Of a stretch of 64,000 nucleotides of DNA, positions 1 to 64,000 are shown in pieces. Source of the stretch: Candidatus Syntropharchaeum caldarium (GTDB lineage Archaea; Halobacteriota; Syntropharchaeia; Syntropharchaeales; Syntropharchaeaceae); contig LYOS01000001.1 of assembly GCA_001766815.1 (NCBI GenBank), positions 148,998 to 212,997 on the forward strand, given 5' to 3'. The notes below the pieces were generated by a model. The model made no database searches and had not been told where the DNA came from. It worked only from the letters and a program-made list of their open reading frames with translations. Within the stretch, counting starts at the first letter, position 1. Each line of letters begins with the position of its first letter. The position numbers and the translations under genes were made by a program.

Positions 1-1023
1 CCGTGTGTTGCATACGGAAATGTATATGTGGGTTCATGGAACGGGGGGCACTATTACTGCTTGAATGACTCAACTGGAGAAATAAAATGGCAATTTCCTC
101 CAAAAGGTGAAAAGAAACTGGATCACGCACAATCAACACCAGCAGCACATAACGGAATGGTCTTCTTCGGTGATTTTACAGGCGGACCGAAATCAAAGGT
201 TTTTGCCGTTGATGGACTTACAGGTGAAGAGATATGGAATCAAACAGTTTCGTGGAGTGTCTGCGGCTCCGTTACGATTGCGCACAATAAGGTATACCTC
301 ATGACATATAATTTCTATGGTTCAGGAGAGTTTTATGCACTCAATGAAAATAACGGAAGCATTGTCTGGCAACATACGATTGCAAGGTCCGATTCTACAC
401 CGGCGCATGCGTATGGAAACATCTATGTCTGTGGTGGATGCCCAGGTTATGAGCGGTGTAGAACATACTGTCTGAATGATGCAGACGGAGGAAACGAGAC
501 CTGGAATGTGCCTGATTGGGGGATATGGACATATTCACCGATGGTTGCAGATAAGAAAGTATTTATTGGTAAAGCAGAGGGACCGGGGATGGACAGTATG
601 CTCCCAGCAGGGATGTCTGCTCGTAATGCCTTTACCGGAGAAGAGATATGGCGTTCAGATCTCGGCGGTGGTTCACCCGCGATTGTGCATGGGAGGGTAT
701 ATACCGTGGGGGGTGTTAATGCAACGGGCAGAGTTATCTGTTTCGGCTCTACAAACCAACCAGACCTCGAACTGAGTAATCTCACTACGGTTCCAAAGTC
801 AGATATCTATGTCGGTCAAAATGTTTCAATCAATGTGACACTCAGAAATATTGGCTCTGGTAACGCTTCTGCATTTAACGTTTCTTTACGAGTTAATGGT
901 GAGATAGAAGCGGAAAAAAGAATTGATGATGGACTTAATGTAAACGTTAGCATGCCTGTGAATTTCTCGTGGACTCCAGTAGAAGCTGGGGAGTATCTTA
1001 TCATCGTTGAAGCGGATTCGGAT
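1..1023. repeat. Copy A of an exact ~1.0 kb direct repeat (partner at 6282-7304); may extend upstream of the window
   Basis: Identical at every position compared by eye (1-60, 241-300, 481-540, 781-840, 961-1023 against offset +6281); first mismatch at 1024 vs 7305. Confidence 0.85.
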
Positions 1024-2130
1024 GATGAGATTGCTGAAACCGACGAGCTTAACAATACGTTGAGTGCGACCGTGGACGTGGTTGAAGCAGCAGGACCAAG
1101 TGTTACGGTTGATAGCCGTGATGTATCCCCTGGTGAGACGTTCACGATCAGTATAACCGTCGATCCGCAGGGTGAGGAGATTTACGGAGCACAGTATGAC
1201 CTTTACTTTGATCCAGCAATCTTGCAGGTTGTGAGCCAGACCGCGGGCGACTTCCTGACACAGGACGGTGCAAGCTCAATCGAAGTCGTGAACACGATCA
1301 ACAACACCCTTGGAAAGCTTGAGTACGGTGAGACACGGATGGGAGTGGAGAATGGCGTGACTCGGGCAGGCGTTCTCGCCACGATCGAATTCGAGGCTGT
1401 TGGAACCGGGTCAACCGGTCTCACGCTATCAAACGTGCTCTTAAGCGATCCAAGTGCACATGAGATTGGAGGAGTCGTGCTGAACGATGGAGCGGTCAAC
1501 GTAGCAGGGACGCCACCGCCGCCACCACCAGGTGGTGCGATCGTAACGATCCCTGACGTTGGAGCAACAGGAACGCTCACAGTCCCGATCAGAATCGAGA
1601 ACGTGACAGACGCAGGCGCAATCCATCTGACACTCACCTATGACCCTCGTGTTGTCATCGTATCAACTGCGTGCTGCAACTCAGACTTTGACACACTCTT
1701 TGCAAACATCGAGGATGCAGCAAGAGGATCTATTACCATCATCGCATACCAGACCCAAAACCCAGGTCTGAACGGCAATGTGCTCGTTGCAGACGTGACT
1801 TTCATGGCACTCGGCCCCATCGGATCATCGAGCACCCTTAACCTAGAGGTCACAACACTCACCGACGCAACACCAGAGTGCAACCCGATCCCCTACTCAG
1901 TCAGCAATGGAAGCTTCACGGTATTCTTAAACGGCGACGTGAACGGTGATGGCAGGGTCGATGCTGCAGACTGCATGTACCTTGCAAAACACCTGCTCGG
2001 GGTCTCAGGTTTTGAGACGATCGTTGAGGTTGCAGCAGATGTCAATGGTAACGGCGAGATCGAGGCATCAGACTGCATGTACCTTGCAAAGCATCTTGCA
2101 GGGATTGACGGATTTGAGGAGTTGAAGTAG
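1..2130 (+). CDS. Giant secreted surface protein, paralog 1 (5' end truncated by window edge): PQQ-like beta-propeller repeats, CARDB domain, two cohesin-like domains, PPPPPP linker, C-terminal dockerin
   Basis: Frame 1 is open from position 1 to TAG at 2128-2130. Repeated YxLNxxxGxxxWQ propeller-like motifs, CARDB-like NVSLRVNGE block, cohesin-like blocks (YDLYFDPAILQVV, LTLTYDPRVVIVS), dockerin duplicated loops DVNGDGRVDAADCMYLAKHLLG and DVNGNGEIEASDCMYLAKHLAG. Confidence 0.75.
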   Translation, partial: PCVAYGNVYVGSWNGGHYYCLNDSTGEIKWQFPPKGEKKLDHAQSTPAAHNGMVFFGDFTGGPKSKVFAVDGLTGEEIWNQTVSWSVCGSVTIAHNKVYLMTYNFYGSGEFYALNENNGSIVWQHTIARSDSTPAHAYGNIYVCGGCPGYERCRTYCLNDADGGNETWNVPDWGIWTYSPMVADKKVFIGKAEGPGMDSMLPAGMSARNAFTGEEIWRSDLGGGSPAIVHGRVYTVGGVNATGRVICFGSTNQPDLELSNLTTVPKSDIYVGQNVSINVTLRNIGSGNASAFNVSLRVNGEIEAEKRIDDGLNVNVSMPVNFSWTPVEAGEYLIIVEADSDDEIAETDELNNTLSATVDVVEAAGPSVTVDSRDVSPGETFTISITVDPQGEEIYGAQYDLYFDPAILQVVSQTAGDFLTQDGASSIEVVNTINNTLGKLEYGETRMGVENGVTRAGVLATIEFEAVGTGSTGLTLSNVLLSDPSAHEIGGVVLNDGAVNVAGTPPPPPPGGAIVTIPDVGATGTLTVPIRIENVTDAGAIHLTLTYDPRVVIVSTACCNSDFDTLFANIEDAARGSITIIAYQTQNPGLNGNVLVADVTFMALGPIGSSSTLNLEVTTLTDATPECNPIPYSVSNGSFTVFLNGDVNGDGRVDAADCMYLAKHLLGVSGFETIVEVAADVNGNGEIEASDCMYLAKHLAGIDGFEELK

Positions 2131-2138
2131 AATAAGAA

Positions 2139-5100
2139 ATGGTGAAATGTGTGAGGCGATTGATAGCGGTATTTTTAATCTCGTTATTTATATTCCCGTT
2201 GGTATCTGCAGATCTCAGAAAGGATCTCACAGATAACCTCCCTCTAAGTGTAAGATCTCCTTCTGGTACTGAGACCCTGATCTGCGGTTACCTGTTTGAG
2301 AGGGGATCTACAGGCAGTGTAAGGATCACAAACCTCAACACCAGTTTAAGCTGGGATGCAAGGCTACTTGAGTCAGAGCCAGACTTCTACTACCTCTATC
2401 TCGATGAAATTGAGCTTAAAGCAGGAGATATGCTCAGGCTCAACGCAACCTCAGGTGATGAATCGGTCGTATTAATTCATACCGTAAACCAGAGTGAGAT
2501 CGATGAGCATCTGGTGTGGCTTGATATCATCGAGGATCTTGCGATAACAGAGATCACAATACCAAACAGAATTACAAAAGATATCAACACCACTATCCAC
2601 GCCGTAATTGAGAATATTGGACTGATACCAGTCGTTGTACCCTTCAATATTACATTCAGCGTTGATGGAGAACTCATAACTACTACCTCTTTTACAGAAG
2701 TTCCTTTAAACGCCAGTGAGAACTTTACCGTAGAATTTTATTGGACTCCTCTGGAATCCGGGATACACAACATCACAATCACTGTGGATCCGAATCATGA
2801 AATTATATCAGAGACGAATGAATCGAATAATCGAATGAAGAAAAGCGTGTCTGTTGCTGAACTACCTTCGTTTTATGTGCCACTGGACTTTCCCACGATT
2901 CAAGATGCGGTGGATAATGTAACAATTAACGGAACCACGATTTATGTCGCAAGCGGCACGTATAACGAGAATATAATGATTCAAAAGCAGATCACACTTC
3001 TGGGAGCGGATATGAATGATACAATCATAGACGGAGGTGGGAACGATACATTAAGGCTTTTTGCGAATAATTGTGTCATCAGAGGTTTTTCGATAATTAA
3101 TGGGAGCACAGGTATAAAGATCGAATCCAATGGCAATAAAATCTTTGAAAATTGGATTTATAACAACTCCTGCGGCGTAAATATCACCGGATTAAATAAT
3201 ACCGTTTATCATAATAATCTGAATAATGTTCAGAACGGATTTGATACCGGTAATAGTTCGTGGGACGATGGAAGGGAAGGAAACTACTGGAGCGATTGTA
3301 CCGGCGATGATTTCGATCTCAATGGGATTGTAGACACGCCTTATGAATGCGGGTGGGTAACGGATCGATATCCTTTAGTTTCTCCATATGTACTGCACAG
3401 AGACCCGGCAATCGCGTATCTCACTGTCCCCACATCTATTTATGTGAATGAAACGAATACTATCTTTGTGGGCATTGCCAATTACGGCACTTCAGAAGTG
3501 GCAAGCAATCTCTCACTCAAACTCGGTGGCACTATTCTGAACATGACGATTTCTCTACCATATAAGAGCATAAACGCTGTTTATTTCTGCGTGACTCCGA
3601 ACCAGATGGGGACAATAAACCTAACAGCGGAGATAGAGGCATGCAATGAAGATTCAAATAGAGCAAACAACCGGATGAGCGTGAATGTTACGGTAATTCC
3701 TTCGCCTTTTAAGCGCCTTTACAATTTTGATAACGAAACAACTATGGCGGAATATTATAAATATCAACTTCCTGAAAGCAGAACGAATGCTCTGGATTAC
3801 TTAGCAATGCAGCAGAATTCTGACGGCGGCATCGGTCAGGGTGGCTATTCGACAGATCTGGCTATTATAGCGGTATCATCTGCTGGAGAGAATCCGCAGG
3901 AGTTTGCGAGACTGAATTCGTCGCTTACAGATTATTTAAAAGCGCATCCGCCTCAGCATGACCTGACTTTAATATCTCGCTATGTGCTTGCGATTATCGC
4001 TTCTGGTGAGAATCCGCGTGATTTTGGTGGTAAAAACTATCTTGCGATGATTCAATCATTCTTCGATGGAGAACAGTTTGGAATTGAGAAGAATATCGTG
4101 GATGATGCGTGGGCTGTGCTTGCACTTACCGGAGCAGGATATGGCAATGACACAGAAATTATGCGAACTGAAAGGAATTATATTCTCAGGTGTCAGAATG
4201 AGAGTGATGGCGGATGGCCGTATTTTGAGAATGGAACGAGCTCAATCGATGTAACTGCGATAGCATTAGAAGCTCTGGTTGCTTCTGGTATAGCTGTGGA
4301 TAATAGTTCGATACAGAATGGCACGAAATATTTGGAAAAAAATCTTGTGAAGAATCAATGGGAAGAGGGGATGGGGCAGACAGACCCACTGCCAGAATCC
4401 AATCTGAAAAATTATGCTCATTCAGTCCAGGCAATCGTTGCTGTTGGAGGGAATCCGATAGATGGAAGCTGGGATTATTCGCAGAGTGCAGCTACATACT
4501 ACGGGATTGAAAACCCATACAACCCGCTACTTCTGCTCTTGGGACTCGAAGAGAAGTCGGGCGATTTTGAAGGTGGATTCGCGTTCACATTTAAAGATTC
4601 TTATCCCGAACCTAAATGGACATCAATGGCACTCCCCTCGCTGTTCGCAAAGCCATATCCTTCGATGTGCACGTATAGCCGGGTGCTATCAGACATAAAG
4701 CCCATTCATATAGGGACACGGGCTTGCTACACCAATGTTACAAATATTATCAATGCAACAATCAAGAACAACGGCGGGATATTCAACGTGAGTCTTCTTG
4801 TGGATGGTGCCGAGGTTGACCGCGCGAGAATTGTGGAGACGAATTCAACTGCATTATCGCGGGTGGAATTCAGATGGCTGCCAGAGAAAGAAGGGGAATA
4901 TAACCTCACCGTTGTGGCAGATTCTGAGAATTCAATAGAAGAGAATAATGAGAGCAATAACTGCATCGGCCGCGTGGTCACTGTGACGAAGCCAGACCTG
5001 CACCCCAGGACAGAACTGCCAGCATTCTATGTCAATGTGACAAACAGAATAGAAACAGAAGTTTTAGGATACGGCGAGGGATTCAACGTATCGCTTCTTA

Positions 5101-8039
5101 TAAATGGAAGCGTTGTAGATAAAGCCGAGAATATCAGCTCTTATGGCTTTAATAAAACAACGTTATACTGGAAGCCAAACCAAACGGGTAACTACACTCT
5201 TAGACTCATCGCTGATTCGGAAAACGATGTATTTGAATCCGATGAGAAGAATAACACCATAGAAGAGAATGTCAGTGTAATACTGCCCGACCTATATCCT
5301 CAGAATATAAGCACTATGATACTGTACACCGATACCGAGAACATCATAGATGTCAGCATCAACGGCTCAGCAGAAGGATTTAACGCGACTTTATTTGCAA
5401 ACGGAACGATTGCAGATAAAATCGAGAACATTTCATCTTATAACGTGGCGAATATCAGTTTTTCGTGGAACCCCCTGCTGGCAGGTGTTTACAACCTCAC
5501 AGTGATGGTAGATGCTGATGATGAGATAGAAGAGACGAACGAAACGAACAACAATCTGAGTCGTATTGTAACCGTAGAGAATCGAGAAGCGCCATACATA
5601 AAACTACTCGCTCCGATAGGTGGTGAATGCTGGAGCGGTGTGCAGACGATAAAGTGGAGTGCAACCGACCCGAACGGCGATGAACTAATAATAAACATCA
5701 GCTACAGCCCGGATGCAGGAATAATGTGGCATCCAATTGCAAGCAATCTTGAGAACACAGGCTATTATAATTGGAGCACCGAGTACATGCTGGATGGATA
5801 TGATTATAAGGTAAAAGTAGAAGCATTTGATGGGAATTCTACCTCAGTGGATATCTCAAAAGATGTATTCACAATCTACAACAGGAGATCGTATGAGGGG
5901 GCACCAAGCTTCCATTATAATGCGGGTTTCTCACTCTCGGAAGCGCCGAATACGAATAAAACTGCGTGGATAACCGAAGATATTGGTGCATGCCCTTCCA
6001 CTTCTCTTATTGTTGCCGATGGTAAGGTCTTTGTCTACTGCTATGACAGTGTGAAGGCACTGGACGAATTAAATGGCAGCACAGACCTAAATGGCAGCAC
6101 AAAACCCATCTGGAGCACATCCATAGATAAGGCTGTTTATGGCTCGTGGGCGACTGCGGCATACTACGACGGATCGGTATTCATAGCTTCAGGAAATCAT
6201 GTTTACCGAATTAGTGCTAAAGATGGAAAGATAGAATGGAGGTTCCAATTCCCTGATGGGGGGTGCAGTGTGAATAGTGGTCCGTGTGTTGCATACGGAA
6301 ATGTATATGTGGGTTCATGGAACGGGGGGCACTATTACTGCTTGAATGACTCAACTGGAGAAATAAAATGGCAATTTCCTCCAAAAGGTGAAAAGAAACT
6401 GGATCACGCACAATCAACACCAGCAGCACATAACGGAATGGTCTTCTTCGGTGATTTTACAGGCGGACCGAAATCAAAGGTTTTTGCCGTTGATGGACTT
6501 ACAGGTGAAGAGATATGGAATCAAACAGTTTCGTGGAGTGTCTGCGGCTCCGTTACGATTGCGCACAATAAGGTATACCTCATGACATATAATTTCTATG
6601 GTTCAGGAGAGTTTTATGCACTCAATGAAAATAACGGAAGCATTGTCTGGCAACATACGATTGCAAGGTCCGATTCTACACCGGCGCATGCGTATGGAAA
6701 CATCTATGTCTGTGGTGGATGCCCAGGTTATGAGCGGTGTAGAACATACTGTCTGAATGATGCAGACGGAGGAAACGAGACCTGGAATGTGCCTGATTGG
6801 GGGATATGGACATATTCACCGATGGTTGCAGATAAGAAAGTATTTATTGGTAAAGCAGAGGGACCGGGGATGGACAGTATGCTCCCAGCAGGGATGTCTG
6901 CTCGTAATGCCTTTACCGGAGAAGAGATATGGCGTTCAGATCTCGGCGGTGGTTCACCCGCGATTGTGCATGGGAGGGTATATACCGTGGGGGGTGTTAA
7001 TGCAACGGGCAGAGTTATCTGTTTCGGCTCTACAAACCAACCAGACCTCGAACTGAGTAATCTCACTACGGTTCCAAAGTCAGATATCTATGTCGGTCAA
7101 AATGTTTCAATCAATGTGACACTCAGAAATATTGGCTCTGGTAACGCTTCTGCATTTAACGTTTCTTTACGAGTTAATGGTGAGATAGAAGCGGAAAAAA
7201 GAATTGATGATGGACTTAATGTAAACGTTAGCATGCCTGTGAATTTCTCGTGGACTCCAGTAGAAGCTGGGGAGTATCTTATCATCGTTGAAGCGGATTC
7301 GGATCACGAAATTACCGAGCAGGTTTCAATGCCAGACAATAATAAGGTTAGTAGACCATTAACGGTAAAAGAGTGGCTGGACTTGGCAGTGGAGGATATT
7401 GATTATTATCCAACGGAGGTTCACGTTGGGGATATTGTGAATATAACACCCTCTATTACGGCGGTAAACCTCGAAGGGGAAAGTGTTGGGGTTGAGTTTA
7501 AAGTTGATGATGAAAGTAAAGAGACAAAGAGAGGCGTAGTTAACGGAGAGCAGATAACTGTAAACTTCACATGGAATGCTTCGAGTCCTGGCGGGTATAA
7601 CCTGACGATAGTCGCCGATCCGGGTGGTGGGATAGATGAAGTTAACGAGACGAATAACGAGACGACAATAGTGGTGGAAGTGATGCCAACGCCAACACCA
7701 ACATCCACTCCAACTCCCGGCTTACCCCACGGTTATGGCGGTGGTGGAGGTGGTGGCTCCGGGATATTTGACTGGGGCGAGTTCTTCGGATCGGGTACAG
7801 GCAGTGAGGGCAATGAAACAGGTGAATTTACGATCCCGATAAATGAGACAGAATCTGTGATTGAAGAAGATTCATCGCGTGTGAATGGCTATCCAATGGG
7901 TGAGGAGACCGGAGGAAGTGCGGGCGGTGGAGGAAAGATCTCTTATATCTGGATCCTCATCGTAACCCTGACGCTTGCCCTTGTGATCTATGGTTACTGG
8001 CGAGAGTCGAGGTTTATCGGTAGGAGGAGGAGAAGATGA
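2139..8039 (+). CDS. Giant secreted, membrane-anchored surface protein, paralog 2 (1966 aa): signal peptide, multiple CARDB domains, parallel beta-helix, alpha/alpha-toroid (prenyltransferase-like) region, PQQ-like beta-propeller, C-terminal TP-rich and Gly-rich linker, TM helix, poly-Arg tail
   Basis: Single 5.9 kb ORF. N-terminal MVKCVRRLIAVFLISLFIFPLVSA signal-like segment; beta-helix motifs (TIYVASGTYNENIMIQKQITLLG, NNCVIRGFSIINGS); toroid-like repeats (QQNSDGGIGQGG, CQNESDGGWPYFENG); many NxS/T sequons; C-terminus TPTPTSTPTPG..GGGGGGGSG..ISYIWILIVTLTLALVIYGYWRESRFIGRRRRR. Confidence 0.8.
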   Translation: MVKCVRRLIAVFLISLFIFPLVSADLRKDLTDNLPLSVRSPSGTETLICGYLFERGSTGSVRITNLNTSLSWDARLLESEPDFYYLYLDEIELKAGDMLRLNATSGDESVVLIHTVNQSEIDEHLVWLDIIEDLAITEITIPNRITKDINTTIHAVIENIGLIPVVVPFNITFSVDGELITTTSFTEVPLNASENFTVEFYWTPLESGIHNITITVDPNHEIISETNESNNRMKKSVSVAELPSFYVPLDFPTIQDAVDNVTINGTTIYVASGTYNENIMIQKQITLLGADMNDTIIDGGGNDTLRLFANNCVIRGFSIINGSTGIKIESNGNKIFENWIYNNSCGVNITGLNNTVYHNNLNNVQNGFDTGNSSWDDGREGNYWSDCTGDDFDLNGIVDTPYECGWVTDRYPLVSPYVLHRDPAIAYLTVPTSIYVNETNTIFVGIANYGTSEVASNLSLKLGGTILNMTISLPYKSINAVYFCVTPNQMGTINLTAEIEACNEDSNRANNRMSVNVTVIPSPFKRLYNFDNETTMAEYYKYQLPESRTNALDYLAMQQNSDGGIGQGGYSTDLAIIAVSSAGENPQEFARLNSSLTDYLKAHPPQHDLTLISRYVLAIIASGENPRDFGGKNYLAMIQSFFDGEQFGIEKNIVDDAWAVLALTGAGYGNDTEIMRTERNYILRCQNESDGGWPYFENGTSSIDVTAIALEALVASGIAVDNSSIQNGTKYLEKNLVKNQWEEGMGQTDPLPESNLKNYAHSVQAIVAVGGNPIDGSWDYSQSAATYYGIENPYNPLLLLLGLEEKSGDFEGGFAFTFKDSYPEPKWTSMALPSLFAKPYPSMCTYSRVLSDIKPIHIGTRACYTNVTNIINATIKNNGGIFNVSLLVDGAEVDRARIVETNSTALSRVEFRWLPEKEGEYNLTVVADSENSIEENNESNNCIGRVVTVTKPDLHPRTELPAFYVNVTNRIETEVLGYGEGFNVSLLINGSVVDKAENISSYGFNKTTLYWKPNQTGNYTLRLIADSENDVFESDEKNNTIEENVSVILPDLYPQNISTMILYTDTENIIDVSINGSAEGFNATLFANGTIADKIENISSYNVANISFSWNPLLAGVYNLTVMVDADDEIEETNETNNNLSRIVTVENREAPYIKLLAPIGGECWSGVQTIKWSATDPNGDELIINISYSPDAGIMWHPIASNLENTGYYNWSTEYMLDGYDYKVKVEAFDGNSTSVDISKDVFTIYNRRSYEGAPSFHYNAGFSLSEAPNTNKTAWITEDIGACPSTSLIVADGKVFVYCYDSVKALDELNGSTDLNGSTKPIWSTSIDKAVYGSWATAAYYDGSVFIASGNHVYRISAKDGKIEWRFQFPDGGCSVNSGPCVAYGNVYVGSWNGGHYYCLNDSTGEIKWQFPPKGEKKLDHAQSTPAAHNGMVFFGDFTGGPKSKVFAVDGLTGEEIWNQTVSWSVCGSVTIAHNKVYLMTYNFYGSGEFYALNENNGSIVWQHTIARSDSTPAHAYGNIYVCGGCPGYERCRTYCLNDADGGNETWNVPDWGIWTYSPMVADKKVFIGKAEGPGMDSMLPAGMSARNAFTGEEIWRSDLGGGSPAIVHGRVYTVGGVNATGRVICFGSTNQPDLELSNLTTVPKSDIYVGQNVSINVTLRNIGSGNASAFNVSLRVNGEIEAEKRIDDGLNVNVSMPVNFSWTPVEAGEYLIIVEADSDHEITEQVSMPDNNKVSRPLTVKEWLDLAVEDIDYYPTEVHVGDIVNITPSITAVNLEGESVGVEFKVDDESKETKRGVVNGEQITVNFTWNASSPGGYNLTIVADPGGGIDEVNETNNETTIVVEVMPTPTPTSTPTPGLPHGYGGGGGGGSGIFDWGEFFGSGTGSEGNETGEFTIPINETESVIEEDSSRVNGYPMGEETGGSAGGGGKISYIWILIVTLTLALVIYGYWRESRFIGRRRRR
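6282..7304. repeat. Copy B of the exact ~1.0 kb direct repeat (partner at 1-1023), inside giant protein paralog 2
   Basis: See copy A; encodes the same PQQ-propeller/CARDB block in both paralogs. Confidence 0.85.
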
Positions 8040-8074
8040 TGAGTATCGACAGGGAAGAGAACACCTGTAGCTCA

Positions 8075-8266
8075 TCAGTAAGCCTCGTCGTGATGAACGA
8101 GCCTGTCGAAGATGAGAACCCTGAGATTCTTGAAACGATGGATCATCTCCTCGTCACAGGCAGAAATCTGGTTTATCTTCATTTGAACTCTTCTAAAAAA
8201 TGCCATGTCTTTCTTTTTGATCTTTATCATCGTTCGTTTGAGTTCGTCGGAGATGCAGATCTTCAT
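8075..8266 (-). CDS. Small hypothetical protein, possible ribbon-helix-helix-like DNA-binding protein
   Basis: 63 aa ORF; N-terminal KICISDELKRTM resembles the strand-helix start of RHH proteins and parallels the adjacent upstream ORF; the + strand ORF across this region is Ser-rich low complexity. Confidence 0.3.
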   Translation of the reverse strand: MKICISDELKRTMIKIKKKDMAFFRRVQMKINQISACDEEMIHRFKNLRVLIFDRLVHHDEAY

Positions 8267-8571
8267 AATTCATTGCACCATTTATCGAACTCTTCCAGGC
8301 TCATGGGCTTTCTCTTACCGGATTCAAGTTCTTTCAATACCTCCTCTGTAGATCTAACGACTTCCTTAGCCAGAGAATCTTTGACCTCCTTCTCATCATC
8401 CGGTATTTCAGATATTTCAGCAATTTTCCTTCCCATCTCAAGTTCTTCTATATCATGTAATCTTTCAGAGATAGCTTTTAATGCTACTGCTGGCCAATCA
8501 ACCCAATCTATTCTGGACATTCGCTCCTTCAGCTTGTCAGGTATCACAACCTTTATCTTTGCCATTCCCAT
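8263..8571 (-). CDS. Small hypothetical protein, ribbon-helix-helix-like (putative transcriptional regulator)
   Basis: 102 aa charged helical protein; N-terminal KIKVVIPDKLKERMSRI resembles the RHH beta-strand/helix motif; 4-nt overlap with the next small ORF; divergent from the ExbB-like gene. Confidence 0.4.
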   Translation of the reverse strand: MGMAKIKVVIPDKLKERMSRIDWVDWPAVALKAISERLHDIEELEMGRKIAEISEIPDDEKEVKDSLAKEVVRSTEEVLKELESGKRKPMSLEEFDKWCNEL

Positions 8572-8594
8572 CGCCTATGGCTATATCGGTCATT

Positions 8595-8608
8595 CGTTTA
8601 TAAATAGC
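8595..8608. promoter_or_regulatory. TATA-like element in the divergent intergenic region between the RHH-like gene and the ExbB-like gene
   Basis: cgtttataaatagc; an AAGGAGG Shine-Dalgarno-like motif follows at 8648-8654, a few nt before the ATG at 8659. Confidence 0.3.
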
Positions 8609-8658
8609 TTCTCACAGATGGAGAACTCAACGTTTACTGTTAAACAAAGGAGGAAAAT

Positions 8659-9255
8659 ATGATAGATATATTTGCAACGCTCCAGTCATCGATATACTAC
8701 ATCTCAACATACCTTCTGTATCCAGTGATCATTGCACTGCTTATCTGTGTTGGCTTCATCCTCGTTGACACAGGGTCTTTTCTCTACGAGATATACAGAA
8801 GAAAGAGGTTACACTTTGAGTTTGAGGATGAAGTTATCTCAGGCAGGTTTGTTGCGCTATTCATGAAAGAGCTTGAGCACATGGATCATGAAGATAGATA
8901 CTTTGATCTCAAGCTCCAGAAGCTCCTGAATGATATGGAGTATCTCATATCAAAGCGGCTTGAGCTGACGAAGCTCATATCAAGGATTGGTCCCATGTTC
9001 GGTCTTATGGGAACTTTAATCCCGATGGGACCTGCTTTGATAGGGCTTACTCACGGTGACATCGAGACCCTTGCAGATAACCTCATCATCGCATTCGGGA
9101 CAACAGTCGTGGGGCTTCTGGTCGGTGCGGTATCTTACTCGATCGCGATGGTCAGAACGCGCTGGTATGATCAGGAGATGGATGATATGGAGTTTGTATG
9201 TGAGATTGTGACGGGAGGTAGTCAGGATGAAATACATGAAGAAGAGAAGAGGTAA
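8659..9255 (+). CDS. MotA/TolQ/ExbB family proton-channel protein
   Basis: Signature region IGPMFGLMGTLIPMGPALIGLTHGDIETLADNLIIAFGTTVVGLLVGAVSYSIAMVRTRW matches the TolQ/ExbB conserved core; N-terminal TM helix. Confidence 0.7.
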   Translation: MIDIFATLQSSIYYISTYLLYPVIIALLICVGFILVDTGSFLYEIYRRKRLHFEFEDEVISGRFVALFMKELEHMDHEDRYFDLKLQKLLNDMEYLISKRLELTKLISRIGPMFGLMGTLIPMGPALIGLTHGDIETLADNLIIAFGTTVVGLLVGAVSYSIAMVRTRWYDQEMDDMEFVCEIVTGGSQDEIHEEEKR

Positions 9256-9571
9256 GAAGAAGCGATCCTTTGAGGAGGATCCGATGAGTGGTGTTGCAAA
9301 TCTATTCGATGTTGCGATGGTCTTTGCGGTTGCGCTTCTGATAGCGCTTGTATCTTCCTACCATATTCAGGAGCTTCTTGATCCGACCAGGGATATCACA
9401 ATCGTCAAGAACCCTGGACAGCCTGATATGCAGGTCATCGTGAAGGAGGGGAAGGAGATAAAGACGCTGAATGTGACAGAGGAGATGAGTGAAGTTGAGA
9501 TTGCAGGAACTGTTGGAACGATCTACAGGACACCGGATGGTGGAATGGTATATGTGCCTGAGGGTGGATGA
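9227..9571 (+). CDS. ExbD/TolR-like single-pass membrane protein (DUF2149-like partner of archaeal MotA/ExbB homologs)
   Basis: Basic N-terminus then TM helix ANLFDVAMVFAVALLIALV with an embedded Asp, as in ExbD/TolR/MotB; overlaps the ExbB-like gene (start may be 9236). Confidence 0.5.
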   Translation: MKYMKKRRGKKKRSFEEDPMSGVANLFDVAMVFAVALLIALVSSYHIQELLDPTRDITIVKNPGQPDMQVIVKEGKEIKTLNVTEEMSEVEIAGTVGTIYRTPDGGMVYVPEGG

Positions 9572-9754
9572 GATGAGATCATTATCCATAAAAATAAATT
9601 AAAAAAGTTCAAAATGTAGAATCCGCGACTGACAGATTTTCAAAAGCTTAAGGGTGTGGTAAGGAATAAGAGGTAAAAGATTGGCAGAAACAGCCTGGAA
9701 AAACATATATACATTGACCGAGTACTGATGTTTTATTAATGAGAAGGTTACTTT

Positions 9755-11263
9755 ATGAAAGGGGGATTATCCATCCTTGCAGAGAAAAACAATGCAAATG
9801 GTTTAGAGCCTGTACAGAAGACGAAAGAAACGGGTAAACAGGCATATCTGATACTTGGGTGTGGAGCGATAGGACTTGCGACAGCGAAAGGTTTAAAAAA
9901 GCAAGATTATACAGTTCTGATCGTTGATATAAATGAAAAGGTTGTTGAGAGCCTTAGAGAGCAAAATATGGACGCCTGTCTGGGCGATATGAGCGATCCC
10001 AAATTTTTAGAGACAGTACTTGCTAATAAGCAGTTCAATGCAATCCTGATTCTTGGAGATAATTCTGCATCAAATCAGCAGGCGCTCAGAACAATCAAAA
10101 AAATCACTCCAGAGACGTACGTCGTTGTACGTGCAATCGATCCTGTTGAGCAAGAAGATCTGAAGGAACTGGGTGTGGATGCACTGGTTCTACCTGCTGA
10201 GATTGTTGCAAAACATATCATCAGAACGCTTGAAGGTGTTGCACTCTCAAAGCGTACAGATAAACTCATAAAATTGCTGGCTGGTATGAAAGGTAGCAAG
10301 CTTGGCATCGTTCTTCACGACAGTCCTGATCCTGATGCGATCGCAAGTGGACTTGCGCTCAAGTATATCGCAGAAACGACAGGTACCGATGCAGAGATCC
10401 TTTATCATGGGGAAGTCGGGCACCAGGTCAATCGCGCGTTTGTGAACCTCCTCAATATAAATATGCGGCGTATCGAGGAGGTTGACCTTGATGAGTTTGC
10501 AGGCTTTGCACTTGTTGACACATCACCCGGTGCAAATAACTCACTTCCACCAGAGATCGAACCCGACATCATCATAGACCATCACCCACCCATGAAAACC
10601 GAGTTTTCATCCTATTATGTCGATGTGCGTCCAGGAACTGGATCCTGTTCCACAATTCTTACAAAATATCTTCAGCAACTGGAACTACCAATCGAGAAGG
10701 AACTTGCAACAGCTCTGATTCATGGAATAAGAACTGATACACAGGAATTTAAGCGAAACACCAGCCCCGCAGATCTCACCGCAGCAGCGTTCCTTTACCC
10801 ACTCGTGGATCACACACTACTTGGTCAGATTGAGACACCTCCGATGTCCACCGAGACGCTGGACGTGCTTGGGGAGGCGATAAGGAGACGAACGGTGAAG
10901 GGGAGTTATCTCGTCTCAAACGTCGGTTTTATCATGGATCGAGATGCACTGGTACAGGCAGCAGATTATCTTCTCAACCTTGAGGGAATATCCACCGTAC
11001 TTGTATTTGGGCTCAGTGAAGATAAAATTCACATAACCGGGCGTAACAAAGATGTCCGGATAAATATAGGGGCCGTTCTTCAGGAGGCGTTTGGTGATAT
11101 CGGTACTGCTGGTGGACATTCAACAGCAGGGGCTGCACAGATACCACTGGGTGTATTCAGCGGTATGAAGGATAAAGAAAGCCTGCTGAAGCTGGTTGGT
11201 GACGCGGTTACCATGCGTTTCTTCTCAAAGATCGGGATCGAAAACGGCGATAAAACAACCTGA
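9755..11263 (+). CDS. DHH-family phosphoesterase with N-terminal TrkA-N (NAD-binding) domain
   Basis: Rossmann motif LILGCGAIGLATAKGL; DHH motifs (DSPDPDAIASG, IIIDHHPP) and DHHA1-like C-terminus (GGHSTAGAAQ). Confidence 0.7.
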   Translation: MKGGLSILAEKNNANGLEPVQKTKETGKQAYLILGCGAIGLATAKGLKKQDYTVLIVDINEKVVESLREQNMDACLGDMSDPKFLETVLANKQFNAILILGDNSASNQQALRTIKKITPETYVVVRAIDPVEQEDLKELGVDALVLPAEIVAKHIIRTLEGVALSKRTDKLIKLLAGMKGSKLGIVLHDSPDPDAIASGLALKYIAETTGTDAEILYHGEVGHQVNRAFVNLLNINMRRIEEVDLDEFAGFALVDTSPGANNSLPPEIEPDIIIDHHPPMKTEFSSYYVDVRPGTGSCSTILTKYLQQLELPIEKELATALIHGIRTDTQEFKRNTSPADLTAAAFLYPLVDHTLLGQIETPPMSTETLDVLGEAIRRRTVKGSYLVSNVGFIMDRDALVQAADYLLNLEGISTVLVFGLSEDKIHITGRNKDVRINIGAVLQEAFGDIGTAGGHSTAGAAQIPLGVFSGMKDKESLLKLVGDAVTMRFFSKIGIENGDKTT

Positions 11264-11273
11264 CCCAGATCGA

Positions 11274-12686
11274 TTAGCAAAACTTCAGCATATTCACATC
11301 AAGGCTCCTGAGATTGACAAGCGCAGCACATCCCGGCACAGGCGTTATATTAAGCTTTTTCTGGTATTCGGTTTGTCCCTGCCATGTACCAGCGTTTATG
11401 GTGGTCACACCCCTGTATCTACCAACTCCGACTGTGTGTGTGTGCCCACAGAGCAGGATATCGGGAATTCGTTCGATAACGCCTGAATCGATAACAGACG
11501 GGACAATCGGTACTTTTCCACCATAAATCGGTGCTATATGCCGCCGTTTCAGCATCTCGATCATCGCACCTTCTGGATGATCGTATGAAAGACCAGGTAT
11601 TGCCATTATCAGGTCATCAAACGACTGTCCGTGATAGATCAGAACAGAAACACCATCAAGCTCAACCATGGCAGGGTTGCTCACAAATATCGTATTCTTA
11701 TGTTGCTTGAACAGAACCTGAATTCGTTCTGGGAGGCGGGGCTGGGGATCTGCCTGCCGCACTGCATCATGGTTTCCGGGTGCGATTATGATTGTGATCT
11801 CATCTGGAATCTCTGCGAGTGATCTGGCAACCCTCCTGTATTGCTCGGTGAGATCAGGGATGAGAAGTTCCTTCTCCTGATCTGGATAGACCCCGATTCC
11901 ATCGACCACGTCCCCTGCTATCACGAGATACTTCACCTTTCTGGAGAGTTCGATCTCTCGTTCACCACCAAGTTCCCCCCGCATCCATGCGATAAATCGC
12001 TCCCATGCATCGTCGATAAATGTGCAGTTCCCCATGTGAATATCAGAGATAAAAACCGCAAAACTCTCCACATCTGCATGATTCGGTGTGAAATTACTGA
12101 AAATATCTGGGAAGAAAATCTTATCGGCTACAAAAAGTTCTCCCTTCTTTGTCAGTGATCCCTGGACTCCTATCACCTCATCGAGGACAATATTGACATT
12201 CAGTTTGTCTTTCATAAGGAGCACGGGAAATCTGCCAGTCATATCTTCAAGATCAAGAATTGTGTGGCCGTTTGGAGTCTTGTTGATCTCTGAGACGACC
12301 CCGACAATCCCGATTTGATCCACGTCCAGTTTTTTAACCCGCTCGAGGCTTTTTATACTTCGTACATTCAACCTGCTCTGCAGAATGCGTGAGAGCCGTT
12401 CGTATCTGTCCCGAAATCGCTTAACAAACCCCCATTCATCGACCGCATCGATCTGGACATCTGATAAATCCAGCAGAACATTAAATGTACCTCTATTTCT
12501 CTTTCCATTCGCTTCACAGAAGCAGGAGATGTCTGAAGGACAGATGACAATTGTGGATTCATCGATTGAACTAAGGATCTCTTTAATCTGTGAATCTTCG
12601 ACCATCTGCTCGCAGAGCATTCGCGCAGCATCAGGGTGTAACTGGTATCCATGCTTTGCAAACCGCTCAACTATCCCCTCTATCAT
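11274..12686 (-). CDS. DNA polymerase II (PolD) small subunit DP1, calcineurin-like phosphoesterase domain
   Basis: Phosphoesterase motifs VIAGDVVDGIGVYP, APGNHDA, LLCGHTHT in a ~470 aa archaeal protein. Confidence 0.7.
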   Translation of the reverse strand: MIEGIVERFAKHGYQLHPDAARMLCEQMVEDSQIKEILSSIDESTIVICPSDISCFCEANGKRNRGTFNVLLDLSDVQIDAVDEWGFVKRFRDRYERLSRILQSRLNVRSIKSLERVKKLDVDQIGIVGVVSEINKTPNGHTILDLEDMTGRFPVLLMKDKLNVNIVLDEVIGVQGSLTKKGELFVADKIFFPDIFSNFTPNHADVESFAVFISDIHMGNCTFIDDAWERFIAWMRGELGGEREIELSRKVKYLVIAGDVVDGIGVYPDQEKELLIPDLTEQYRRVARSLAEIPDEITIIIAPGNHDAVRQADPQPRLPERIQVLFKQHKNTIFVSNPAMVELDGVSVLIYHGQSFDDLIMAIPGLSYDHPEGAMIEMLKRRHIAPIYGGKVPIVPSVIDSGVIERIPDILLCGHTHTVGVGRYRGVTTINAGTWQGQTEYQKKLNITPVPGCAALVNLRSLDVNMLKFC

Positions 12687-12687
12687 T

Positions 12688-13362
12688 CTAAACCTCTCGT
12701 TTTACCGTAACTCTGCCCTGATTTACACTCAATGAAACCCCCAGCGTGCGAAGATATGATGCAGCAGCTGTACCATCGCCGTGTATCAAAAGTTCGACAA
12801 GATCTGCCTCTTCATCAATATCAACCGCCGCAAGGAACGAATAGTAAATACGAAAACTTAATCCATGCTTTCTTGCGATATTAATGTGATCCTGCAGGCT
12901 ATTTCCGTAATAATCAACTCTAAAATGCTCTGGGGATCTCACAACAAGAATATTTGTGCCCCCTCCAATTCCTGGTGCGATTACAAGATCCTCCCTGAAG
13001 TCAAGCATCTCATCTATCTCAGAAGAGCCAATGAGTGGCAGATCTGACATCACAACCATAACAGGATCTGTTTCGTTCTTTAAAATCGAGTTTATGGCGC
13101 TATTGAGATCTCTATCATCTATAAGGCACTCAATTCCATGTGAGCTTTCAATTGCACCGATGCCTTCTTCTGATGTTGATAAAAGAATGATCTCATCGAC
13201 AGCTGAGGATTTTAAAGACCGTATCACATCCTCCAGCATTAATGTTGCAAATAGCTGCCGCTCATCATCTTTTAAAATAGTTGAGAGGCGGGATTTGGCA
13301 CCCCTGGCTTTGAAAGGGATATATACCCTGATGCAACCGCCTCCAGGCGAGGTTTTAATCAA
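12688..13362 (-). CDS. cofC: 2-phospho-L-lactate guanylyltransferase (F420 biosynthesis)
   Basis: N-terminal [13 protein letters not shown] and MSDLPLI motifs; ~220 aa nucleotidyltransferase fold. Confidence 0.6.
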
Positions 13363-13670
13363 CTCCGCAGAACGATCTCGATGTTGATATCTTTTGGAAC
13401 CTGAATTCTCATCAACTGCCGTAATGCCCGTTCATCTGCATCAAGATCGATCAATCGCTTGTGGATCCGCATCTGCCAGTGATCCCATGTCTCTGTACCC
13501 TCGCCATCCGGGCTTTTTCTGCATGGAACGGTGAGTTTCTTTGTTGGCAGGGGAACGGGTCCTTTGCAGATAACACCTGTCATCTCAGCGATGTGCTTGA
13601 TCTGGGCGCAGATCTTGTCGAGTTGTGCAGGACTCCTTCCCGCAAGCCGTATCCGTGCTACCTGCCCCAT
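13359..13670 (-). CDS. rps10: 30S ribosomal protein S10
   Basis: [70 protein letters not shown]; 4-nt overlap with cofC. Confidence 0.9.
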
Positions 13671-13685
13671 TCTCTATCCTCGATA

Positions 13686-14969
13686 TTATTGTTTCTCGAC
13701 AAGATCGATAACCATCCCTGCAGCGATCGTCTGCCCCATATCTCGTATGGCAAACCTTCCAAGCTGTGGAATTTCCTTTGCCCTCTCGATCACAAGCGGC
13801 CTTGTTGGCCTTATCTTGACGATCGCAGCATCACCAGTCTTCAAAAATTGTGGGTTCTCCTCTGCGACCGCTCCTGTCTTTGGATCAAGCTTCTTCTGAA
13901 GTTCTATGAAGGTGCATGCGACCTGTGCGGTGTGACAGTGGAATACGGGCGTATATCCAACTGTTATTGCGCTCGGGTGTTGCAGGACAACGATCTGTGC
14001 TGTGAACTCTGCGGCTACCGATGGTGGGTTATCGACGTGCCCACAGACGTCACCTCTTCTGAGATCTCCTTTACCGATGCCTCGCACATTCCATCCGATA
14101 TTGTCACCTGGAATTGCTTCAGGGACCTCCTCGTGGTGCATCTCGATGGATTTAACCTCACCAGACTTCATCGTTGGGCTGAAGATAACCTTATCGCCTT
14201 TCTTCATTACACCAGTCTCAACCCTGCCAACGGGGACGGTTCCAACGCCTGAAATCGTGTAGACATCCTGTACAGGTATTCTGAGTGGGAGGTCTATCGG
14301 TTTCTCAGGCTCTTTGAAGTTGTCGAGTGCTTCCAGGACAGTTGGTCCTTTGTACCACTTCAGGTTCTCGCTTGGCTCTGTTACATTGTCTCCCTTGAGT
14401 GCAGATACAGGCAGGAATGTAACCATATCCCCCTTGTATCCAACGATCTTCAGGAGATCTTCGATGTCCTTCTTGACCTCGTTGTAGCGCTCCTCGCTGT
14501 AGTCAACCATGTCCATCTTGTTCAGCGCAACGATGAGCTGGTTGATACCGAGTGTCCTGGAGAGGAAAACATGCTCCTTTGTCTGCGCCATCACACCGTC
14601 CTTTGCGTCAACGACAAGAATCGCGGCATCTGCCTGGGATGCGCCTGTGATCATGTTCTTGACAAAGTCACGATGCCCTGGACAATCTACAACCGTGAAG
14701 TAATACTTGTCGGTATCGAATCGCTGATGAGCAATATCGATCGTGATACCACGCTCTCGTTCTTCCTTCAGTGAGTCCATTACCCATGCAAACTCAAATG
14801 TCGCTTTTCCCTTCGCTTCTGCCTCTTTTCGGTACTGCTCGATCAAATGTGGATCAATCGTCTTTGTCTCAAAGAGCAATCTTCCCACAAGTGTCGACTT
14901 ACCGTGATCAATATGTCCGATCACAGCCAGATTCATGTGTGGTTTTTCTGCCATATCAAATTCCTCCAA
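13686..14969 (-). CDS. tuf: Translation elongation factor 1-alpha (aEF-1A)
   Basis: [47 protein letters not shown]; GGAGG Shine-Dalgarno-like motif upstream. Confidence 0.95.
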
Positions 14970-15032
14970 ATATCGTGATTGTATTCATCGGATACTCTCG
15001 TATTGATCTCACCCATTTATTAATCTAACCCC

Positions 15033-15746
15033 TTACTGTCCCAACTTCAATCGCCTGTGTGCACTTTTGAGCCATTCTGTAGCCTCTTCCATCGCATCAA
15101 CCGCGTGTTCAAGGTCTGTTTTTAAATCAGACAGTCCAAGTGCATCAGCTTCGATCACAGCTTTTTCATAGCTCTCTATATGTCCCTCGCTGTGTTCAAT
15201 CCAGTGTTCAAGTTTCTTTTTTAAGCGTTCTGCATCCATACAACGCCTCCTCAGAAGTTTTACCATCTTTTCGATGTTAATCCAGTGCCCCCCCTCCCAG
15301 AATACATGGCCACAACCTGTACACTGCCAGAACTCCAGGTCACCGAGGCTTGAAGCAGGTACATATTCATACCCTTCTTCTTCCTTTAGTTTTTTGACAT
15401 CATCCTTATTCAATCTTTTGATCGACTCGTTGCATAACGTGCAGCGGAGAACTCGGGTACATGGCTCAATACCAACCCCCAGCATCACCTCTGTGAGCTG
15501 CTCGGCTGTATTCACCGAGTGTATTCGCAGCGCATCTATTCCACGCTGCCTGCACCTCTCAATCAACTCACGATCACGGCTCAATACTATTCGATCTTCC
15601 TTTTTTGCCATCTCAAGAAGTTCCCCATCATCAGCCTCATCACTTGCATAGATCGTATCATACCCGAAGAGTCTGAGCCATGATTTCATGCGACCGAGCA
15701 TACAGTCAACAAGGAACCTCATTCTTTTAATCTCTGCATCACTCAT
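15033..15746 (-). CDS. Mut7-C RNase domain protein (PIN-like) with zinc ribbon and a C-terminal helical extension
   Basis: RFLVDCMLGRMKSWLRLFGYDT N-terminus; CTLCNES...CTGCGH zinc ribbon; extra ~60 aa charged tail. Confidence 0.6.
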   Translation of the reverse strand: MSDAEIKRMRFLVDCMLGRMKSWLRLFGYDTIYASDEADDGELLEMAKKEDRIVLSRDRELIERCRQRGIDALRIHSVNTAEQLTEVMLGVGIEPCTRVLRCTLCNESIKRLNKDDVKKLKEEEGYEYVPASSLGDLEFWQCTGCGHVFWEGGHWINIEKMVKLLRRRCMDAERLKKKLEHWIEHSEGHIESYEKAVIEADALGLSDLKTDLEHAVDAMEEATEWLKSAHRRLKLGQ

Positions 15747-15756
15747 ATTAGATTTA

Positions 15757-17088
15757 ATGGTAGTTCATGTATCACCCGACTCACTTGATTGGATCACTGG
15801 TGTGCGGGTTTATCTCACAGATGGGCAGGGTATAGGTGGAATAATAAAAGCAGAGCCCGAGGATTTTATTGTCGAAGAGCTATCGGAGTCAGATACAGGA
15901 GAGGAGGGTAACTATCTCATCCTTGATCTCGAGAAGCGTGACTGGGAGATGCACAACCTTGTGAGGGTAATCTCTCGGATACTTGGGATCAGCAGAAGAC
16001 GGATCAACTGGGCAGGAACGAAGGACAAGCGAGCGGTCACGAAACAGCGAATCAGTATCTGGAAGATCGATGCAAGCGAGATCGAACGCATCAGGCTAAA
16101 TGGTGTTAAACTCAATGTGGTCGGCAGATCACAGAAAAAAATTGCAATCGGGGATTTATATGCCAATCAATTTGAGATAATCGTGAGAGAGGTTAATTCA
16201 ACAGGCAAAGAGGTTGAAAATAGCCTTATACAGATACAGAGTGAGATAAAAGCGCACGGGGGTGTCATAAACTACTTTGGTAATCAACGTTTCGGTGTAC
16301 AGCGTCCGATAAACCACAGAATAGGGGAACTTCTCATAAAAGGTGAGTTTGAGGACGCGGCATATCTACTTCTCACAGCCACCTTTGGACGTGAGGACGA
16401 GGAGGTCGAAGAGGTGAGGCGGTTCATTTATACCACGGGCGACTTCAAACGGGCGGTTGAGCTTATGCCAAAGGGACTGCATCTCGAACGGACGATACTC
16501 CATGCACTCATCAATAAACCTGATGACTATCTCGGTGCTTTCCTCACACTCCCAAAACAACTCTACAAGATTTTCATCCATGCTTACCAGTCATACATCT
16601 TCAATCGGATTGTTTCTGCAAGGATGGAGGAAGGACTTGGGTTGAATGAGGCAGAAGAGGGAGATATAGTCTGCTTCAGAAATAAGCATGGTTTTGCTGA
16701 TGTCAGGCACTGGCAGGTGGTGAGATCCCATGAGGTTGCGGGAATCAACGACCTTATAGCACGAGGACGTGCATTTGTAACTGCCCCACTCATTGGCTTT
16801 GAGACCGAGATTGCCGGCGGCAGAGAGGGGGAGATAGAACACAAAATCCTTGAATCATGTAAAATTGAGCCCGAAGACTTCAGAATGGATGAAGTTGAAG
16901 CGCTTGCATCAGGGGGCATGAGACGGGAGATAAAACTTCCGGTGGATCCATCATTTGAGGTTCTTGGGGATCGGATGGTTAAGTTTGCATTCGTCCTGCC
17001 AAAAGGGGGGTATGCAACGATAGTGCTTCGAGAGTTTATGAAGACGTGTGATACGCCGGGAAAGGGATTTGAACCCTTGAGGGGATAA
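15757..17088 (+). CDS. truD: tRNA pseudouridine(13) synthase TruD
   Basis: EDFIVEE and GTKDKRAVTKQ motifs; start placed at the first ATG after the upstream gene (the track ORF extends further 5'). Confidence 0.8.
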   Translation: MVVHVSPDSLDWITGVRVYLTDGQGIGGIIKAEPEDFIVEELSESDTGEEGNYLILDLEKRDWEMHNLVRVISRILGISRRRINWAGTKDKRAVTKQRISIWKIDASEIERIRLNGVKLNVVGRSQKKIAIGDLYANQFEIIVREVNSTGKEVENSLIQIQSEIKAHGGVINYFGNQRFGVQRPINHRIGELLIKGEFEDAAYLLLTATFGREDEEVEEVRRFIYTTGDFKRAVELMPKGLHLERTILHALINKPDDYLGAFLTLPKQLYKIFIHAYQSYIFNRIVSARMEEGLGLNEAEEGDIVCFRNKHGFADVRHWQVVRSHEVAGINDLIARGRAFVTAPLIGFETEIAGGREGEIEHKILESCKIEPEDFRMDEVEALASGGMRREIKLPVDPSFEVLGDRMVKFAFVLPKGGYATIVLREFMKTCDTPGKGFEPLRG

Positions 17089-17171
17089 TCCCCACAGGCT
17101 AACTGGATTTTAATTCCTATCAGAACAAAAGTACTCTCCAGGCCTGCGCCTTACCGCTCGACCATCCCGGC
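17054..17171 (-). tRNA. tRNA-Ser (anticodon GGA) with a ~34-35 nt intron in the anticodon loop
   Basis: Reverse complement gives 7-bp acceptor stem GCCGGGA/TCCCGGC, discriminator G, anticodon stem CAGGC/GCCTG, loop CTGGAGA, long variable arm GGGG-ATTA-CCCC, T-arm AAGGG-TTCAAAT-CCCTT; intron 3' end pairs with the anticodon region (bulge-helix-bulge-like). Folded by eye only. Confidence 0.55.
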
Positions 17172-17199
17172 ACACGGATGTATATCTGTCTCGTGGTAT

Positions 17200-20100
17200 T
17201 TAAGTTTGATTCGTGATCTCTTTATGGTATTCCCGCAACGATACCACGTCCATATCTGACGCCCGCTGGATTGCGGTTGCAGCTGCAATAGCGGCTCTTA
17301 TCGTTGTGATATATGGCACACCAAAATCAACCGCAGCTCGTCTGATCTCATAGCCGTCCCGTCTGGACTGTTTGCTGCGAGGTGTGTTTATGATAAGATC
17401 AACCTCGGAGCGTCTTATGAGATCGACGATATTCGGTGAACCTTCGCTGACCTTCTTTACTGTTTCTGCATCGATGCCGTGATCACGGAGGTATCTTGCG
17501 GTTCCTGAGGTTGCAATAAGCTTCAGGCCGGACTCTGCAATACTTTTTGCAACTTCAAGGATATCATCCTTGTCTTCATCCCTTATTGAGAGAAATACTG
17601 TACCCTGCTTTGGAATCATATTCTCTGCTGCAAGTTCTGCCTTGTAGAATGCGGTTGCAAAGTCGTAATCGATCCCCATCACCTCCCCTGTGGATCGCAT
17701 CTCGGGTCCAAGTAGTGGATCTGCTCCAGGTAGCTTATCAAACGGGAGAAGCACCTCTTTTACGGAAACACACCTGGGTTCAGGTTCATCTGTGTATCCA
17801 AGCTCTTTCAGGGTTTTTCCAGTAATCACCTTTGCTGCGATCTTTGCAAGCGGAATGCCGATCGCCTTTGATACAAACGGTATCGTGCGTGATGATCTTG
17901 GATTTGCCTCAAGCACATAGACGATACCATCTTTTACAGCAAGCTGGAGGTTTAAAAGCCCTTTGACATTCATCGAAAGTGCAATCTTCTTCACATATTC
18001 ACGCACGGTATCAAGTATATCTTCAGAGAGTGATTGTGCTGGTATCACACATGCCGAGTCACCCGAATGGATGCCTGCCTCCTCGATATGTTCCATGATC
18101 GCACCGATCAGTACGTCCTCACCATCTGAAACTGCATCCACGTCGATCTCGACCGCATGCTCAAGAAAGTCATCGATCAGGACAGGATGATCTGGTGAGA
18201 CCCTGACAGCTTCATCCATGTATCTATCAAGATCCTCTGCATCATAGACAATCTCCATCGCTCTGCCACCAAGGACATAGGACGGTCTCACGAGCACCGG
18301 ATACCCGATCTTTTCTGCAACCGCATGGGCCTCATCCCGTGATGTGGCGTATCCTGCATCAGGTTGTGGGATCTGAAGCTTCCGTAAGAGGAGATTGAAG
18401 CGTTTTCGATCCTCTGCAAGATCCATATCTTCAGGACTTGTTCCAAGAATCTTTGTATCAAGATCAGGTCTTCGTGAAAGCTCATTTGCAAGCGGGATCG
18501 CAAGGTTAACAGAGGTCTGCCCCCCAAACTGAACACATACACCGTATGGCTTCTCAGCCTCGATGATATTCATCACATCCTCGAGTGTGAGCGGCTCAAA
18601 GAAGAGCTTATCAGAGGTATCAAAATCTGTGGATACGGTCTCAGGATTGTTATTTACAATATGTGCCTCAATTCCCTCCTCTCTAAGAGCCATTACAGCA
18701 TGCACGGTGCAGTAATCAAACTCAATGCCCTGTCCGATCCTGATTGGTCCTGCACCGAGGATAAGAACCTTTTTTCTGTGAGATGGTTCTATCTCTGTCT
18801 CATATTCGTAAGATGAGTAGTAGTAGGGTGTCTTTGCCGCAAACTCAGCAGCACAGGTATCAACCATTTTATAGACTGGAAGAATCCCGAGATCATGGCG
18901 CAGGTCAGAGACCTCTTCCCGTTTCATTCCGGAAAGGGCTGCAATCCGCTCGTCTGTCAACCCAATCCGTTTTGCAGCTTTAAGAGTGTCCCTATCAAGC
19001 TTTTTAGCCTTTATTTTATCTTCAACCTCGATGATGTTCCTCAACTTCTTTATGAAGAAACGATCAAAACCTGTAAGTGCTGCAATCCGTTCATCACTAA
19101 ATCCAATCCTTAACGCACGATATATCGCAAAGAGCCGCTTATCTGTTGGGGTTTCAAGAAGCCTTATCACTTCTTCCTCTTCCCATTCATCATTGCCGAA
19201 GCTGGTATCAATATCAAGCGATCTCACGGCTTTTAAGAGCGCTTCCTCGATTGTGCGTCCGATCGCCATCACCTCGCCTGTTGACTTCATCGAGGTGGTA
19301 AGTGTATTATCCGCAGTCACAAACTTATCAAATGGCCAGCGCGGTATCTTGACAACAACGTAATCGATCGCAGGCTCAAATGAGGCAGGTGTCTCGCCCG
19401 TGACATTGTTCCTGATCTCATCAAGATGAAGCCCAATGGCGATCTTTGCGGCGACCCTTGCGATCGGATAGCCCGTTGCCTTTGATGCAAGTGCTGATGA
19501 CCTTGAAACTCTCGGATTCACCTCAATGACCTTGTATTCTCCGTCTTTCACCGCAAACTGGATGTTACAGCCACCCTCAATACCAAGCGATCGTATGATA
19601 TTTATCGAAGCAGTTCTTAGCATCTGGTGCTCATTATCGCTAAGGGTCTGTGAGGGAGTTACAACGATCGATTCACCTGTGTGAATTCCCATTGGGTCAA
19701 GGTTTTCCATGTTACAGATCGTGATGCAGGTATCGTTTGAGTCACGCATTACCTCATACTCAAACTCTTTCCATCCAAGCACGCTCTCCTCGACAAGCAC
19801 CTGATTTATCCGTGACCGTTTGATCCCCAATTCACAGATCTTCCTGAGCTCATCCCGCGTGCGAGCGATGCCACCCCCTGAACCACCAAGCGTGTATGCA
19901 GGACGGATTATAAGTGGCAAACCAAGCTCATCGATCATCGCCTCCGCTTCCTCGATCGATGTAACAGCACGGCTCTCTGGAACAGGTTCGCCTATCTCAA
20001 TCATCGCCTTCCTGAAAAGATCACGATCTTCAGCCTCATAAATCGCCTCAAGCGGCGTTCCGAGAATTTTAACCCCGTATTTTTCAAGTACGCCCTTCTC

Positions 20101-20409
20101 TGCAAGCTCTGCTGTTAGATTGAGTCCTGTCTGCCCCCCAACTCCAGCCATGATACCATCGGGGCGTTCTTTCTCGATGATCTTCTCGACGATCTCGGAT
20201 TTCAATGGTTCGAGATACACAGCATCAGCAGTGTCAGGATCGGTCATGATCGTTGCGGGGTTTGAGTTTACAAGCACAACTGATACACCTTCCTCACGGA
20301 GCGACCTGCATGCCTGACTTCCTGAAAAGTCGAATTCGGCAGCCTGTCCAATCAAAATTGGACCTGAACCGAGAATAAGCACTTTTTTTATTGTTTCATC
20401 TACTGGCAT
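17200..20409 (-). CDS. carB: Carbamoyl-phosphate synthase large subunit
   Basis: 1069 aa with duplicated ATP-grasp halves; N-terminus [25 protein letters not shown]. Confidence 0.95.
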
Positions 20410-20419
20410 CCCTCTTCCC

Positions 20420-21508
20420 TCAATTCTCTATCACATCAACGATCTGATTAAAGAACCAGGCTTCAGTATCCCTTGGACCAGGGTGTGCTTCGGGGTGATA
20501 CTGGACACAGAATATGTTAAGGTACGGGCATGCAATTCCTTCAACCGTCTCATCGTTTGTGTTGATCTGGGTAATTTTGATCTCTGTACCTTCAATCGAG
20601 TCCCCATCAACTGCAAATCCGTGATTCTGTGATGTGATATAGACTTTTCCGTCTCTCAGATTTTTTACAGGTTGATTTGCCCCTCTATGTCCGAACTTCA
20701 GCTTGTACGTATCCGCCCCAAGCGCCCTCGCGATCACCTGATGGCCAAGACAGATTCCTGCTATGGGTAGTGAGCCTGCAAGCTCTGATACAAGTCTGAT
20801 TGCAGCTTTAGCCTGTTTTGGATCGCCCGGACCATTTGAGAGCAACAACAGGTCTGGATTTACTGATTCAAGATCTGATGCCTTTGAATCTGCTGGAAAG
20901 ACAAAGATATCCAGTTTTCTTCGCATTAAACTCTTCAAAATATTATTTTTAATTCCAAGATCTATAACAGCGATTCTTTTACCATCCCCTTCAATATGAT
21001 ACATACGTTTACATGTGACACGGCTGATGAGATCGAGTTCTGAGATCTCCTGCTCCCTGCATGCAAGCTCGACCGCCCTGCTGCCATCCACTGTTTTGCC
21101 TGTCATCAGACATGCCTTGAGTGTACCATGCTCACGGATTTTTATCGTGAGTGCTCGTGTATCGACACCTGCGATTCCAGGCTTTCTTTCGCTTTCCAGA
21201 AAGTCGTGGATCGAGTTTAGCGATCGATGGGAAGATGGGTGATCACATGCCTCCCTTACAACAAGTCCCTCTGCCTGCATCCTCTCTGACTGGAACGTAT
21301 CTGGGTTCAGTCCATAATTTCCGATCAATGGGTATGCAAACATTAAAATTTGTCCACTGTAAGAAGGATCGGTCAGTGCCTCCTCGTAGCCTGTAAACTG
21401 GGTTGTGAATACAAGTTCGCCACAGACGACACCTTCTATACCAAAACCCTCGCCATAAACTGTTGTACCGTCCTCCAATCCGATAACAGCATCCATCAAA
21501 GGACTCAC
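20420..21508 (-). CDS. carA: Carbamoyl-phosphate synthase small subunit (glutamine amidotransferase)
   Basis: GATase motifs GICLGHQV and HPE; located immediately upstream of carB. Confidence 0.95.
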
Positions 21509-21589
21509 GGCATCGGCGTTAAAATAGCTTATGGTTTCGGAAGTATTTTATACAGAAAGCTCAAGCCTACGTCAGCAACGGTAATGTAA

Positions 21590-22246
21590 TTGGGATGTAT
21601 TATGCTGGCGGTTCTTGAGATCAGGCGAAGAATGTACTGGGCGATCTCACTTTTTTTCAGCGGTGAGCCACCACGTGCACTTGCAGATGCGTTTATGAGC
21701 CGTGGAATGGTATTTCCTCATGCCGATCCTACACGTTACCCTGAACTTGCAGAAGGGTTTGCAGAACTGGAGGCGTTCGTATCATCATATGAGGATGCAG
21801 AAACACTCCACCATGCAATGGTCAATGATTACCAGAAATTGTTTCCAAAGGATTCAAAGAACGGCATCTCGCGGTGTGAGTCAGACTGGATAGATGGGGA
21901 ATCGTCGTCCACACTTCAGGCGGTTGAACGCGCGTATCTGTGTGCAGGATATGAACCGAGTGGTAATAAAGTCCTCTTCTTCAAGGATGATATCGCCATC
22001 GAGTCTGAGTTTATGCACTGTCTCTGCAAACGCTCAATCGAGGATCGAGATAACCTCGAGTATTACATCGAGCAGGAGGTATCATTTCTCCGCGAACATC
22101 TTTTAAAATGGGTTCCGAGCTTCTGTGATGCAATAATTGAACTATCTGATTCTGACTACTTCGTTGCTGTTGCAAAGATCACAAAAGGGTTTATCATAAT
22201 GGATTTAGAGATTGCAGAGATGATTCTATCCGGTGAGATCCTGTAA
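21590..22246 (+). CDS. TorD-like cytoplasmic chaperone family protein (tentative)
   Basis: N-terminal RRMYWAISLFFSGEPP resembles the TorD/DmsD N-terminal pattern; no molybdoenzyme partner in window. Confidence 0.4.
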   Translation: MGCIMLAVLEIRRRMYWAISLFFSGEPPRALADAFMSRGMVFPHADPTRYPELAEGFAELEAFVSSYEDAETLHHAMVNDYQKLFPKDSKNGISRCESDWIDGESSSTLQAVERAYLCAGYEPSGNKVLFFKDDIAIESEFMHCLCKRSIEDRDNLEYYIEQEVSFLREHLLKWVPSFCDAIIELSDSDYFVAVAKITKGFIIMDLEIAEMILSGEIL

Positions 22247-22257
22247 CAAACTTATGG

Positions 22258-23004
22258 TTAGAGTTCGCCACGCGCCTCTCTGAGAACCCTCAGAACATCC
22301 CTTCGAAGCTGTATACATTCGATCGACGTTCGATCTCTGGGGCGCGGTATTCTATTTTCAAAAATCTTTTTTATCTTCGATGGCCGCCGATCAAGAACAA
22401 GTATCCGATCGCCAAGATATGTTGCTTCATCGATCGAGTGGGTCACAAAGAGTATCGTCCGTTTCCTGCGCTGCCAGATCTCAATGAGCTCCTCCTGGAG
22501 GAGGTTTCTCGTCTGTGCATCAACCGCTGCAAACGGCTCATCCATCAGGATCACCTCTGGACTGATGACAAATACCCTGGCAAGTGCTGCCCGCTGTTTC
22601 ATCCCTCCCGAAAGTTCGTGGGGATAGGCGTTCTCAAAGCCTTCGAGTCCGACGATACGAATCGCTTTTTGCGCAATCTCTCGCCGCTTCTGCTTATCAA
22701 CCCCCCTGACCTCAAGCCCAAACTCAACATTCTCAATTACAGTTCGCCACATGAAGAGTGCATGCTCCTGAAAAACAAATCCAATCCTCGAGTCTATTTC
22801 TGTAACCAGCTCCCCATCGATCCAGATTTCCCCCTCATATTCACGATCAAGCCCGACGATGGCCCTCAGGATCGTGCTTTTTCCGCAACCAGAGGGGCCA
22901 ACCATACACAGGATCTCACCATCCAGCACATCAAAGCTCAGATTATCAATGACTAAAAGATCGCCAAATCGTTTTGTAAGTCCTACAACCCTGATACCAC
23001 TCAT
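22258..23004 (-). CDS. ABC transporter ATP-binding protein (nitrate/sulfonate/bicarbonate-type)
   Basis: Walker A GPSGCGKST, signature LSGGMKQR, Walker B ILMDEPF. Confidence 0.85.
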   Translation of the reverse strand: MSGIRVVGLTKRFGDLLVIDNLSFDVLDGEILCMVGPSGCGKSTILRAIVGLDREYEGEIWIDGELVTEIDSRIGFVFQEHALFMWRTVIENVEFGLEVRGVDKQKRREIAQKAIRIVGLEGFENAYPHELSGGMKQRAALARVFVISPEVILMDEPFAAVDAQTRNLLQEELIEIWQRRKRTILFVTHSIDEATYLGDRILVLDRRPSKIKKIFENRIPRPRDRTSIECIQLRRDVLRVLREARGEL

Positions 23005-23759
23005 GCAACGACACCTTTACGCCAACGAAGCACCTTTGACTCATACTTCCTGATGCCAATATCACTGGAGATCCCGATGATTCCAAGTACCAGCATATAG
23101 GCAAAGATTCGTGCCATATCCATATAGTTCCTTGATAGTGTAAGTTCCAGTCCAATTCCTCCACCTGCACCAAACATCTCCCCTGCAACAAGACACATCC
23201 ATGCCGCAGCGTTACTCACCCTTATTCCTGTAAAGATACGCGGGAGTGATGCTGGAAATATGATCTTTCGTATCATCGTGAATTCATCCCTGACTCCGAG
23301 GGTCATCGCAGCCTCTATATCTGTCTTATTCACACTCTTTGCCCCGTCATAGGTATTAATCAATGTGGGAAAGAAGGCACCGATGAATATGATGAAACCT
23401 GCAGCCCATGGCGTAAATCCCAGCCAGATGATCGCAACAGGAATCCACGCAATTGGCGGAATGGGTCGCATCATCTCCTCTATGGGGTAGAGCAAATCCT
23501 CAACCAGTCTGATTCTCCCCATTATAATACCAAGTGGTATTGCAAAAAGAAGTGCGCCACCAAATCCGATAAGATAATGAATGAAGCTATCCTTGATTGC
23601 TGCCTGGAGTGTTCCTTTTTCAATCTCTATCGGTATCTTCTCGATCGCTTCTGAAGGAGGGGGAAGATAATCGGGATTGACCACTCCTATCATCGGTAAG
23701 AGTTCCCATAAAAAGAAAAATATGAGAAGACCGAGGATGTTTACCGTTCTTCTATTCAC
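23001..23759 (-). CDS. ABC transporter permease (SsuC/TauC-like)
   Basis: Six-TM permease with 4-nt overlaps to the ATPase and binding-protein genes. Confidence 0.8.
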   Translation of the reverse strand: MNRRTVNILGLLIFFFLWELLPMIGVVNPDYLPPPSEAIEKIPIEIEKGTLQAAIKDSFIHYLIGFGGALLFAIPLGIIMGRIRLVEDLLYPIEEMMRPIPPIAWIPVAIIWLGFTPWAAGFIIFIGAFFPTLINTYDGAKSVNKTDIEAAMTLGVRDEFTMIRKIIFPASLPRIFTGIRVSNAAAWMCLVAGEMFGAGGGIGLELTLSRNYMDMARIFAYMLVLGIIGISSDIGIRKYESKVLRWRKGVVA

Positions 23760-24793
23760 ATTCCTCGCTCCTCGATAACCTCATCATAGAAGCTGTAATC
23801 AAAGATATCAGATTCGCTCAGCTGCTCATCGATGTAACCACGCTTATAGTGAATACTGACAATATCCATCGTTGCATCGGTGATATTATGTGGATTGGAG
23901 TCAAATCCGATTGGAATCGGTCCTTCAGCTTTAAGCCCACGCAGGATTGCTTCTTTCGGGTAGCCATGTTCTTCCCATTCGAGGAAATTATTGACAATCT
24001 CTGCAGTCTCCTCCGGGTGGTTCATCACATACTCGGTTGCATTGATATGAATCTCAACGAGCTTCTTCACGATATCAGGATGGTTCTCGATGAGATCCTC
24101 TGAAACAAGAAGCACACAGCAGGGATGGTTTGGGTATGTCTCGTACGAGGTGAGATTTGTAAAAGCACCATATCCTGCAACAACCGGGATTTCTGTAAGC
24201 TCCTCAGAGAAGTAAATCGCATCAAGATTCTTTGTGGCAAGCCCGGACATCATGTCGCCCACACCCATATACTTAACCGTCACCTTGTTTTTATCAAGTC
24301 TGCCCTCGGCCGCCATCTTGTTCATCCAGTTATCAAAGATGACATCCTGGATAGATCCACTCGTCAGCGTTCCGATCGTCTTACCTTCAAGATCGCTTGG
24401 CCTGGTATATATCCAGTCAGGCGTGCCGTTTGTCGCAGCAACAACAAGTACCTGTGCCTCCTTCTGGGCTGCTGCAACGACCTTTGCATCAAGTCCGTGT
24501 CCTATTGCATTGATGACCGGGGAGATGCCGACATAAGCCACATTCATCTCGCCAGCGCGCATTGCCTCCATCTCAGGCGAGCCGCCAGCCCAGTAAATAC
24601 CAGCAACCTCTGCATCTATCCCCGCATCTTCGAACCATCCCTTCTCAAATGCGACCATCCCTGCGGCGTGATGTGCTGCGGGCTGAAAGCCGATTCTAAG
24701 TGTACCTGTCGCCTTTTCTTCTGGTGTGATACAGCCTGAGACTGATAGAATAATAGTTACTACAGCTATACTAATCAATAACCTTTTATACAT
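23756..24793 (-). CDS. ABC transporter substrate-binding protein (NMT1/SsuA-like), probable lipoprotein
   Basis: N-terminal signal with SGC lipobox-like motif; SBP fold suggested by operon context. Confidence 0.7.
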   Translation of the reverse strand: MYKRLLISIAVVTIILSVSGCITPEEKATGTLRIGFQPAAHHAAGMVAFEKGWFEDAGIDAEVAGIYWAGGSPEMEAMRAGEMNVAYVGISPVINAIGHGLDAKVVAAAQKEAQVLVVAATNGTPDWIYTRPSDLEGKTIGTLTSGSIQDVIFDNWMNKMAAEGRLDKNKVTVKYMGVGDMMSGLATKNLDAIYFSEELTEIPVVAGYGAFTNLTSYETYPNHPCCVLLVSEDLIENHPDIVKKLVEIHINATEYVMNHPEETAEIVNNFLEWEEHGYPKEAILRGLKAEGPIPIGFDSNPHNITDATMDIVSIHYKRGYIDEQLSESDIFDYSFYDEVIEERGM

Positions 24794-24818
24794 AATTAGA
24801 TTCTACCTCCACTCAATA

Positions 24819-24830
24819 TTTATAATTTAC
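24819..24830 (-). promoter_or_regulatory. TATA-like box for the ABC transporter operon
   Basis: tttataatttac about 26-37 bp upstream of the binding-protein start at 24793. Confidence 0.3.
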
Positions 24831-24856
24831 GTTTGTTAACTCTGACCTGATTACCC

Positions 24857-24870
24857 AAAAGTATAAATAA
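24857..24870 (+). promoter_or_regulatory. TATA box for the XRE-type regulator gene (leaderless-type spacing)
   Basis: aaaagtataaataa about 22-35 bp upstream of the ATG at 24893; same AAGTATAAATA core as at 34695 and 38048. Confidence 0.4.
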
Positions 24871-24892
24871 ATTGCTGTTTCATCCAATTATA

Positions 24893-25420
24893 ATGGGTGT
24901 TGCCGATGAACTTTTATCAGAGGTTTTTGGATCAAATGAAGAGATTTCAACACTTCTTGGAAGGACGATAAAGCAGAAACTCGGAATGACCGTGGGAGAG
25001 TTCAGCAAGCAATCGGGAATACCAGCGAGCACGCTGTATAAGATCCTTTCAGGTGAGCGAGATCCAAACCTGCGTACATTCAGAAAAATCATCTCAACGA
25101 TCAGAGAAATCGAGAACATGGGTGCAGAAGAACGCGGGTTCATTGCTGTGATTGCCTCAAGAGGCATCCTGGACAATATCGAGATGAAAGAGATATTTGC
25201 CAATGACATAAATATCGGTATAAAGGAGTATGCTGCGACAAATATCGAGGATACGATCGTTGCGGCGATTCAGGCAGAACGGGGAGGGGCATCGGCGATT
25301 GTCTGTGCCCCAATCTGTAGTCCGACGATCGAGAAGATAGTGGAGATACCTGTTGCTACGATAAAACCGAAATCGAGCGTGATCGAGGCGATAAAAGTTG
25401 CAAAAAAGAAAATCGAGTAA
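24893..25420 (+). CDS. XRE-family helix-turn-helix transcriptional regulator with uncharacterized C-terminal domain
   Basis: HTH region TIKQKLGMTVGEFSKQSGIPASTLYKILSGERDP; start at the first ATG (the track ORF begins at an upstream TTG). Confidence 0.55.
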   Translation: MGVADELLSEVFGSNEEISTLLGRTIKQKLGMTVGEFSKQSGIPASTLYKILSGERDPNLRTFRKIISTIREIENMGAEERGFIAVIASRGILDNIEMKEIFANDINIGIKEYAATNIEDTIVAAIQAERGGASAIVCAPICSPTIEKIVEIPVATIKPKSSVIEAIKVAKKKIE

Positions 25421-25453
25421 CGTTTTTATATCAAAACTTCCTTATTAAAACCT

Positions 25454-26350
25454 GTGACTGACCTCGGGAGGATATTAGGAGATGGTTTTGAGACGTGGAA
25501 ACAAAACCTGAATCTTGCAGTGCCATTTATTCTTGAACAGATCCTGATCTGGGTTATGCTGGTTATCGCTATTCTGGTTGCATTTTTCACTGCATTCGCC
25601 TCAATCATCCCATATTTAGAGAAGCTTGGACCAGAACCTGCTCCAGAAGCACTCTTTGAACTATGGACGGTGGTTGCACCTTTTATTGGTATATTCCTCA
25701 TAGGCGTTCTCATTATCTCGATTCTTTTAATGCTGGTCGATGCGTTCATCTGGGCAGGCGCTGTAGGGATGGCAAAGCTTGCGATCGAGACGGGAGAGTG
25801 CAGGATTGGGGATATGTTTGATTACGGAAAGAAGCATTTTCTGGCGGTTTTTATCTCGAATATATTGGTCGGCATTGCCTTCCTTCTCGGTTTTTTGGCA
25901 CTGGTACCAGGAGTAGTTGTTATGGCGACCTCTGTGGTGGGCGTTATGCTCCTCGTTCTTGGTGCGCTCATCATGATTTTATACCAGATCTTTGTCGCCC
26001 TATCATTCTATCTTGCACGCTTTGCGATCGTTGTGGATGGAGTGGGCGCAATCGAAGGAATGAAAAGGTCATACAGGGTATTTAAATCAAACAAGCTTGA
26101 TATGTTACTCTTAGGTGTGATTCTTTTTGCAGCGGTATTTGTTGTTGAGATATCGTATGTGATCATCCTCATGTTAGCTTCGGTGATCCCTGTAATTGGG
26201 GGTGCCCTTCAGATGATACTGCAAATTGCCTTCTCGCTCATTGTGATACCCATGCTCATTGCGCTTATGGTGGTATGGCTGACAGAGTTCTATATCGATC
26301 GATCTGCACATCTTCACTCACCTGAGACCATGATTACAGGTGACATTTAG
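25454..26350 (+). CDS. Integral membrane protein of unknown function
   Basis: Multiple hydrophobic helices across 298 aa; no recognised catalytic motif. Confidence 0.4.
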   Translation: MTDLGRILGDGFETWKQNLNLAVPFILEQILIWVMLVIAILVAFFTAFASIIPYLEKLGPEPAPEALFELWTVVAPFIGIFLIGVLIISILLMLVDAFIWAGAVGMAKLAIETGECRIGDMFDYGKKHFLAVFISNILVGIAFLLGFLALVPGVVVMATSVVGVMLLVLGALIMILYQIFVALSFYLARFAIVVDGVGAIEGMKRSYRVFKSNKLDMLLLGVILFAAVFVVEISYVIILMLASVIPVIGGALQMILQIAFSLIVIPMLIALMVVWLTEFYIDRSAHLHSPETMITGDI

Positions 26351-26392
26351 AAAGACTTTTATGCACCCGATATTGAGGAACAGGATGATAGA

Positions 26393-27817
26393 ATGGTGAA
26401 TTTGCAGACGACTGATGTAGATGTTATGATCGGGCTTGAGTGTCACGTGCAGATCAACAAGCTCAATACCAAGCTATTTTGTGGGTGTTCTTCAGATTAC
26501 CACGATGACCCCCCAAACACCCATACATGTCCTGTTTGTCTTGGGCTCCCAGGTGCACTCCCTGTTATAAACAGGCGAGCTGTTGAGTGCGGGATAAAGG
26601 TTGCACTTGCTCTTGGCTGCAAGATTCAGGAGGAGACACTCTTCTATCGGAAAAACTACTACTATCCCGATCTTCCACGGGGCTTCCAGATTTCGCAGTA
26701 CGACTTCCCGCTTGCAACAGATGGAATCGTATATCTTGAAAAAGATATAAAGCGCGGGATTCGGATCAATCGTGTTCACATGGAGGAAGATCCAGGCAGA
26801 CTTGTTCATAAGGGCGCGATCGAAGAGGCGAAGTACACAATGGTTGACTACAACCGTTCAGGAATGCCGCTTCTTGAAATTGTGACCGAGCCAGATCTGA
26901 GATCACCTCGTGAAGCGAGACAGTTCCTGAATAAGATCAGAAACATCCTCGAGTACCTTGACGTCTTTGATGGCGATCTTGAAGGTTCATTGCGGGTCGA
27001 TGCAAATATCTCGATCAATGGGGGCGACCGCACAGAGGTTAAGAACATATCTTCATACAAAGGAGTGGAGAAAGCCCTTCTTTTTGAGCTGAATCGTCAG
27101 AAGAATGTATTGCGAAGGGGGAAGAAGGTTGAACAGGAGACGCGTCATTTTGACGAGACGCGCGGTATCACGATCCCACTCAGAACAAAGGAAGCAGAGT
27201 ATGATTACAGATATTTTCCTGAACCAGATCTCGTTCTCATGCGGCTTGGAGGATGGATCGATGAAATAAAAGAAAGTTTGCCTGAACTCCCTGATGCAAA
27301 GCGGGAGCGATTTTTGCGTGAGTACAACATCTCAGAGATTCATGCAACCATTCTGACTTCTGATGTCCATCTTGCAGACTTTTTTGAAGCAGTTGCATCC
27401 AGGATTGATCCAGGCATCTGCACATCATGGATTGCAGACGTACTGAAGGGGGAACTCAACTATCGCGGAATCAAAGTAAATCGTATCGCGAAAGAGGACT
27501 TCATCGAGCTTATGCAGCTTCTTGTGGAGGACAAAATAACAGATCATGGTGCTATAGAGGTTATACGCACACTCCTTGATCATGGCGGAGACGTCAAGGA
27601 GATTGTAAGCGAGAAAGGACTTTTAAAGGCTGAGATCGATGAAACCGAGAAAGCAGTCAACGAAGTCATCAAAGAGTTTCCAGCAGCAGTCAATGACTAC
27701 CGGTCAGGAAAAAAGGAGGCGCTCAACTATCTTGTGGGCCAGGTGATGCGAAAGACGCGTGGGCGAGCTGACCCAGAACATGCAAATAGACTGCTTCTTG
27801 AAAGAATTGAGGAGTGA
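26393..27817 (+). CDS. gatB: Aspartyl/glutamyl-tRNA amidotransferase subunit B
   Basis: MIGLECHVQ, CPVCLGLPGALPVINRRAV, YRKNYYYPDLPRGFQISQ. Confidence 0.9.
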   Translation: MVNLQTTDVDVMIGLECHVQINKLNTKLFCGCSSDYHDDPPNTHTCPVCLGLPGALPVINRRAVECGIKVALALGCKIQEETLFYRKNYYYPDLPRGFQISQYDFPLATDGIVYLEKDIKRGIRINRVHMEEDPGRLVHKGAIEEAKYTMVDYNRSGMPLLEIVTEPDLRSPREARQFLNKIRNILEYLDVFDGDLEGSLRVDANISINGGDRTEVKNISSYKGVEKALLFELNRQKNVLRRGKKVEQETRHFDETRGITIPLRTKEAEYDYRYFPEPDLVLMRLGGWIDEIKESLPELPDAKRERFLREYNISEIHATILTSDVHLADFFEAVASRIDPGICTSWIADVLKGELNYRGIKVNRIAKEDFIELMQLLVEDKITDHGAIEVIRTLLDHGGDVKEIVSEKGLLKAEIDETEKAVNEVIKEFPAAVNDYRSGKKEALNYLVGQVMRKTRGRADPEHANRLLLERIEE

Positions 27818-27818
27818 T

Positions 27819-28403
27819 ATGTCGAGATCACGCGTGGTTCAATGCGCAGAGGCGATCGTTGATATAAGGCAGGATAAGGTTTACAAACGGAGAATACCGA
27901 AAAGCTATCGTATAAAAGAGCTTGATGAGCGTATCAGGCGTGAGCGGACAAAATTTGAGGCAAAAATAATGAAAGAGGCGCGAAAACTCGGTGTACCAAC
28001 TCCAATTGTGCTTGACTGCTGGCATACCACGATAACAATGGAGTACATCGACGGCACACCACTCAAAGATTGCATCTCTGAAGAATACTGCAAAAGGGCA
28101 GGCGAACTTGTTGGACGACTCCATTCAGGCGAGATTATACACGGAGACCTTACAACATCGAACATGATCGTTACAGAGGGTGACAGGTTATATTTAATCG
28201 ACTTTGGGCTTTCATTTTATGAGCAAACGATCGAGGCAAGGGGTGTTGATCTCCACGTCTTTTTCCAGACACTCCGGGGCAGCCATGAGGGGTATGATGA
28301 CCTGATCAGTGCATTTAAGAGAGGATACCAGGCAAGTTTCGATCAGGCTGAGTCTGTACTTGCACGTGTAGCCGAAATTGAGTTGAGAGGACGATATAAA
28401 TAG
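27819..28403 (+). CDS. Kae1-associated kinase Bud32 (KEOPS complex, RIO-type kinase fold)
   Basis: IIHGDLTTSNMIV and YLIDFGLS kinase motifs; start ATG one base after the gatB stop. Confidence 0.75.
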   Translation: MSRSRVVQCAEAIVDIRQDKVYKRRIPKSYRIKELDERIRRERTKFEAKIMKEARKLGVPTPIVLDCWHTTITMEYIDGTPLKDCISEEYCKRAGELVGRLHSGEIIHGDLTTSNMIVTEGDRLYLIDFGLSFYEQTIEARGVDLHVFFQTLRGSHEGYDDLISAFKRGYQASFDQAESVLARVAEIELRGRYK

Positions 28404-28413
28404 AAACCTCTAT

Positions 28414-28872
28414 CTATCTTGTTATCAGCATCTCAGCAGTAGCAGGGCTGTATGACCAGTCCGCTGGCAGCACCTTCTCTCTTCGATAGTATTTTACCAG
28501 TCTTCGGATCTTTGACTCAATCAGATTCAGCGCCCTTTTATTATGGAGATCTTTTTTATTATTCTCTATATGCTTTCTGAGACGAAGTGCTTTTATAATA
28601 AGATTTTCAAGGTCTTCAGGTACTTTTATTGGAGTTCCCTGCTCTTCAAGTATCTTTGAGATTTTTTTGCCTGTCACAAGCTTTGTTGAAGGAATTCCAT
28701 ACTTATCCCGCAGTATCATGCCGATTTCGCTCGTTGAGTAACCCTGGCTGTAGAGTTTGGCTACCTCTTCTTCAACGTTCTGCGAACTCATATTGACCCA
28801 TTCAGGGATCTCCTTACGATATAGTTTTGTTGATCCTGATTTACCTTTTCGTCTGGCGTACATTCTTGCCAT
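28414..28872 (-). CDS. rps15: 30S ribosomal protein S15
   Basis: [26 protein letters not shown]...[22 protein letters not shown] typical of archaeal S15/S13e. Confidence 0.85.
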
Positions 28873-28942
28873 TACGTTTCACCGTTCATTCTTAATAGCA
28901 GGGGGTATTTAAAGTTTGAGTTGCATCCAACCTTACCCCTGA

Positions 28943-29014
28943 TGCGCCGACCGGGATTCGAACCCGAGTTTGAGGCTTGGCAAGCCTCGGTGATAACCGC
29001 TACACTATCGGCGC
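28943..29014 (-). tRNA. tRNA-Gly (anticodon GCC)
   Basis: 72 nt cloverleaf on the reverse complement: acceptor GCGCCGA/TCGGCGC, anticodon stem GAGGC/GCCTC with loop TTGCCAA, T-arm TCGGG-TTCGAAT-CCCGG, discriminator A; no encoded CCA. Confidence 0.85.
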
Positions 29015-29074
29015 AGACGATCTTTAATACCATAGTGTAATATATAACCCTAACGATTACATGCTGGGGAAGAT

Positions 29075-29749
29075 ATGAAGATTGTTGTATCAATCGGAGG
29101 TTCAGTGCTGATATCAGATAGCGACCCCGATCGAATAAAGGCCTTTGCGTCAGTTCTAAGGGAAATTGCCACCTCTAACCATGTTTTTGTTGTAACGGGT
29201 GGTGGAGAAACAGCAAGAAAATATATCAAACTTGGGAGAGGACTTGGCGCAAACGAAGGAATCTGTGATCGGATCGGGATAGATGTGACACGGCTCAACG
29301 CATACATTTTGATCCTTGCACTGGGAAGTTTCGCATATCCTGAGGTCATTACCACATACAGGGACGCCCTCGTCGCAGGTGAGCATGGGATTGTTGTGAT
29401 GGGCGGTGTGAGTCCTGGTTATACGACTGATGCGGTATCTGCGATCCTTGCTGAGTATGTGGGCGCAGATCTTCTGATAAATGCGACATCGGTGGACGGT
29501 GTGTACAGCAGTGATCCAAAGATAAATCCTGATTCGAAACGATACGAGCAGATGAGCGCCTATGAGCTTGTGGAGGTTGTACTTTCCACGAAACTCCATG
29601 CAGGCTCAACATCTGTGATAGATCCTGTAGGGGCAAAGGTGATCGAGCGATCGGGGATCAGAACGATCGTCCTCAACGGCAGCGATCCATCAAACATCCT
29701 CAAAGCAGTGCGGGGCGAGAAGATCGGAACAGAGATTCTGAGTGATTAG
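29075..29749 (+). CDS. pyrH: Uridylate (UMP) kinase
   Basis: MKIVVSIGGSVL and VFVVTGGGETAR amino-acid-kinase motifs. Confidence 0.85.
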   Translation: MKIVVSIGGSVLISDSDPDRIKAFASVLREIATSNHVFVVTGGGETARKYIKLGRGLGANEGICDRIGIDVTRLNAYILILALGSFAYPEVITTYRDALVAGEHGIVVMGGVSPGYTTDAVSAILAEYVGADLLINATSVDGVYSSDPKINPDSKRYEQMSAYELVEVVLSTKLHAGSTSVIDPVGAKVIERSGIRTIVLNGSDPSNILKAVRGEKIGTEILSD

Positions 29750-31203
29750 ATCTGCTTTAAAACATCGCTGATTTTATCGATGATGTCAGTTGCCAGAAGT
29801 CCATATCCCCGTTCCCTGAACGCAAGATCACCCGCTGCACCAGAGAGAAATGCGGCTGCAGATGCCACTGCGACCGGGTCATCGCAGATCGCATAGAAAG
29901 CACCAGCAATTCCTGAAAGTACATCCCCGCTCCCACCAACCGTCATACCAGCGTTCCCGGTCCTGTTTATCCTTAAATTATTTCCATCACTGATCAGATC
30001 CTCAGCGCCTTTCATGAGCACTGTGAACCCGTTCTTCTTTGAAAACTCCATTACAAAAGTCTCGGGATCTCCTGTGATCTCAACCCCCATCTTGGCAAAC
30101 TCACCACGATGCGGAGTTATGATAAGATCCTCTTTTTGTGAAGGTAGATCAAGTGCGTAGAGACCATCTGCATCAAGAACAAGCTTTTTTGAGGTTTTAA
30201 TAACAGATCGCATAAGTTCAAGCGTCTCATCTGCATCGCCTGCGCCCATTCCAATCACAGTGACATCGTGACGCCCCATGAGGTTCTGTATGCATTCGAG
30301 GTCATCTGGACAGAGAATATCAGAGGAAAGTGGTTCAACGATGAGGTTCGGCGAGAATGTGGCTGCCGTCGCTGCAGCAGATCTGGGAAGGGCAAGCGTT
30401 ACCCAGTCAGCACCACTTCTGAGTGCGGCCATGGCAGATAAGACGGGTGCACCTGTAAACGGCCCCCCTCCAACGATCAAAACTCTGCCGTTATCTCCTT
30501 TGTGACTCGTCTTCTCCCGTTTTAGAAGTGCTTCAAGATCGCCTGGACCAGTTAAGATCTCAAAGAGCGAGGGGATTCCGATATCACCCACTTCTATCTC
30601 ACCGGTATAAGCAGCCGCAGCATCAAGCAGCATCCCCGTCTTTGGGCGATGGAATGTAACGGTGAGGTCTGCACAAACCGCGAGATCGGCTTCAGCAGTT
30701 TCTGGATCTAAACCAGAGGGGATATCCACGGCAATTTTAAACGCATTTGATCTATTTATAAGCTCTATAAGCCCTCTTTCTGGTTCTTTTATACTACCAG
30801 TGACGCCTGTACCGAAGATCGCATCAATAACAATCTCTGCATCATCCAGCGCATCACGCACAACTTTCATGGCTGAAGAATCTCTAATCTCTGTTAGTCT
30901 GAAGTTACTTGCTTTGAGTATCTCCCAGTTTGTACGCGCTTCTGCTGTTCTGATCTCCTCAAACCGTCCTGCAAGGAAGATCTCAACTTCGAACCCTTTG
31001 AGATGTCGGGCCGCAACAAAAGCATCCCCACCGTTGTTTCCTCTACCAGCGATGATCACGATTTTACCGCGCTCAAATCTTGATCTTATCGCGTGGGCAA
31101 TTGAAGCTCCTGCGTTCTCCATCAATTGAAGTGTTGAAAGTCCGTGATATGCAGCGTTCCTATCAATCCTTTTCATATCAAGCGGTCTCATTGGTGATCT
31201 CAT
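29746..31203 (-). CDS. nnr: Bifunctional NAD(P)H-hydrate repair enzyme (epimerase/dehydratase, YjeF family)
   Basis: N-terminal epimerase (IIAGRGNNGGDAFVAARHL) and C-terminal carbohydrate-kinase-like domain (TVGGSGDVLSG). Confidence 0.85.
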   Translation of the reverse strand: MRSPMRPLDMKRIDRNAAYHGLSTLQLMENAGASIAHAIRSRFERGKIVIIAGRGNNGGDAFVAARHLKGFEVEIFLAGRFEEIRTAEARTNWEILKASNFRLTEIRDSSAMKVVRDALDDAEIVIDAIFGTGVTGSIKEPERGLIELINRSNAFKIAVDIPSGLDPETAEADLAVCADLTVTFHRPKTGMLLDAAAAYTGEIEVGDIGIPSLFEILTGPGDLEALLKREKTSHKGDNGRVLIVGGGPFTGAPVLSAMAALRSGADWVTLALPRSAAATAATFSPNLIVEPLSSDILCPDDLECIQNLMGRHDVTVIGMGAGDADETLELMRSVIKTSKKLVLDADGLYALDLPSQKEDLIITPHRGEFAKMGVEITGDPETFVMEFSKKNGFTVLMKGAEDLISDGNNLRINRTGNAGMTVGGSGDVLSGIAGAFYAICDDPVAVASAAAFLSGAAGDLAFRERGYGLLATDIIDKISDVLKQI

Positions 31204-31297
31204 CTGAATCCCTCGGCAAAGATATGAGTTTATAATTTATATCGTTATAAGCGATTTAAGATAAAGATGTCGAGGGTACCATGACGCCCTGCTTGAT

Positions 31298-31678
31298 TTA
31301 CAGAAGCTTCAATTTACCTGTGATCTTATCAAGAATCTCCTGTTTATCGGGACCAAGTCCAAGTGCCGTAACTGTGCCAGGTGGAATCTCTGTTAAACCT
31401 GCATCCACGACAAGTGCCGAGGCAACCCCAAGCTTATCTGCCTGCTCCTTCAGTAAATAAAGCTCTTTTACGCCAGGCACAGCAAGCGCAACTTTTTTCT
31501 GCCCCTCTTGCATCCATTTCTTTCTTAAAGACTTTGGTGCACGCTCATAAGCAAGTATCGAAGCATGTGATGCCTGAACGGCAGTTTTACCCTTTGAGAG
31601 CTTGAGATCGGTGCGTATAACGAGGCACTGCTTGTAGTCAAAAGACCTTTTATCCCTGAATCTTTCGAAAAACGTCAT
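31298..31678 (-). CDS. pth2: Peptidyl-tRNA hydrolase, archaeal type
   Basis: KQCLVIRTDLKLSKGKTAVQASHAS. Confidence 0.8.
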   Translation of the reverse strand: MTFFERFRDKRSFDYKQCLVIRTDLKLSKGKTAVQASHASILAYERAPKSLRKKWMQEGQKKVALAVPGVKELYLLKEQADKLGVASALVVDAGLTEIPPGTVTALGLGPDKQEILDKITGKLKLL

Positions 31679-31682
31679 CGTT

Positions 31683-32510
31683 TTACCCTTTGAGAATCCT
31701 CAATATTTGATCATGAGTCTCCTCATCGCGTGCACCGACAAAAGATATCCCTTTGACATCAGCAAGCGCACGGATTGGCTCACCTGCTGTATCTGTCAGG
31801 ATCCCGCCGGCTTCTTTCAGTATGAGCGATGACGCCATGATGTCATATCCATTCATGACATCACGCACCTCGATGATCCCGTCGAGCGCTCCCTGAGCGA
31901 GAAGACACATCTCGATCGCTATGCTCCCGAGTACCCGTATGATATTTCGTCCCCCAAACTCTAAAATCCCGTGGGGAAGCTGGTTTACCCCATAGCTGTA
32001 GATGCAAAAGATCTGCTTTTTCCTTCGATCACGCTCGATATGCCCAACATCGATCTTCTTATCATCCAGAAACGCACCCTCTCCCCGCACAGCATGATAC
32101 GTCCGCCCGTATGCAGTTTTTACAATCCCGATCGTGATATCATCAAACCCAACATCTTTGACCTTTGGTGCATAGGCGATCGATGTGCAGAAGAAAGGAA
32201 TCCCACGAGATGCATTTGTAGAGCCATCAACAGGATCGAACACAAGCGTAAATGCTGGATCTTCTCCTGACGGAATAACTCTATCTCCAAGTTCTTCAGA
32301 GATTATCCGCGCAGAAAGATCATGTTCAAGCAGATAAGCCTCAAGCGTATCCTCTGCGACCATATCGAGCTTTCTTGTAACGTCTCGACTCTTCTCCATA
32401 ACGATCTTATCGAAATCATCCGAGTGCAGAATACAATCAGTAACATTTGAAATGACCGCATCTGCAAGTTTGAGGAGGATTTCACGCATCTCACCTGCTG
32501 GTTTCATCAT
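31683..32510 (-). CDS. Inositol monophosphatase / fructose-1,6-bisphosphatase family protein
   Basis: IMPase motifs FDPVDGSTNASRG and later metal-binding region. Confidence 0.8.
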   Translation of the reverse strand: MMKPAGEMREILLKLADAVISNVTDCILHSDDFDKIVMEKSRDVTRKLDMVAEDTLEAYLLEHDLSARIISEELGDRVIPSGEDPAFTLVFDPVDGSTNASRGIPFFCTSIAYAPKVKDVGFDDITIGIVKTAYGRTYHAVRGEGAFLDDKKIDVGHIERDRRKKQIFCIYSYGVNQLPHGILEFGGRNIIRVLGSIAIEMCLLAQGALDGIIEVRDVMNGYDIMASSLILKEAGGILTDTAGEPIRALADVKGISFVGARDEETHDQILRILKG

Positions 32511-34141
32511 TGAATCTCCTTAATCATAAAAGCGCCCCGTGTCTCATAACCTTTTCTTTTATAATATCCCCTGACTCCTATACCGCTCATCACAGCAATC
32601 CTTGAGAATCCGTGATCCGAAGCCACCTGTTCTGCTTTGGCAAGGAGCCACTCACCATAACCTCTGTGCTGCCATCCAGCCACCCCGGTATTCTCAAATG
32701 GTGCGATTGGACCATATACATGGAGTTCTCGGATGAGTGCTGCCCCATCAAGTTCGTTCATAAAAGGATCTTCAGGGAATCGCAGGCGCAGGAACGCAAC
32801 AAGCGCATCATCCGCTACGGCATCGATCGATATGAAATTCTCAACTCCACCTGCACACGCATACTGTTCGATCTTGAGTGCAAGATCTCCTGTTTCAAAT
32901 GCCACCTCTTCGAGCATACGGTGACCGACCTCTCTGCAGCGGATACATCTGCATCGTTTCCCAGCTTTTTCCATCAGATTTCTTGCGATCTGCCTCAGGT
33001 TGCTCTTTTTAACCCCTGCAAGTATCTTATCTGCTGGAATATCCCGTTGCACCCTCTGTAGTCTCGTCCATGGTGGAATCATCGGTTTAATCCTTGAAAT
33101 AAGTTCTGCTGCGGATTCAGTCGTCAGTGGCTGGTATTCACCCTTTTCCCAGAGTTTTGCAATCTCTGAACCCTCAACAACCAGCGTGGGGTATATCTTC
33201 AGATAATCGGGCATGAAGTCAGGATTGCTGAAGATCTCATCGAAAGATGCAAAATCAAGTTCCGGGTCAGATCCAGGAAGTCCGGGCATCATGTGAAAAC
33301 CCACTTTGAGCGCCGAGTCCCTGAGGAGCCTGTTTGCCTCGATAACATCCTCACGGGTGTGTCCGCGATTTATGCGCCTGAGTATATCATTATCTGTATG
33401 CTGAACCCCGAGTTCAACCTTTGTTACACCCAGATCGAGCATGCGTTCAATATGTGACTTGCTGCACTGATCAGGCCTCGTCTCGAATGTGATCCCTGTG
33501 TTTCGCACTCTTGCAGTCTCATTGATCCTCTGGACATCCTTCCAGTCATTCGCTGGGCTCTTGTTTGGATATGGGGCACCAAAATCATTCATAGCCTCTA
33601 TCGAGCGCTTCACAAACCACTGCTGGTAATCAGGCGAGCGGGAGGTGATCGTACCGCCCATGATAATAAGCTCCACCTTATCAACCTCGTGCCCGATCTC
33701 ACTCAACTGGTTCAATCTTGCCTCAACCTGTTTGTAGGGATCAAAATCATGCTGCAACCCCCTCATAGCGGCAGGCTCATGACCTGTGTAACTCTGTGGG
33801 GATTCAAACACAGAATCAGGACCACCAGGACACACAAGACACTTACCATGCGGACATGGATAAGGGGACGTCATGGCCGCGACAACAGCAACACCAGAGA
33901 TTGTCCTTACTTTTTTTCGTCTTAAAAGATCGAGAAAAACGGGTTTAAGCGGTAATCCTTCGATTTTAATCAGCTCTTTAAGTATATCAGAGTTTTTTGG
34001 AAGTGTATTTAGATGGTGCTCTGATCCAACCTCTTTTTTCATTCGATTGAGATCTATGGGCTTCATTTCCTTCTCATTGATAGATCTCGATACCGCTCTT
34101 GCAAGCGTTTCACATGCGTTCTGATAGCTGGAGTGACTCAT
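32507..34141 (-). CDS. elp3: Elp3-family radical SAM / GNAT tRNA modification enzyme
   Basis: Radical-SAM cysteine cluster region (CPHGKCLVCPGG) and C-terminal GNAT domain; 544 aa. Confidence 0.9.
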   Translation of the reverse strand: MSHSSYQNACETLARAVSRSINEKEMKPIDLNRMKKEVGSEHHLNTLPKNSDILKELIKIEGLPLKPVFLDLLRRKKVRTISGVAVVAAMTSPYPCPHGKCLVCPGGPDSVFESPQSYTGHEPAAMRGLQHDFDPYKQVEARLNQLSEIGHEVDKVELIIMGGTITSRSPDYQQWFVKRSIEAMNDFGAPYPNKSPANDWKDVQRINETARVRNTGITFETRPDQCSKSHIERMLDLGVTKVELGVQHTDNDILRRINRGHTREDVIEANRLLRDSALKVGFHMMPGLPGSDPELDFASFDEIFSNPDFMPDYLKIYPTLVVEGSEIAKLWEKGEYQPLTTESAAELISRIKPMIPPWTRLQRVQRDIPADKILAGVKKSNLRQIARNLMEKAGKRCRCIRCREVGHRMLEEVAFETGDLALKIEQYACAGGVENFISIDAVADDALVAFLRLRFPEDPFMNELDGAALIRELHVYGPIAPFENTGVAGWQHRGYGEWLLAKAEQVASDHGFSRIAVMSGIGVRGYYKRKGYETRGAFMIKEIQ

Positions 34142-34202
34142 ATCTGTTGAGCGTTACAGTTTTATAATATAAATGAGTTATTATCTACTCACTGGGTGTA
34201 TT

Positions 34203-34667
34203 ATGGCATTACACGGTAGAAGAAGGCTTAAAAGGCAAATAGATTGTCCAAGGTGTTTTGTTGAGCTTGAAGGGGAAGAGATCGAAGTCATTGGACCAAA
34301 TGTAATAATCGATCGATGCAGGGCGTGTGGTGGCATCTGGCTTGATAAGGGCGAGCTTAACCGACTTCTCAGAAACCGGCAGCTTTCAGACTATCTGACA
34401 AAAGAGATCGGCACACAGTCAAAGAGTGAACTTGTGTGCCCCAGCTGTGGAGGCTTAATGGATATCGAGGTGGCTGATGAGATCGAGATCGATGTCTGCC
34501 TCTCGTGTGGAGGTGTCTGGCTCGATGCTGGTGAGCTTGATAAACTCAAAAACCTGCCAGCAGACTTCAAGGGCGATGAACTTGCAAAAGCAGAGGAACG
34601 TTGGGAGGAAATGACCAGAAAAGAGCGGAGATCTGCATTAGCCAGGCTTTTAAGGAAGCTGCGCTGA
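34203..34667 (+). CDS. Tandem zinc-ribbon protein (TFIIB-type zf-ribbon repeats)
   Basis: Two CxxC...CxxC modules each followed by GIWLDKGEL / GVWLDAGEL. Confidence 0.5.
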   Translation: MALHGRRRLKRQIDCPRCFVELEGEEIEVIGPNVIIDRCRACGGIWLDKGELNRLLRNRQLSDYLTKEIGTQSKSELVCPSCGGLMDIEVADEIEIDVCLSCGGVWLDAGELDKLKNLPADFKGDELAKAEERWEEMTRKERRSALARLLRKLR

Positions 34668-34688
34668 GAAAACCGCCCGGAGTAGCTT

Positions 34689-34706
34689 CTGGAAAAGTAT
34701 AAATAC
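34689..34706 (+). promoter_or_regulatory. Purine-rich BRE-like stretch plus TATA box for the Yip1-family gene
   Basis: tggaaaagtataaataca about 22-32 bp upstream of the ATG at 34727. Confidence 0.4.
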
Positions 34707-34726
34707 ACAGTGACCAATTGGCTCAC

Positions 34727-35359
34727 ATGAATCCGTTGATCGACCCCGATGAATTTTTCGGTGAAAAGATGAAGAGGGGTATCGAATGGAGATATCCAGC
34801 GCTTACAGTGCTTCTTGTGGGGATAATCGGTGCCGTGAGTGCTTATATCGTTGCAGAGCTTGTGATCAGGGCGATAATGCCTGAGCTACCACCAGATGCA
34901 ACCGCTATTGCCCGTATTGCTCCTATTTTTGGCGCAGCAGTTGCAGTTTTCATGGCGTTCTTCATGTGGTTTATCTATACAGCAGTATTCTATGTGCTCT
35001 CATCGTTCTTTGGCGGGGAGGGGGAGTTCAAACGACTTCTGCAGTTCACTGGATATGGTTTCATCCCCCAGATCTTTAGCTCGCTCATCACGCTGTTTCT
35101 GCTCCGTTATACGCTAAGTGGGATTGATTTCTCGATTGAAAACCCCGAACTCTTCCAGCAAACCCTGATGTCAGATCCGATGATGAAATATGCAGCGATT
35201 GTTAGTATGATTTTCCTGATATGGAGTGCCAACATCTGGATGTTTGCGGTTAAGCATGCACGGAAGATGGAGATGAAACAGGCGGCTCTCACCGTTGGTA
35301 TCCCAATTGGACTGTATGTTCTCTATCAGATTGTGAGTTTTATCTTCCTGGTGGAGTGA
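34727..35359 (+). CDS. Yip1-domain integral membrane protein
   Basis: Five predicted TM helices; start set at the first ATG (the track begins at an upstream TTG). Confidence 0.55.
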   Translation: MNPLIDPDEFFGEKMKRGIEWRYPALTVLLVGIIGAVSAYIVAELVIRAIMPELPPDATAIARIAPIFGAAVAVFMAFFMWFIYTAVFYVLSSFFGGEGEFKRLLQFTGYGFIPQIFSSLITLFLLRYTLSGIDFSIENPELFQQTLMSDPMMKYAAIVSMIFLIWSANIWMFAVKHARKMEMKQAALTVGIPIGLYVLYQIVSFIFLVE

Positions 35360-35422
35360 AAAGGTATGAACCATCATCTGCTTTTAATTTCCATTATTCT
35401 CCTATCAGCTGAGTAAAGGAGT

Positions 35423-35755
35423 GTGAATAAAATGACCCAGAACGATTTTGTTGTGATCCTCTCCACATCTCCCTGTGATGAGGCAGAGCGAATCGCAGAA
35501 AGGCTTGTTGATGAACACCTTGCAGCATGTGTCAACATCACTGAGGTGAGGTCGATCTTCCACTGGGAAGGTGAGCTATGCAATGAGAAGGAGAGTCTGA
35601 TGGTGATTAAAACTAAAAGAGCGATGGTAGAAACGGTAATCAGTCGTATAAAGGAGATACATCCGTATGAAATCCCTGAAATCATCGTACTTCCAATAAC
35701 TGGTGGATATGACGCATATCTATCGTGGATAAGCAATGAAGTGGATGGTGCATGA
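35423..35755 (+). CDS. cutA: Divalent-cation tolerance protein CutA
   Basis: LAACVNI..IFHWEGE...HPYEIPEI motifs in a ~110 aa protein. Confidence 0.8.
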   Translation: MNKMTQNDFVVILSTSPCDEAERIAERLVDEHLAACVNITEVRSIFHWEGELCNEKESLMVIKTKRAMVETVISRIKEIHPYEIPEIIVLPITGGYDAYLSWISNEVDGA

Positions 35756-35782
35756 GGAAGACTGGTTACCTGCTATTTCGGT

Positions 35783-36148
35783 TCATATCGTACACATATT
35801 GCAATTATCAGGCACAGTCTCCATCTCTCGGTGAATATCACAGAGCACACCACTCTTTCTGACTATCCGGCAGATATCGCATATTCCTGTAAGAAGATCA
35901 AAATCACCTGCTATGATACTATCTCCAAGTTCGCGGATTGCATTCATTGCTTCTTCGCCAAGTTCTGTACTGCTTCCCCTTTTCTTGCTCAAATACTGTG
36001 AAACCGCAGCCTGTGTTATCCCAAGCTTTGCAGCAACCTCTTTCTGTGAGACACCACTTTCTATGAGGGTGGATGCAAGTCCAGCGCGAATCGAGGGGAG
36101 TATATACCAGACGATCAGTTCACATGGCGCTTTCATATTGTACCACAA
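35783..36148 (-). CDS. Putative HTH transcriptional regulator with C-terminal Cys-rich tail
   Basis: HTH-like QKEVAAKLGITQAAVSQYLS; C-terminal CDICRIV...CDIH...CNMC. Confidence 0.45.
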   Translation of the reverse strand: MWYNMKAPCELIVWYILPSIRAGLASTLIESGVSQKEVAAKLGITQAAVSQYLSKKRGSSTELGEEAMNAIRELGDSIIAGDFDLLTGICDICRIVRKSGVLCDIHREMETVPDNCNMCTI

Positions 36149-36176
36149 CCTTAACCATAGTTAAACTTAAACAGGT

Positions 36177-36218
36177 GTGTGTATATATAACTTTCCAGGA
36201 GCTACGGCATTTATATAG
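36177..36218. promoter_or_regulatory. Divergent promoter region with two TATA-like boxes
   Basis: tgtgtatatataac serving the minus-strand regulator, and catttatatagc upstream of the DGC-domain gene. Confidence 0.3.
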
Positions 36219-36233
36219 CTCGTAATTACTGAA

Positions 36234-36671
36234 ATGGAGGATGTTACAATGGGTGAACGATACTTAAGAGGAAAGAAACCGATTTGTCTCTTTCCATGCT
36301 CGGGTTTTACCATCCCTGGAGAAGCGGTGAGGAGGGCATCTGCCATCATCTCAGAGGAAGTTTTTCCTGATATCTGTGATACACTTGGGATTGTTGAGCT
36401 GACAAGGGCATTTATCGATGGAAATACCGCTGGTTTTAAGAAGAAGCTGAGCAAGCAGAAGGTTGTAACGATAGACGGATGCCAGTACAGTTGTGCAAAG
36501 GAGTTCATCAAGCGATTCTTGAGGATAGAACCAGAAAGAGAGATTATCTTTCGTTTGACTGATAGAGAAGACGTGGCAGATAAGATGACATTCACAAAAG
36601 ATGAAGACATCGAGAAGGCGATACGTCTTATCAAAGAGGTGGTGGAAGAGCTACATCCTGCAACTCAATGA
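36234..36671 (+). CDS. DGC-domain putative zinc-binding protein
   Basis: TIDGCQYSCAKE motif and N-terminal CLFPCSG; start may be the second ATG at 36249. Confidence 0.55.
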   Translation: MEDVTMGERYLRGKKPICLFPCSGFTIPGEAVRRASAIISEEVFPDICDTLGIVELTRAFIDGNTAGFKKKLSKQKVVTIDGCQYSCAKEFIKRFLRIEPEREIIFRLTDREDVADKMTFTKDEDIEKAIRLIKEVVEELHPATQ

Positions 36672-37994
36672 TCAAATCGTGGAATAAACTGCTCTTTCTC
36701 GGGTGCGGTTCGCTATCCAGGTGCTGTACTTCAGTACCGCTGCATAAGCCCTGACTGGCCTTTCGAACTCATTTACATAGAAGGGGATATTAAGTTTGTT
36801 AAGGTCAGATTTTACTTTTTCAAGCACAGGCGCTTCGATCTGCCAGCAGACAACGACCAATGGTTTTTCTGGATGTCTCTGAACAATATCTCTGAATTTT
36901 TCTTGAAGGTTGAAGTATATCTCTTCCATGAGCCCAAGTACCACAAAAACACCATCCACTTCTGGATCATCCATCAAAGCTGCAAGAGCCTCCATATATC
37001 TATTGCCCATCTCCTCTCCTGATAGTTCAATCGGAGGCCATATATCCATGGGATTGAAGGTTTTTATCCAGGGGTGTGCGATCAGCTGGAGTTGCCTCTT
37101 CGTCTCATCCGAGAGATCTGCGAGCACAAGGCCGTTTCGCTTCATGGATTCAAGTACAATAGATATGCTGCCAGAGGAAACACCCAGGACTCCAATATGG
37201 TTGCCAGTTATCTTCACGCGGCTGGAGAAAAGTTTTCCAAACTCAAACAGCTCCTGATAATTCTCAACAATGGTGACACCCTCGATCTCATTGCTCCCAG
37301 CAGGATCAAGGAATATCACGGGTTTCCTGAGAGCTGCCTCTTCAAGTGCCCTGAAAAACTCGGGCTCTCTTGGCTGAAGATAAGCAAGGATGACCTCGGT
37401 TGCGGGATCCGCTGCAAGCATCTCGAGTGCTTCGACCTCTCCAACGTCACACCCTTCTCCAAGACAGATTATCTTGTTAAACTCAATCCCGTCGTGCCTC
37501 CACCAGCCAAGACTGCCCGAAAGACCACCGCTATGGGCAAGAAAAGAGACTCTGCCTGCCTCAAAATTTCTCACAGGGAGCACACATGCGGCAAAACGAT
37601 CTTCGAGGTTTATGAGACCGACTGTACTTGGCCCAAGTATCCGTATATCTGCGTTTCGGGCAAAGCGCGTAACTTCACGTTTATCGGCAACATCAGGCGC
37701 TGTTATAATTGCATTTTTTATGCCTGCATTTTTGCATTCGCTCAAAACATCGATTACATACTTACCCGGTAAAGCGATTACAACCAGTTCAGCAGATTCT
37801 GGTAGGTCAGCAAGTGATTTGTAAGCCTTAATATCTGCTATTTTCTCTGCTTTTGGATTTACCGGATAAATTTTTCCCCTGAACCCAATATCGAGCAGGT
37901 TTTTGACGATACGATACCCAAAACTTCTGGGATTGCGGGATGCACCAACAATCGCAACACTCTCAGGGTTCATAAAAGATTTAAGTTCAGACAT
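36672..37994 (-). CDS. CoA-binding protein, ADP-forming acyl-CoA synthetase alpha-domain family
   Basis: VAIVGASRNPRSFGYRIVKNL CoA-binding Rossmann motif followed by a succinyl-CoA-synthetase-like flavodoxin domain; no ATP-grasp beta domain. Confidence 0.6.
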   Translation of the reverse strand: MSELKSFMNPESVAIVGASRNPRSFGYRIVKNLLDIGFRGKIYPVNPKAEKIADIKAYKSLADLPESAELVVIALPGKYVIDVLSECKNAGIKNAIITAPDVADKREVTRFARNADIRILGPSTVGLINLEDRFAACVLPVRNFEAGRVSFLAHSGGLSGSLGWWRHDGIEFNKIICLGEGCDVGEVEALEMLAADPATEVILAYLQPREPEFFRALEEAALRKPVIFLDPAGSNEIEGVTIVENYQELFEFGKLFSSRVKITGNHIGVLGVSSGSISIVLESMKRNGLVLADLSDETKRQLQLIAHPWIKTFNPMDIWPPIELSGEEMGNRYMEALAALMDDPEVDGVFVVLGLMEEIYFNLQEKFRDIVQRHPEKPLVVVCWQIEAPVLEKVKSDLNKLNIPFYVNEFERPVRAYAAVLKYSTWIANRTRERAVYSTI

Positions 37995-38134
37995 TTACAG
38001 CACCAGAGATATTAACCGAATTTATCGTTAACGAATATTTCGTTTACAAGTATAAATAGCTTTTGGTTTTGATCAAGGATTGCCCCCTCACAAAGTCATA
38101 TTCGCGCTACAATCCAAAAACCAATCCTGAACAT

Positions 38135-40021
38135 TCAGTTCTTCATCTTTGTATAAGCCAGCAACCCTCCTGCCTTCACGATCTCAATATCCCGCTCAGA
38201 TAGGTTGTGACTCACAGGGATGCTCTTTGATCCATTGATACTCACCTCAAGATCTCCTCTGAGGTCTGTAACATCGATTGAGAGCCTGTCGCCCTGTTCT
38301 ATCTCGTCTGTATCACAGACAAACGGGATTATTCCGACGTTTATCAGGTTTGCATGGTGAATTCTCGCAAATGATTTTGCAAATACCGCTCTTATCCCGA
38401 GTTCAAACGGAGCAAGGGCAGCATGCTCCCTGGATGATCCCTGCCCATAGTTCTCACCTCCAACGATGAACCCACCGTTCTTCTCACGGCAGCGGGCTGC
38501 AAAGGTCTCGTCCTTATAGATGAAGACAAACTTCGAGATCTCTGGCAGGTTGCTTCTCAGGTGCTGTGTCGATGGGCCTGCTGGCAGTATATCATCGGTC
38601 GAGATCCCATCCCCAACCTTTATCAGGACCTCTCCTTCGAGTTTGTCTGGAAGTGGTACCTGCTGCTTTAGCTTTACGATATTTGGCGATCTTCTAATCT
38701 CCACCTGCTTTCCCTGCGGTTTGAGCATGAGCAGGTCATCAACGATGTAATCAAAGGGATCAAGTTTTACAGGATCAAGTTCTCTCGGATCAACGATCTT
38801 ACCTTTAATCGCTGATGCTGCTGCAACCTCAGCTCCACAGAGTGCAATACGTCCGAACTTGCTACCACCTCTTCCTGCCCAGTTGCGGTTGACGGTTCTC
38901 AATGAGAGATGTCCATATCCTGGCACAAATCCAATCCCGATGCATGCATTACATCCAGGATCAATCACTCTGGCACCTGCATTTATGAGTGCATCAAGGC
39001 TCCCATCACGGATCAACATCTGAAGAACCTGGCGTGAACCTGGGGATATGATGAGCTCAATCGATGGATCAACTCGCTTCCCCTGAAGGATCAGCGCTGC
39101 TTTTCTGATGTCAGCATATCCGCCATTTGTACACGATCCAATGAAGACCTGATCGATTGGGGTCCCTGCAACCTCCTCGACAGGGTAAACATTATCGGGC
39201 ATCCCGGGCATTGCAACCTGCGGTGTAATCTCCGAGAGGTCAATATCGAGTATATCATCATAATGAGCTCCATCATCAGCTTTGAGTTCCTTCCAGTCTG
39301 AATCACGTCTCTGCCCCCTCAAAAATTCCAGTGTAATCTCATCCGAGGGGAAGATTGAGGTTGTAGCCCCCGTCTCAGCACCCATATTTGTGATCGTTGC
39401 CCGTTCGGGAACTGATAGCGTCTTGACTCCATTGCCCATGTATTCAAGCACCTTTCCAACCCCACCTTTGACAGAGATCTGTTTTAAGATCGTTAAAATA
39501 ACATCCTTGGCAGATGAACCCCAGTTTAGACTTCCCGTAAGGTTTATACCAAGAACCTCTGGTACTGTTAAGTAGAAGTAGCCTCCACCCATCGCAACCG
39601 CAACATCCATGCCACCTGCCCCGATGGCGATCATCCCCAATCCTCCACATGTGGGTGTGTGGGAATCTGCCCCGAGAAGTGTCTCGCCAGGCACACCAAA
39701 ACGCTCATAGTGGAGCTGGTGACAGACGCCGTTTCCTGGCTTTGAATAGATTGCTCCAAAGTGTGATGCGATCGTCTGGAGGAAGTAATGATCATCGGTT
39801 GACTCACCCTTGAACCCGAGCGATGTATGATCGCAGTAAGAGACTGCAAGCTTTGCTTTAACTTCATCAAGACCCAGTGCCTCGAATTCAAGCCATGCCA
39901 TCGTACCGGTGCTATCCTGCGTCAGGCACTGATCGATTATAAGCCCAATCTCTTCGCCAACCCTGTACGTACCATCGCCGACATGTTCTTTCAGTACTTT
40001 CTCGGTTATTGTGCTTCCCAT
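38135..40021 (-). CDS. Aconitase-family Fe-S hydro-lyase with fused catalytic and swivel domains
   Basis: MGSTITEKVL N-terminus, GADSHTPTCGG and CNACIG cluster ligand regions, C-terminal GGENYGQGSSREHAA swivel motif; start taken at the internal ATG (track start 40063). Confidence 0.7.
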   Translation of the reverse strand: MGSTITEKVLKEHVGDGTYRVGEEIGLIIDQCLTQDSTGTMAWLEFEALGLDEVKAKLAVSYCDHTSLGFKGESTDDHYFLQTIASHFGAIYSKPGNGVCHQLHYERFGVPGETLLGADSHTPTCGGLGMIAIGAGGMDVAVAMGGGYFYLTVPEVLGINLTGSLNWGSSAKDVILTILKQISVKGGVGKVLEYMGNGVKTLSVPERATITNMGAETGATTSIFPSDEITLEFLRGQRRDSDWKELKADDGAHYDDILDIDLSEITPQVAMPGMPDNVYPVEEVAGTPIDQVFIGSCTNGGYADIRKAALILQGKRVDPSIELIISPGSRQVLQMLIRDGSLDALINAGARVIDPGCNACIGIGFVPGYGHLSLRTVNRNWAGRGGSKFGRIALCGAEVAAASAIKGKIVDPRELDPVKLDPFDYIVDDLLMLKPQGKQVEIRRSPNIVKLKQQVPLPDKLEGEVLIKVGDGISTDDILPAGPSTQHLRSNLPEISKFVFIYKDETFAARCREKNGGFIVGGENYGQGSSREHAALAPFELGIRAVFAKSFARIHHANLINVGIIPFVCDTDEIEQGDRLSIDVTDLRGDLEVSINGSKSIPVSHNLSERDIEIVKAGGLLAYTKMKN

Positions 40022-40089
40022 ATGCCTCACCGTCCACACACTACGCCAGTGAAAGTGGGACAAACCCTATATGTGGTAGATTCAACTTT

Positions 40090-40728
40090 TCAGAGAAAAT
40101 CCAGCTCAAATTCTTCTATGGTGCAGGCATCAGCTTCCTTGTCTCTGCCATAACCTCTCAACGTTTCCCGCGTCAGAAGCCAGTATATCGTTGCAAGGGC
40201 TTTTCTGCCTTTGTTGTTTGTTGGAATTACAAGTTCTATATTCTCGATCATGTTGTTTGTATCACAGAGTGCAATGACGGGTATTCCTACATCAATCGCC
40301 TCTTTTATCACCTGCACATCTCCCATCGGGTCTGTTGCAACCACAATTTCAGGCTCCAGATAGTCACGATGACTTGGGTTTGTAAGTGTCCCAGGAATGT
40401 ACCTTCCTGTGATTGCATGTGCTCCAATCTTCTCTGCAAAGACGGTTGCTGGTTTATGTCCATATTGCCTTGCGGAGACAACGAGTATATCTTCCGGGTT
40501 ATACCTTGCCAGAAATTTCCCTGAAAGCCTGATACGTTCATCTGTCTTTTTAATATCGAGGATGTAAAGCCCATCAGCTCTAACACGGTAGATGTATCGC
40601 ATCATATCCGCTGTTTTGTACTGTGTGCCGATGTGGACCCCGGCAGCGAGATAAGAATCAGCGGGTATGAGTAGCGCATCATCTCCAAAAAGCTCATCCA
40701 CCATCTCTTCTTTAACTTCCGCATCCAT
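40090..40728 (-). CDS. rps2: 30S ribosomal protein S2
   Basis: [11 protein letters not shown] and VIALCDTN motifs. Confidence 0.9.
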
Positions 40729-40874
40729 TTTATTGCCTCTTTATGATAATGTAGGATGCACGAGATAATATAAAAGTATTGGGGAAAGTGTTTTTGACCC
40801 GCAATGCACGGGCGCCATCTCGTACTATTCCGTCAAAATATTTCACCAGGACGTTGCCCCTCCCATCGATCTTT

Positions 40875-42200
40875 CTACGATTCATCAAAAAATTCACAAT
40901 GGTCTCTCAGCACCTCATCAACCGCCTCGATAAACCGCTCTTCTGATCCAGGAGGGATCGCCCCGCCCGATGCGATGTTGTGCCCCCCACCGACACCACC
41001 AACTCTGGATGCAGCAATCTTCATAATCTCGGATAAATCAACTCCTTTTGAGATGAGTGCTCTTGTCCCACGCGCAGAGATCTTTGATATGTTCTCAAGC
41101 TGATTTATCACAAATATCGGCTTATCAGGATATAGGTATCGAATTATCGCTCCTGCAAAGGCACCTGTAATATCGCGATCCTCAGCAAAGATATACCTGA
41201 ATCCCGCACGCTCTTTGATCTTCTGATCCACTGTCTCAAGCTCTCTCAGGACCTTTTTTTGAAACTCAACCCTTATCGCCGATGCCTCGTCAAGCCCTTT
41301 CCGATCTCTCATGCAGAGTGAAAGTGCAAGCCCTGTCTTTCCTTTTTTTCCACACGCATCGATTATCTGCATAAACCTGATCGCATCCTGGATCACCTCG
41401 TACGGGAGGATGTATCGCTCACCAACGAGATCAGCTATTGCATCCTCGCTCGATCTCGTCCTTATTTTTGAGATGATCGCATCTATCAGTCGTTTCTCAT
41501 CATCATCGCTTAAATCACTGAGTCTACCGCTTATCCCGAGTTCATCGAGAAACGCATCAACCCCTTCTTCAAAATGAATGTATGGCTCAGTTGAAAGCGC
41601 AAGCTCTTCTTTGAGATCACCATCAGCTATTTTAAGCCCTTCCTGGAGTATGACAACCCCATTCTTCACCGCTTCATTGAGAATATCTCGGTTCACACCA
41701 ATCATGCGCTGCTTATCTCCGATTGCACCTGTAATCGCAAGTCCAGCAAGATCGAAGTTATCACCAAGCGCTTTTGAGACTGTATATGTGCACCCTGATG
41801 CAGAGACTTCGAAAGCACCATCAATACCCACACAATGGGGGTTTAGCTGGATTATGTCGGGAGGTAGCTCATCTTTATATCGGTGATGATCGATCACAGC
41901 GATCTCAAGCCCAAGCTCATGCCGAATTTTATTCAGCAGCTCACCCTGACTGCTCCCCATATCACAGAAGAGGAGCAGATCTCCTTCTTTGGTTGAATCA
42001 CGGAGGAGATCGAGGATGCTCTCATCAAGCCGCGATAGAAGCGTTGCATGGAAATGGATATTGCATCGAAGAAGTGCATGCGAGATTATACCAGCAGACG
42101 TGATTCCGTCTGCATCGTGATGAGATATGACTCTCACAAACTCGTGATCTCTGATTTTTGCTGCAACCTTCTTTGCTGCGCCTTCCATGAGTTCAATCAT
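40875..42200 (-). CDS. DHH/DHHA1 RecJ-like nuclease (archaeal RecJ/GAN-type)
   Basis: DHH motifs ISHHDADGITSAG and IDHH; C-terminal GGGHNIASGG DHHA1 motif. Confidence 0.6.
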   Translation of the reverse strand: MIELMEGAAKKVAAKIRDHEFVRVISHHDADGITSAGIISHALLRCNIHFHATLLSRLDESILDLLRDSTKEGDLLLFCDMGSSQGELLNKIRHELGLEIAVIDHHRYKDELPPDIIQLNPHCVGIDGAFEVSASGCTYTVSKALGDNFDLAGLAITGAIGDKQRMIGVNRDILNEAVKNGVVILQEGLKIADGDLKEELALSTEPYIHFEEGVDAFLDELGISGRLSDLSDDDEKRLIDAIISKIRTRSSEDAIADLVGERYILPYEVIQDAIRFMQIIDACGKKGKTGLALSLCMRDRKGLDEASAIRVEFQKKVLRELETVDQKIKERAGFRYIFAEDRDITGAFAGAIIRYLYPDKPIFVINQLENISKISARGTRALISKGVDLSEIMKIAASRVGGVGGGHNIASGGAIPPGSEERFIEAVDEVLRDHCEFFDES

Positions 42201-42278
42201 CGGTGTTTACTGATCCTGCAATCTATTATAAAGATGGCGGAGAAAAAATATATGGTAAGAGAGAATGTATTCTATTTG

Positions 42279-42911
42279 ATGTCTATATATGTTCTGGGAA
42301 TAAATGGCTCACCAAGGATGGGAAATACGTACGAGATGCTTAATGCCGTGCTTTCTGGGGCGTCATCACATGGAGGTAAGACAGAACTTCTGAATCTCTC
42401 TGAGTATGAGATCAGGCATTGCATGGGACACCCAAAGGAGTTCTGTGAGAAAGGCTGTCCACTCGCAGATGACTTTAAAATGATAGGATCAAAGCTCATA
42501 TCAGCAGACTGTATCGTAATCGGTTCACCCACTTTTATGGGTGATGTCTCCGGTCTTCTGAAGAGTTTTATGGACAGGTCGGTTCATCTCAGACGGAGTG
42601 GATTTAAACTCAGAAACCGTGTAGGAGCTGGGCTTACGGTCGGCGCGCACATTGGTGGGGGACAGGATCTTGCGCTCAGAACCATCCACACCTTCTTCCT
42701 GAAGCACGACATGATCGTTGTAAGTGAAGGTTCACCGAGCTCACAGGCAGGTGTGATTGCGGTTGCAAGAGATTTATTTGATGTCGTACAGGATAAACGG
42801 GTGATGAATGAATGCAAAAATCTTGGCAGGAGAGTTGTCGAGATCGCAGAGATGCTTGCAATTAATGGGAGTTTAAACGACCACCAAGATTTAAATAGTC
42901 TAAAACCTTAG
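42279..42911 (+). CDS. Flavodoxin-like NADPH-dependent FMN reductase / iron-sulfur flavoprotein-like protein
   Basis: VLGINGSPRMGNTY N-terminus and Cys cluster HCMGHPKEFCEKGC; alternative starts at 42234 and 42252. Confidence 0.55.
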   Translation: MSIYVLGINGSPRMGNTYEMLNAVLSGASSHGGKTELLNLSEYEIRHCMGHPKEFCEKGCPLADDFKMIGSKLISADCIVIGSPTFMGDVSGLLKSFMDRSVHLRRSGFKLRNRVGAGLTVGAHIGGGQDLALRTIHTFFLKHDMIVVSEGSPSSQAGVIAVARDLFDVVQDKRVMNECKNLGRRVVEIAEMLAINGSLNDHQDLNSLKP

Positions 42912-42952
42912 AACTGTTTGATATAAGCACCTCAGGATCAAATGGTGATTGG

Positions 42953-43381
42953 ATGAAGAAGAAAGTCTCAAAGTACAGGGGTTCACGCACATGCGGTGGC
43001 GGAACACACAAGAACCGTAGAGGAGCTGGTAGTAGAGGTGGACGAGGACGCGCAGGGTTAGATGAGCACCATTTTGCATATTATTACAAGCGTGGAATCA
43101 TCGTGGGCAAACACGGATTCAAGCGTCCAGATGCTGCGAAAAAAGAGCTCAAAACTATCAATGTCAGCACGCTTGATCAGATGGCTGACAATCTCCTGAA
43201 GACTGGGGCAGCAACGGAGTTAGAGGGGAAGATACAGATCGATCTTCAAAGTCTTGGCATCGATAAGGTACTTGGTAGTGGAAAAGTTACAAGACCACTC
43301 CAGGTCGAGGGTGTGGCCATCACAGAGCGCGCACGAGATAAGATCGAGTCTGCTGGTGGGCTGGTAGTCACATATGAGTAA
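42953..43381 (+). CDS. rpl15: 50S ribosomal protein L15
   Basis: YRGSRTCGGGTHKNRRGAGSRGGRGRAG. Confidence 0.85.
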   Translation: MKKKVSKYRGSRTCGGGTHKNRRGAGSRGGRGRAGLDEHHFAYYYKRGIIVGKHGFKRPDAAKKELKTINVSTLDQMADNLLKTGAATELEGKIQIDLQSLGIDKVLGSGKVTRPLQVEGVAITERARDKIESAGGLVVTYE

Positions 43382-44861
43382 CGGAGAGTACGGATTCAAA
43401 GACCGACTCGCCCCGATATTGCAGCGATTTCCGGCGGTAGAGCGGCCAGCGATGCACGTTCACTTCAAGCGCAAGCTTGGATGGACAATAGCTGTTTTAA
43501 TACTCTATTTTGTCCTATCCAATGTGCCACTATTCGGGCTTTCTCCAGATTCAATCGATCTCTTTGCCCAGTACAGAGCGTTCTTTGCAGGTGCTTCAGG
43601 TTCACTCTTGCTTCTTGGTATAGGACCGATCGTGACCGCATCTATCGTGTTACAGCTTCTCGTGGGTGCAGATATAATAAAACTGGATCTATCGAATCCA
43701 CGGGATCAGGCGATCTTCCAGGGTGGGCAGAAGTTTCTGGTTCTTGTTATGATCGTTCTTACAACCCTACCCCAGATGGTTGGTGCAAATCCGTACATAA
43801 AACCAGATCTTGGGCTTGCAGCAAGCATGGGGGTTGATCCATCTGTCCTATGGTGGGCACTCTTCATCCAGATCTTTATTGGTGGCGTTTTGATAATGTT
43901 CCTCGATGAGATCGTATCCAAATGGGGAATCGGATCCGGTGTCGGGCTATTCATCGTCGCCGGAGTTGCTCAGGCGCTTGTGACAGGCATCCTCAACTGG
44001 CAGCTCGATCAGGGTATGCCGATTGGCATTATACCCAGGTGGATATGGATCGCCCAGAATATGGGCGCAAGTGAGCTTCTATCGGGTGAAGGGTTCAGGT
44101 TCCTCCTGATCAGTGGAGGGGTTCTTGCACTCATCACAACGATTATCATATTCCTGCTTGTCATCTTCTTTGAGTCCACAAGGGTTGAGATTCCGCTTGC
44201 ACACAGTGCGGTAAGGGGCGCAAGGGGAAAGTTTCCGGTGAAACTGATCTATGCAAGTGTTCTTCCGATGATACTGGTTCGAGCGCTTCAGGCGAACATC
44301 CAGATGGTTGGAATGATACTGGCACGGAAGGGAAACACCCTGCTTGGTGTCTATGATGCTGCATCAGGAAAACCGATCTCAGGGCTCATGTACTACTTAA
44401 ACCCGATTTATAGCCCTTATGACTGGATACCCTCGCTTGTTCACCAGAACTACCCTGATATTGCAACATGGCAGATCGCATTGCGGCTTGGATGTGATCT
44501 TGGATTGATGGTAATTGGTGGTATGATCTTTGCGGTCTTCTGGATCAATACGACCAACATGGGTGCTGATGCGGTTGCAAAACAGATCCAGCGATCAGGG
44601 ATGCAGATTCCAGGGTTCAGGCGAGATCCAAGAATCCTTGAGCGTGTGCTTGAAAGATACATCCCCAAAGTCACGATAATCGGTGGAGCGCTTGTTGGTC
44701 TTCTGGTTGTTGTTGCAAATATGCTTGGGACGATCGGCAATGCATCTGGAACCGGGATTTTACTTGCCGTTAGTATTACATACCGATTGTATGAGGATAT
44801 AGCAAGTGAGCAGATGATGGAGATGCATCCGATGATACGCGGTTTATTCGGGAAGGAGTGA
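43374..44861 (+). CDS. secY: Preprotein translocase subunit SecY
   Basis: Ten-TM protein; position between L15 and adenylate kinase as in archaeal ribosomal clusters. Confidence 0.95.
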   Translation: MSNGEYGFKDRLAPILQRFPAVERPAMHVHFKRKLGWTIAVLILYFVLSNVPLFGLSPDSIDLFAQYRAFFAGASGSLLLLGIGPIVTASIVLQLLVGADIIKLDLSNPRDQAIFQGGQKFLVLVMIVLTTLPQMVGANPYIKPDLGLAASMGVDPSVLWWALFIQIFIGGVLIMFLDEIVSKWGIGSGVGLFIVAGVAQALVTGILNWQLDQGMPIGIIPRWIWIAQNMGASELLSGEGFRFLLISGGVLALITTIIIFLLVIFFESTRVEIPLAHSAVRGARGKFPVKLIYASVLPMILVRALQANIQMVGMILARKGNTLLGVYDAASGKPISGLMYYLNPIYSPYDWIPSLVHQNYPDIATWQIALRLGCDLGLMVIGGMIFAVFWINTTNMGADAVAKQIQRSGMQIPGFRRDPRILERVLERYIPKVTIIGGALVGLLVVVANMLGTIGNASGTGILLAVSITYRLYEDIASEQMMEMHPMIRGLFGKE

Positions 44862-44867
44862 TCTTAC

Positions 44868-45440
44868 GTGTCTGTCATTGTTCTCACAGGTATACCGGGT
44901 GTTGGGAGCAGTACAGTTGCCAGAGAAGCACTGAATATGATGGATGATGATGCTGCATCCAGGTTCAGATCTGTTAACTACGGTGATGTGATGTTCGAGG
45001 TTGCACAGCAGAAAGGACTTGTCAAATCTCGCGACGAGATGCGGAAGCTTGAAAGTTCTATTCAGCGTGCGATCCAGCAGAAGGCAGCAAAGAAGATCGC
45101 TTCGATTGAGGGCAGGGTGATTCTTGACACTCACATCACAATAAAAACACCACAGGGCTATTTGCCTGGGCTTCCGAGATGGGTACTTGATGGACTTGAG
45201 CCAGACCTGATCATACTCGTTGAGGCTGATCCTGAGGAGATCTATCAACGGAGGGTGAAGGATAAATCAAGGTCAAGAGATTCTGACTCTGTCGAGCTTA
45301 TCGATGAGCACCAGCAGATAAATAGAGCCACAGGGATGGCTTATGCAGCCTTAAGTGGTGCAACCGTCAAGATCATCGCAAACCATGATAATGGACTTAA
45401 AGATGCAGCAAGTGAACTTTTAGAAGTTATTTCAGGATGA
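44868..45440 (+). CDS. adkA: Adenylate kinase, archaeal type
   Basis: P-loop LTGIPGVGSSTV. Confidence 0.85.
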   Translation: MSVIVLTGIPGVGSSTVAREALNMMDDDAASRFRSVNYGDVMFEVAQQKGLVKSRDEMRKLESSIQRAIQQKAAKKIASIEGRVILDTHITIKTPQGYLPGLPRWVLDGLEPDLIILVEADPEEIYQRRVKDKSRSRDSDSVELIDEHQQINRATGMAYAALSGATVKIIANHDNGLKDAASELLEVISG

Positions 45441-45444
45441 TCTG

Positions 45445-46056
45445 ATGAAAAAGAAAGCAAAAGAGCTTATTGAGAGGATGTTACTTGCGCTGGGATTCAG
45501 CCTGCTTTTTGGTATCATGCTTCTTGGACCGGATTTTCGAAATGGACTCGGTACTTTTGTAGGGAGCTTCATGAACCCTATTGCAGCATTAATCCCGTTT
45601 CATCTGCTTATTGTGATTCTTGCGATCGTGACAGGTGTATATGCAAGCCTCATCCAGAAGTACACGATCGACTGGGAGCTTATGCGCCGGGTCCAGAAGA
45701 AGATGCGGGAATTTCAGAAGGAATTTCGTGAGGCACAGCAGCAGGAAAATAAGTACAAGCTCAAAAAACTTCAGGAGCAGCAGGTAGAGATGATGCAGGA
45801 ACAGGCGGAGATGTCAAAGCAGCAGTTCAAGCCGATGGCGTATATCGGAATCGTCTCAATACCACTCTGGATGTGGATGTATCAGTATGTTGTAGAGTAC
45901 AAAGATGTTCTTCCTCCACTGATCCTTCCGATTGTTGGTGAGAAAGCGTTGATGGATCCATGGTTCTTCCTGCATTACTGGATCCTCTGGTATATTGTCT
46001 GCTCGATTCCATTTGGGGCGCTCATGCGCAAGATTCTGAACGTCGGTGGGATTTAG
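45445..46056 (+). CDS. DUF106 membrane protein (archaeal Oxa1/YidC-like insertase family)
   Basis: Three TM helices with a central coiled, charged segment; conserved position after adenylate kinase. Confidence 0.65.
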   Translation: MKKKAKELIERMLLALGFSLLFGIMLLGPDFRNGLGTFVGSFMNPIAALIPFHLLIVILAIVTGVYASLIQKYTIDWELMRRVQKKMREFQKEFREAQQQENKYKLKKLQEQQVEMMQEQAEMSKQQFKPMAYIGIVSIPLWMWMYQYVVEYKDVLPPLILPIVGEKALMDPWFFLHYWILWYIVCSIPFGALMRKILNVGGI

Positions 46057-46588
46057 TGTGATCATCACCATTGGAGGATTGCCGGGGAGTGGGTCAACAA
46101 CGGTCGCGCGTATTTTATCAGCACGACTCGGTCTCGAATATATCTCATCAGGCGAGATCTTCAGGGAACTTGCAAAGGAACGGGGCGTGACGCTCGAGGA
46201 GTTTGGAAAGATCGCGGAAGCGGATGATACAATCGACAGGATGATCGATGAAAGACAGAAGAAGATCGCGTCCAGTCGGGAAGATCTGATCGTTGAGGGA
46301 AGACTTTCAGGGATCCTACTCAGGGAGTATGCGAATCTGACCGTCTGGCTAAAGGCACCGCTTGATGTGAGGGTTGAACGAGTAACAGAACGGGATGCCC
46401 TCGATCGATCGAGACTTCTAACCCTGATCAAAGAGCGGGAACACTCTGAGTGGATCAGATACAATGAATACTATGGTGTTGACCTCAAGGACCTCTCTCT
46501 ATATGATCTTGTGATTGATACATCTCGCTGGAGTGCAGAAGAAGTTACAGATATCATTTTAATGGCAGTGGAGCTTTCTTCAGGATAG
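46046..46588 (+). CDS. cmk: Cytidylate kinase, archaeal type (GTG start)
   Basis: P-loop GGLPGSGSTTVA. Confidence 0.85.
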   Translation: MGFSVIITIGGLPGSGSTTVARILSARLGLEYISSGEIFRELAKERGVTLEEFGKIAEADDTIDRMIDERQKKIASSREDLIVEGRLSGILLREYANLTVWLKAPLDVRVERVTERDALDRSRLLTLIKEREHSEWIRYNEYYGVDLKDLSLYDLVIDTSRWSAEEVTDIILMAVELSSG

Positions 46589-47116
46589 ATTTAGAACCTT
46601 CTCGATATCATCCAGCCGTTCAAGAACCTCGATTCCACGCATCTTTCGCAACGCATCGACATTCTTAACGTCTTCCTCTCTTATCCTGAGCTTCATCTTT
46701 TTCCCGTCAGGAAGAACTGTCTCAACCTCACCTACTTTTTGATCAACAGGAAATATATAAACAGGAATACCGACCTTCATCGCCTGAGAAGCCGCATTTG
46801 ATAGGAGCGTATCAGCGATCCCGTGTGCGATCTTTGCGACCGTGTTTGCGGTAGCTGGTGCAATTATAAAATAATCAAACTCATTCATCTGAAGTTTTGC
46901 TGCAAGAAATGGAGCATTCGCACTTTTTTCAACCTTGTAACCTGGAAAAACCTCTTTTACCCTTTTCAAGAGCTTATAGAACTTCAGTACAATCTCGCCC
47001 TCCTTGGAGGCATAGGGGATGATCTCAAGGTCGTACTTCTTCTTTAGTGCTTCCATAAAGTCAACGGTCTCTGTGATTTTATCTCCGCTCCCCGTGATCC
47101 CCCATGCGATTCTGAT
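46580..47116 (-). CDS. Flavoprotein-family protein (CoaC/AfpA-like FMN-binding fold) with non-canonical or missing start codon
   Basis: Conserved N-terminal IAWGITGSGD is encoded in frame upstream of the first ATG (47056) and directly after the TAG stop of the upstream gene (47117-47119); C-terminal IIAPATANTVAKIAHGIADTLL motif. Confidence 0.55.
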   Translation of the reverse strand: MRIAWGITGSGDKITETVDFMEALKKKYDLEIIPYASKEGEIVLKFYKLLKRVKEVFPGYKVEKSANAPFLAAKLQMNEFDYFIIAPATANTVAKIAHGIADTLLSNAASQAMKVGIPVYIFPVDQKVGEVETVLPDGKKMKLRIREEDVKNVDALRKMRGIEVLERLDDIEKVLNLS

Positions 47117-48334
47117 CTACATCACCTTTTCAAGTGTCATATCAAACATCTTCTTTGTCTCACGCGCCAGACCCTCTGGAAGTCCTTTGATATCGATGCT
47201 CAGAAAACCTCGTATTATCATGCCGACTGCCTCATCCTCTGTAAATCCTCTTGCCATCAGGTATCGTATCTCTTCTTCAGCGATCTTTCCAACCGCTGCC
47301 TCGTGCGATAGATCAATATTCTTCCTTCGGGCTTTGAGCTCTGGTATCGACTCGATCATCGAAGAATCTGATAGCATAAGTCCCCTGCACTCAAGGTGTC
47401 CACGCACGTTTTCTGCTTCACCGACGAGATCGCCTTTTGCAATGATTCGTGCATTATCTGTTGCAATTGCCCTTGAGATTATCTCCCCTCTGCTTCCTTT
47501 ACCCTGAAGCACGATCCTCGAACCCGAATCGATATTCGTGTTACCATGTGCATAGATTATCGACTGGAATGATGCCCTTGAATTCTCACCAGCACAGATA
47601 GCAGTGGGATACATCTGGAGGGATTTTACAGGCGTCATGAATATATAGTTACTGATAAATACGCCGTTATCCTCGATAAGCGTGGCACTTCTTGGTCGCA
47701 CATCGACTCCACCCGACCAGTTGTGAACCATCGTGAATGTGATCTTTGCGTTTTTCTTTACATAGAACTCTGATATGCCAAGATGCAGAGCTTCGCTAAC
47801 AGTGTGTGCGACGGTACATCCTGTTATTATATTGAGTTCAGAGTTCTCCTCTGCGATTACGATATTGTGAACATTCTGCCTGATCTTATCCTTTGATATG
47901 AAGAGACAGGACTGTAGCGGTAACGTGATCTTCGTACCTTTTTCTGCCCGCAGGAAGTACCCCTGGGTCGGCCTTTCCGCAACTTCTTTCGTGTAAATAT
48001 CCTTATCAGCAGGGACGATATTCCAGAGGTATTCATCAAGCCAGGAATGTTTCTTAATGGCTTCTTCTGTGCTCAGGATCTCAAGCCCTGGAATCAGTGA
48101 TTTTGCAAATACGACCGAGTGATCCTGCTGTAAGAACGATCCTGATCGTTCCTTTTCTTCTGGATCTATACCTGCTGCAAGTAACTCTCCCTCATACTCA
48201 TCAAGCTCCTTGAGTGATGAGATTGGACCATGCTCTCCTCCCTTAAGCCTGTAGGATTCGATCTTGACCTCTTCAGAACTCACACCTAACACCTTCTTTT
48301 CCGCATTTTGCAACACAGCCTTCAAACCCTTCAT
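47117..48334 (-). CDS. Fe-S cluster assembly protein SufB/SufD family
   Basis: SufBD beta-helix-like C-terminal region; the track start overlaps sufC by 62 nt, so the true start is probably further downstream. Confidence 0.75.
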   Translation of the reverse strand: MKGLKAVLQNAEKKVLGVSSEEVKIESYRLKGGEHGPISSLKELDEYEGELLAAGIDPEEKERSGSFLQQDHSVVFAKSLIPGLEILSTEEAIKKHSWLDEYLWNIVPADKDIYTKEVAERPTQGYFLRAEKGTKITLPLQSCLFISKDKIRQNVHNIVIAEENSELNIITGCTVAHTVSEALHLGISEFYVKKNAKITFTMVHNWSGGVDVRPRSATLIEDNGVFISNYIFMTPVKSLQMYPTAICAGENSRASFQSIIYAHGNTNIDSGSRIVLQGKGSRGEIISRAIATDNARIIAKGDLVGEAENVRGHLECRGLMLSDSSMIESIPELKARRKNIDLSHEAAVGKIAEEEIRYLMARGFTEDEAVGMIIRGFLSIDIKGLPEGLARETKKMFDMTLEKVM

Positions 48335-49031
48335 TCAGGATGTGGTTGTAGATCTCTTCTGTTATGCCTGAGCAGGCGATCCTTCCATCGAGCAGGACAT
48401 GTGCTCTGTCTGCTTTTATGTAGTTTAAGATGTATCCGATGTGGGAAATTATGAGGGCAGACTTTTGACGCTCGCTGGGTCTTCTGTCACGCTCAAGCAT
48501 CTCGTTTGTTATTTTACCAAGAAGCTCCACGTTCTCAACATCAACACCCGAATCAGGCTCATCAAACATGAAAAAGTCAGGGTTCTGCGCAAGAAGCTGT
48601 AAGATCTCAGAGCGTTTCACCTCTCCTCCAGAGAAACCGAGATTCAGATCCCGGGAAAGGAACTCTTCTGAGAGGTTCAGCCTTCTGGCAAGTGCTTTTG
48701 CATCGCCACCACCTCTTCTCTCAAGAAGCTGTCCCACAACATCACCGAGCTTCACACCCCTGATTTCAGGGGGATGCTGGAAGGATACGCCCATCCCGAG
48801 CTTTACTCGATCTGTGGTATTAAACTCGGTTATATCAACACCCTTGAAGTATATCTTTCCTTCAACGACGTTATATCCTGGAAACCCGAGTATCGTCAAA
48901 AAAAGCGTTGTTTTGCCGGATCCATTTGCACCAAAGAGAACATGAACCTCTCCCTCGCCGATATGGAGGTTCAGATCATTGAGTATCCGCTTACCTCCAA
49001 CCTCGACCGAGAGATTCTGAATCTCAAGCAC
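48273..49031 (-). CDS. sufC: Fe-S cluster assembly ATPase SufC
   Basis: Walker A GANGSGKTT, signature FSGGEVKRSE, Walker B FMFDEPDSG. Confidence 0.9.
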   Translation of the reverse strand: MLEIQNLSVEVGGKRILNDLNLHIGEGEVHVLFGANGSGKTTLFLTILGFPGYNVVEGKIYFKGVDITEFNTTDRVKLGMGVSFQHPPEIRGVKLGDVVGQLLERRGGGDAKALARRLNLSEEFLSRDLNLGFSGGEVKRSEILQLLAQNPDFFMFDEPDSGVDVENVELLGKITNEMLERDRRPSERQKSALIISHIGYILNYIKADRAHVLLDGRIACSGITEEIYNHILNEGFEGCVAKCGKEGVRCEF

Positions 49032-49253
49032 CTAAATCGCCTCCACGGATGCAATCTCTGGCACCTTCTCCCTTATCCGCTGCTCAATAACATTTGCAAG
49101 CGTCATCTGTGAGAATGCACAACCTGCACATGCACCTTGAAGCCTCACCTTCACAACACCGTTCTCATCGACATCGATAAGCTCAACATCTCCGCCATCT
49201 GCCTGCAGGAACGGTTTTATCTCGTTTATTACTGCTTCCACTCTCTCTTTCAT
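49032..49253 (-). CDS. NifU-like (Nfu-type) Fe-S cluster scaffold/carrier domain protein
   Basis: GACAGCAFS CxxC motif in a 73 aa protein. Confidence 0.75.
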   Translation of the reverse strand: MKERVEAVINEIKPFLQADGGDVELIDVDENGVVKVRLQGACAGCAFSQMTLANVIEQRIREKVPEIASVEAI

Positions 49254-49259
49254 TCTATC

Positions 49260-49781
49260 TCACCTCCGTTGTATGGTATACTGATTTATATGCAACCGCT
49301 CTTTAAGTTCAGCCATCTTCTTTGGTGATGGCTCTTCCGCTGCATACCCGATGGGTATCACTGCTGCAAGCTGCATATTCTCATCTAAGCCAAGGAGTTC
49401 TTTAAGCTTTCTGTTTCTGAATGCCAGGATGACACCTGCAAGTCCTTCTGCTGTCAATGCAAGCAGGATGTTCTCGATCGCTGTAAAGCATGATGCAAAT
49501 ACGTCATCCCCCAGCTTCTCATTCGGTTTATAGCATACTACAAGTAAGAGAGGCGCGGTCTCAAGTGCTCTCTTCTGTCTTGGTATCTTTTCACGCATCA
49601 GAGCAATCTCTTGCTTTATTTCGGGATCCTTGACAAGTATGAACTCCCATGGTTGTGAATTAAAAGCACTCGGTGCCATCGTACCCGCCTCAAGCACCCT
49701 CAAAATTATATCATCTGCCACCTCGTCCGACTTAAAGTTGTAGACGCTTCTTCTCGACCTGATCGCATCATACAGATCCAT
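49260..49781 (-). CDS. Nitroreductase-family protein
   Basis: RRSVYNFKSDEV...APSAFNSQPWEFILV. Confidence 0.8.
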   Translation of the reverse strand: MDLYDAIRSRRSVYNFKSDEVADDIILRVLEAGTMAPSAFNSQPWEFILVKDPEIKQEIALMREKIPRQKRALETAPLLLVVCYKPNEKLGDDVFASCFTAIENILLALTAEGLAGVILAFRNRKLKELLGLDENMQLAAVIPIGYAAEEPSPKKMAELKERLHINQYTIQRR

Positions 49782-49954
49782 TCAATCAATCTCCCTGCAT
49801 AATTATGGGACAATACCTATCACATTCAATCCCTTGTATTCTTCATCTTTGGGTACTTTGCTCGCCCTGATACCACTTTTGAGGAGAACAAACACCTTTA
49901 TATAATCTTTCCTTCGTAGAACGAGTTTTTATATAGGCGAAGTGAGGTTGATCG

Positions 49955-50005
49955 TCTGCAGTGAAAGCCCTGCAGCTAAAAAAAAATAAAATAAAAAAAC
50001 AAACC
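49955..50005 (-). terminator. Archaeal oligo-T terminator with adjacent hairpin downstream of the glutamate-synthase-like gene
   Basis: On the minus strand the stop at 50010-50012 is followed by GGGGGGTTTGTTTTTTTATTTTATTTTTTTTT, then a CTGCAG/CTGCAG stem with an 8-nt loop. Confidence 0.45.
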
Positions 50006-50009
50006 CCCC

Positions 50010-51602
50010 TCACCCGAGGAGGATCTCATCAAAGCAATCCATATCGATTTCAGCAACCGTCGGAATGCCTGTCACTTCACTTGCATGTTTTGTAAGGGCT
50101 GCAAGATCGCTTCTATCAATTAGATCAAGCCTGAACTTTCTCTCACCTGCCATGAGCTGCTGGAGCCCTACTTTGATGCGGTTGAAGTACGTGTAGACAC
50201 CGATCGCACCTGATGGGATCTTTTTGACATCTTTGCCATACTTCTCTTCAAGCTCACTGTATGCAACAAAGAACTGTTCTGGATCTGATCCATACTTCTC
50301 GGCAAACGAGAGCGGTAATCTACCCTCTTCTGCAAGCTCTGCGAAGTACTGTGCTTTCATACCTGCTGTGAGTGGTGCTCTTGCCATAGCTATCGCCTTT
50401 ACCGCAGGGTTGTTGCCGTAGTTACTCATCGCTATACACTTGTAGATCTGGGTCTCGTTCACAAACCCACCTGCAAATGAGATGTCAGGAACGTACATGC
50501 CGTTACTTCGCATAAGTTCGATACCGTGCATCACCTGCGCAAATAGATAGACGGTCGGGACCGAACACTCATTCATCATAGGAACAGGGCTCATACCGGT
50601 ACCGCCACCTGCACCATCAAAGGTTATCTGGTCGATCTTAGCCTCAGAAGCAACTCTCAGTGTGAATGCGGTTGCAGCAGGTCTGTATGCACCTGTCTTC
50701 AGGAATACCTTCTTTGCACCCTGACTCCTCAGCCATTCAATATCCTCGACAAAACTCCTCTGTTCTGGCATTCCAACCCTGCTGTGCCGCTCAAATGTTC
50801 TGAACGCACCAGCCTTGAACGCTCTCTGAACAGCGGGATCTTCAGGGTCTGGGTTAACGATGTAACCACGTCGCTGGAGCATGATCGCTTTATCAAGGTC
50901 TGATATTCGAACCTCGCCACCGATCGCCTTTGCACCCTGTCCCCACTTTCGTTCGATGATATTAACCTCAAGCTTTGAGAGTGCATAAACGTCCACACCA
51001 AACCGCTGATCCTCGACATTTGTCTGTACACCGACGTCGCCATGCTTACCATCCCAGAAACTTCTGAAGGACTCGATCCGCCTCGTCAGCTCATCAGAGT
51101 GTGAAACTTTTCCCATCCCATCAAACTTCGTTTCAGGATCCATACCGCAGACGTTCTCACCAGGCATGATGATCGTTCCTGAGATCGCAGCCCCTATCGC
51201 ACATGAATCCCAGTATCGCCTTGCGACATCTGTTGAGCCAAGACCTGTTATGTAAGCTGGCACAAGCATCGGTATGCCGCCAAGCTTTGTTGTGACATCA
51301 ACATTCGGGAAGGTGGCAAGATCGGGGTCTGCTGCAATTCCCTTTGCTCCAACCACATCGGTCATGATCTGGAAGTCTGACCAGTCAAGTCCATAATCTT
51401 TGTTTGATGATGCTGTACTATCTCCGAATTGCTCTGGCTCTGGATAGAGAACCTCTCTACCTCTGAAAGCCGATTTACCAACCTCACACAGGACTGTACA
51501 TTCCTTTATACAGATCGGACACATCCCACTCGTTGGGTTAACATCCCTTCGCCTTATCGATGTGCCGCTCGTGGATCTTGCATTTGCATAGATATCCGAC
51601 AT
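50010..51602 (-). CDS. Glutamate synthase FMN-binding domain family protein (GltB domain 2-like)
   Basis: N-terminal CPICIKECTVLCE cysteines and TIM-barrel FMN-domain motifs (GAGGGTGMSP). Confidence 0.7.
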   Translation of the reverse strand: MSDIYANARSTSGTSIRRRDVNPTSGMCPICIKECTVLCEVGKSAFRGREVLYPEPEQFGDSTASSNKDYGLDWSDFQIMTDVVGAKGIAADPDLATFPNVDVTTKLGGIPMLVPAYITGLGSTDVARRYWDSCAIGAAISGTIIMPGENVCGMDPETKFDGMGKVSHSDELTRRIESFRSFWDGKHGDVGVQTNVEDQRFGVDVYALSKLEVNIIERKWGQGAKAIGGEVRISDLDKAIMLQRRGYIVNPDPEDPAVQRAFKAGAFRTFERHSRVGMPEQRSFVEDIEWLRSQGAKKVFLKTGAYRPAATAFTLRVASEAKIDQITFDGAGGGTGMSPVPMMNECSVPTVYLFAQVMHGIELMRSNGMYVPDISFAGGFVNETQIYKCIAMSNYGNNPAVKAIAMARAPLTAGMKAQYFAELAEEGRLPLSFAEKYGSDPEQFFVAYSELEEKYGKDVKKIPSGAIGVYTYFNRIKVGLQQLMAGERKFRLDLIDRSDLAALTKHASEVTGIPTVAEIDMDCFDEILLG

Positions 51603-51624
51603 TTTTTTTCACCTCAACTAAAAT

Positions 51625-52752
51625 CTATATTTGATACAATTCAGTAGCTACAAGCGGCATGGGAGTTGTCAGACACGCATTACAGCGCTTCAACTGCTCC
51701 ATCCAGCCACCGTAGTTATTTTTCTTCTTCCTCAGGCTGAGTTTGCGAATCGCTTCGATACCCTTGTCATCAATCTCAGCTGTCTCGATTGCTCCTGCAC
51801 TTTCTGCAAATCTCACTGCATCTTCACCGCGCTTTGTACGAATTATGAGCGTTGTCCATCCATCCTCTGATCCAACAGAGCCAGCTGAGATGTCTGCAAG
51901 CTCAGATGCAAAGTCCATACAGACCCTGCACGAATCCCTGACCGCATGCTCGATCTCCTTCATCGGGATCTCAAGCTTCTCACTGGCAGTCTTGACCACG
52001 AACTTGCCCCTGTAAACATCGAACTTAACAACATCCCTGATCGCAATATCGTGTCTCAAAAGAAGCTCAACAAGCTCATCATAGTAGAAAGCCTCTGTGC
52101 AGAATAGCCCGATCATAAGCGTGACACGTTCACATCCAGCAGTGTAATCCGATCCCCGAAGTGCCTGAAGCATTCGCATCGCTTCGATGTTACACGGCAT
52201 TCCAACAAGCGCGATCTTTTCAAATCCTGCTCGCAAAGCCTGCCAGACACCTTTGATCGATGGGCAGACCGTGTATTTAGAGCCTGTGCTCATGATGATC
52301 TCGGCCGGGGTTTCTGCAACCTTTGGCTCAACTCTCCACTCATCTGTTCGATCTGCAACGACTGCTGCATCGATCTTTTCATCGGTGATCAATGCGCTTA
52401 GAATCGCAGTAACTACACCACCGCTCTGACCGTTCTCATGAATTTCCCTTTCTGTAGCCTTTGCTGCAATGATTCGGCTATGGTATCCTATCCCGAAGTA
52501 AGGACTTCCTTCAAAGTACTTCGGGGTGAGATCGCAACCACCGAAACCCTCTCTTGGACATGCGTTCTCACAGAGCCCGCAGCGAGAGAATGATTTGGGA
52601 CAGAAGCTGAAGCACGCTCCTCTGGATGTAAGGCCACCACAGCCCTTCTCAAGCATCACCTCATCTTCAAGGTACTGATCGAAGTCACTCACCACTTCAT
52701 AGCATGCACCGCAAAAGCAGCAGACAGGCAGACTCCTCTTATCACTCAACAT
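51625..52752 (-). CDS. Coenzyme F420 hydrogenase/dehydrogenase beta-subunit-like protein (FrhB/FdhB family) with N-terminal ferredoxin-like cysteines
   Basis: N-terminal CCFCGACYEV...CGLCENACP and FrhB-like core; 22-nt gap to the downstream GltB-like gene. Confidence 0.65.
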   Translation of the reverse strand: MLSDKRSLPVCCFCGACYEVVSDFDQYLEDEVMLEKGCGGLTSRGACFSFCPKSFSRCGLCENACPREGFGGCDLTPKYFEGSPYFGIGYHSRIIAAKATEREIHENGQSGGVVTAILSALITDEKIDAAVVADRTDEWRVEPKVAETPAEIIMSTGSKYTVCPSIKGVWQALRAGFEKIALVGMPCNIEAMRMLQALRGSDYTAGCERVTLMIGLFCTEAFYYDELVELLLRHDIAIRDVVKFDVYRGKFVVKTASEKLEIPMKEIEHAVRDSCRVCMDFASELADISAGSVGSEDGWTTLIIRTKRGEDAVRFAESAGAIETAEIDDKGIEAIRKLSLRKKKNNYGGWMEQLKRCNACLTTPMPLVATELYQI

Positions 52753-52923
52753 AGTATCATAGTAGGAAAGGCATTTCCGTATATAAGCTTTGTTGTTGGT
52801 GGGTGAGGATATACACTTTGTTGGATGTGAGACCTTATCCGCAATACTTTGAGGAGAACGAGCGGTTGTTTGGGATCTCTGTTAAAGATGAATATCGTGA
52901 GCCGATATCACTCACTATCGAGA

Positions 52924-54105
52924 TCAAAACCACCTGGTGAGTGCGTCATTCATGACCGCCTCGATATCTATTCCTGTGACATTGATCACGATGTATGCAC
53001 CAAGGAGTGTTCCGATGACACTTCCAATGTTTGCAAGGGCTGTAACAAGCAGGATTTTGAAGATCGGATTTCGTAAAAGCTCAGATGGTGTCTCGACATC
53101 GATCAATTCCTTCAGATCGCCGGTGGTAGGCGATCTTACCCATGCCTCAACAAGTCCTGCAAACCATCCTGCCGCAATCATCGGATTCAGCGATGTGATC
53201 CATGCAACAGCGAACGCGGTTAGGGCAGAGAGTGGATGTCCACGTGCGATCACAACACCTGTTGCTGAGAGAACTCCGTTTATAACGATCCAGTATCCGA
53301 GCGCAAGAAGCATAAGGTGCATTGAAACTCCTGATGTGATAATAATGACAAGTGTCAGCATCAAAAAGGCAAAGATCCCAAATCCAAACAACTTTCCAAT
53401 ATTGATCCGTTTCTTTGGAACTGTTTCAATCTCATCCATGCTCTTAATTGAGCTCGGATCTCGGAGGTGTCTCCTGATTCCATCAAGATGCCCTGCACCA
53501 ACAACAGCCACAATATTGCCCCGAAGATGCAGTAGCTGATTGGCGATATACGCATCCCGTTCATCGATCAGGACTTCTGCAGCTGAGGGGGAGTATCTTC
53601 TCAACTCTTCTATGAGCTGTGAAACAATATCTCCATCTGTGATACTATCAATCTCGATCTCTTCCTCCCCAATACCTACAATCGATTCAATGATTGCAAA
53701 GAGCATCTTTAGCTTCTCTCTGAACTTCATTTTACCCCAGAATCGTTGCATCGTAATCCTTATATCCCGATCAACGAGTGCAATCTGGATATTACGCTCT
53801 TCTGCTGCATCTATCGCTGCAAGCATCTCTGCGCCAGGTTCAACTCCAAGTTCACGCCCAATCTTTCGCTGGACGTACGCCATGAGATACTGCATCAGTA
53901 GAAGATAGACGTTCCCGCTTTTTATCACATCTTTTATCGATGTTTCCTCAACTTCCCCCTTGAGTGCCATGTAGCGTGCCTGGCAGAGTTCAACAGCGAC
54001 GACATCGGGCTTCAGTTCGTCTATTGCCTGCTGTACTTCTCGCACGCTCTTTTCAGATACATGTGCTGTTCCAACCAGTGTTATTTTTGTCTCTGGTTCA
54101 TCCAT
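52924..54105 (-). CDS. TraB/PrgY/GumN family protein with C-terminal TM helices
   Basis: ITLVGTAHVSEKS and VAVELC motifs. Confidence 0.7.
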   Translation of the reverse strand: MDEPETKITLVGTAHVSEKSVREVQQAIDELKPDVVAVELCQARYMALKGEVEETSIKDVIKSGNVYLLLMQYLMAYVQRKIGRELGVEPGAEMLAAIDAAEERNIQIALVDRDIRITMQRFWGKMKFREKLKMLFAIIESIVGIGEEEIEIDSITDGDIVSQLIEELRRYSPSAAEVLIDERDAYIANQLLHLRGNIVAVVGAGHLDGIRRHLRDPSSIKSMDEIETVPKKRINIGKLFGFGIFAFLMLTLVIIITSGVSMHLMLLALGYWIVINGVLSATGVVIARGHPLSALTAFAVAWITSLNPMIAAGWFAGLVEAWVRSPTTGDLKELIDVETPSELLRNPIFKILLVTALANIGSVIGTLLGAYIVINVTGIDIEAVMNDALTRWF

Positions 54106-54114
54106 CTTTTCATC

Positions 54115-55215
54115 TCACATCCTCAATATCTCGATTAATCGTATGAGGTCTGTCTTTGAGAGGATGCCAACGAGCATCCCATTTTTCACGACAAGAAGTC
54201 GTCCGACATTGTACTGGTTCATCAGCCGCAGAACATCAGCAGCAGACACATCTTCTGAGATCGTGATAAGATCTTTTGTCATTATGTCCCGCACCTTCAC
54301 CTCACCAAGTTTCTCCGGTGGCACTCTCTTGACATCTGTGAGACTCACAACACCGATTAGAGTCCCAAAATTATCAACAACCGGGTAACCTCGATGTCTA
54401 TCTGTCAGCACAAAATCGAGAAACTCCTGTGCGGTGATATCAGGTGAGACCGTCACAACATCTCTTGATATAATGTCTTTTATCCGTACCCCTTCGAGAA
54501 ACATCTGTATACTTGTTGCACTCTCTTCCTCTGAAGCAGCGATGTATATGAAGAATGCGATCAGGATCAACATCCATCCACCGTATATTAGTCCAAAAGT
54601 TCCCATCAATATCGCAAAGATTTTTCCGATCTGAACAGCCCGCCTTGTTGCATTGAGATAGGATGACCCCCGTGTTGCAAGATATGCTCGAAGTATTCTT
54701 CCTCCATCCATTGGAAATGCTGGCAGCAGGTTAAACGCTGCAAGAACGATATTAATATAACCCATCGCAAATGCAAGAATCCCAAAGCCATTCCACCAGA
54801 CATTACCGTGTATTGTACTGAAAGGTACATGGAGCATGAGAAAAGTCGATCCAATGAGGATACTTGTGATCGGCCCCGCAACAGCGATCCGTGATTCTAT
54901 CTTTGGATCTCTTGGAATCTCCTTCATCGATGCAATCCCACCAAAGATGAAGAGTGTGATTGACTCGATCACAACGCCATAACGCATCGCAACATAGGAG
55001 TGTGCAAGTTCATGTGCGATAACGCAGGCAAAGAGGATGAGTGTTGTGGTACTTGCAAGTATAAATCGTGCTACAGGTGGTTCGACCTCTGCAAACCCGA
55101 AAGGAGCAGGTTGATTCATGAATACCAGGATAAACGGTGGTAGAATCAGTAGAAATGTGATATGCAGTTTTATCGGTATTCCCATTGCCTTACCGATCTC
55201 AATTGATGTTCGCAT
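54115..55215 (-). CDS. Site-2 protease (M50 family) with tandem CBS domains
   Basis: HELAHS zinc motif in a TM helix; C-terminal CBS pair. Confidence 0.8.
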
Positions 55216-55277
55216 GCATTTTATATAATATCTGTACCTATTTAGCTTTAAGCTTCAATTTGATGCGTGGTACGAGA

Positions 55278-56279
55278 ATGAATGAGCGAATCATCTCGCC
55301 TGAAGAGAGATATGATCAGACCGATGAGATTAATCTCAGGCCGTGTAGACTGTCAGATTTCATCGGACAGGAGAAGGTGAAAGAACAGCTAAGGATATTC
55401 ATTGAGGCTGCAAAGGCGAGGAAGACTGTGCTTGACCATATCCTCTTTCATGGACCACCTGGTCTTGGGAAGACAACGCTTGCGCGAATCGTCGCAGAGG
55501 AGGTGGGTGTAAACATTCTCTCAACAAGTGGACCTGTGCTTGAGAAGGCGGGTGATCTTGCCGCGATCATAACAAACCTGGCTGAAGGCGATGTTCTTTT
55601 CATCGATGAGATTCACAGGCTCAATACAACGGTTGAGGAGATCCTGTATCCAGCTATGGAAGATTTCAAGCTCGATATTATAATTGGAAAAGGTCCTGGC
55701 GCTCGCTCAATAAAGCTAAACACGCCAAAATTTACGCTGGTTGGTGCAACCACAAAGACCGGGCTACTTTCATCACCCCTGCGGGATCGGTTTGGTGTCA
55801 TATCGAGGATGGAGTTCTATACACCTCTTGAACTTAAAAAGATCGTGGAGAATGCATCAGAGAGGCTTGGGATAAGGATTGAATCTGATGGTGCATACGA
55901 GATCGCAAATCGCTCAAGGGGTACGCCAAGAATTGCTCTGCGGTTACTGAAACGGGTTCGTGACTTTGCAGAGGTCAGGGGGAATGGTACCATTGATCAA
56001 GATATTGCTGATACAGCGCTCAGGATGCTTGGGGTCGATGAGCGAGGTTTTGATGAGACGGATCGGCTCATATTATCAACGATCATCGATAAATTTAGAG
56101 GGGGACCTGTTGGGCTTGATACAATCGCATCAGTGATAGGTGAAGATTCAAACACGATCGAGGATGTCTATGAACCATATCTACTCCAGCAGGGATTCAT
56201 AAACAGGACGCCACGTGGCAGGGTTGCAACGGATGATGCAAAGGAGTGGTGGAGTAAGACATTTTCATCGAAATTATAG
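55278..56279 (+). CDS. ruvB: Holliday junction branch-migration ATPase RuvB (bacterial-type)
   Basis: [63 protein letters not shown]; alternative start at 55263. Confidence 0.85.
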
Positions 56280-56287
56280 CCCGTTGG

Positions 56288-56857
56288 TCATCGAGACTCT
56301 AATAACCATCTGTAGTATCTGCGCTGAAAAAAAGAGGTGTGCTCAGGTCGAAGACCAAAGAACTTCAAGATATTGTATAAAAATCGAATATGCGGCTTGA
56401 AGGCCATGTCAGCATTCTCAGCAAGATCATCCGCAGGGAGATTCAAACCATGTAAGAGTTCGTGCACGATACGCAGCTCGAGCAAACCAATTTTTTCGTC
56501 ACCGGTGACGATTATACTTATCATATCATCCGTATTCGATTGAGAATCTGGGCCACTGATCGCCCCACCTGCATAACTCGATATCTCATCTATGTGCTGA
56601 TGATAGTCCATGATGAAGATCTTCCCAGGTTCAGCAGGCATAATTATCGCCCATCGTTTTCCATCTTCATCCTCAAAATCCACCAATCGATGAGGCTCAT
56701 TCAGAACATTTTCGACGCTGACCGGGTTCGTAACAGCATTTTCCCACTCATCGACTCTCCAATTTTCTGAAACACGCCTTAAAGCCTTTGAAACTAATTC
56801 TTGAATGCTGCTTTCAATTACAATCTTCATCTGCGATGCACCATCTGATATTTGCAC
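56288..56857 (-). CDS. Hypothetical protein with HExxH motif
   Basis: 189 aa acidic protein containing IVHELLHGL. Confidence 0.35.
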   Translation of the reverse strand: MQISDGASQMKIVIESSIQELVSKALRRVSENWRVDEWENAVTNPVSVENVLNEPHRLVDFEDEDGKRWAIIMPAEPGKIFIMDYHQHIDEISSYAGGAISGPDSQSNTDDMISIIVTGDEKIGLLELRIVHELLHGLNLPADDLAENADMAFKPHIRFLYNILKFFGLRPEHTSFFQRRYYRWLLESR

Positions 56858-56862
56858 TGTCC

Positions 56863-57735
56863 TTAGCTCGCTCCGCCTTTCCCTGGTTTACCCCCATCTC
56901 GATATGGAAGCGGGACATACTCGACGCTCGGACGCCTGCCTGGTGGCTGTGGGTAGAGCTCCATCAGTGCATACACCTCTTCGGGCAGCCCATCTCTTAC
57001 TGGGATTCCCAGTTCTTTTGCGTGTTCAAGCGTTATCGGGTAGTCATGCGTCCACTTTCCGGTCGTGAGTGCATCTGCGATCTCTTCTGCACGGGCTTCA
57101 CCCACTCGATCAAGTATGAGATCTCGGACAAAGTCATGAACCTGCTTCAGTGCCTTCCTCGATACATCGGCAAGGATCAGCGTCTCATCATCTATCTCAT
57201 TCTTATCCTTCTCATCGATGACTGTAAGAATCGATGCTGCGGGGTACTTTCCAAGTTGCGGATCCACAGGACCCAACACCGCGTTCTCATCCATTATGAC
57301 CTCATCAGCCGCCAGTGCAAGAAGCGTTCCGCCAGACATTGCATAATGGGGCACGAAGACCCTCACCGGGGCGTTATGTTTCCTGAGTGCAAATGCGATC
57401 TGTTCTGCTGCAAGCACCAGTCCCCCAGGGGTGTGCAGGATCAGATCTATCGGCATATCATCGGGTGTTAACCTTATCGCACGAAGCACCTGCTCTGAAT
57501 CCTCTATATCGATATACTTAAAAATTGGAAATCCAAGAAAAGCCATCGCCTCCTGACGATGAATCAGCGTGATTATCCTCGACTTTCTCTTCTTTTCCAT
57601 CGATCGTATCAGATTGAGCCGTGCAACATCGAGCATCTTCTGCTTAAAAAGTGGCATAAGCATGGCAAACATCAGAAATATCCAGAACAGGCTTCCTATG
57701 TTACCGATCAAATCTTCGTTTACCACAGATCTCAT
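56863..57735 (-). CDS. ClpP-fold (SDH-family) membrane-associated serine protease
   Basis: N-terminal TM helix; LHTPGG and AMSGGT motifs. Confidence 0.6.
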   Translation of the reverse strand: MRSVVNEDLIGNIGSLFWIFLMFAMLMPLFKQKMLDVARLNLIRSMEKKRKSRIITLIHRQEAMAFLGFPIFKYIDIEDSEQVLRAIRLTPDDMPIDLILHTPGGLVLAAEQIAFALRKHNAPVRVFVPHYAMSGGTLLALAADEVIMDENAVLGPVDPQLGKYPAASILTVIDEKDKNEIDDETLILADVSRKALKQVHDFVRDLILDRVGEARAEEIADALTTGKWTHDYPITLEHAKELGIPVRDGLPEEVYALMELYPQPPGRRPSVEYVPLPYRDGGKPGKGGAS

Positions 57736-57779
57736 CTCACGTTATTCCTATATAAGATTGCCGACTATAATAGAGGTGG

Positions 57780-58427
57780 ATGGATGCGCCCTATACGTTC
57801 TTACTCACGTCATTCACCGCAATCTTCGTCATCGTCAATCCCATCGGGAATGTCATGGTATTTCTCTCCCTGACTGAAGATAATGATCCGGGTGAGAGGA
57901 AACAGATCGCAAAGAGGACCGCGATATTCGGATCCCTCGTTCTCCTGATCTTTGCGATATTTGGCAATTATATCCTCTCTTTCTTCCAGATCACGATTGA
58001 TTCACTCCGTGTTATCGGCGGAATACTGATACTCTCGATCGCAATGGATATGATGCACGGAAAAATGTCAAGAGAAGGGCATACACCAGAAGAGGTTGAA
58101 GAATCTGGTGAACGGGATGATATATCTTTCTTTCCAATGGCAGTCCCGATGCTTGCAGGACCTGGCGCGATAACGACCGCAATCATCCTGATGAACAACG
58201 CAGCAACGGTACCTTTCAAGTTAACCGTCCTGATCTCGATCATTCTCGTCTTTCTGATATGCTGGTTTCTCTTCTGTCTCTCTGAAAGCATCCATCGCGT
58301 GCTCGGCGTGACAGGGAGCATGGTAATAACAAGAATGATGGGACTCATCCTGGGTGCGATAGCAGTTCAATTCATCACAACCGGACTGTGGAATATCTAC
58401 CTGATGCTTCAGGGGAATATTGGGTGA
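57780..58427 (+). CDS. MarC-family integral membrane protein (UPF0056)
   Basis: Six-TM protein with N-terminal FVIVNPIGN motif. Confidence 0.75.
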   Translation: MDAPYTFLLTSFTAIFVIVNPIGNVMVFLSLTEDNDPGERKQIAKRTAIFGSLVLLIFAIFGNYILSFFQITIDSLRVIGGILILSIAMDMMHGKMSREGHTPEEVEESGERDDISFFPMAVPMLAGPGAITTAIILMNNAATVPFKLTVLISIILVFLICWFLFCLSESIHRVLGVTGSMVITRMMGLILGAIAVQFITTGLWNIYLMLQGNIG

Positions 58428-58448
58428 GACCATGAGAGAGATCTGACT

Positions 58449-58982
58449 TTATTCTATTACAATCTCAATAATCTTACCCTGTATAACCGCGGCAATAATC
58501 ATATAAATTGTCAGCAACACCACGAACATAAACCCAAAATAATAGATCATCAGCGGCAATAGCGGAATTTTAATAGCCCTGCTATAAATAAAAGCTGCAA
58601 TCAAGCCGATCCGCATTCCATGATTCCGAAGATCTTTCAATAGCGGATACCAGACATAGACGGGTCCGTGGCTGAGGATCCCTGCGGATATGGATAACAA
58701 CCACCCTTTGATTCCGGATCCTTCCCCCACGTACTTTCTGATGGTTTTTGGATTGACGATATAATTCATGATCCCCATAAAAAATATTACAAGTAGTATT
58801 ACTGGGACGATCTCGATGAGTAAAGTTTCACTTGATTTGAGCGATTTTATCACGTTATCGGGCTCAATGAAAGCAAGAACAATGTATAAACATACAACAA
58901 AGATCAGGAAGTACACGCCATGATATTTATCCTTTCTTTCTTCTTTTTTTCCTATTTTCCCCATCTCTTTCTCGCCCTTCAC
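58449..58982 (-). CDS. Predicted permease, C-terminal half of a two-gene (split) permease
   Basis: Four TM helices; 4-nt overlap with the upstream half. Confidence 0.5.
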   Translation of the reverse strand: MKGEKEMGKIGKKEERKDKYHGVYFLIFVVCLYIVLAFIEPDNVIKSLKSSETLLIEIVPVILLVIFFMGIMNYIVNPKTIRKYVGEGSGIKGWLLSISAGILSHGPVYVWYPLLKDLRNHGMRIGLIAAFIYSRAIKIPLLPLMIYYFGFMFVVLLTIYMIIAAVIQGKIIEIVIE

Positions 58983-59437
58983 CGGATCACCATCAATGTC
59001 ATAACAGTTGCTATTGAAACGAATATAGCGAAAATAAAACTCAAAATATTTCTAAAAATGGCAAACCGCTTTCCAAGAATCGCCACCTCTGCTGGAAGCT
59101 GGACCAAACCAACCGTGACCCACGCAATGATGAATGCTGTTACCGCAAAGAGGCTGACACCATCTTTTAGAAGTTCTCCTCCTATTATATAACTCATGAT
59201 AGCGTTTCCAGCCGAGATGCTACCGATAAGTGCACCGATAACAGTATCTCCTGATAGATTTCCTGTGAATACAGACGTGATCATCTGAGCTGTGACAAAG
59301 GTTTTGAAAAGACCCAAAAGTAGTATGACACCAAACAATATTGGAAGCTCTTTTGTGAAACTTCTGAATGTTTTGTAGAAGGAAGTTACGATATTTTTCT
59401 CATCCTTTTTACCAGCGTTTTGTTCTGCTTTACTCAT
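58979..59437 (-). CDS. Predicted permease, N-terminal half (DUF318-like)
   Basis: Four TM helices. Confidence 0.5.
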   Translation of the reverse strand: MSKAEQNAGKKDEKNIVTSFYKTFRSFTKELPILFGVILLLGLFKTFVTAQMITSVFTGNLSGDTVIGALIGSISAGNAIMSYIIGGELLKDGVSLFAVTAFIIAWVTVGLVQLPAEVAILGKRFAIFRNILSFIFAIFVSIATVMTLMVIR

Positions 59438-59493
59438 ACATCAAAATCTCCAAAAGCTCTACGATCTTTGCATAGATAAAGACTTCTAATTAT

Positions 59494-59511
59494 TTACCGT
59501 ACGTACGGTAA
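59494..59511. promoter_or_regulatory. Perfect 18-bp palindrome, candidate operator upstream of the split permease
   Basis: TTACCGTACGTACGGTAA equals its own reverse complement; lies about 57-74 bp upstream of the permease start at 59437. Confidence 0.35.
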
Positions 59512-59645
59512 GCAGAATGTTAATAAAAAATCTGAGGTATGTTTATAGTCAAAAACCTAACTTTGCAAACTAAGTTGCGATGAGAAATGCCAATATTTGT
59601 CTTTTGGGATTCTACTGTCCTCGATATCGTTACCAATTTAATCAT

Positions 59646-60296
59646 TCAAATATCTTTGATTATTTCTTTCAACGCCAAATCCCCCCTCAAAACCTTCTCA
59701 GCCCTCCCCTCACTCAAACCAGCACCCATCAAGATCTTCCTGGCAAACAGATCATCGATCATATCCTCAGGTGCATGTGCATCCGTATTTAAAACCAGCT
59801 CTGCCCCAACCTCCTCTGCAAGCCTCACAACGTGCCCATTTGCGATGTTATGCCCACATCTGGCTGAGACCTCAAGAAGGATTCCCATATCCTTTGCAAG
59901 TTCAACATCCTCTCTCGCAATCAAACCAGGATGAGCGAGTATGTCAACATCCTCTGACAAAATGGATGCATGATTCGTACCCTCACAAACAGGCTCTGCA
60001 AGGGTTTCACCGTGAGCAACAACGATCTCTGCACCCAGGCGTTTTGCCATTGATGCGATCTTTCCGATCTTTTGAGGTGGGATGTGCGTCAGCTCAACGC
60101 CAGCTACAACCTCAATCTCCCACTCATTCTCACGCTTTGCCTTAAGTCCCGCCTCAACCACATACTCGATATTTGAGAAATCAACATGATCCGCGATCCC
60201 GATTACCGTATAACCTTTAACTAACGCACGTCTGAAGTGTTCGCTCGGTACAAGCTCACCATCACTAAGTAGCGTGTGTGTATGAAGGTCAATCAT
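59646..60296 (-). CDS. PHP-domain (polymerase/histidinol-phosphatase-like) metal-dependent phosphoesterase
   Basis: MIDLHTHT and IGIADH motifs. Confidence 0.6.
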   Translation of the reverse strand: MIDLHTHTLLSDGELVPSEHFRRALVKGYTVIGIADHVDFSNIEYVVEAGLKAKRENEWEIEVVAGVELTHIPPQKIGKIASMAKRLGAEIVVAHGETLAEPVCEGTNHASILSEDVDILAHPGLIAREDVELAKDMGILLEVSARCGHNIANGHVVRLAEEVGAELVLNTDAHAPEDMIDDLFARKILMGAGLSEGRAEKVLRGDLALKEIIKDI

Positions 60297-61164
60297 AATT
60301 TACACCTCTTCCATTTTGCAATACGATCTCACCAACCTCTTTTCCTGTAATCCTTGCTATAACAGAACACTTGACAACGAAGAGGAAGAATACATGCTCA
60401 TCATGGATATGTCCCGCGATCGACTCAAAATTTCCCTGACCCTTGCTGATCACAAGATCAGAGGATCTGAACTCATCTACAAATGCATCAGAGCAGTATC
60501 TCAGGCCCTCCCCTGGACTTCCAGCACCGGTTGTTATAACCTCTGCAAACGCATCCATTCCTGCAAACTCGGCGTCTTCAAGCATCGCATCATTCAGGAT
60601 CGGGCGTTCTTTCACAGCAAACTTGAGTTTGATCCCATCAAGCTTTGAAAGTTCCTCTACAAGCAATCGATCGAAGAAGATCTCACCTGCGTTATCTGCG
60701 ATATATAGCACTTTCTTTGATGATTCAAGCCTCTCGAGAAATCGTTCGAGCTCACCATCCTTAAAATCCGCTTCCATTACCCTTTTGATCGTCCCGTTAA
60801 CATCAAAGCTCGAAGCAGCCCCAAAATCGATGATATTCCCTGCTATTGCAAGCCTGGTGGCTGCTTCAAGCTGGTTGTCTCCACCTTCAACGATTCGCTT
60901 GAACTTTGGATACATCTTCTTTGCGATCCTGTTTGATCTTCGCTTGAGTTCGATGTAGGGATCATCGCATCCTGTGAGATCCTCGATCACACGGTAGATC
61001 AATGGGGCAACCTCAGGAGGTGATCTCGTGGTCCCGACCTCTGATAGCTTAAGAAGCACTCTTTTTATGATTTCTTCTCTGAGGTGGTCATCTGTTGTAA
61101 CGATCTGTGCACACCTTACAGCCTGATCGAGAAAACAGGGAACACACTCGATGTACGACTTCAT
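60289..61164 (-). CDS. DUF89-family (damage-control phosphatase ARMT1-like) protein
   Basis: N-terminal ECVPCFL motif and DNAGE / GQGN-like C-terminal motifs. Confidence 0.65.
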   Translation of the reverse strand: MKSYIECVPCFLDQAVRCAQIVTTDDHLREEIIKRVLLKLSEVGTTRSPPEVAPLIYRVIEDLTGCDDPYIELKRRSNRIAKKMYPKFKRIVEGGDNQLEAATRLAIAGNIIDFGAASSFDVNGTIKRVMEADFKDGELERFLERLESSKKVLYIADNAGEIFFDRLLVEELSKLDGIKLKFAVKERPILNDAMLEDAEFAGMDAFAEVITTGAGSPGEGLRYCSDAFVDEFRSSDLVISKGQGNFESIAGHIHDEHVFFLFVVKCSVIARITGKEVGEIVLQNGRGVNYD

Positions 61165-62303
61165 TTCTCAATTATTGTCTCCTCGATCTTCATCCCGAAG
61201 TGTCTTCCACTCTCTTCAAGGTGTACAAGCACCTCATCTCCAACCTTAATATCCGCAACTGAGATCGGTGTGCCGTCAGGTGCAACGAGTTTTATCGTCT
61301 CTGCGTTCTGGAGGATCGTATTCAACCGCCGCTTCCCGACCTCCGCCTCGATCAATATCAACGGACGCTTCTCAATCTTGACGCGCCCAACAATTGCATT
61401 CTTTGTCCCGCCATCACGATCAACCACCATCACATCATCACCTGACTGGAGTTCTGCAAGGTAGCGGGTCTTCTCGCCTACAAGCACATAGGCATGTACC
61501 GCTCCTGCGTTCACCCTGAAAGGGCGTGATGCAACATACGGGCTCTCTTCAGTCTCTGCATGAACCAGAAAGAATGCATCAGCAGCAGAGCCAATCAACA
61601 TCCCCTCTCCAAGTTTCATCATGCTGCACGTGTCGACACAGACACGATCCCCCATCCCAAGCTGCTTCACATTGATGACCTTTGCAGCAAGAAGTGGTAG
61701 ACGTTCTCTACCCACCTCCTCCACCACACTCATAACTTTTTTAACCTCGGACGGGTCATCAGCATCAAGAAGTATCCCATCTGCACCGTGCTCAAGCGTC
61801 TCAAGAGCAAGTTTAGCCTCTTTAGCATCCTTCACCCCTGCGATGATCCTGCAATCATAGTCCTGAAGCTCCGCGATGAGGTTCTCAAGAGGGATTACCT
61901 TCCAGTCTGTCCCAATCACGATCAGGTAATCAGAAGCCTTTGCAAGCTCGGCTGCAAGCCGTTCATAATCCTTGTTCTTGATTATAACAAAAGATGCAGT
62001 GGTGTACTTCTCCTTTGAAAGTTCTCTGAGTGTATCAAGATCCTTTGACGCTGACAGATCTTCTGGAAGCTCTATGGTGCCGTCACCTTCTCCTTTTCTC
62101 CCAACAACGATGACATCAGCGTGAGGACTGTCACCAAAGGCTGCAACCCTGATCTTTCCAAGTTCACGCACCTTCTCAACATCACTCTCCTCTACAAGGA
62201 CACAGTCAACCCCTGATTCAAGTGCAGTTGTAATTCTGGGCTTCTTATCTACTTCCCACGCCCCTTCATCTGCTTTTATCCATACCTCTTTCTTTCCTGA
62301 CAT
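61161..62303 (-). CDS. 3-dehydroquinate synthase II (archaeal-type)
   Basis: N-terminal KEVWIKADEGAWEVDKKPRITTALESGVDCVLV pattern and size (~380 aa). Confidence 0.55.
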   Translation of the reverse strand: MSGKKEVWIKADEGAWEVDKKPRITTALESGVDCVLVEESDVEKVRELGKIRVAAFGDSPHADVIVVGRKGEGDGTIELPEDLSASKDLDTLRELSKEKYTTASFVIIKNKDYERLAAELAKASDYLIVIGTDWKVIPLENLIAELQDYDCRIIAGVKDAKEAKLALETLEHGADGILLDADDPSEVKKVMSVVEEVGRERLPLLAAKVINVKQLGMGDRVCVDTCSMMKLGEGMLIGSAADAFFLVHAETEESPYVASRPFRVNAGAVHAYVLVGEKTRYLAELQSGDDVMVVDRDGGTKNAIVGRVKIEKRPLILIEAEVGKRRLNTILQNAETIKLVAPDGTPISVADIKVGDEVLVHLEESGRHFGMKIEETIIEK

Positions 62304-62309
62304 AACTGA

Positions 62310-62528
62310 TCATTCCTCCATCCTCACAATCTGTTTTAAAAGTATCCACGATACTGCAATAACTGATAGTGCAAATCCAGCCTCGACAATCGAGCTGTAC
62401 CTGTAGTCAAAGAGCCTTGTTATTACATCAAGCACGCTGAAATAGAATGTGAGTGTTGCGATCAGAAGAAGCAGAATGAGTATGCCTGCGGTTGCGAACT
62501 TCAAGATCCTGTGAAGATTATTTGCCAT
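62310..62528 (-). CDS. Small two-TM membrane protein
   Basis: 72 aa with two hydrophobic helices; overlaps the end of the upstream gene. Confidence 0.3.
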   Translation of the reverse strand: MANNLHRILKFATAGILILLLLIATLTFYFSVLDVITRLFDYRYSSIVEAGFALSVIAVSWILLKQIVRMEE

Positions 62529-63570
62529 GTTTATCCCTCCTCACCAGTAGAGCGATCAATAGTGCAAAGATCACGCCTGCTAAGCCAAATCCCGGAGCGC
62601 GTGGTGCCATACCATCCATCCCGTAAGGTATCATTTCTACGTCTGGTGTTGGTACAGGTCTCGGTGCTATAAAATCTTCCACTTTGATCTCGGGCTCTTT
62701 CTCAACAACCGTGCCTGTAACAGGTATAAACTCGGTTCTATCGCCAAACGGACTCAAAGCCACCATTCCATAGCCCTCTGCAACGATTTTATCACCATTC
62801 CATATTGTGAGATCAATCAGATGGTCCCGTTCACTCAAAAGGTTGAGTCTTGCAGATCTCACCGATGTCCCACTTCCAGTGAGTGTGCCAACATCAACCT
62901 CGATCTTATCCACAAGAAGCCCTGTCTTCTCATCCTCTGCCTTTATGAGCATCCTGAGTGGGGGCGTATCCTTTGACTTGAGATTCTCGATGTATGCAGT
63001 GGCATCAATCAGTGTGCGATCACCGGTACTGCCGTTTACAGCAAAGTCAACATCCCTTATCTTAAGTGCAACGTCGCCCTTTACCTCAAGTGTGGATAGC
63101 CCTGAAATCCTGGCTTCCCGGCTCGTAACAAATTTATCACCCTCAAATAGCTCAACACTCACCCGATACGATCCCTCGCGCGGGACTGTAAACGGTAGCC
63201 TTGTCTCAACTGTTCCCTTACCCTTCTCTATAACAATCACCTTCTTCTCCTGCATCACACCCTTAGCATCCATATAACGCTGGTACTCGATCGTGCCAAC
63301 GGGCGCAGATCTCTCATCAAGTAGCAACCCGGTCTCCCCATCGTATAGCTTTGCGAGAAGTTCAACATCACTCGCCGCGTCCCCCTCATGCTCAACCATG
63401 ATTATCGCTGTGATGTTTACCTCACTCTCATCGACCGCATCTGCCATAATATCGATATTCCTGATCCAGAGGTGTGATTCCTCTTTGATACCGCCAGATA
63501 CGGCAAGAAGCCCTGCAAAGAGAAGAAACAACACCACAACGATCGCTATGCTCAACAGATTCCGATCCAT
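62518..63570 (-). CDS. Secreted protein with PGF-CTERM archaeal sorting signal
   Basis: N-terminal signal/TM (LLSIAIVVVLFLLFAGLLAVSGG) and C-terminal PRAPGFGLAGVIFALLIALLVRRDKHGK. Confidence 0.6.
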   Translation of the reverse strand: MDRNLLSIAIVVVLFLLFAGLLAVSGGIKEESHLWIRNIDIMADAVDESEVNITAIIMVEHEGDAASDVELLAKLYDGETGLLLDERSAPVGTIEYQRYMDAKGVMQEKKVIVIEKGKGTVETRLPFTVPREGSYRVSVELFEGDKFVTSREARISGLSTLEVKGDVALKIRDVDFAVNGSTGDRTLIDATAYIENLKSKDTPPLRMLIKAEDEKTGLLVDKIEVDVGTLTGSGTSVRSARLNLLSERDHLIDLTIWNGDKIVAEGYGMVALSPFGDRTEFIPVTGTVVEKEPEIKVEDFIAPRPVPTPDVEMIPYGMDGMAPRAPGFGLAGVIFALLIALLVRRDKHGK

Positions 63571-63787
63571 GAGGTTTAATCTACTTATATCTACTTATAC
63601 TTTCGTGTCACGATAAAGTTTGGAAAGTGGTAGAGGAGAGCAGTTGTATTTTAAAAATGATGTTAATTAGTTCGAAATCTTTATAAATGATAAGCTAAGC
63701 ATCTGTTTTCCTACAAAATTTATTTATTAGGATCTTCAGTAGTGGTTCGTGCGGGTTAATCAATAACATACTGGAGGAGTGAGTCGG

Positions 63788-64000
63788 ATGCATAAGGAAG
63801 AGCTTATCCAATTTCATATGTTTCTGGTACAGCTTAAAGACTACTTTGAGAAAGAAGTCGGCGGATATGAATTCTCAAAGTACGGTCAGTTAAATATATC
63901 ACCCCTTCAAATTCATCGTAGTAAAGCCGATCACAAGCGTGCGATCTTCACTCTGAGTAATGAGATCGCATCACTGGTTGCTGCAGATGAACCCTCGGGG
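63788..64000 (+). CDS. UPF0058-family small protein (3' end truncated by window edge)
   Basis: ATG at 63788 preceded by GGAGG; translation MHKEELIQFHMFLVQLKDYFEKEVGGYEFSKYG; the family assignment is from memory only. Confidence 0.45.
   Translation, partial: MHKEELIQFHMFLVQLKDYFEKEVGGYEFSKYGQLNISPLQIHRSKADHKRAIFTLSNEIASLVAADEPSG

Follow-up and report, generated by a model that had tools for sequence, protein, structure and literature searches.

In the 64,000 nt stretch of DNA from Ca. Syntrophoarchaeum caldarius (S. caldarius) analysed here (the window), two overlapping genes, encoding an ExbB/TolQ-like protein and a DUF2149 protein, lie downstream of the gene for a giant, membrane-anchored surface protein (Table 1). 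We consider it somewhat probable that the two small proteins are a proton-driven motor dedicated to the anchored giant, which would make them a relay of the Ton/Tol kind that works without an outer membrane. The analysis shows the homology and fold of the ExbB-like protein, the conserved Asp-bearing helix of the DUF2149 protein, the conserved adjacency and overlap of the giant and pair genes, and the conservation of a module at the C-terminus of the giants; proton flow, contact with the giant and the kind of work done are inferred.

Table 1. Features of the window around the ExbB-like/DUF2149 gene pair
Feature	Position	Strand	Evidence
Upstream giant OFV68503, 2090 aa, 3' part; the gene runs past the window start	1..2130	+	Pfam
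Giant surface protein OFV68504, 1966 aa, proposed motor partner	2139..8039	+	Pfam, sequence features
Conserved C-terminal module of OFV68504, aa 1901-1966, proposed coupling element	7839..8036	+	alignment of 19 giants
N-E-T sequon of the module	7839-7856	+	alignment of 19 giants
GYPMG of the module, juxtamembrane	7887-7901	+	alignment of 19 giants
TM helix of the module	7938-8000	+	alignment of 19 giants
GYWRE of the module (G-[YF]-x-x-E motif)	7992-8006	+	alignment of 19 giants
Lineage-specific insertion, ~640 bp, between giant gene and ExbB-like gene	8016..8658	.	blastn vs S. butanivorans
63 aa small gene	8075..8266	-	ORF list, codon usage
102 aa small gene, possible VapB/RHH-type antitoxin	8263..8571	-	NCBIfam sub-threshold, codon usage
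TTTATAAATA, archaeal TATA-box-like element	8597..8606	+	read from sequence
GGAGG, candidate RBS of the ExbB-like gene	8649-8653	+	read from sequence
Putative ExbB/TolQ-like proton-channel subunit OFV68506, 198 aa	8659..9255	+	Pfam, profile, AlphaFold/Foldseek
TM2 motif GLMGT of OFV68506, aa 115-119	9001-9015	+	
TM3 motif AFGTTVVGL of OFV68506, aa 145-153	9091-9117	+	
DUF2149 protein SCAL_000183, 114 aa, proposed motor B subunit	9227..9571	+	Pfam, alignment, TM prediction
TM helix of SCAL_000183	9293-9361	+	TM prediction
Asp28 codon of SCAL_000183	9308-9310	+	alignment

The sequence-only reading of this DNA had described two overlapping genes and had assigned a MotA/TolQ/ExbB core to the product of the first. 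Both ORFs are there on the plus strand, they overlap by 29 nt, and the assignment was borne out. OFV68506 matches PF01618 (MotA_ExbB) in Pfam over residues 66-178 with an E value of 4e-12 (46.4 bits; cutoff 22.9), and PF01618 is present in all 120 listed relatives. A profile built from 32 relatives matched the solved structures of ExbB (5sv0, E 2.2e-5) and TolQ (E 2.3e-4), with TM1 to TM3 covered. The AlphaFold model of the monomer (pLDDT 85.6) has long helices at residues 4-54, 82-131 and 135-184, and in a Foldseek search of the PDB the best 34 matches to this model were TolQ/ExbB chains, almost all with a probability of 0.99-1.00 and with TM-scores of 0.36-0.55. PomA and MotA are weaker fold matches, ranked under TolQ/ExbB. 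The three TM helices include two Thr-containing motifs, G-L-x-G-T in TM2 and T-T-x-x-G-L in TM3. Residues G115-T119, A145, F146, T149, V150 and G152 are invariant in two alignments of relatives, where T148 and L153 show either full invariance or a conservation of at least 90%. Taken together, the sequence profile and the predicted fold show that OFV68506 is homologous to ExbB/TolQ.

GenBank names OFV68506 'flagellar motor protein MotA'. On the evidence of the predicted model this name is misleading, the closest structures being those of TolQ and ExbB. The flagellar stator MotA/MotB belongs to the same superfamily and was ruled out as an identity for the pair: the partner has no OmpA-like peptidoglycan-binding domain in Pfam, the cytoplasmic loop of OFV68506 is short (~70 aa) and the best structures are TolQ/ExbB. 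Archaea are not known to have a flagellum of the bacterial type, and their archaellum is driven by ATP. Neither protein matches any PADLOC model at E ≤ 0.01, which also rules out Zorya ZorA/ZorB and other systems of defence; ZorA is a weak Foldseek match of the OFV68506 model, at rank 49. This agrees with the earlier opinion that the pair is too small for Zorya, OFV68506 being 198 aa long and having no long tail.

The second protein had been taken for an ExbD-like partner. The single TM helix with its embedded Asp stands, but the family is DUF2149 (PF09919; COG4744/arCOG03208) and not ExbD. SCAL_000183 matches PF09919 over the whole profile (1-92 of 92) with an E value of 2.6e-30 (105.1 bits; cutoff 27.1), so that the searches suggested at the outset, for MotA_ExbB and for DUF2149, were both significant. 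At E ≤ 0.1, DUF2149 is the sole Pfam family found and there is no match to ExbD (PF02472). The N-terminus is basic, presumably cytoplasmic, and is followed by one predicted TM helix (aa 19-44). Asp28 sits near the cytoplasmic end of this helix and is invariant across 96 aligned relatives. In hhalign comparisons it pairs with D25 of ExbD and D23 of TolR, in alignments that cover 11-19 TM residues only and have E values of 0.11 (E. coli ExbD) and 0.059 (TolR). A search of the PDB with the DUF2149 profile gave no match below E 0.7. The predicted model has a small all-beta extracellular domain of moderate confidence (pLDDT 67), and beyond the TM helix there is no significant likeness to ExbD, TolR or MotB in sequence or in this predicted fold. 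Judged by its sequence, then, DUF2149 is not a member of the ExbD family, and its likeness to ExbD is limited to the Asp-bearing TM helix. S. caldarius holds a second paralog (P0093) besides the DUF2149 protein of the window.

The pair had been described as following two giant surface-protein genes, and Pfam did identify CARDB/PQQ-propeller giants there. The upstream giant, OFV68503, is a secreted protein with PQQ_2 and CARDB domains and then two Cohesin domains and a Dockerin_1 domain at its end; it has no membrane anchor. In the downstream giant, OFV68504, a signal peptide and a C-terminal TM anchor accompany seven CARDB domains, a PQQ beta-propeller and one segment each of beta-helix and alpha/alpha-toroid. 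Its composition is acidic, with 80 N-x-S/T sequons. The two giants are 99% identical across their first 1745 aa, and positions 1-1032 of the window equal positions 6282-7313 at 99.7%; the giant gene of S. caldarius is apparently duplicated in tandem, over 5.2 kb. There is no CxxCH motif in OFV68504, which rules out a multihaem electron conduit, and no C-x-E-Q motif, which rules out an alpha-2-macroglobulin-like thioester protein.

In Argoarchaeum, the giant encoded immediately ahead of the pair is homologous to OFV68504 over the full length (31-34% identity). The giants of S. caldarius and S. butanivorans are unrelated except for their last 154 aa, which are 66% identical, and this conserved end is contiguous with an ExbB/DUF2149 pair that is ~80% identical between the two. 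A C-terminal module of ~65 aa is common to the pair-adjacent giants, even where the bodies of the proteins are otherwise unrelated. Besides the elements listed in Table 1, the module of OFV68504 has a Gly run after GYPMG and a basic tail. An HMM of the module gave strong matches only to pair-adjacent giants among the fetched loci, and only to OFV68504 within the window. In these loci the module and the pair go together. The final 130 aa were compared for four giants and match no sorting-signal model (PGF-CTERM and similar) in NCBIfam or Pfam at E ≤ 1.

In order to survey the gene neighbourhood we used a sample of 126 distinct ExbB/DUF2149 pairs from genomes and metagenomes, with Methanosarcina, Methanolobus and Methanococcoides among the genomes. 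Two clades separate in this sample, and the window's clade, with 33 pairs, is monophyletic in a neighbour-joining tree. The ExbB-like gene precedes the DUF2149 gene wherever the contig permits the order to be read. A secreted CARDB-type giant with a C-terminal TM lies directly upstream on the same strand at 29 of the 30 testable loci of the window's clade (those with enough upstream sequence), with an overlap of 4 bp between giant gene and pair at 16 of the 29. The loci within the clade are phylogenetically related and these counts therefore overstate the number of independent events. The linkage holds in the Syntrophoarchaeum, GoM-Arc1/Argoarchaeum, ANME-2c and ANME-1 lineages. Additional examples of giant and pair with Pfam-labelled genes were found.

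The link to the surface layer that had been proposed from the window alone is thus conserved in the window's clade, but it does not describe the sister clade, where the pair is linked to CobN-like chelatases and DUF2162 in a DUF2162-ExbB-DUF2149-CobN cassette. DUF2162 and CobN are absent beside the pair at every locus of the window's clade, and in the window itself there is no CobN/Mg-chelatase-family or DUF2162 gene adjacent to the pair or among those ORFs from 1 to 34 kb to which the Pfam scan was applied. The CobN-like partner of the sister clade has a signal peptide, a C-terminal TM and a juxtamembrane G-Y-E-M motif similar to that of the giants. The module HMM of the giants reaches CobN-type C-termini at E 0.02-0.1, which is not significant; the two kinds of end share a G-Y-x-M motif and we do not claim homology. 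The Methanolobus partner is a protein with an S-layer domain and has a sub-threshold PGF_CTERM match. In one MAG there are four pairs or more, and no two of them stand beside the same anchored protein (L004, two in L021, L080). When the ExbB-like and DUF2149 proteins were compared for clade-specific residues, only a few conservative changes came out, none that would mark a partner interface.

If the pair is a motor for the giant, the ExbB-like subunits would form the outer ring of an ExbB/TolQ-type membrane motor driven by ions, and DUF2149 would take the role of ExbD/TolR, presumably at a 5:2 stoichiometry, with Asp28 of the TM helix as the proton-carrying residue. The giant would be exported and then held in the membrane by its conserved C-terminal module, and this module would dock onto the motor as the helix of TonB/TolA does onto ExbB/TolQ. 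Proton flow would in this way do mechanical work on an extracellular protein, in a place that has no ATP.

Co-regulation or a role in biogenesis, instead of mechanical coupling, could also lie behind the gene adjacency. The motor might aid the export, insertion, glycosylation, positioning or anchoring of the giants, or be a Tol-Pal-like tether between membrane and surface layer. The adjacency data fit this too. Every partner protein is large, is exported and has a C-terminal anchor, an S-layer-domain protein is the partner in one subgroup and the conserved module has an N-x-S/T sequon near the membrane. We nevertheless think it unlikely that biogenesis is the function, since many archaeal giants are exported and anchored without such pairs (the dockerin-ended paralog upstream in the window is an example), since the family also has CobN-like partners, enzymes with relatives that need energy for catalysis and not for export, and since the recurrent PBP/FecCD neighbours would be left unexplained.

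These neighbours are relevant to what a motor acting on the giant might do. At 12 of 25 loci (≥8 kb) in the window's clade and at 8 of 60 in the sister clade, a gene of the Peripla_BP_2, FecCD or Cbi/Cob kind lies no more than 10 kb away. At one locus (L168) the order is giant-ExbB-DUF2149-Peripla_BP_2-...-FecCD-CbiB-...-CbiZ-CobS. The presence of BtuF-like, FecCD or corrinoid genes at about half of the clade's loci hints at chelate uptake. More speculatively, the work of the motor would most likely be used for the capture or release of scarce chelates (such as corrinoids or other metal complexes), which a BtuF-like binding protein and then an ABC importer may take over. There is no PBP, FecCD or corrinoid gene in the 64 kb of the S. 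caldarius window, so the chelate-uptake reading rests wholly on other genomes.

GldLM/PorLM and AglRQS of gliding bacteria, which drive surface adhesins or secretion, are MotA/ExbB-type motors that act on large cell-surface proteins and not on a flagellum. By analogy with them, the giant might be dragged or rotated for motility or for contacts with syntrophic partner bacteria. The giants are indeed adhesin-like (CARDB, propeller, beta-helix, cohesin/dockerin neighbours), and the clade was found chiefly in consortium-forming alkane/methane oxidisers, although in a taxon sample that is biased to relatives of the query. An adhesin-moving motor nonetheless seems to us distinctly improbable. There are no cytoskeletal or track components in the conserved neighbourhood, and both the chelatase-like partners of the sister clade and the binding-protein/ABC genes at several loci point to uptake chemistry and not to movement. 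The GldLM/PorLM and AglRQS motors use B subunits of another kind, which extend far into the periplasm; their envelope is diderm and their conserved partners are not the same.

In the window the giant and the pair are not directly adjacent because a ~640 bp insertion with two small minus-strand genes splits them. Homology to S. butanivorans in blastn stops at position 8015 of the window and restarts at 8660, and in S. butanivorans the stop codon of the giant abuts the start of the ExbB gene. Small RHH-like genes had been noted at this place. Two minus-strand ORFs are present and one is VapB-like at a sub-threshold level, but they belong to the insertion and are outside the conserved module. The 102 aa ORF matches the VapB-type model NF050799 in NCBIfam with an E value of 2.7e-6 and 27.8 bits, under the curated cutoff of 60. 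In codon usage it scores +0.20 per codon, against -0.06 for the 208 aa ORF on the opposite strand that is annotated in GenBank. The 63 aa ORF scores +0.14 and overlaps the 102 aa ORF by 4 nt. Codon usage thus supports the view that both small ORFs are coding. The 63 aa ORF has no match in Pfam, NCBIfam, PADLOC or the PDB and could be a short or truncated toxin; searches of the PDB with the two inserted ORFs gave nothing informative. The TTTATAAATA element stands 53 nt 5' of the ExbB-like start codon, and together with GGAGG it may be a replacement promoter and RBS that came into use after the insertion.

The inserted genes that part the giant from the pair could be taken to mean that the giant is an incidental neighbour, and that the pair is an Hmu-type tetrapyrrole/metal module or a free-standing ion channel, perhaps one that is decaying after the insertion. 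The DUF2162-ExbB-DUF2149-CobN cassette dominates the wider family, and synteny 3' of the pair is not kept, not even in a relative with a 98% identical pair; both would fit. We regard this explanation as very unlikely, however, given that the window's clade is separate, is never found beside CobN/DUF2162 and is almost always giant-linked with overlapping genes. Both ORFs of the pair are intact, with all invariant residues kept and a strong coding signal, and the TATA-like box and RBS stand 5' of the ExbB-like gene.

The families of the pair have been seen before. HmuU/HmuV of the hmuYRSTUV operon of Bacteroidota belong to the same Pfam families, MotA_ExbB and DUF2149, in the same gene order, and arCOG03208 has already been described as 'linked to TolQ'. 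The family is thus catalogued, so this is not an unseen gene pair, and of the undescribed system that had been suspected here it is the linkage to giant surface proteins that appears to be new. We found no link of archaeal ExbB/DUF2149 to surface proteins, CobN or the locus tags in the literature that can be read without subscription. The archaeal sister clade resembles hmuSTUV in that it has a CobN-like protein (as HmuS) and a DUF2162 membrane protein at the position of HmuT. This is in contrast with the window's clade, which lacks CobN-like and DUF2162 neighbours as well as HmuY, a TonB-dependent receptor and an outer membrane, and whose partner is a giant CARDB/propeller protein with a C-terminal module of its own. 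The function of HmuU/HmuV in bacteria is likewise untested (PMC13227078).

ExbB-ExbD-TonB and TolQ-TolR-TolA share with the archaeal genes a homologous A subunit, a partner whose single TM helix carries Asp at the position of ExbD D25/TolR D23 and, in TonB and TolA, a third single-TM protein encoded alongside the pair. The helices of TonB/TolA bind to the ExbBD/TolQR core in solved complexes (PMC12215075). The archaeal B subunit differs from ExbD/TolR in sequence and, going by its moderately confident model, may differ in the fold of the outer domain. The third protein differs from TonB/TolA in being anchored C-terminally (type I topology) and not N-terminally, and in being roughly 2000 aa long. 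The giant would itself be the extracellular effector, with no outer membrane or receptor to energise. There is no TonB-like protein or TonB-dependent receptor in the Pfam matches of the long ORFs scanned between 1 and 34 kb. To our knowledge, archaea have no outer membrane.

In diderm bacteria, motors of the ExbB/TolQ/MotA type bring energy to sites that have no ATP, such as the outer membrane, the flagellum and the gliding and secretion machines. Their archaeal homologs are catalogued, and we know of no role assigned to them. The trio of anchored giant, ExbB-like channel and DUF2149 protein that is conserved in consortial methane-, ethane- and butane-oxidising archaea supplies a hypothesis for such a role, together with candidates for a docking module and for a new family of B subunits. 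We tentatively extend this, with less confidence than for the motor of the giant itself, to an archaeal counterpart of Ton/Tol that is independent of an outer membrane. The ExbB-like/DUF2149 motor may drive its giant via the docking module, and the passengers (CARDB/propeller giants, beta-helix giants, S-layer-domain proteins and CobN-like chelatases) would have been swapped with motor and module kept.

If this wider reading is true, DUF2149 would be a new class of stator B subunit, and the bacterial HmuUV would probably energise HmuS/HmuT at the inner membrane and not, as is currently drawn, the outer-membrane receptor. The same cassette is found in organisms without TonB-dependent receptors, which bears on what HmuU/HmuV do in the Bacteroidota of gut and mouth. 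Should the link to BtuF-like, FecCD and corrinoid-salvage genes hold, it would point to energy-dependent acquisition of cobamides or metal chelates in organisms that are heavily reliant on such cofactors. Finally, S. caldarius is a butane-oxidising archaeon, and the data suggest that it has an undescribed archaeal route by which membrane energy reaches the cell surface.

Two overlapping ORFs are present at 8659-9571, where the sequence-only reading had placed an ExbB/ExbD-like pair linked to giant surface-protein genes. The 198-aa product of the first matches PF01618 (MotA_ExbB) above the curated Pfam cutoff (E 4e-12). For a profile of 32 relatives, the match to solved structures spans TM1 to TM3, with E. 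coli ExbB at E 2.2e-5 and TolQ at E 2.3e-4. Its AlphaFold model, with 72 relatives as input, is confident (pLDDT 85.6), and the best PDB matches in the fold search were all TolQ or ExbB chains, with PomA, ZorA and MotA ranked lower. Relatives show little or no variation in the motifs GLMGT (TM2) and AFGTTVVGL (TM3). The MotA/TolQ/ExbB signature noticed earlier is thus borne out. The window has exact matches in Ca. Syntrophoarchaeum caldarius, for which GenBank names the protein 'flagellar motor protein MotA'; judged from profile and predicted fold, this A subunit is a true member of the ExbB/TolQ family.

The 114-aa product of the second gene covers the whole PF09919 (DUF2149) profile of Pfam (E 2.6e-30) and begins with a strongly basic stretch, followed by a single TM helix (aa 19-44) and a small beta domain of five strands. 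The helix contains Asp28, which all 96 aligned relatives share, and profile-profile comparison pairs this residue with ExbD D25 and TolR D23 in an alignment that is restricted to the helix and not significant (E 0.06-0.11). Sequence and fold searches gave no tie between the outer domain and ExbD, TolR or MotB. The earlier view of the partner as ExbD/TolR/MotB therefore holds for the single TM helix with its Asp, but the family is DUF2149. This protein would be B-like in its working only, and by sequence is not a member of the ExbD/TolR family.

The gene pair belongs to a family already known, without an assigned function. In Bacteroidota, the hmu operon has this pair of Pfam families, with MotA_ExbB likewise before DUF2149, as HmuU and HmuV, encoded after HmuS, a CobN-like dechelatase, and HmuT, a membrane protein. 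In one published drawing HmuUV supplies energy to the outer-membrane receptor HmuR (PMC12583661); elsewhere HmuU and HmuV have been termed uncharacterised, HmuV being without homology to any known family (PMC13227078).

Features in the vicinity of the pair
Feature	Position	Strand	Basis or remark
ATGATG	8036-8041		insertion flank, overlaps giant's stop codon
SCAL_000181, 208 aa	8036-8662	+	GenBank; antisense to both inserted ORFs
Two ORFs, 102 and 63 aa	8075-8571	-	codon usage; inside the insertion
TATA-like box	8597-8606		5' of ExbB-like gene
GGAGG	8649-8653		5' of ExbB-like gene
ExbB-like ORF, 198 aa	8659-9255	+	ORF reading, Pfam
ATGATA	8659-8664		insertion flank, present ExbB-like start
DUF2149 ORF, 114 aa	9227-9571	+	ORF reading, Pfam; 29-nt overlap with ExbB-like ORF
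'Potassium transporter TrkA', 502 aa	9755-11263	+	GenBank name

We sampled 80 loci from species-representative genomes and 80 from metagenomes, with a few more by exact look-up; ORFs were called, neighbours clustered and cluster representatives annotated with Pfam. Among 126 distinct pairs, 113 were long enough for a neighbour-joining tree of the concatenated ExbB-like and DUF2149 proteins, which splits into two large groups of 78 and 33 pairs, the window lying in the latter. The larger group has the cassette DUF2162-ExbB-DUF2149-CobN/Mg-chelatase, an hmuSTUV-like unit; in its Methanolobus subgroup an upstream S-layer-domain (PF07752) protein replaces DUF2162. DUF2162 and CobN are absent from all loci of the window's clade. 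There, a C-terminal-TM protein with CARDB and/or a C-terminal module lies directly upstream on the same strand in 29 of the 30 testable loci (those with at least 800 nt upstream); the exception has an unclassified 433-aa anchored protein. These upstream proteins carry a signal peptide wherever the N-terminus is present, and in 16 loci the upstream stop codon and the ExbB-like start overlap by 4 nt. Their architectures are several and unrelated: CARDB with alpha/alpha-toroid and PQQ propeller (the window's type), with DUF3344, or with beta-helix/NosD. The lineages include Syntrophoarchaeum, GoM-Arc1/Argoarchaeum, ANME-2c/Methanogaster and Methanophagales, and one MAG has at least four pairs, each adjoining a different anchored protein (loci L004, L021 with two, and L080). 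The proposed link to surface-protein genes is conserved within the window's clade, and incidental adjacency of pair and giant is unlikely because the synteny is clade-wide.

Some loci depart from these arrangements. In the beta-helix/CARDB subgroup (L021, L022, L025, L013, L097) a second anchored protein, of ~632 aa, follows DUF2149 in overlapping or abutting genes; it has a signal peptide, DUF11/TRAP_beta-like domains and a C-terminal TM that closes with LIGRF. The putative motor thus lies between two anchored proteins. Within the CobN/DUF2162-type clade, one subgroup (L013, L025, L062) has a 150-155-aa PEMT/ICMT-like membrane methyltransferase gene between the DUF2162 and ExbB-like genes, and a DUF2162 protein of ~400 aa against the usual ~225. 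In L076, L078 and L080 the ExbB-like ORF is roughly double the normal size, at 452-487 aa, which may partly reflect longest-ORF start calls; L078 and L080 lie outside both main clades and have a ~550-aa anchored protein after the pair. On a Methanospirareceae contig a DUF2149 gene (L083:1605-1997) lacks a called ExbB-like gene in front of it, a 143-aa ORF with a faint PAPS_reduct match taking that place; the DUF2149 gene is possibly an orphan or decayed copy.

Alignment shows that the last ~65 residues are common to the giants: an N-x-S/T sequon, G-Y-P-[MF]-G or a variant, a Gly run, a TM helix, G-[YFIM]-x-x-E at its cytoplasmic end and a basic tail. Searched against every ORF in the sampled loci, an HMM built on the module matches pair-adjacent giants only, and within the 64-kb window the 1966-aa protein only; none of the known sorting-signal models matches it. 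Most telling are the S. caldarius and S. butanivorans giants, unrelated save for weak CARDB-repeat similarity and the final 154 aa; there identity is 66%, and this stretch is continuous with the pair, itself ~80% identical. What is conserved is thus a unit of module, ExbB-like and DUF2149, with the rest of the giant as an exchangeable passenger. CobN-type partners are likewise secreted and C-terminally anchored; they have a juxtamembrane motif like that of the giants, V-E-G-Y-E-M, and G-F-[RWMKV]-[RK] past the helix. We claim no homology because the giant-module HMM reaches these C-termini at only E 0.02-0.1. What the data do show directly is the homology of the ExbB-like subunit, the conserved residues, the gene adjacency and the conservation of the module among the giants.

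In S. butanivorans the giant's stop abuts the ExbB start, whereas S. caldarius has ~640 extra bases (8016-8658). Both minus-strand ORFs within them are coding-like in codon usage (+0.20 per codon for 102 aa, +0.14 for 63 aa), the larger having a weak, sub-threshold VapB-like match, whereas SCAL_000181 is non-coding-like (-0.06). GenBank has probably annotated the wrong strand here. The ATGATG/ATGATA flanks may have arisen at insertion, through a short duplication of the initial overlapping start site. The TATA-like box and GGAGG suggest that the ExbB-like gene could be transcribed by itself.

The tandem giants OFV68503 (2090 aa; 1-2130 in the window) and OFV68504 (1966 aa; 2139-8039) share 99% identity in the N-terminal 1745 aa (~5.2 kb of DNA; positions 1-1032 equal 6282-7313). 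They differ solely at the C-terminus, with two cohesins and a dockerin in the former and a CARDB domain and membrane-anchor module in the latter. The cause is a MAG assembly problem or else a very recent duplication in which tails were swapped. Genes 3' of the pair are not conserved and have housekeeping or other unrelated roles; the 502-aa 'TrkA' protein fuses TrkA_N (RCK/NAD-binding) to DHH and DHHA1 phosphoesterase domains and has no transporter domain. At 9567-9760, DNA similarity to a close Syntrophoarchaeum relative (L001, with 97.7% DNA identity over the pair) ends exactly at the DUF2149 stop codon. In L001 and a second contig (L164, ExbB-like protein 98% identical) a short Peripla_BP_2 gene and then different genes follow, and each contig breaks off shortly before the ExbB-like gene. 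The pair lies where the DNA was rearranged or the assembly broke.

Other loci of the window's clade are suggestive of chelate or corrinoid uptake. After the pair, several encode a binding protein of the Peripla_BP_2 (BtuF/FecB) type, in many cases with a PGF-CTERM anchor, as well as FecCD permeases; one also has CbiB, CbiZ and CobS. CobQ adjoins the pair in Argoarchaeum, CbiD and CbiM lie near it in a GoM-Arc1-related metagenome contig (L082), and a short Peripla_BP_2 gene is directly 3' of DUF2149 in a close Syntrophoarchaeum relative. Among loci of at least 8 kb, which are phylogenetically redundant, such a gene lies within 10 kb in 12/25 of the window's clade against 8/60 of the sister clade. 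The window itself has none of these genes.

Taken together, the evidence best supports reading the pair as a proton-driven motor of ExbB type with DUF2149 as B subunit, whose output would act on the neighbouring giant through its C-terminal module, in functional terms a Ton/Tol-like relay without an outer membrane. Its stoichiometry, ion flow, physical coupling and work performed are predictions, and a role of the pair in biogenesis or anchoring, or in driving adhesin movement, remains a rival explanation. The earlier observation is confirmed and its interpretation supported with amendments. Our literature search found no publication tying archaeal ExbB or DUF2149 to surface proteins; what appears undescribed is the conserved coupling to giants via a dedicated module, and not, as first proposed, the system as a whole, since the gene pair is a known family. 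By the same logic, in the CobN-linked cassette, bacterial Hmu included, the motor may serve an extracytoplasmic chelatase-like enzyme.

Follow-up and report, generated by a model that had tools for sequence, protein, structure and literature searches.

An archaeoflavoprotein gene of Candidatus Syntrophoarchaeum caldarius that probably initiates at AUC, directly after the sufBD stop codon

Here, we describe the afpA gene of a butane-oxidising archaeon, Candidatus Syntrophoarchaeum caldarius, and of a sister species; in neither organism does it have an ATG, GTG or TTG start codon. Comparative evidence suggests that afpA of this lineage encodes a functional, full-length archaeoflavoprotein of 178 amino acids, and that its translation probably begins, by Shine-Dalgarno (SD)-directed initiation, at an AUC codon, possibly coupled to termination on the preceding gene, sufBD. 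Because afpA most likely begins at this ATC, immediately after the preceding stop, the public annotation drops 20 essential residues. The initial annotation of the locus had argued that a non-standard mechanism is needed to express this gene, and our analysis supports that core claim.

Results

The afpA reading frame extends upstream of its first canonical start

The locus was analysed within a 64-kb stretch of DNA, referred to here as the window, and all features discussed below lie on its minus strand. The upstream gene, sufBD, ends in GAA AAG GTG ATG TAG (TAG at 47119–47117). An in-frame ATC (47116–47114), the beginning of the afpA side, abuts this stop codon, with zero codons in between (0-nt gap). 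The codons after the TAG read ATC AGA ATC GCA TGG GGG ATC ACG GGG AGC GGA GAT (IRIAWGITGSGD), followed by AAA ATC ACA GAG ACC GTT GAC TTT and then by ATG (47056–47054), such that the junction translates as ...EKVM* IRIAWGITGSGDKITETVDF M. Between the TAG and the in-frame ATG 47056 lie 20 codons, none of them ATG, GTG or TTG. That ATG, the first canonical start, is codon 21 of the reading frame. It is the start chosen by gene callers and in GenBank entry OFV68546.1, a 158-aa form which is 20 residues short at the N-terminus. The consequence is that this public entry, along with every metagenomic gene call for the clade that carries ATC, is without the first beta-strand and the TGSGD loop. The afpA CDS ought to be 46580–47116, 178 aa: 178 codons counted from ATC 47116, plus the TGA stop (46582–46580).

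Profile and structural comparisons bear on where the protein begins. The downstream ORF belongs to the flavoproteins (95 bits to PF02441), and the 178-aa reading matches the AfpA family, TIGR02699, with 238.7 bits (cutoff 192.45), residues 2–175 aligning to positions 1–174 of the 174-position profile. Since this alignment starts from protein residue 2, ATC occupies the initiator position (profile position 0). The alignment to PDB structures 3WIS and 4MWG (DmrB/AfpA) also begins at residue 2, and identity to annotated AfpA proteins is 55–78%. Codons 2–20 (RIAWGITGSGDKITETVDF; 47057–47113) specify the first beta-strand, the conserved TGSGD loop and the first half of helix 1. Within this segment, codons 2–12 read RIAWGITGSGD, so the N-terminal strand and the G-I-T-G-S-G-D loop are encoded in frame; residues A4, W5, T8, G9, G11 and D12 are invariant across 32 homologs. 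An AlphaFold model of the 178-aa protein (pLDDT 93.2) has a strand at residues 2–7, a loop at 8–13 and a helix at 14–28. Based on this model, a protein starting at ATG 47056 would have neither the first strand nor the conserved loop, and would keep only half of helix 1. Homology to 3WIS and 4MWG, together with the literature on the FMN-dependent relatives DmrB and DmrX (PMC6193120), suggests that the protein may bind FMN and transfer electrons. A tblastn search for a second copy of afpA in the window found none, which counters the idea that such a copy makes the gene dispensable.

The initial annotation had placed a conserved flavoprotein N-terminus upstream of the first ATG, in frame after the sufBD TAG, with no ATG, GTG or TTG between the TAG and the loop and with ATC at the usual initiator codon. 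All of this is borne out, and the coordinates are exact. The homolog invariance and the AlphaFold model agree with its contention that starting at ATG 47056 would delete the loop.

The TAG-ATC junction is conserved between species

Seven datasets (ENA, JGI, Logan) yielded six distinct haplotypes, which span two species-level lineages and all share an identical TAG-ATC junction. Nucleotide identity of the haplotypes (window/L054, L055, L058, L044, L048, L056/L057) to the window ranges from 100 to 84%, the second ATC-bearing species showing 84–86% DNA identity. The ATC itself is invariant in 8 of 8 ATC-clade sequences. Prior plausibility alone speaks for a sequencing or assembly error at a true ATG codon, an option that had been raised at the outset. 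Against it, ATC recurs in six distinct haplotypes, seven independent datasets and two species-level lineages, and ATG is present at 47114–47116 in no assembly. We reject such an error, its chance being practically negligible.

A survey of 48 orthologous loci places the ATC in context. It is conserved within its own clade, TTG takes its place in the sister lineages, and ATG, GTG or TTG is found elsewhere; indeed, every locus outside the ATC clade has one of these three codons at or upstream of the initiator position. An in-frame stop immediately before the initiator position is seen in the ATC clade only. In their DNA, all orthologs encode the GITGSG loop. In the sister lineages (L001, L045–L047, L049, L050), TTG stands at the homologous codon, preceded by the same AAGGTGAT and separated by 1 nt from the same TAG; afpA is there in the +1 frame relative to sufBD, with its own TTG start. 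In a further Syntrophoarchaeum clade (L051), 6 nt separate AAGGTGAT from a TTG. The arrangement of SD and TTG in the sisters and in L051 implies that the initiation site and the SD were inherited, and that only the codon changed. The change on the ATC branch was thus TTG to ATC, along with loss of the 1-nt spacer. A simple G-to-C change from ATG to ATC, as had been suggested, does not fit, in that the relatives show TTG one base after the TAG instead.

Codons 2–20 are under purifying selection

Comparison of the window with L056, a representative of the other ATC-bearing species, gives pS of 0.49 and pN of 0.067 for codons 2–20 (ratio 0.14, P = 0.005 against neutrality), and 7 of the 9 differences fall at third positions. 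For the remainder of afpA in the same two species, pN/pS is 0.12. Strain L058 adds three synonymous and zero nonsynonymous changes in codons 2–20. Codon 2 (R/K) is conservatively constrained. Over its whole length the gene is under purifying selection, with the ORF intact in 8 of 8 ATC-clade sequences and pN/pS of 0.05–0.16. Codons 2–20 evolve in the manner of the remaining codons, which shows that the N-terminus was translated and constrained after ATC arose. Taken alone, this selection signature fits initiation at AUC and entry through the UAG equally well. A switch between serine codon classes (TCC to AGC), considered as a sign of selection on the window branch, was dropped; the outgroup L051 has AGT, making the polarity ambiguous.

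These data bear on the idea that ATG 47056 is the sole start of afpA, with a 158-aa product, or that the gene is a decaying pseudogene that has lost its start codon. In its favour, ATG 47056 is the first canonical start and is the choice of gene callers and of GenBank (OFV68546.1). However, between two ATC-bearing species, purifying selection and third-position bias are the same in codons 2–20 as in the remainder of the gene, and the intact ORFs with low pN/pS in all eight sequences are not those of a decaying gene. Moreover, the 158-aa product would be without the first beta-strand, the invariant loop residues T8, G9, G11 and D12, and half of helix 1, and inspection of the sequence ahead of ATG 47056 reveals no SD-like motif. 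A start solely at Met-21, or a pseudogene, is therefore strongly disfavoured.

A strong SD precedes the ATC at typical spacing

An SD-like motif, AGGTGAT (47121–47127), lies within the last sufBD codons (AAG GTG ATG). Its 7 nt match the complement of the archaeal 16S 3′ end, AUCACCUCCU (16S end from PMC7531240), and its aligned spacing to the ATC is 8. Among 61 genes of the window that were compared, clear SDs (matches of at least 6 nt) are mostly at spacings of 5–9, and the afpA motif, at this typical spacing, is among the strongest. Codons AAG GTG ATG are invariant over three lineages, while neighbouring codons vary synonymously.

Could another near-cognate codon just downstream serve as the start? 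Codons 3, 7 and 14 are also ATC, and initiation at codon 3 (47110–47108), for example, would yield a protein two residues shorter with the loop kept; the sequence data do not in themselves separate codon 1 from codon 3. On the other hand, the SD lies 14 nt from codon 3, beyond the 5–9 mostly seen for clear SDs in the window. Codon 1, by contrast, is homologous to the TTG, GTG and ATG starts of relatives, and codon 2 remains conservatively constrained. Initiation at codon 3 or another such codon is thus very unlikely, and codon 1 remains our preferred start.

Canonical starts in the vicinity were also considered. ATG 47122 and GTG 47125, both close by and in frame, lead directly into the TAG. 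An out-of-frame canonical start combined with a frameshift was rejected, afpA being in frame 0 with the TAG. Finally, we examined whether start-codon use might be generally relaxed in this organism. For ten other ORFs of the window, each open for at least 10 codons ahead of its first canonical start, NCBIfam profiles never extend upstream of a canonical start, and hence no non-canonical start is needed. This counters a general relaxation and implies that the organism is not generally permissive in its start codons.

SufBD ends naturally at the UAG

The upstream cistron, sufBD (47117–48283), encodes a SUF-like SmsB/SufBD-core protein (PF01458, 157 bits). The gene probably starts at GTG 48283 and not at ATG 48334, which would give 388 aa and an overlap of 11 nt with sufC; SufBD proteins of relatives have 388–391 aa, and their genes overlap sufC by 4–11 nt. 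The NCBIfam SmsB match reaches profile position 441 of 445, from which we take the C-terminus at the TAG (47117–47119) to be natural. Sequences of the ATC and TTG clades alike retain this TAG. Further upstream in the operon are sufC (48273–49031) and a nifU-like gene (49032–49253), and the order nifU-sufC-sufBD-afpA is common to the window, L046, L047 and L056. The adjacency of sufBD and afpA is seen only in the ATC clade and its sister; other Syntrophoarchaeum loci and ANME-1 loci have different upstream neighbours.

It is also conceivable that translation enters afpA from sufBD. Ribosomes might read through the UAG, by means of a near-cognate tRNA, a suppressor or pyrrolysine, or they might hop, with peptidyl-tRNA-Met leaving AUG, skipping UAG and landing on AUC. 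Either event would produce a SufBD-AfpA fusion of ~584 aa at low frequency. The two genes are exactly in frame with only the TAG between them, the sister lineage having the +1 frame, and AUG-UAG-AUC offers both a take-off codon and a similar landing codon. As noted above, selection on codons 2–20 is equally compatible with such entry. Yet in-frame placement has a one-in-three chance anyway, and the inherited SD at typical spacing already accounts for independent initiation of afpA. SufBD finishes at the normal C-terminus of its family, before afpA, and the adjacency is confined to the ATC clade and its sister, where the different frames of the two genes in the sister lineage imply that there was no ancestral fusion. 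The best 120 AfpA homologs are all of 158–208 aa, without fusion. Neither around the UAG nor downstream of it is there significant RNA structure (MFE z = -1.4), which speaks against a PYLIS-like or readthrough-stimulating element at the junction. We therefore consider entry from sufBD unlikely.

With respect to pyrrolysine in particular, TAG is the stop codon of 12 among the window's 60 long ORFs (20%), the 64-kb window holds no tRNA-Pyl (its only tRNA is a tRNA-Gly), and we found no literature tying Syntrophoarchaeum to Pyl. Of the initial suggestion of TAG readthrough, then, the in-frame TAG stands, while readthrough itself is less likely and its pyrrolysine version unlikely. A deliberate UAG bypass, by readthrough or Met-tRNA hop, in an archaeon without pyrrolysine is quite unlikely as well. 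If true, the SufBD-AfpA fusion would tether an FMN electron carrier to an Fe-S cluster assembly scaffold, and the enabling event would have been loss of the 1-nt spacer, which put the two genes in one frame. Of the three options first offered, initiation at AUC is the best supported, by the junction conservation, the SD and the homologous TTG.

Discussion

We propose that the near-cognate AUC (47116–47114) is decoded by initiator Met-tRNA. The strong SD, AGGUGAU in the last sufBD codons, would position the small ribosomal subunit ahead of the AUC, at the usual distance from it. AUC directly abuts the sufBD stop (UAG-AUC, 0-nt gap), and hence ribosomes that have just completed sufBD may start afpA, partly or wholly, through termination-reinitiation. 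The ancestral state, kept in the sister lineages, comprised the same SD, the same TAG, one spacer base and a TTG start; in the clade of the window, TTG was swapped for ATC and the spacer was lost. The expected effect is a lower output of AfpA relative to SufBD, with the protein unchanged.

How plausible is initiation at AUC? In E. coli, AUC initiates at ~0.1–3% of the level of AUG, with N-terminal Met (bioRxiv 10.1101/063800), and N-terminal proteomics has established an ATC start for Deinococcus dnaA (PMC2830850). Ribosome profiling in Haloferax finds near-cognate codons at ~30% of putative alternative initiation sites (PMC7261190). Reviews give only AUG, GUG and UUG as established archaeal start codons (PMC7531240) and note that no non-canonical event at initiation has yet been demonstrated in Archaea (PMC8211752). 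Archaeal termination-reinitiation takes place at overlaps or very short distances, often with a contribution from an SD in the upstream gene (PMC6728339, PMC10666635). One Sulfolobus pair with adjacent stop and start was uncoupled in vitro (cited in PMC6728339), and coupling of sufBD and afpA is therefore not assured.

What makes this locus informative is that AUC appears to have taken over from TTG at the same SD-defined site, and has been kept in two species with purifying selection on the codons that follow. The afpA junction is thus a natural, testable substrate for the study of start-codon stringency (aIF1/aIF2) and reinitiation in archaea. On the practical side, a search for a conserved N-terminus without a start, combined with comparative codon-level selection, can retrieve such genes from metagenomes.

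Compared with other members of its family (TIGR02699), the window gene is ordinary in most respects: it matches the model over its full length and above the curated cutoff, has the conserved IAWGITGSGD N-terminus and is predicted to adopt a Rossmann-like flavoprotein fold. What sets it apart is only its start codon and how tightly it adjoins sufBD. In relatives, a radical-SAM partner gene lies downstream of afpA; it is absent at the window locus.

With UAG recoding, whether as pyrrolysine, readthrough or hopping (PMC8211752), the locus shares an in-frame UAG followed by conserved coding sequence. It differs in that TAG is a common stop in the window, where no Pyl machinery is seen, and in that afpA, which has an SD of its own, is a separate gene of independent ancestry, the genes of relatives being in different frames. 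The sufBD-afpA pair resembles documented coupled pairs (Huber et al. 2019, PMC6728339; PMC10666635) in that its cistrons are co-directional, the gap between stop and proposed start is 0 nt, and the upstream gene carries a strong SD near its end. Those pairs restart at a canonical NTG, however, typically within ATGA or TGATG overlaps, whereas here the restart codon would be AUC and coupling is inferred.

A further comparison is with bacterial genes that have AUN starts. Like afpA, Deinococcus dnaA (ATC) and infC and pcnB (ATT/ATA) have a conserved, essential N-terminus without ATG, GTG or TTG. In both cases, a near-cognate AUN stands at the position homologous to the canonical starts of relatives and is kept across species, gene callers mis-annotate the gene, and low or tunable expression is to be expected. 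The autoregulatory logic of the infC/IF3 type is not evident for afpA. The host of afpA, moreover, is an archaeon, with eukaryote-like initiation machinery (aIF1, aIF1A, aIF2), for which AUG, GUG and UUG are the only established starts (PMC7531240). The afpA gene may be counted as a rare natural candidate in archaea for the use of a non-standard start codon.

Results

On the minus strand, the junction between sufBD, the upstream cistron, and afpA, the archaeoflavoprotein gene, reads ...GAA AAG GTG ATG TAG ATC AGA ATC GCA TGG GGG ATC ACG GGG AGC GGA GAT, continues AAA ATC ACA GAG ACC GTT GAC TTT ATG GAA..., and translates as ...EKVM* IRIAWGITGSGDKITETVDF MEALKK.... The TAG (47119-47117, minus) ends a SufBD-core ORF (PF01458, 157 bits), and the ORF downstream belongs to the Flavoprotein family (PF02441, 95 bits). 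In a mechanical ORF list, the earliest ATG, GTG or TTG of the afpA frame is ATG 47056, which yields 158 aa. With ATC 47116 taken as codon 1, the reading frame gives 178 aa, and this product reaches 238.7 bits against the NCBIfam AfpA profile TIGR02699 (cutoff 192.45), with residues 2-175 matching profile positions 1-174 of 174. ATC 47116 is therefore the initiator position, the corrected CDS spans 46580-47116 (minus), and on all criteria open to testing the gene encodes a genuine AfpA. The initial annotation, whose features all lie at their reported positions, had placed a conserved flavoprotein N-terminus upstream of the first ATG, in frame with the sufBD stop; junction and profile alignment bear this out. 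GenBank OFV68546.1 (archaeoflavoprotein AfpA [Candidatus Syntrophoarchaeum caldarius]) matches the 158-aa call exactly, and over 3,667 nt the window shows 100% identity to a Logan contig from SRR3669912; the source is therefore Ca. Syntrophoarchaeum caldarius (taxid 1838285, Halobacteriota). The public annotation (46580-47056, minus; OFV68546.1) describes a truncated protein of 158 aa.

The GTG ATG TAG ATC junction is found in the window and in seven homologous loci from other genomes or metagenomes (together, the ATC clade): L054 (identical to the window), L055 (SRR3679449, 99.4% nucleotide identity), L058 (SRR21418557, 98.7%), L044 (ENA ERZ27227317, 98.3%, 60 mismatches in 3,615 nt), L048 (JGI Ga0164310, 97.6%), and L056 and L057 (JGI 3300009431 and 3300013120). 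At just 84-86% identity to the window, the last two represent another species-level lineage. The seven datasets thus yield six distinct haplotypes, which excludes the sequencing or assembly error at the ATC that had been entertained initially; the presence of a second species among them indicates that the ATC is older than the split of the two. Every metagenomic afpA gene call of this clade (P0001, P0121-P0124) carries the same truncation as the public entry.

The initiator-aligned codon was located in 48 orthologous afpA loci. The ATC is kept throughout its clade; all loci outside have ATG, GTG or TTG at this position or a few codons upstream (GTG in L053), and a stop codon directly precedes the position in the ATC clade only. 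The nearest sister lineage, comprising Ca. S. butanivorans BOX1 (L001) and metagenomic loci L045-L047, L049 and L050, is ~77% identical to the window in DNA and 77-78% in protein, and shares the nifU-sufC-sufBD-afpA operon. Its sufBD has the same ending (GAG AAG GTG ATG TAG), followed by one spacer base (C or T) and then TTG AGG ATT GCA TGG. In L051, from a further Syntrophoarchaeum clade, afpA sits behind a different upstream gene, and its start region again reads AAAGGTGAT-acaagc-TTG AAG ATC GCA TGG. From this shared pattern, the ancestral start was a weak but canonical TTG behind a AAGGTGAT Shine-Dalgarno (SD). The window clade then underwent a TTG to ATC change plus spacer loss, the latter incidentally bringing afpA into the sufBD frame. 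Gene calls in these relatives also misplace the start: P0014 (166 aa; L047 2279-2818) begins at an internal ATG although a TTG start exists, and P0004 (198 aa; L051 ~3064) is probably over-extended past its AAGGTGAT-6nt-TTG start.

Selection on the N-terminus was assessed between the window and the second ATC-bearing species (L056/L057), that is, after the canonical start was lost. Codons 2-20 contain 6 synonymous and 3 nonsynonymous differences (pS 0.49, pN 0.067, ratio 0.14; binomial P = 0.005 against neutral expectation), 7 of the 9 at third positions and none at first; the ratio for codons 21-end is 0.12. All three resulting replacements (R2K, T15I, D19E) are conservative substitutions at sites variable among orthologs, and family-invariant A4, W5, T8, G9, G11 and D12 are unchanged. 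L058 adds three synonymous and zero nonsynonymous changes in codons 2-20, and whole afpA among caldarius strains shows 7 synonymous versus 2-4 nonsynonymous (P = 0.0007-0.004). An untranslated leader or RNA element cannot produce such a three-periodic, synonymous-rich pattern. In an AlphaFold model (pLDDT 93.2), residues 2-7 form beta-strand 1, 8-13 the conserved loop and 14-28 helix 1, and the alignment to the nearest solved structure, 3WIS/4MWG (DmrB/AfpA), begins at residue 2. Starting at Met-21, the protein would lose strand 1, the conserved loop and half of helix 1; this start is rejected on that ground and on the selection over codons 2-20. Model and invariant T8, G9, G11 and D12 agree with the earlier proposal that starting at ATG 47056 removes a needed phosphate-binding loop. 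A pseudogene is likewise rejected, given coding-type selection on codons 2-20 and the rest of the gene.

The archaeal 16S 3' end is AUCACCUCCU (PMC7531240), and part of its complement, AGGUGAU, is supplied exactly by the last sufBD codons (47127-47121, minus), 8 nt from the ATC with the GGAGG core as reference. Clear SDs in the window (at least 6 nt) have spacings mostly of 5-9, and a match of at least 7 nt occurs at only 6 of 61 window starts. The SD-forming codons AAG GTG ATG (47120-47128, minus) and the TAG after them are invariant in all three lineages of the ATC and TTG clades compared (window, L001, L046, L047 and L056), whereas adjacent codons carry synonymous variation. This invariance lends weak extra support to the SD, and is consistent with a constraint from both coding and SD function. 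A start at codon 3, the second ATC, would be poorly spaced from the SD, although the sequence by itself does not discriminate it from codon 1.

Among neighbouring genes, the first-ATG call of sufBD (48334, 405 aa) overlaps sufC by 62 nt (48273-48334, minus). Since SufBD of relatives is 388-391 aa long with a 4-11 nt overlap, the true start is probably GTG 48283 (388 aa, 11-nt overlap), with AAGGTG upstream. In relatives, a radical-SAM gene follows afpA with an 11-13 nt overlap (L046 3386-4252, L047 2808-3065, L051 3585-6597), and in L051 mcrB and mcrA come next. The window clade has no radical-SAM gene at this locus; afpA ends the operon, converging in the window on a cytidylate-kinase-like gene (46046-46588, plus; 9-nt overlap). 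A very long ORF (1,966 aa) lies close to the window start (2139-8039, plus).

Discussion

Taken together, the inherited SD, the ATC at the initiator position and selection on codons 2-20 favour the AUC start that the initial annotation had listed among its options. SD-directed, possibly termination-coupled initiation at AUC is the best explanation, and a likely one. In the simplest model, one of continuity, the ancestral SD would set the small subunit at the ancestral site, where the P-site codon, formerly UUG, would now be AUC. Two of the three bases of AUC pair with the initiator anticodon. The ribosomes may be those terminating on sufBD, because stop and proposed start adjoin (0-nt gap) and archaeal reinitiation works efficiently only where genes overlap or lie very close together, in many cases aided by an SD within the upstream gene (PMC6728339, PMC10666635). 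One Sulfolobus gene pair with adjacent codons, as cited in PMC6728339, showed no coupling.

It is improbable, in our view, that afpA is instead translated by ribosomes coming out of sufBD, through UAG readthrough or a peptidyl-tRNA-Met hop from AUG to AUC over the UAG, to make a SufBD-AfpA fusion. The in-frame layout noted initially holds, and the selection signature is compatible with a fusion. However, SufBD terminates at its usual family C-terminus, sufBD and afpA occupy different frames in the sister lineage and are not adjacent in other relatives, none of the best 120 homologs has fusion length, local RNA structure is not significant, and the inherited SD suffices to explain independent initiation. 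The pyrrolysine version is unlikely, as 12 of the window's 60 long ORFs terminate in TAG and its only tRNA is tRNA-Gly; we found no literature on Pyl in the Syntrophoarchaeum group.

Relative to AUG, AUC initiates at ~0.1-3% in E. coli, and the resulting N-terminus carries Met (bioRxiv 10.1101/063800). Changing one C to G would yield ATG; that this has not happened across ~15% DNA divergence suggests that a low level of AfpA is tolerated or favoured. Ten other window ORFs with at least 10 open codons before the first canonical start yielded no NCBIfam profile reaching further upstream, so that, among window ORFs, afpA stands out as a specific exception and does not reflect a general relaxation of start-codon use. 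ATC-type (caldarius-like) and TTG-type (butanivorans-like) loci co-occur in ENA ERZ27227317 (L044/L047) and JGI Ga0164310 (L048/L050); AfpA expression from AUC and from UUG starts could thus be compared within one such sample.

Reviews list AUG, GUG and UUG as the only archaeal starts (PMC7531240), and non-canonical initiation events are stated to be undemonstrated in Archaea (PMC8211752). In Haloferax ribosome profiling, near-cognate codons made up ~30% of putative alternative initiation sites, but were put aside as potential false positives (PMC7261190). Against this background, the afpA AUC start is a well-supported candidate from comparative data, and the advance lies in the domain and in the quality of that comparative evidence. 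The abutting sufBD and afpA cistrons share the architecture of termination-reinitiation pairs, and window afpA would work similarly to the bacterial AUN-start genes infC, pcnB and Deinococcus dnaA, the last with a proven ATC start (PMC2830850).

Follow-up and report, generated by a model that had tools for sequence, protein, structure and literature searches.

The solved bacterial RuvBs used here for comparison are those of P. aeruginosa (7x7q and 6blb), S. thermophilus (7pbl), T. thermophilus (1hqc and 1ixr) and T. maritima (1in4). RuvAB without RuvC is known in bacteria, and RecU is the resolvase in Bacillota. The archaeal machinery of Hel308/Hjm and Hjc presumably serves the same cellular task as the RuvB described here, and its components belong to unrelated protein families, which this RuvB does not resemble. 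According to a review, Hjc is conserved in nearly all sequenced archaea, and the Hjc of M. thermautotrophicus restores repair to E. coli without RuvC, so that the two systems can cooperate in vivo. Proteins of the same or a similar name are also known from archaeal contexts, namely the 'RuvB' of Asgard mini-Yucahu-i, that of Methanoperedens mini-Borgs and the pT26-2 ATPase of Thermococcales, the last of which has weak similarity to RuvB. These are encoded on extrachromosomal or integrated elements, whereas the RuvB reported here is chromosomal and matches the family at full score; the descriptions of those proteins set them apart from it.

In the literature searched, no paper discusses RuvB in Syntrophoarchaeum, and Ruv entries are absent from the supplements to two papers, one on ANME comparative genomics and one on Alkanophaga. 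The sole literature trace that we found consists of two rows in a supplementary table of PMC11543930. Syntrophoarchaeum RuvB is already known in kind and in annotation, from a GenBank entry and from these 2024 supplement rows, which also record RuvA. The host phylum, Halobacteriota, is known for importing bacterial genes, and we regard the case as an undiscussed but unsurprising bacterial-to-archaeal gene transfer. The reading that we favor, at a probability of about 0.75, is that the protein is an orthodox RuvB which was acquired once from a bacterium by an ancestor of Syntrophoarchaeum, has since been inherited vertically and is most likely still partnered with RuvA.

The window, that is, the whole 64,000-nucleotide stretch analysed, contains a genuine, intact bacterial-type ruvB gene:

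55278-56279, + strand, ruvB coding sequence, 333 amino acids plus stop, with the start picked by orthologue comparison

The six-frame list of open reading frames holds a long + strand frame (55185-56279) that includes the frame from 55263, where an earlier reading made from the sequence only (hereafter the sequence-only reading) had placed the start of the gene. Its assignment to RuvB and the end at 56279 stand, but the start is corrected to the ATG at 55278, 15 nt downstream, because all RuvB orthologues begin with M(N/D/S)ERIISP, because the ATG equivalent to 55263 is out of frame in an orthologous locus (L001) and because GenBank has the 333-aa version of the protein. The window RuvB is 100% identical to that GenBank protein, OFV68556.1 (Holliday junction DNA helicase RuvB, Candidatus Syntrophoarchaeum caldarius). 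Pfam models cover the translation from 55263 end to end, with E-values of 2.7×10−79 for RuvB_N (profile positions 1-159 of 159), 1.7×10−30 for AAA_lid_4 and 1.9×10−25 for RuvB_C. Two NCBIfam equivalog models score far above their curated cut-offs (NF000868, 509.4 bits against 282; TIGR00635, 470.3 bits against 299). With a RuvB_N domain, an AAA lid and a C-terminal winged helix, and with scores above the equivalog cut-offs, the protein is by every sequence criterion applied a full member of the RuvB family. In a phmmer search against solved structures it matches P. aeruginosa RuvB at 1.3×10−129 over about 316 residues and also aligns with 17 other distinct RuvB chain sequences; RFC, Lon and DnaX are weaker AAA+ matches. 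These results, together with RGTPRIA at residues 214-220, bear out the earlier claim that all RuvB hallmarks are present, including the sensor-2 motif. The domains and motifs are as follows, with conservation given among 69 diverse RuvBs:

55335-55811, + strand, RuvB_N large AAA+ ATPase domain (PF05496), residues 25-183 of the translation from 55263
55452-55478, + strand, Walker A, with K65 and T66 each present in 67 of 69
55605-55616, + strand, Walker B DEIH, with D110 and E111 in 69 of 69
55671-55733, + strand, presensor-1 beta-hairpin, in which hydrophobic I145 and L147 are kept
55788-55790, + strand, arginine finger R171, in 69 of 69
55818-56039, + strand, AAA lid or small ATPase domain (PF17864), which includes sensor 2
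55917-55937, + strand, sensor-2 motif RGTPRIA, residues 214-220, with R218 as sensor 2
56040-56243, + strand, C-terminal winged-helix (head) domain (PF05491), Pfam match
56205-56222, + strand, DNA-contacting R310, R313 and R315, equivalent by alignment to P. aeruginosa R314, R317 and R319 (PMC10071043)

The AAA+ catalytic set is present (K65/T66, D110/E111, T158, R171, R218, the N-terminal R21 and the trans-acting E128/D129), as are the gate residues L20 and R21. We take T158 to be sensor 1. The roles of Walker A and B, sensor 2 and the trans-acting residues follow PMC9477746, those of the DNA contacts follow PMC10071043, and that of the arginine finger follows both. Residue numbering of the window RuvB coincides with that of the S. 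thermophilus RuvB of Wald et al. 2022 (PMC9477746). E36, R48, D229 and R234 are the counterparts of the inter-subunit salt-bridge residues E40, R52, D233 and R238 in P. aeruginosa (PMC10071043). Moreover, an alignment of 155 bacterial RuvBs has 162 columns with at least 90% conservation, and the window RuvB agrees with 153 of these. The protein thus resembles bacterial RuvB in its full-length three-domain architecture and in its catalytic, oligomerisation, RuvA-docking and DNA-contact residues. It differs in its archaeal host and in being encoded by a monocistronic gene with a TATA-box-like element, rather than in a (yebC-ruvC-)ruvA-ruvB operon.

The genes around ruvB were said by the sequence-only reading to be archaeal, and the content of the window agrees with this:

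11274-12686, DNA polymerase II (PolD) small subunit
13686-14969, aEF-1alpha
17054-17171, tRNA match of 118 nt, uncalled by ARAGORN, consistent with an intron
32507-34141, Elp3
52924-55215, - strand, TraB-family protein and M50/CBS site-2 protease, the conserved upstream neighbours of ruvB

TruD, CofC, an archaeal/eukaryotic-type ribosomal protein S15 and a TFIIB-type zinc ribbon protein are also encoded in the window, and further genes specify SecY with a Sec61 plug, an EMC3/TMCO1-like protein, an archaeal-type 3-dehydroquinate synthase II and an F420-dehydrogenase FrhB-like subunit. The order TraB, M50/CBS and divergent ruvB recurs in GCA_026134025.1 (on a 90-kb contig), GCA_054799455.1, a Logan assembly and GCA_030596445.1, and the loci that share it are L001, L002, L003 and L089. 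In the S. butanivorans-type locus, NifU-SufC-SufBD lies directly upstream of ruvB, and in the window SufBD and SufC are about 6 kb upstream of the gene; a further shared neighbour is present in a JGI contig. The arrangements of the TraB, M50/CBS and Suf genes across loci thus indicate a neighbourhood that is broadly shared, with a variable downstream side. TraB and M50/CBS are syntenic markers and not functional partners of RuvB. The genome was assembled from the metagenome of a mixed culture, and a bacterial fragment might in principle have been misjoined to archaeal sequence. Such an assembly or binning artefact has a negligible probability here: ruvB is flanked on either side by archaeal genes within the 64-kb window, itself part of a 492-kb contig; four other assemblies join the gene to archaeal neighbours in the same way, and the JGI contig has a further shared neighbour; there is no compositional break, and the sequence upstream holds an archaeal TATA-box-like element and no match to a sigma-70 promoter.

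Across the archaeal loci examined, ruvB is monocistronic, divergent from the upstream gene and usually convergent with the downstream gene. Two candidate signals precede the gene in the window:

55220-55229, + strand, archaeal TATA-box-like element TTTATATAAT, some 50 nt ahead of the ATG, within the 62 nt that separate the two divergent genes
55267-55272, + strand, putative Shine-Dalgarno-like GTGGTA, 5 nt before the ATG

The TATA-like core TTATATAA is conserved in the loci orthologous to the ruvB locus, and TTTATATAAT is probably the promoter of ruvB and possibly also that of the divergent M50 gene. A search of 55000-56500 for sigma-70-like promoters found none. Counterparts of the Shine-Dalgarno-like sequence in ruvB orthologues read GAGGTA, GTGGTA or GTGGGA.

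The sequence-only reading had also proposed comparing codon usage and GC content with the flanking genes, and ruvB is host-typical in both. Its GC (0.471) and GC3 (0.455) both lie within 0.4 SD of the 54 window genes, its codon typicality ranks 51 of 54, among the most host-typical, and the composition profile of the window shows no GC break. Between archaeal orthologues, dN/dS of ruvB is 0.08-0.11 at dS of 0.9-1.4, and the values for M50 and TraB are 0.10 and 0.07, respectively. Amino-acid identity between the orthologues is 85% for RuvB, 82% for M50 and 80% for TraB. Judged by these rates, ruvB has diverged in step with the genome and has been kept functional by purifying selection.

To place the protein among its relatives, homologues were searched in 5.8 billion proteins and the best 120 hits were listed. 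Identities among these 120 hits are 100, 91, 86, 85 and 81% and then fall straight to 68% or below; the top five clusters are Syntrophoarchaeum or Syntropharchaeales where named, and the remainder are bacteria where named. The RuvB orthologues include OFV65976.1 of S. butanivorans and those of other Syntrophoarchaeum/Syntropharchaeales MAGs, and the gene is retained by the two described Syntrophoarchaeum species as well as by additional MAGs. The nearest bacterial hits among the best 120, at most 68% identical, carry yebC-ruvC-ruvA-ruvB operons. Named bacterial references were loci, bacterial only among the matches listed, from a scan of genome contigs with the window RuvB; these named genomes are 58-66% identical, the nearest among the matches listed being Desulfuromonadales, Nitrospinota/Nitrospiraceae and Paenibacillus. 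Phylogeny had been suggested as a check as well, and the archaeal copies form a single clade: in a neighbour-joining tree of 161 sequences, the six archaeal sequences group together in 100 of 100 bootstraps, and in a tree of 69 diverse representatives clustered at 50% identity, the archaeal clade is recovered in 200 of 200. No candidate sister group of this clade exceeds 25% bootstrap in either of the two neighbour-joining samples, and an attempt to name the RuvB donor by this method was given up on that account. On average, bacterial groups are 0.49-0.58 away from the archaeal clade and 0.44-0.61 away from one another; the distance to Desulfuromonadales (0.49) is less than many distances between bacterial groups. 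Such a pattern is consistent with a single old acquisition and vertical descent thereafter.

The distribution of the gene within the class bears on the same question. Supplementary Data 4 of PMC11543930 sets 7 Syntropharchaeia genomes that encode ACR against 54 that encode MCR (ANME-1), and RuvB (family PF_04771) is listed in 4/7 of the former versus 0/54 of the latter. S. butanivorans RuvB is SBU_001158 in this table (PF05496/PF05491, TIGR00635). Descent of an ancestral RuvB from deep within Archaea would accommodate the long branch of the archaeal clade and its position among bacterial RuvBs with at most 25% bootstrap, but it is very improbable in view of the absence from all 54 genomes of sister lineages in the same class. 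Furthermore, reviews give Hjc for archaeal junctions and RuvABC as a bacterial system, no archaeal name appears in the best 120 hits beyond the five Syntrophoarchaeum-clade clusters (most of these hits being nameless), and the clade lies closer to Desulfuromonadales than many bacterial groups lie to each other. Horizontal acquisition, which the sequence-only reading had raised, is therefore the best reading, given the 0/54 in ANME-1 and distances like those between bacterial groups.

A recent transfer from a bacterial neighbour, such as a sulfate-reducing syntrophic partner, is hardly credible for several reasons. The top bacterial identity in the best 120 hits is just 68%, composition and codon usage are wholly host-like, synonymous sites are near saturation between syntenic archaeal orthologues, the branch of the archaeal clade is about phylum-level in length, and the bootstrap of any sister group is at most 25%. 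These outweigh the tight consortia with Desulfobacterota-type partners described in the literature and the finding that Desulfuromonadales and Nitrospinota/Nitrospiraceae are nearest by mean distance among the matches listed with names. The old single acquisition that we favor makes Syntrophoarchaeum, a butane-oxidising archaeal genus, a clean case of a bacterial DNA-repair motor that became fixed in an archaeal lineage.

The sequence-only reading had noted that ruvA and ruvC are missing from the window, and tblastn upholds this. With RuvA and RuvC queries taken from the operons of the two closest bacteria, neither gene was found in the window or in the flanks of the five orthologous archaeal loci (best E-value 0.42), and no ruvA lies beside ruvB in the archaeal loci examined. 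Matches at 15372-15536 (E-values 2.4-8.7) fall inside a Mut7-C/PIN-like RNase gene and were dismissed as chance. The gene downstream of ruvB in locus L089 (180 aa, same strand) was considered as a RuvA candidate and rejected, as the RuvA and RuvC queries fail to match it; on inspection of its translation, it resembles the N-terminal CoA-binding part of an acyl-CoA synthetase.

RuvA is nevertheless recorded elsewhere in the lineage. In the same Supplementary Data 4, the RuvA family PF_06079 occurs in 3/7 ACR-encoding versus 0/54 MCR-encoding Syntropharchaeia, and S. butanivorans RuvA, SBU_000616, has all three domains (RuvA_N, HhH and RuvA_C; TIGR00084) (PMC11543930). Its gene is flanked by those of a TctA-family membrane protein and of methanopterin biosynthesis, and thus it lies in archaeal surroundings (PMC11543930). 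The ruvA and ruvB genes of S. butanivorans are unlinked, their locus tags being about 540 apart, and two further alkane-oxidising Syntropharchaeia genomes are also listed with RuvA (PMC11543930). An ADP-ribosylglycohydrolase, another 3/7 family of that table, is found in the GCA_026134025.1 locus, which suggests that '3/7' denotes three Syntrophoarchaeum genomes, left unnamed in the table. We infer that S. caldarius itself encodes RuvA. As for RuvC, Supplementary Data 4, in which lineage-enriched families alone are listed, holds no PF02075 family, and its sole 'RuvC' string belongs to the COG description given for a DUF460 protein ('RuvC/YqgF family') (PMC11543930). The table likewise gives the large subunit of exonuclease VII (xseA) and further families of bacterial type as specific to the group that has RuvA and RuvB (PMC11543930).

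The presensor-1 hairpin in bacteria is the docking site of RuvA domain III, where RuvA acts as a nucleotide-exchange factor (PMC9477746). In the window RuvB this hairpin agrees with the bacterial consensus, and across the archaeal sequences I145 is present in 6/6 and L or I occupies position 147 in 6/6. An exposed hydrophobic patch held under purifying selection is what would be expected if the partner still binds. I145 and L147 presumably correspond to I148 and I150 of E. coli (Han et al. 2001).

It was also considered whether S. caldarius RuvB could be a repurposed motor that acts without RuvA, either alone as a double-stranded-DNA translocase or together with Hjc, PCNA or Hel308-associated factors. 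The monocistronic ruvB, with no ruvA beside it in the archaeal loci examined, would agree with this, and E. coli RuvB by itself can reportedly drive branch migration in vitro when the concentrations of protein and Mg2+ are high (Mitchell and West, 1996). Moreover, all archaeal RuvB copies carry L221, A193 and N192, near the Leu20 latch that gates ADP release, a step normally promoted by RuvA; residues 193 and 221 lie in the pocket that holds Leu20 and hence controls ADP release (Wald et al., PMC9477746). Among the 155 close bacterial homologues, N221 is invariant and S193 and R192 are nearly so. The picture changes with the 69 diverse representatives, 13 of which have L or I at position 221 and 12 of which have A193; the two changes therefore fall within ordinary RuvB variation, N221L and S193A being found in ordinary bacterial RuvBs as well. 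RuvB in 4/7 but RuvA in 3/7 genomes (PMC11543930) would likewise point to a RuvB without partner, but the gap can be explained by incomplete MAGs (completeness 88-96%). A RuvA-independent motor is thus unlikely, as the lineage has a three-domain RuvA and all six archaeal sequences keep the hydrophobic residues of the RuvA-docking hairpin.

These results speak against the suggestion, made from the sequence alone, that the gene encodes a repurposed ATPase: it is old, host-adapted and conserved in the genus, and a three-domain RuvA is encoded elsewhere in S. butanivorans. The sequence-only reading had itself held that an established archaeal clade with RuvA encoded elsewhere would make ruvB an ordinary feature of the lineage; such a clade was found, and RuvA is recorded elsewhere in the lineage. 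The gene is neither a recent arrival nor contamination, and it is probably no orphan. Thus corrected, ruvB is to be read as a long-carried, annotated trait of the lineage, most likely not orphaned and no sign of recent exchange with a syntrophic partner.

Under the favored reading of a single old acquisition, the ancestor of the genus Candidatus Syntrophoarchaeum would have taken up ruvB once, from a bacterium, and the gene would then have descended vertically as a stand-alone gene behind an archaeal-type promoter. RuvB most likely works as it does in bacteria, to judge from its conserved residues, and would be a hexameric AAA+ double-stranded-DNA translocase for the branch migration of Holliday junctions. 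A RuvA tetramer made from an unlinked locus would bind the junction, dock RuvB via the conserved presensor-1 hairpin and serve as its nucleotide-exchange factor, and two RuvB hexamers would load onto opposite arms and pump DNA. With no RuvC in evidence, the junction would presumably be cut by archaeal Hjc. We infer that RuvB and RuvA of S. caldarius are partners, that junctions are passed on to Hjc and that the TATA-like element is in use. Operon linkage with ruvA is the single system-level trait that ruvB lacks; this separation, uncommon for two genes that in bacteria almost always share an operon, stands against a full RuvAB reading, as does the listing of RuvB in one genome more than RuvA.

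A broader proposal, which we put forward tentatively and hold to be somewhat less than an even chance, is a chimeric pathway in which bacterial RuvA and RuvB, their genes split and re-promoted, move the junctions made by RadA and pass them on to the Hjc of the archaeal host, no RuvC having been acquired with them. Such a pathway would be similar to the RuvAB of Bacillota in combining RuvA and RuvB with no RuvC in view and in leaving cutting to a nuclease other than RuvC; unlike in Bacillota, archaeal Hjc would be the candidate for cutting, and RadA would take the place of RecA as the recombinase. The lineage is a natural test case for a bacterial branch-migration machine that meets archaeal RadA, Hjc and PCNA. 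In a sharper version of the chimeric pathway, S. caldarius RuvB may be independent of RuvA through a re-tuned Leu20/ADP-release latch (L221, A193 and N192).

The clade substitutions near the nucleotide gate (N221L, S193A and R192N, together with D129E) could mean altered regulation. A re-tuned gate formed by L221, A193 and N192 was, however, downgraded to a minor curiosity, the variants at positions 221 and 193 recurring in the 69-sequence sample. The other changes are rarer, R192N occurring in 2/69 and D129E in 1/69 of the diverse representatives; the five archaeal orthologues other than the window protein have D129E, and the window protein keeps D129. The archaeal sequences also share a signature at nine positions (Q37, T/S/G50, I98, K160, M178, N192, A193, L221 and S285). 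Several of its single changes are also found in bacteria, and the full combination is present in 0/69 diverse representatives.

Asp129 belongs to the trans-acting signature of RuvB, and its mutation cripples branch migration (Wald et al., PMC9477746). Residue 129 of the RuvB encoded in the window (55278-56279) is Asp, as it is in 64 of the 69 diverse bacterial RuvBs sampled, and it is Glu in all five other archaeal orthologues, including those at loci L001, L004, L089 and L090. A RuvB of 408 amino acids with an N-terminal extension is encoded on a farmland-soil contig (L008, 1463-2689) and groups in the tree among non-archaeal sequences. No ruvA lies upstream of this gene; its place is occupied by a HicB-like antitoxin gene.

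Besides RuvA and RuvB, S. butanivorans encodes xseA, the large subunit of a bacterial-type exonuclease VII (SBU_000644), and an adjoining DUF460 nuclease of the "RuvC/YqgF family" (SBU_000645). Each is found in three of seven ACR-encoding Syntropharchaeia genomes, versus none of the 54 MCR-encoding (ANME-1) genomes (PMC11543930, Supplementary Data 4). These hint at a broader group-specific set of bacterial-type DNA-repair genes.

The neighborhood of ruvB includes the following features.

47117-49031 (-), SufBD and SufC, about 6 kb upstream of ruvB
56288-56857 (-), ORF of 189 amino acids, convergent with ruvB

In the S. butanivorans-type contig L004 (185-2317), SufBD and SufC, together with NifU, lie directly upstream of ruvB. 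Within the genus, the interval separating the Suf genes from ruvB has therefore gained or lost about five genes. The convergent ORF has no Pfam match, a GC content of 0.432 and a very atypical codon usage, the second or third lowest within the window. Its orthologue is kept in the JGI contig L090, and other genes stand in its place at L001 and L089, two archaeal loci from other assemblies.

Elsewhere in the window, the following features were noted.

28-2130 (+), first very large putative surface protein
2139-8039 (+), second very large putative surface protein, 1966 amino acids
9755-11263 (+), DHH/DHHA1 (RecJ/GAN-like) protein fused to a TrkA-N domain, adjoining the PolD small subunit gene
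15033-15746 (-), Mut7-C/PIN-like RNase gene
15688-17088 (+), TruD ORF, divergent from the RNase gene
17054-17171 (-), tRNA of 118 nt
40875-42200 (-), DHH/DHHA1 (RecJ/GAN-like) protein, adjoining ribosomal protein S2

The tRNA, just past the TruD gene, matches the full Rfam model with 44.9 bits and receives no call from ARAGORN; an archaeal tRNA that carries an intron is the likeliest reading. At the other end of the TruD ORF, the annotated start overlaps the RNase gene by about 60 nt, and the true start is probably downstream of the annotated one. In the first surface protein, a PQQ/BamB-like beta-propeller and CARDB are joined by two cohesin domains and a C-terminal dockerin, and the second has NosD-like and BamB-like repeats; together they appear to form a cohesin-dockerin pair, and their archaeal host lives in cell consortia.
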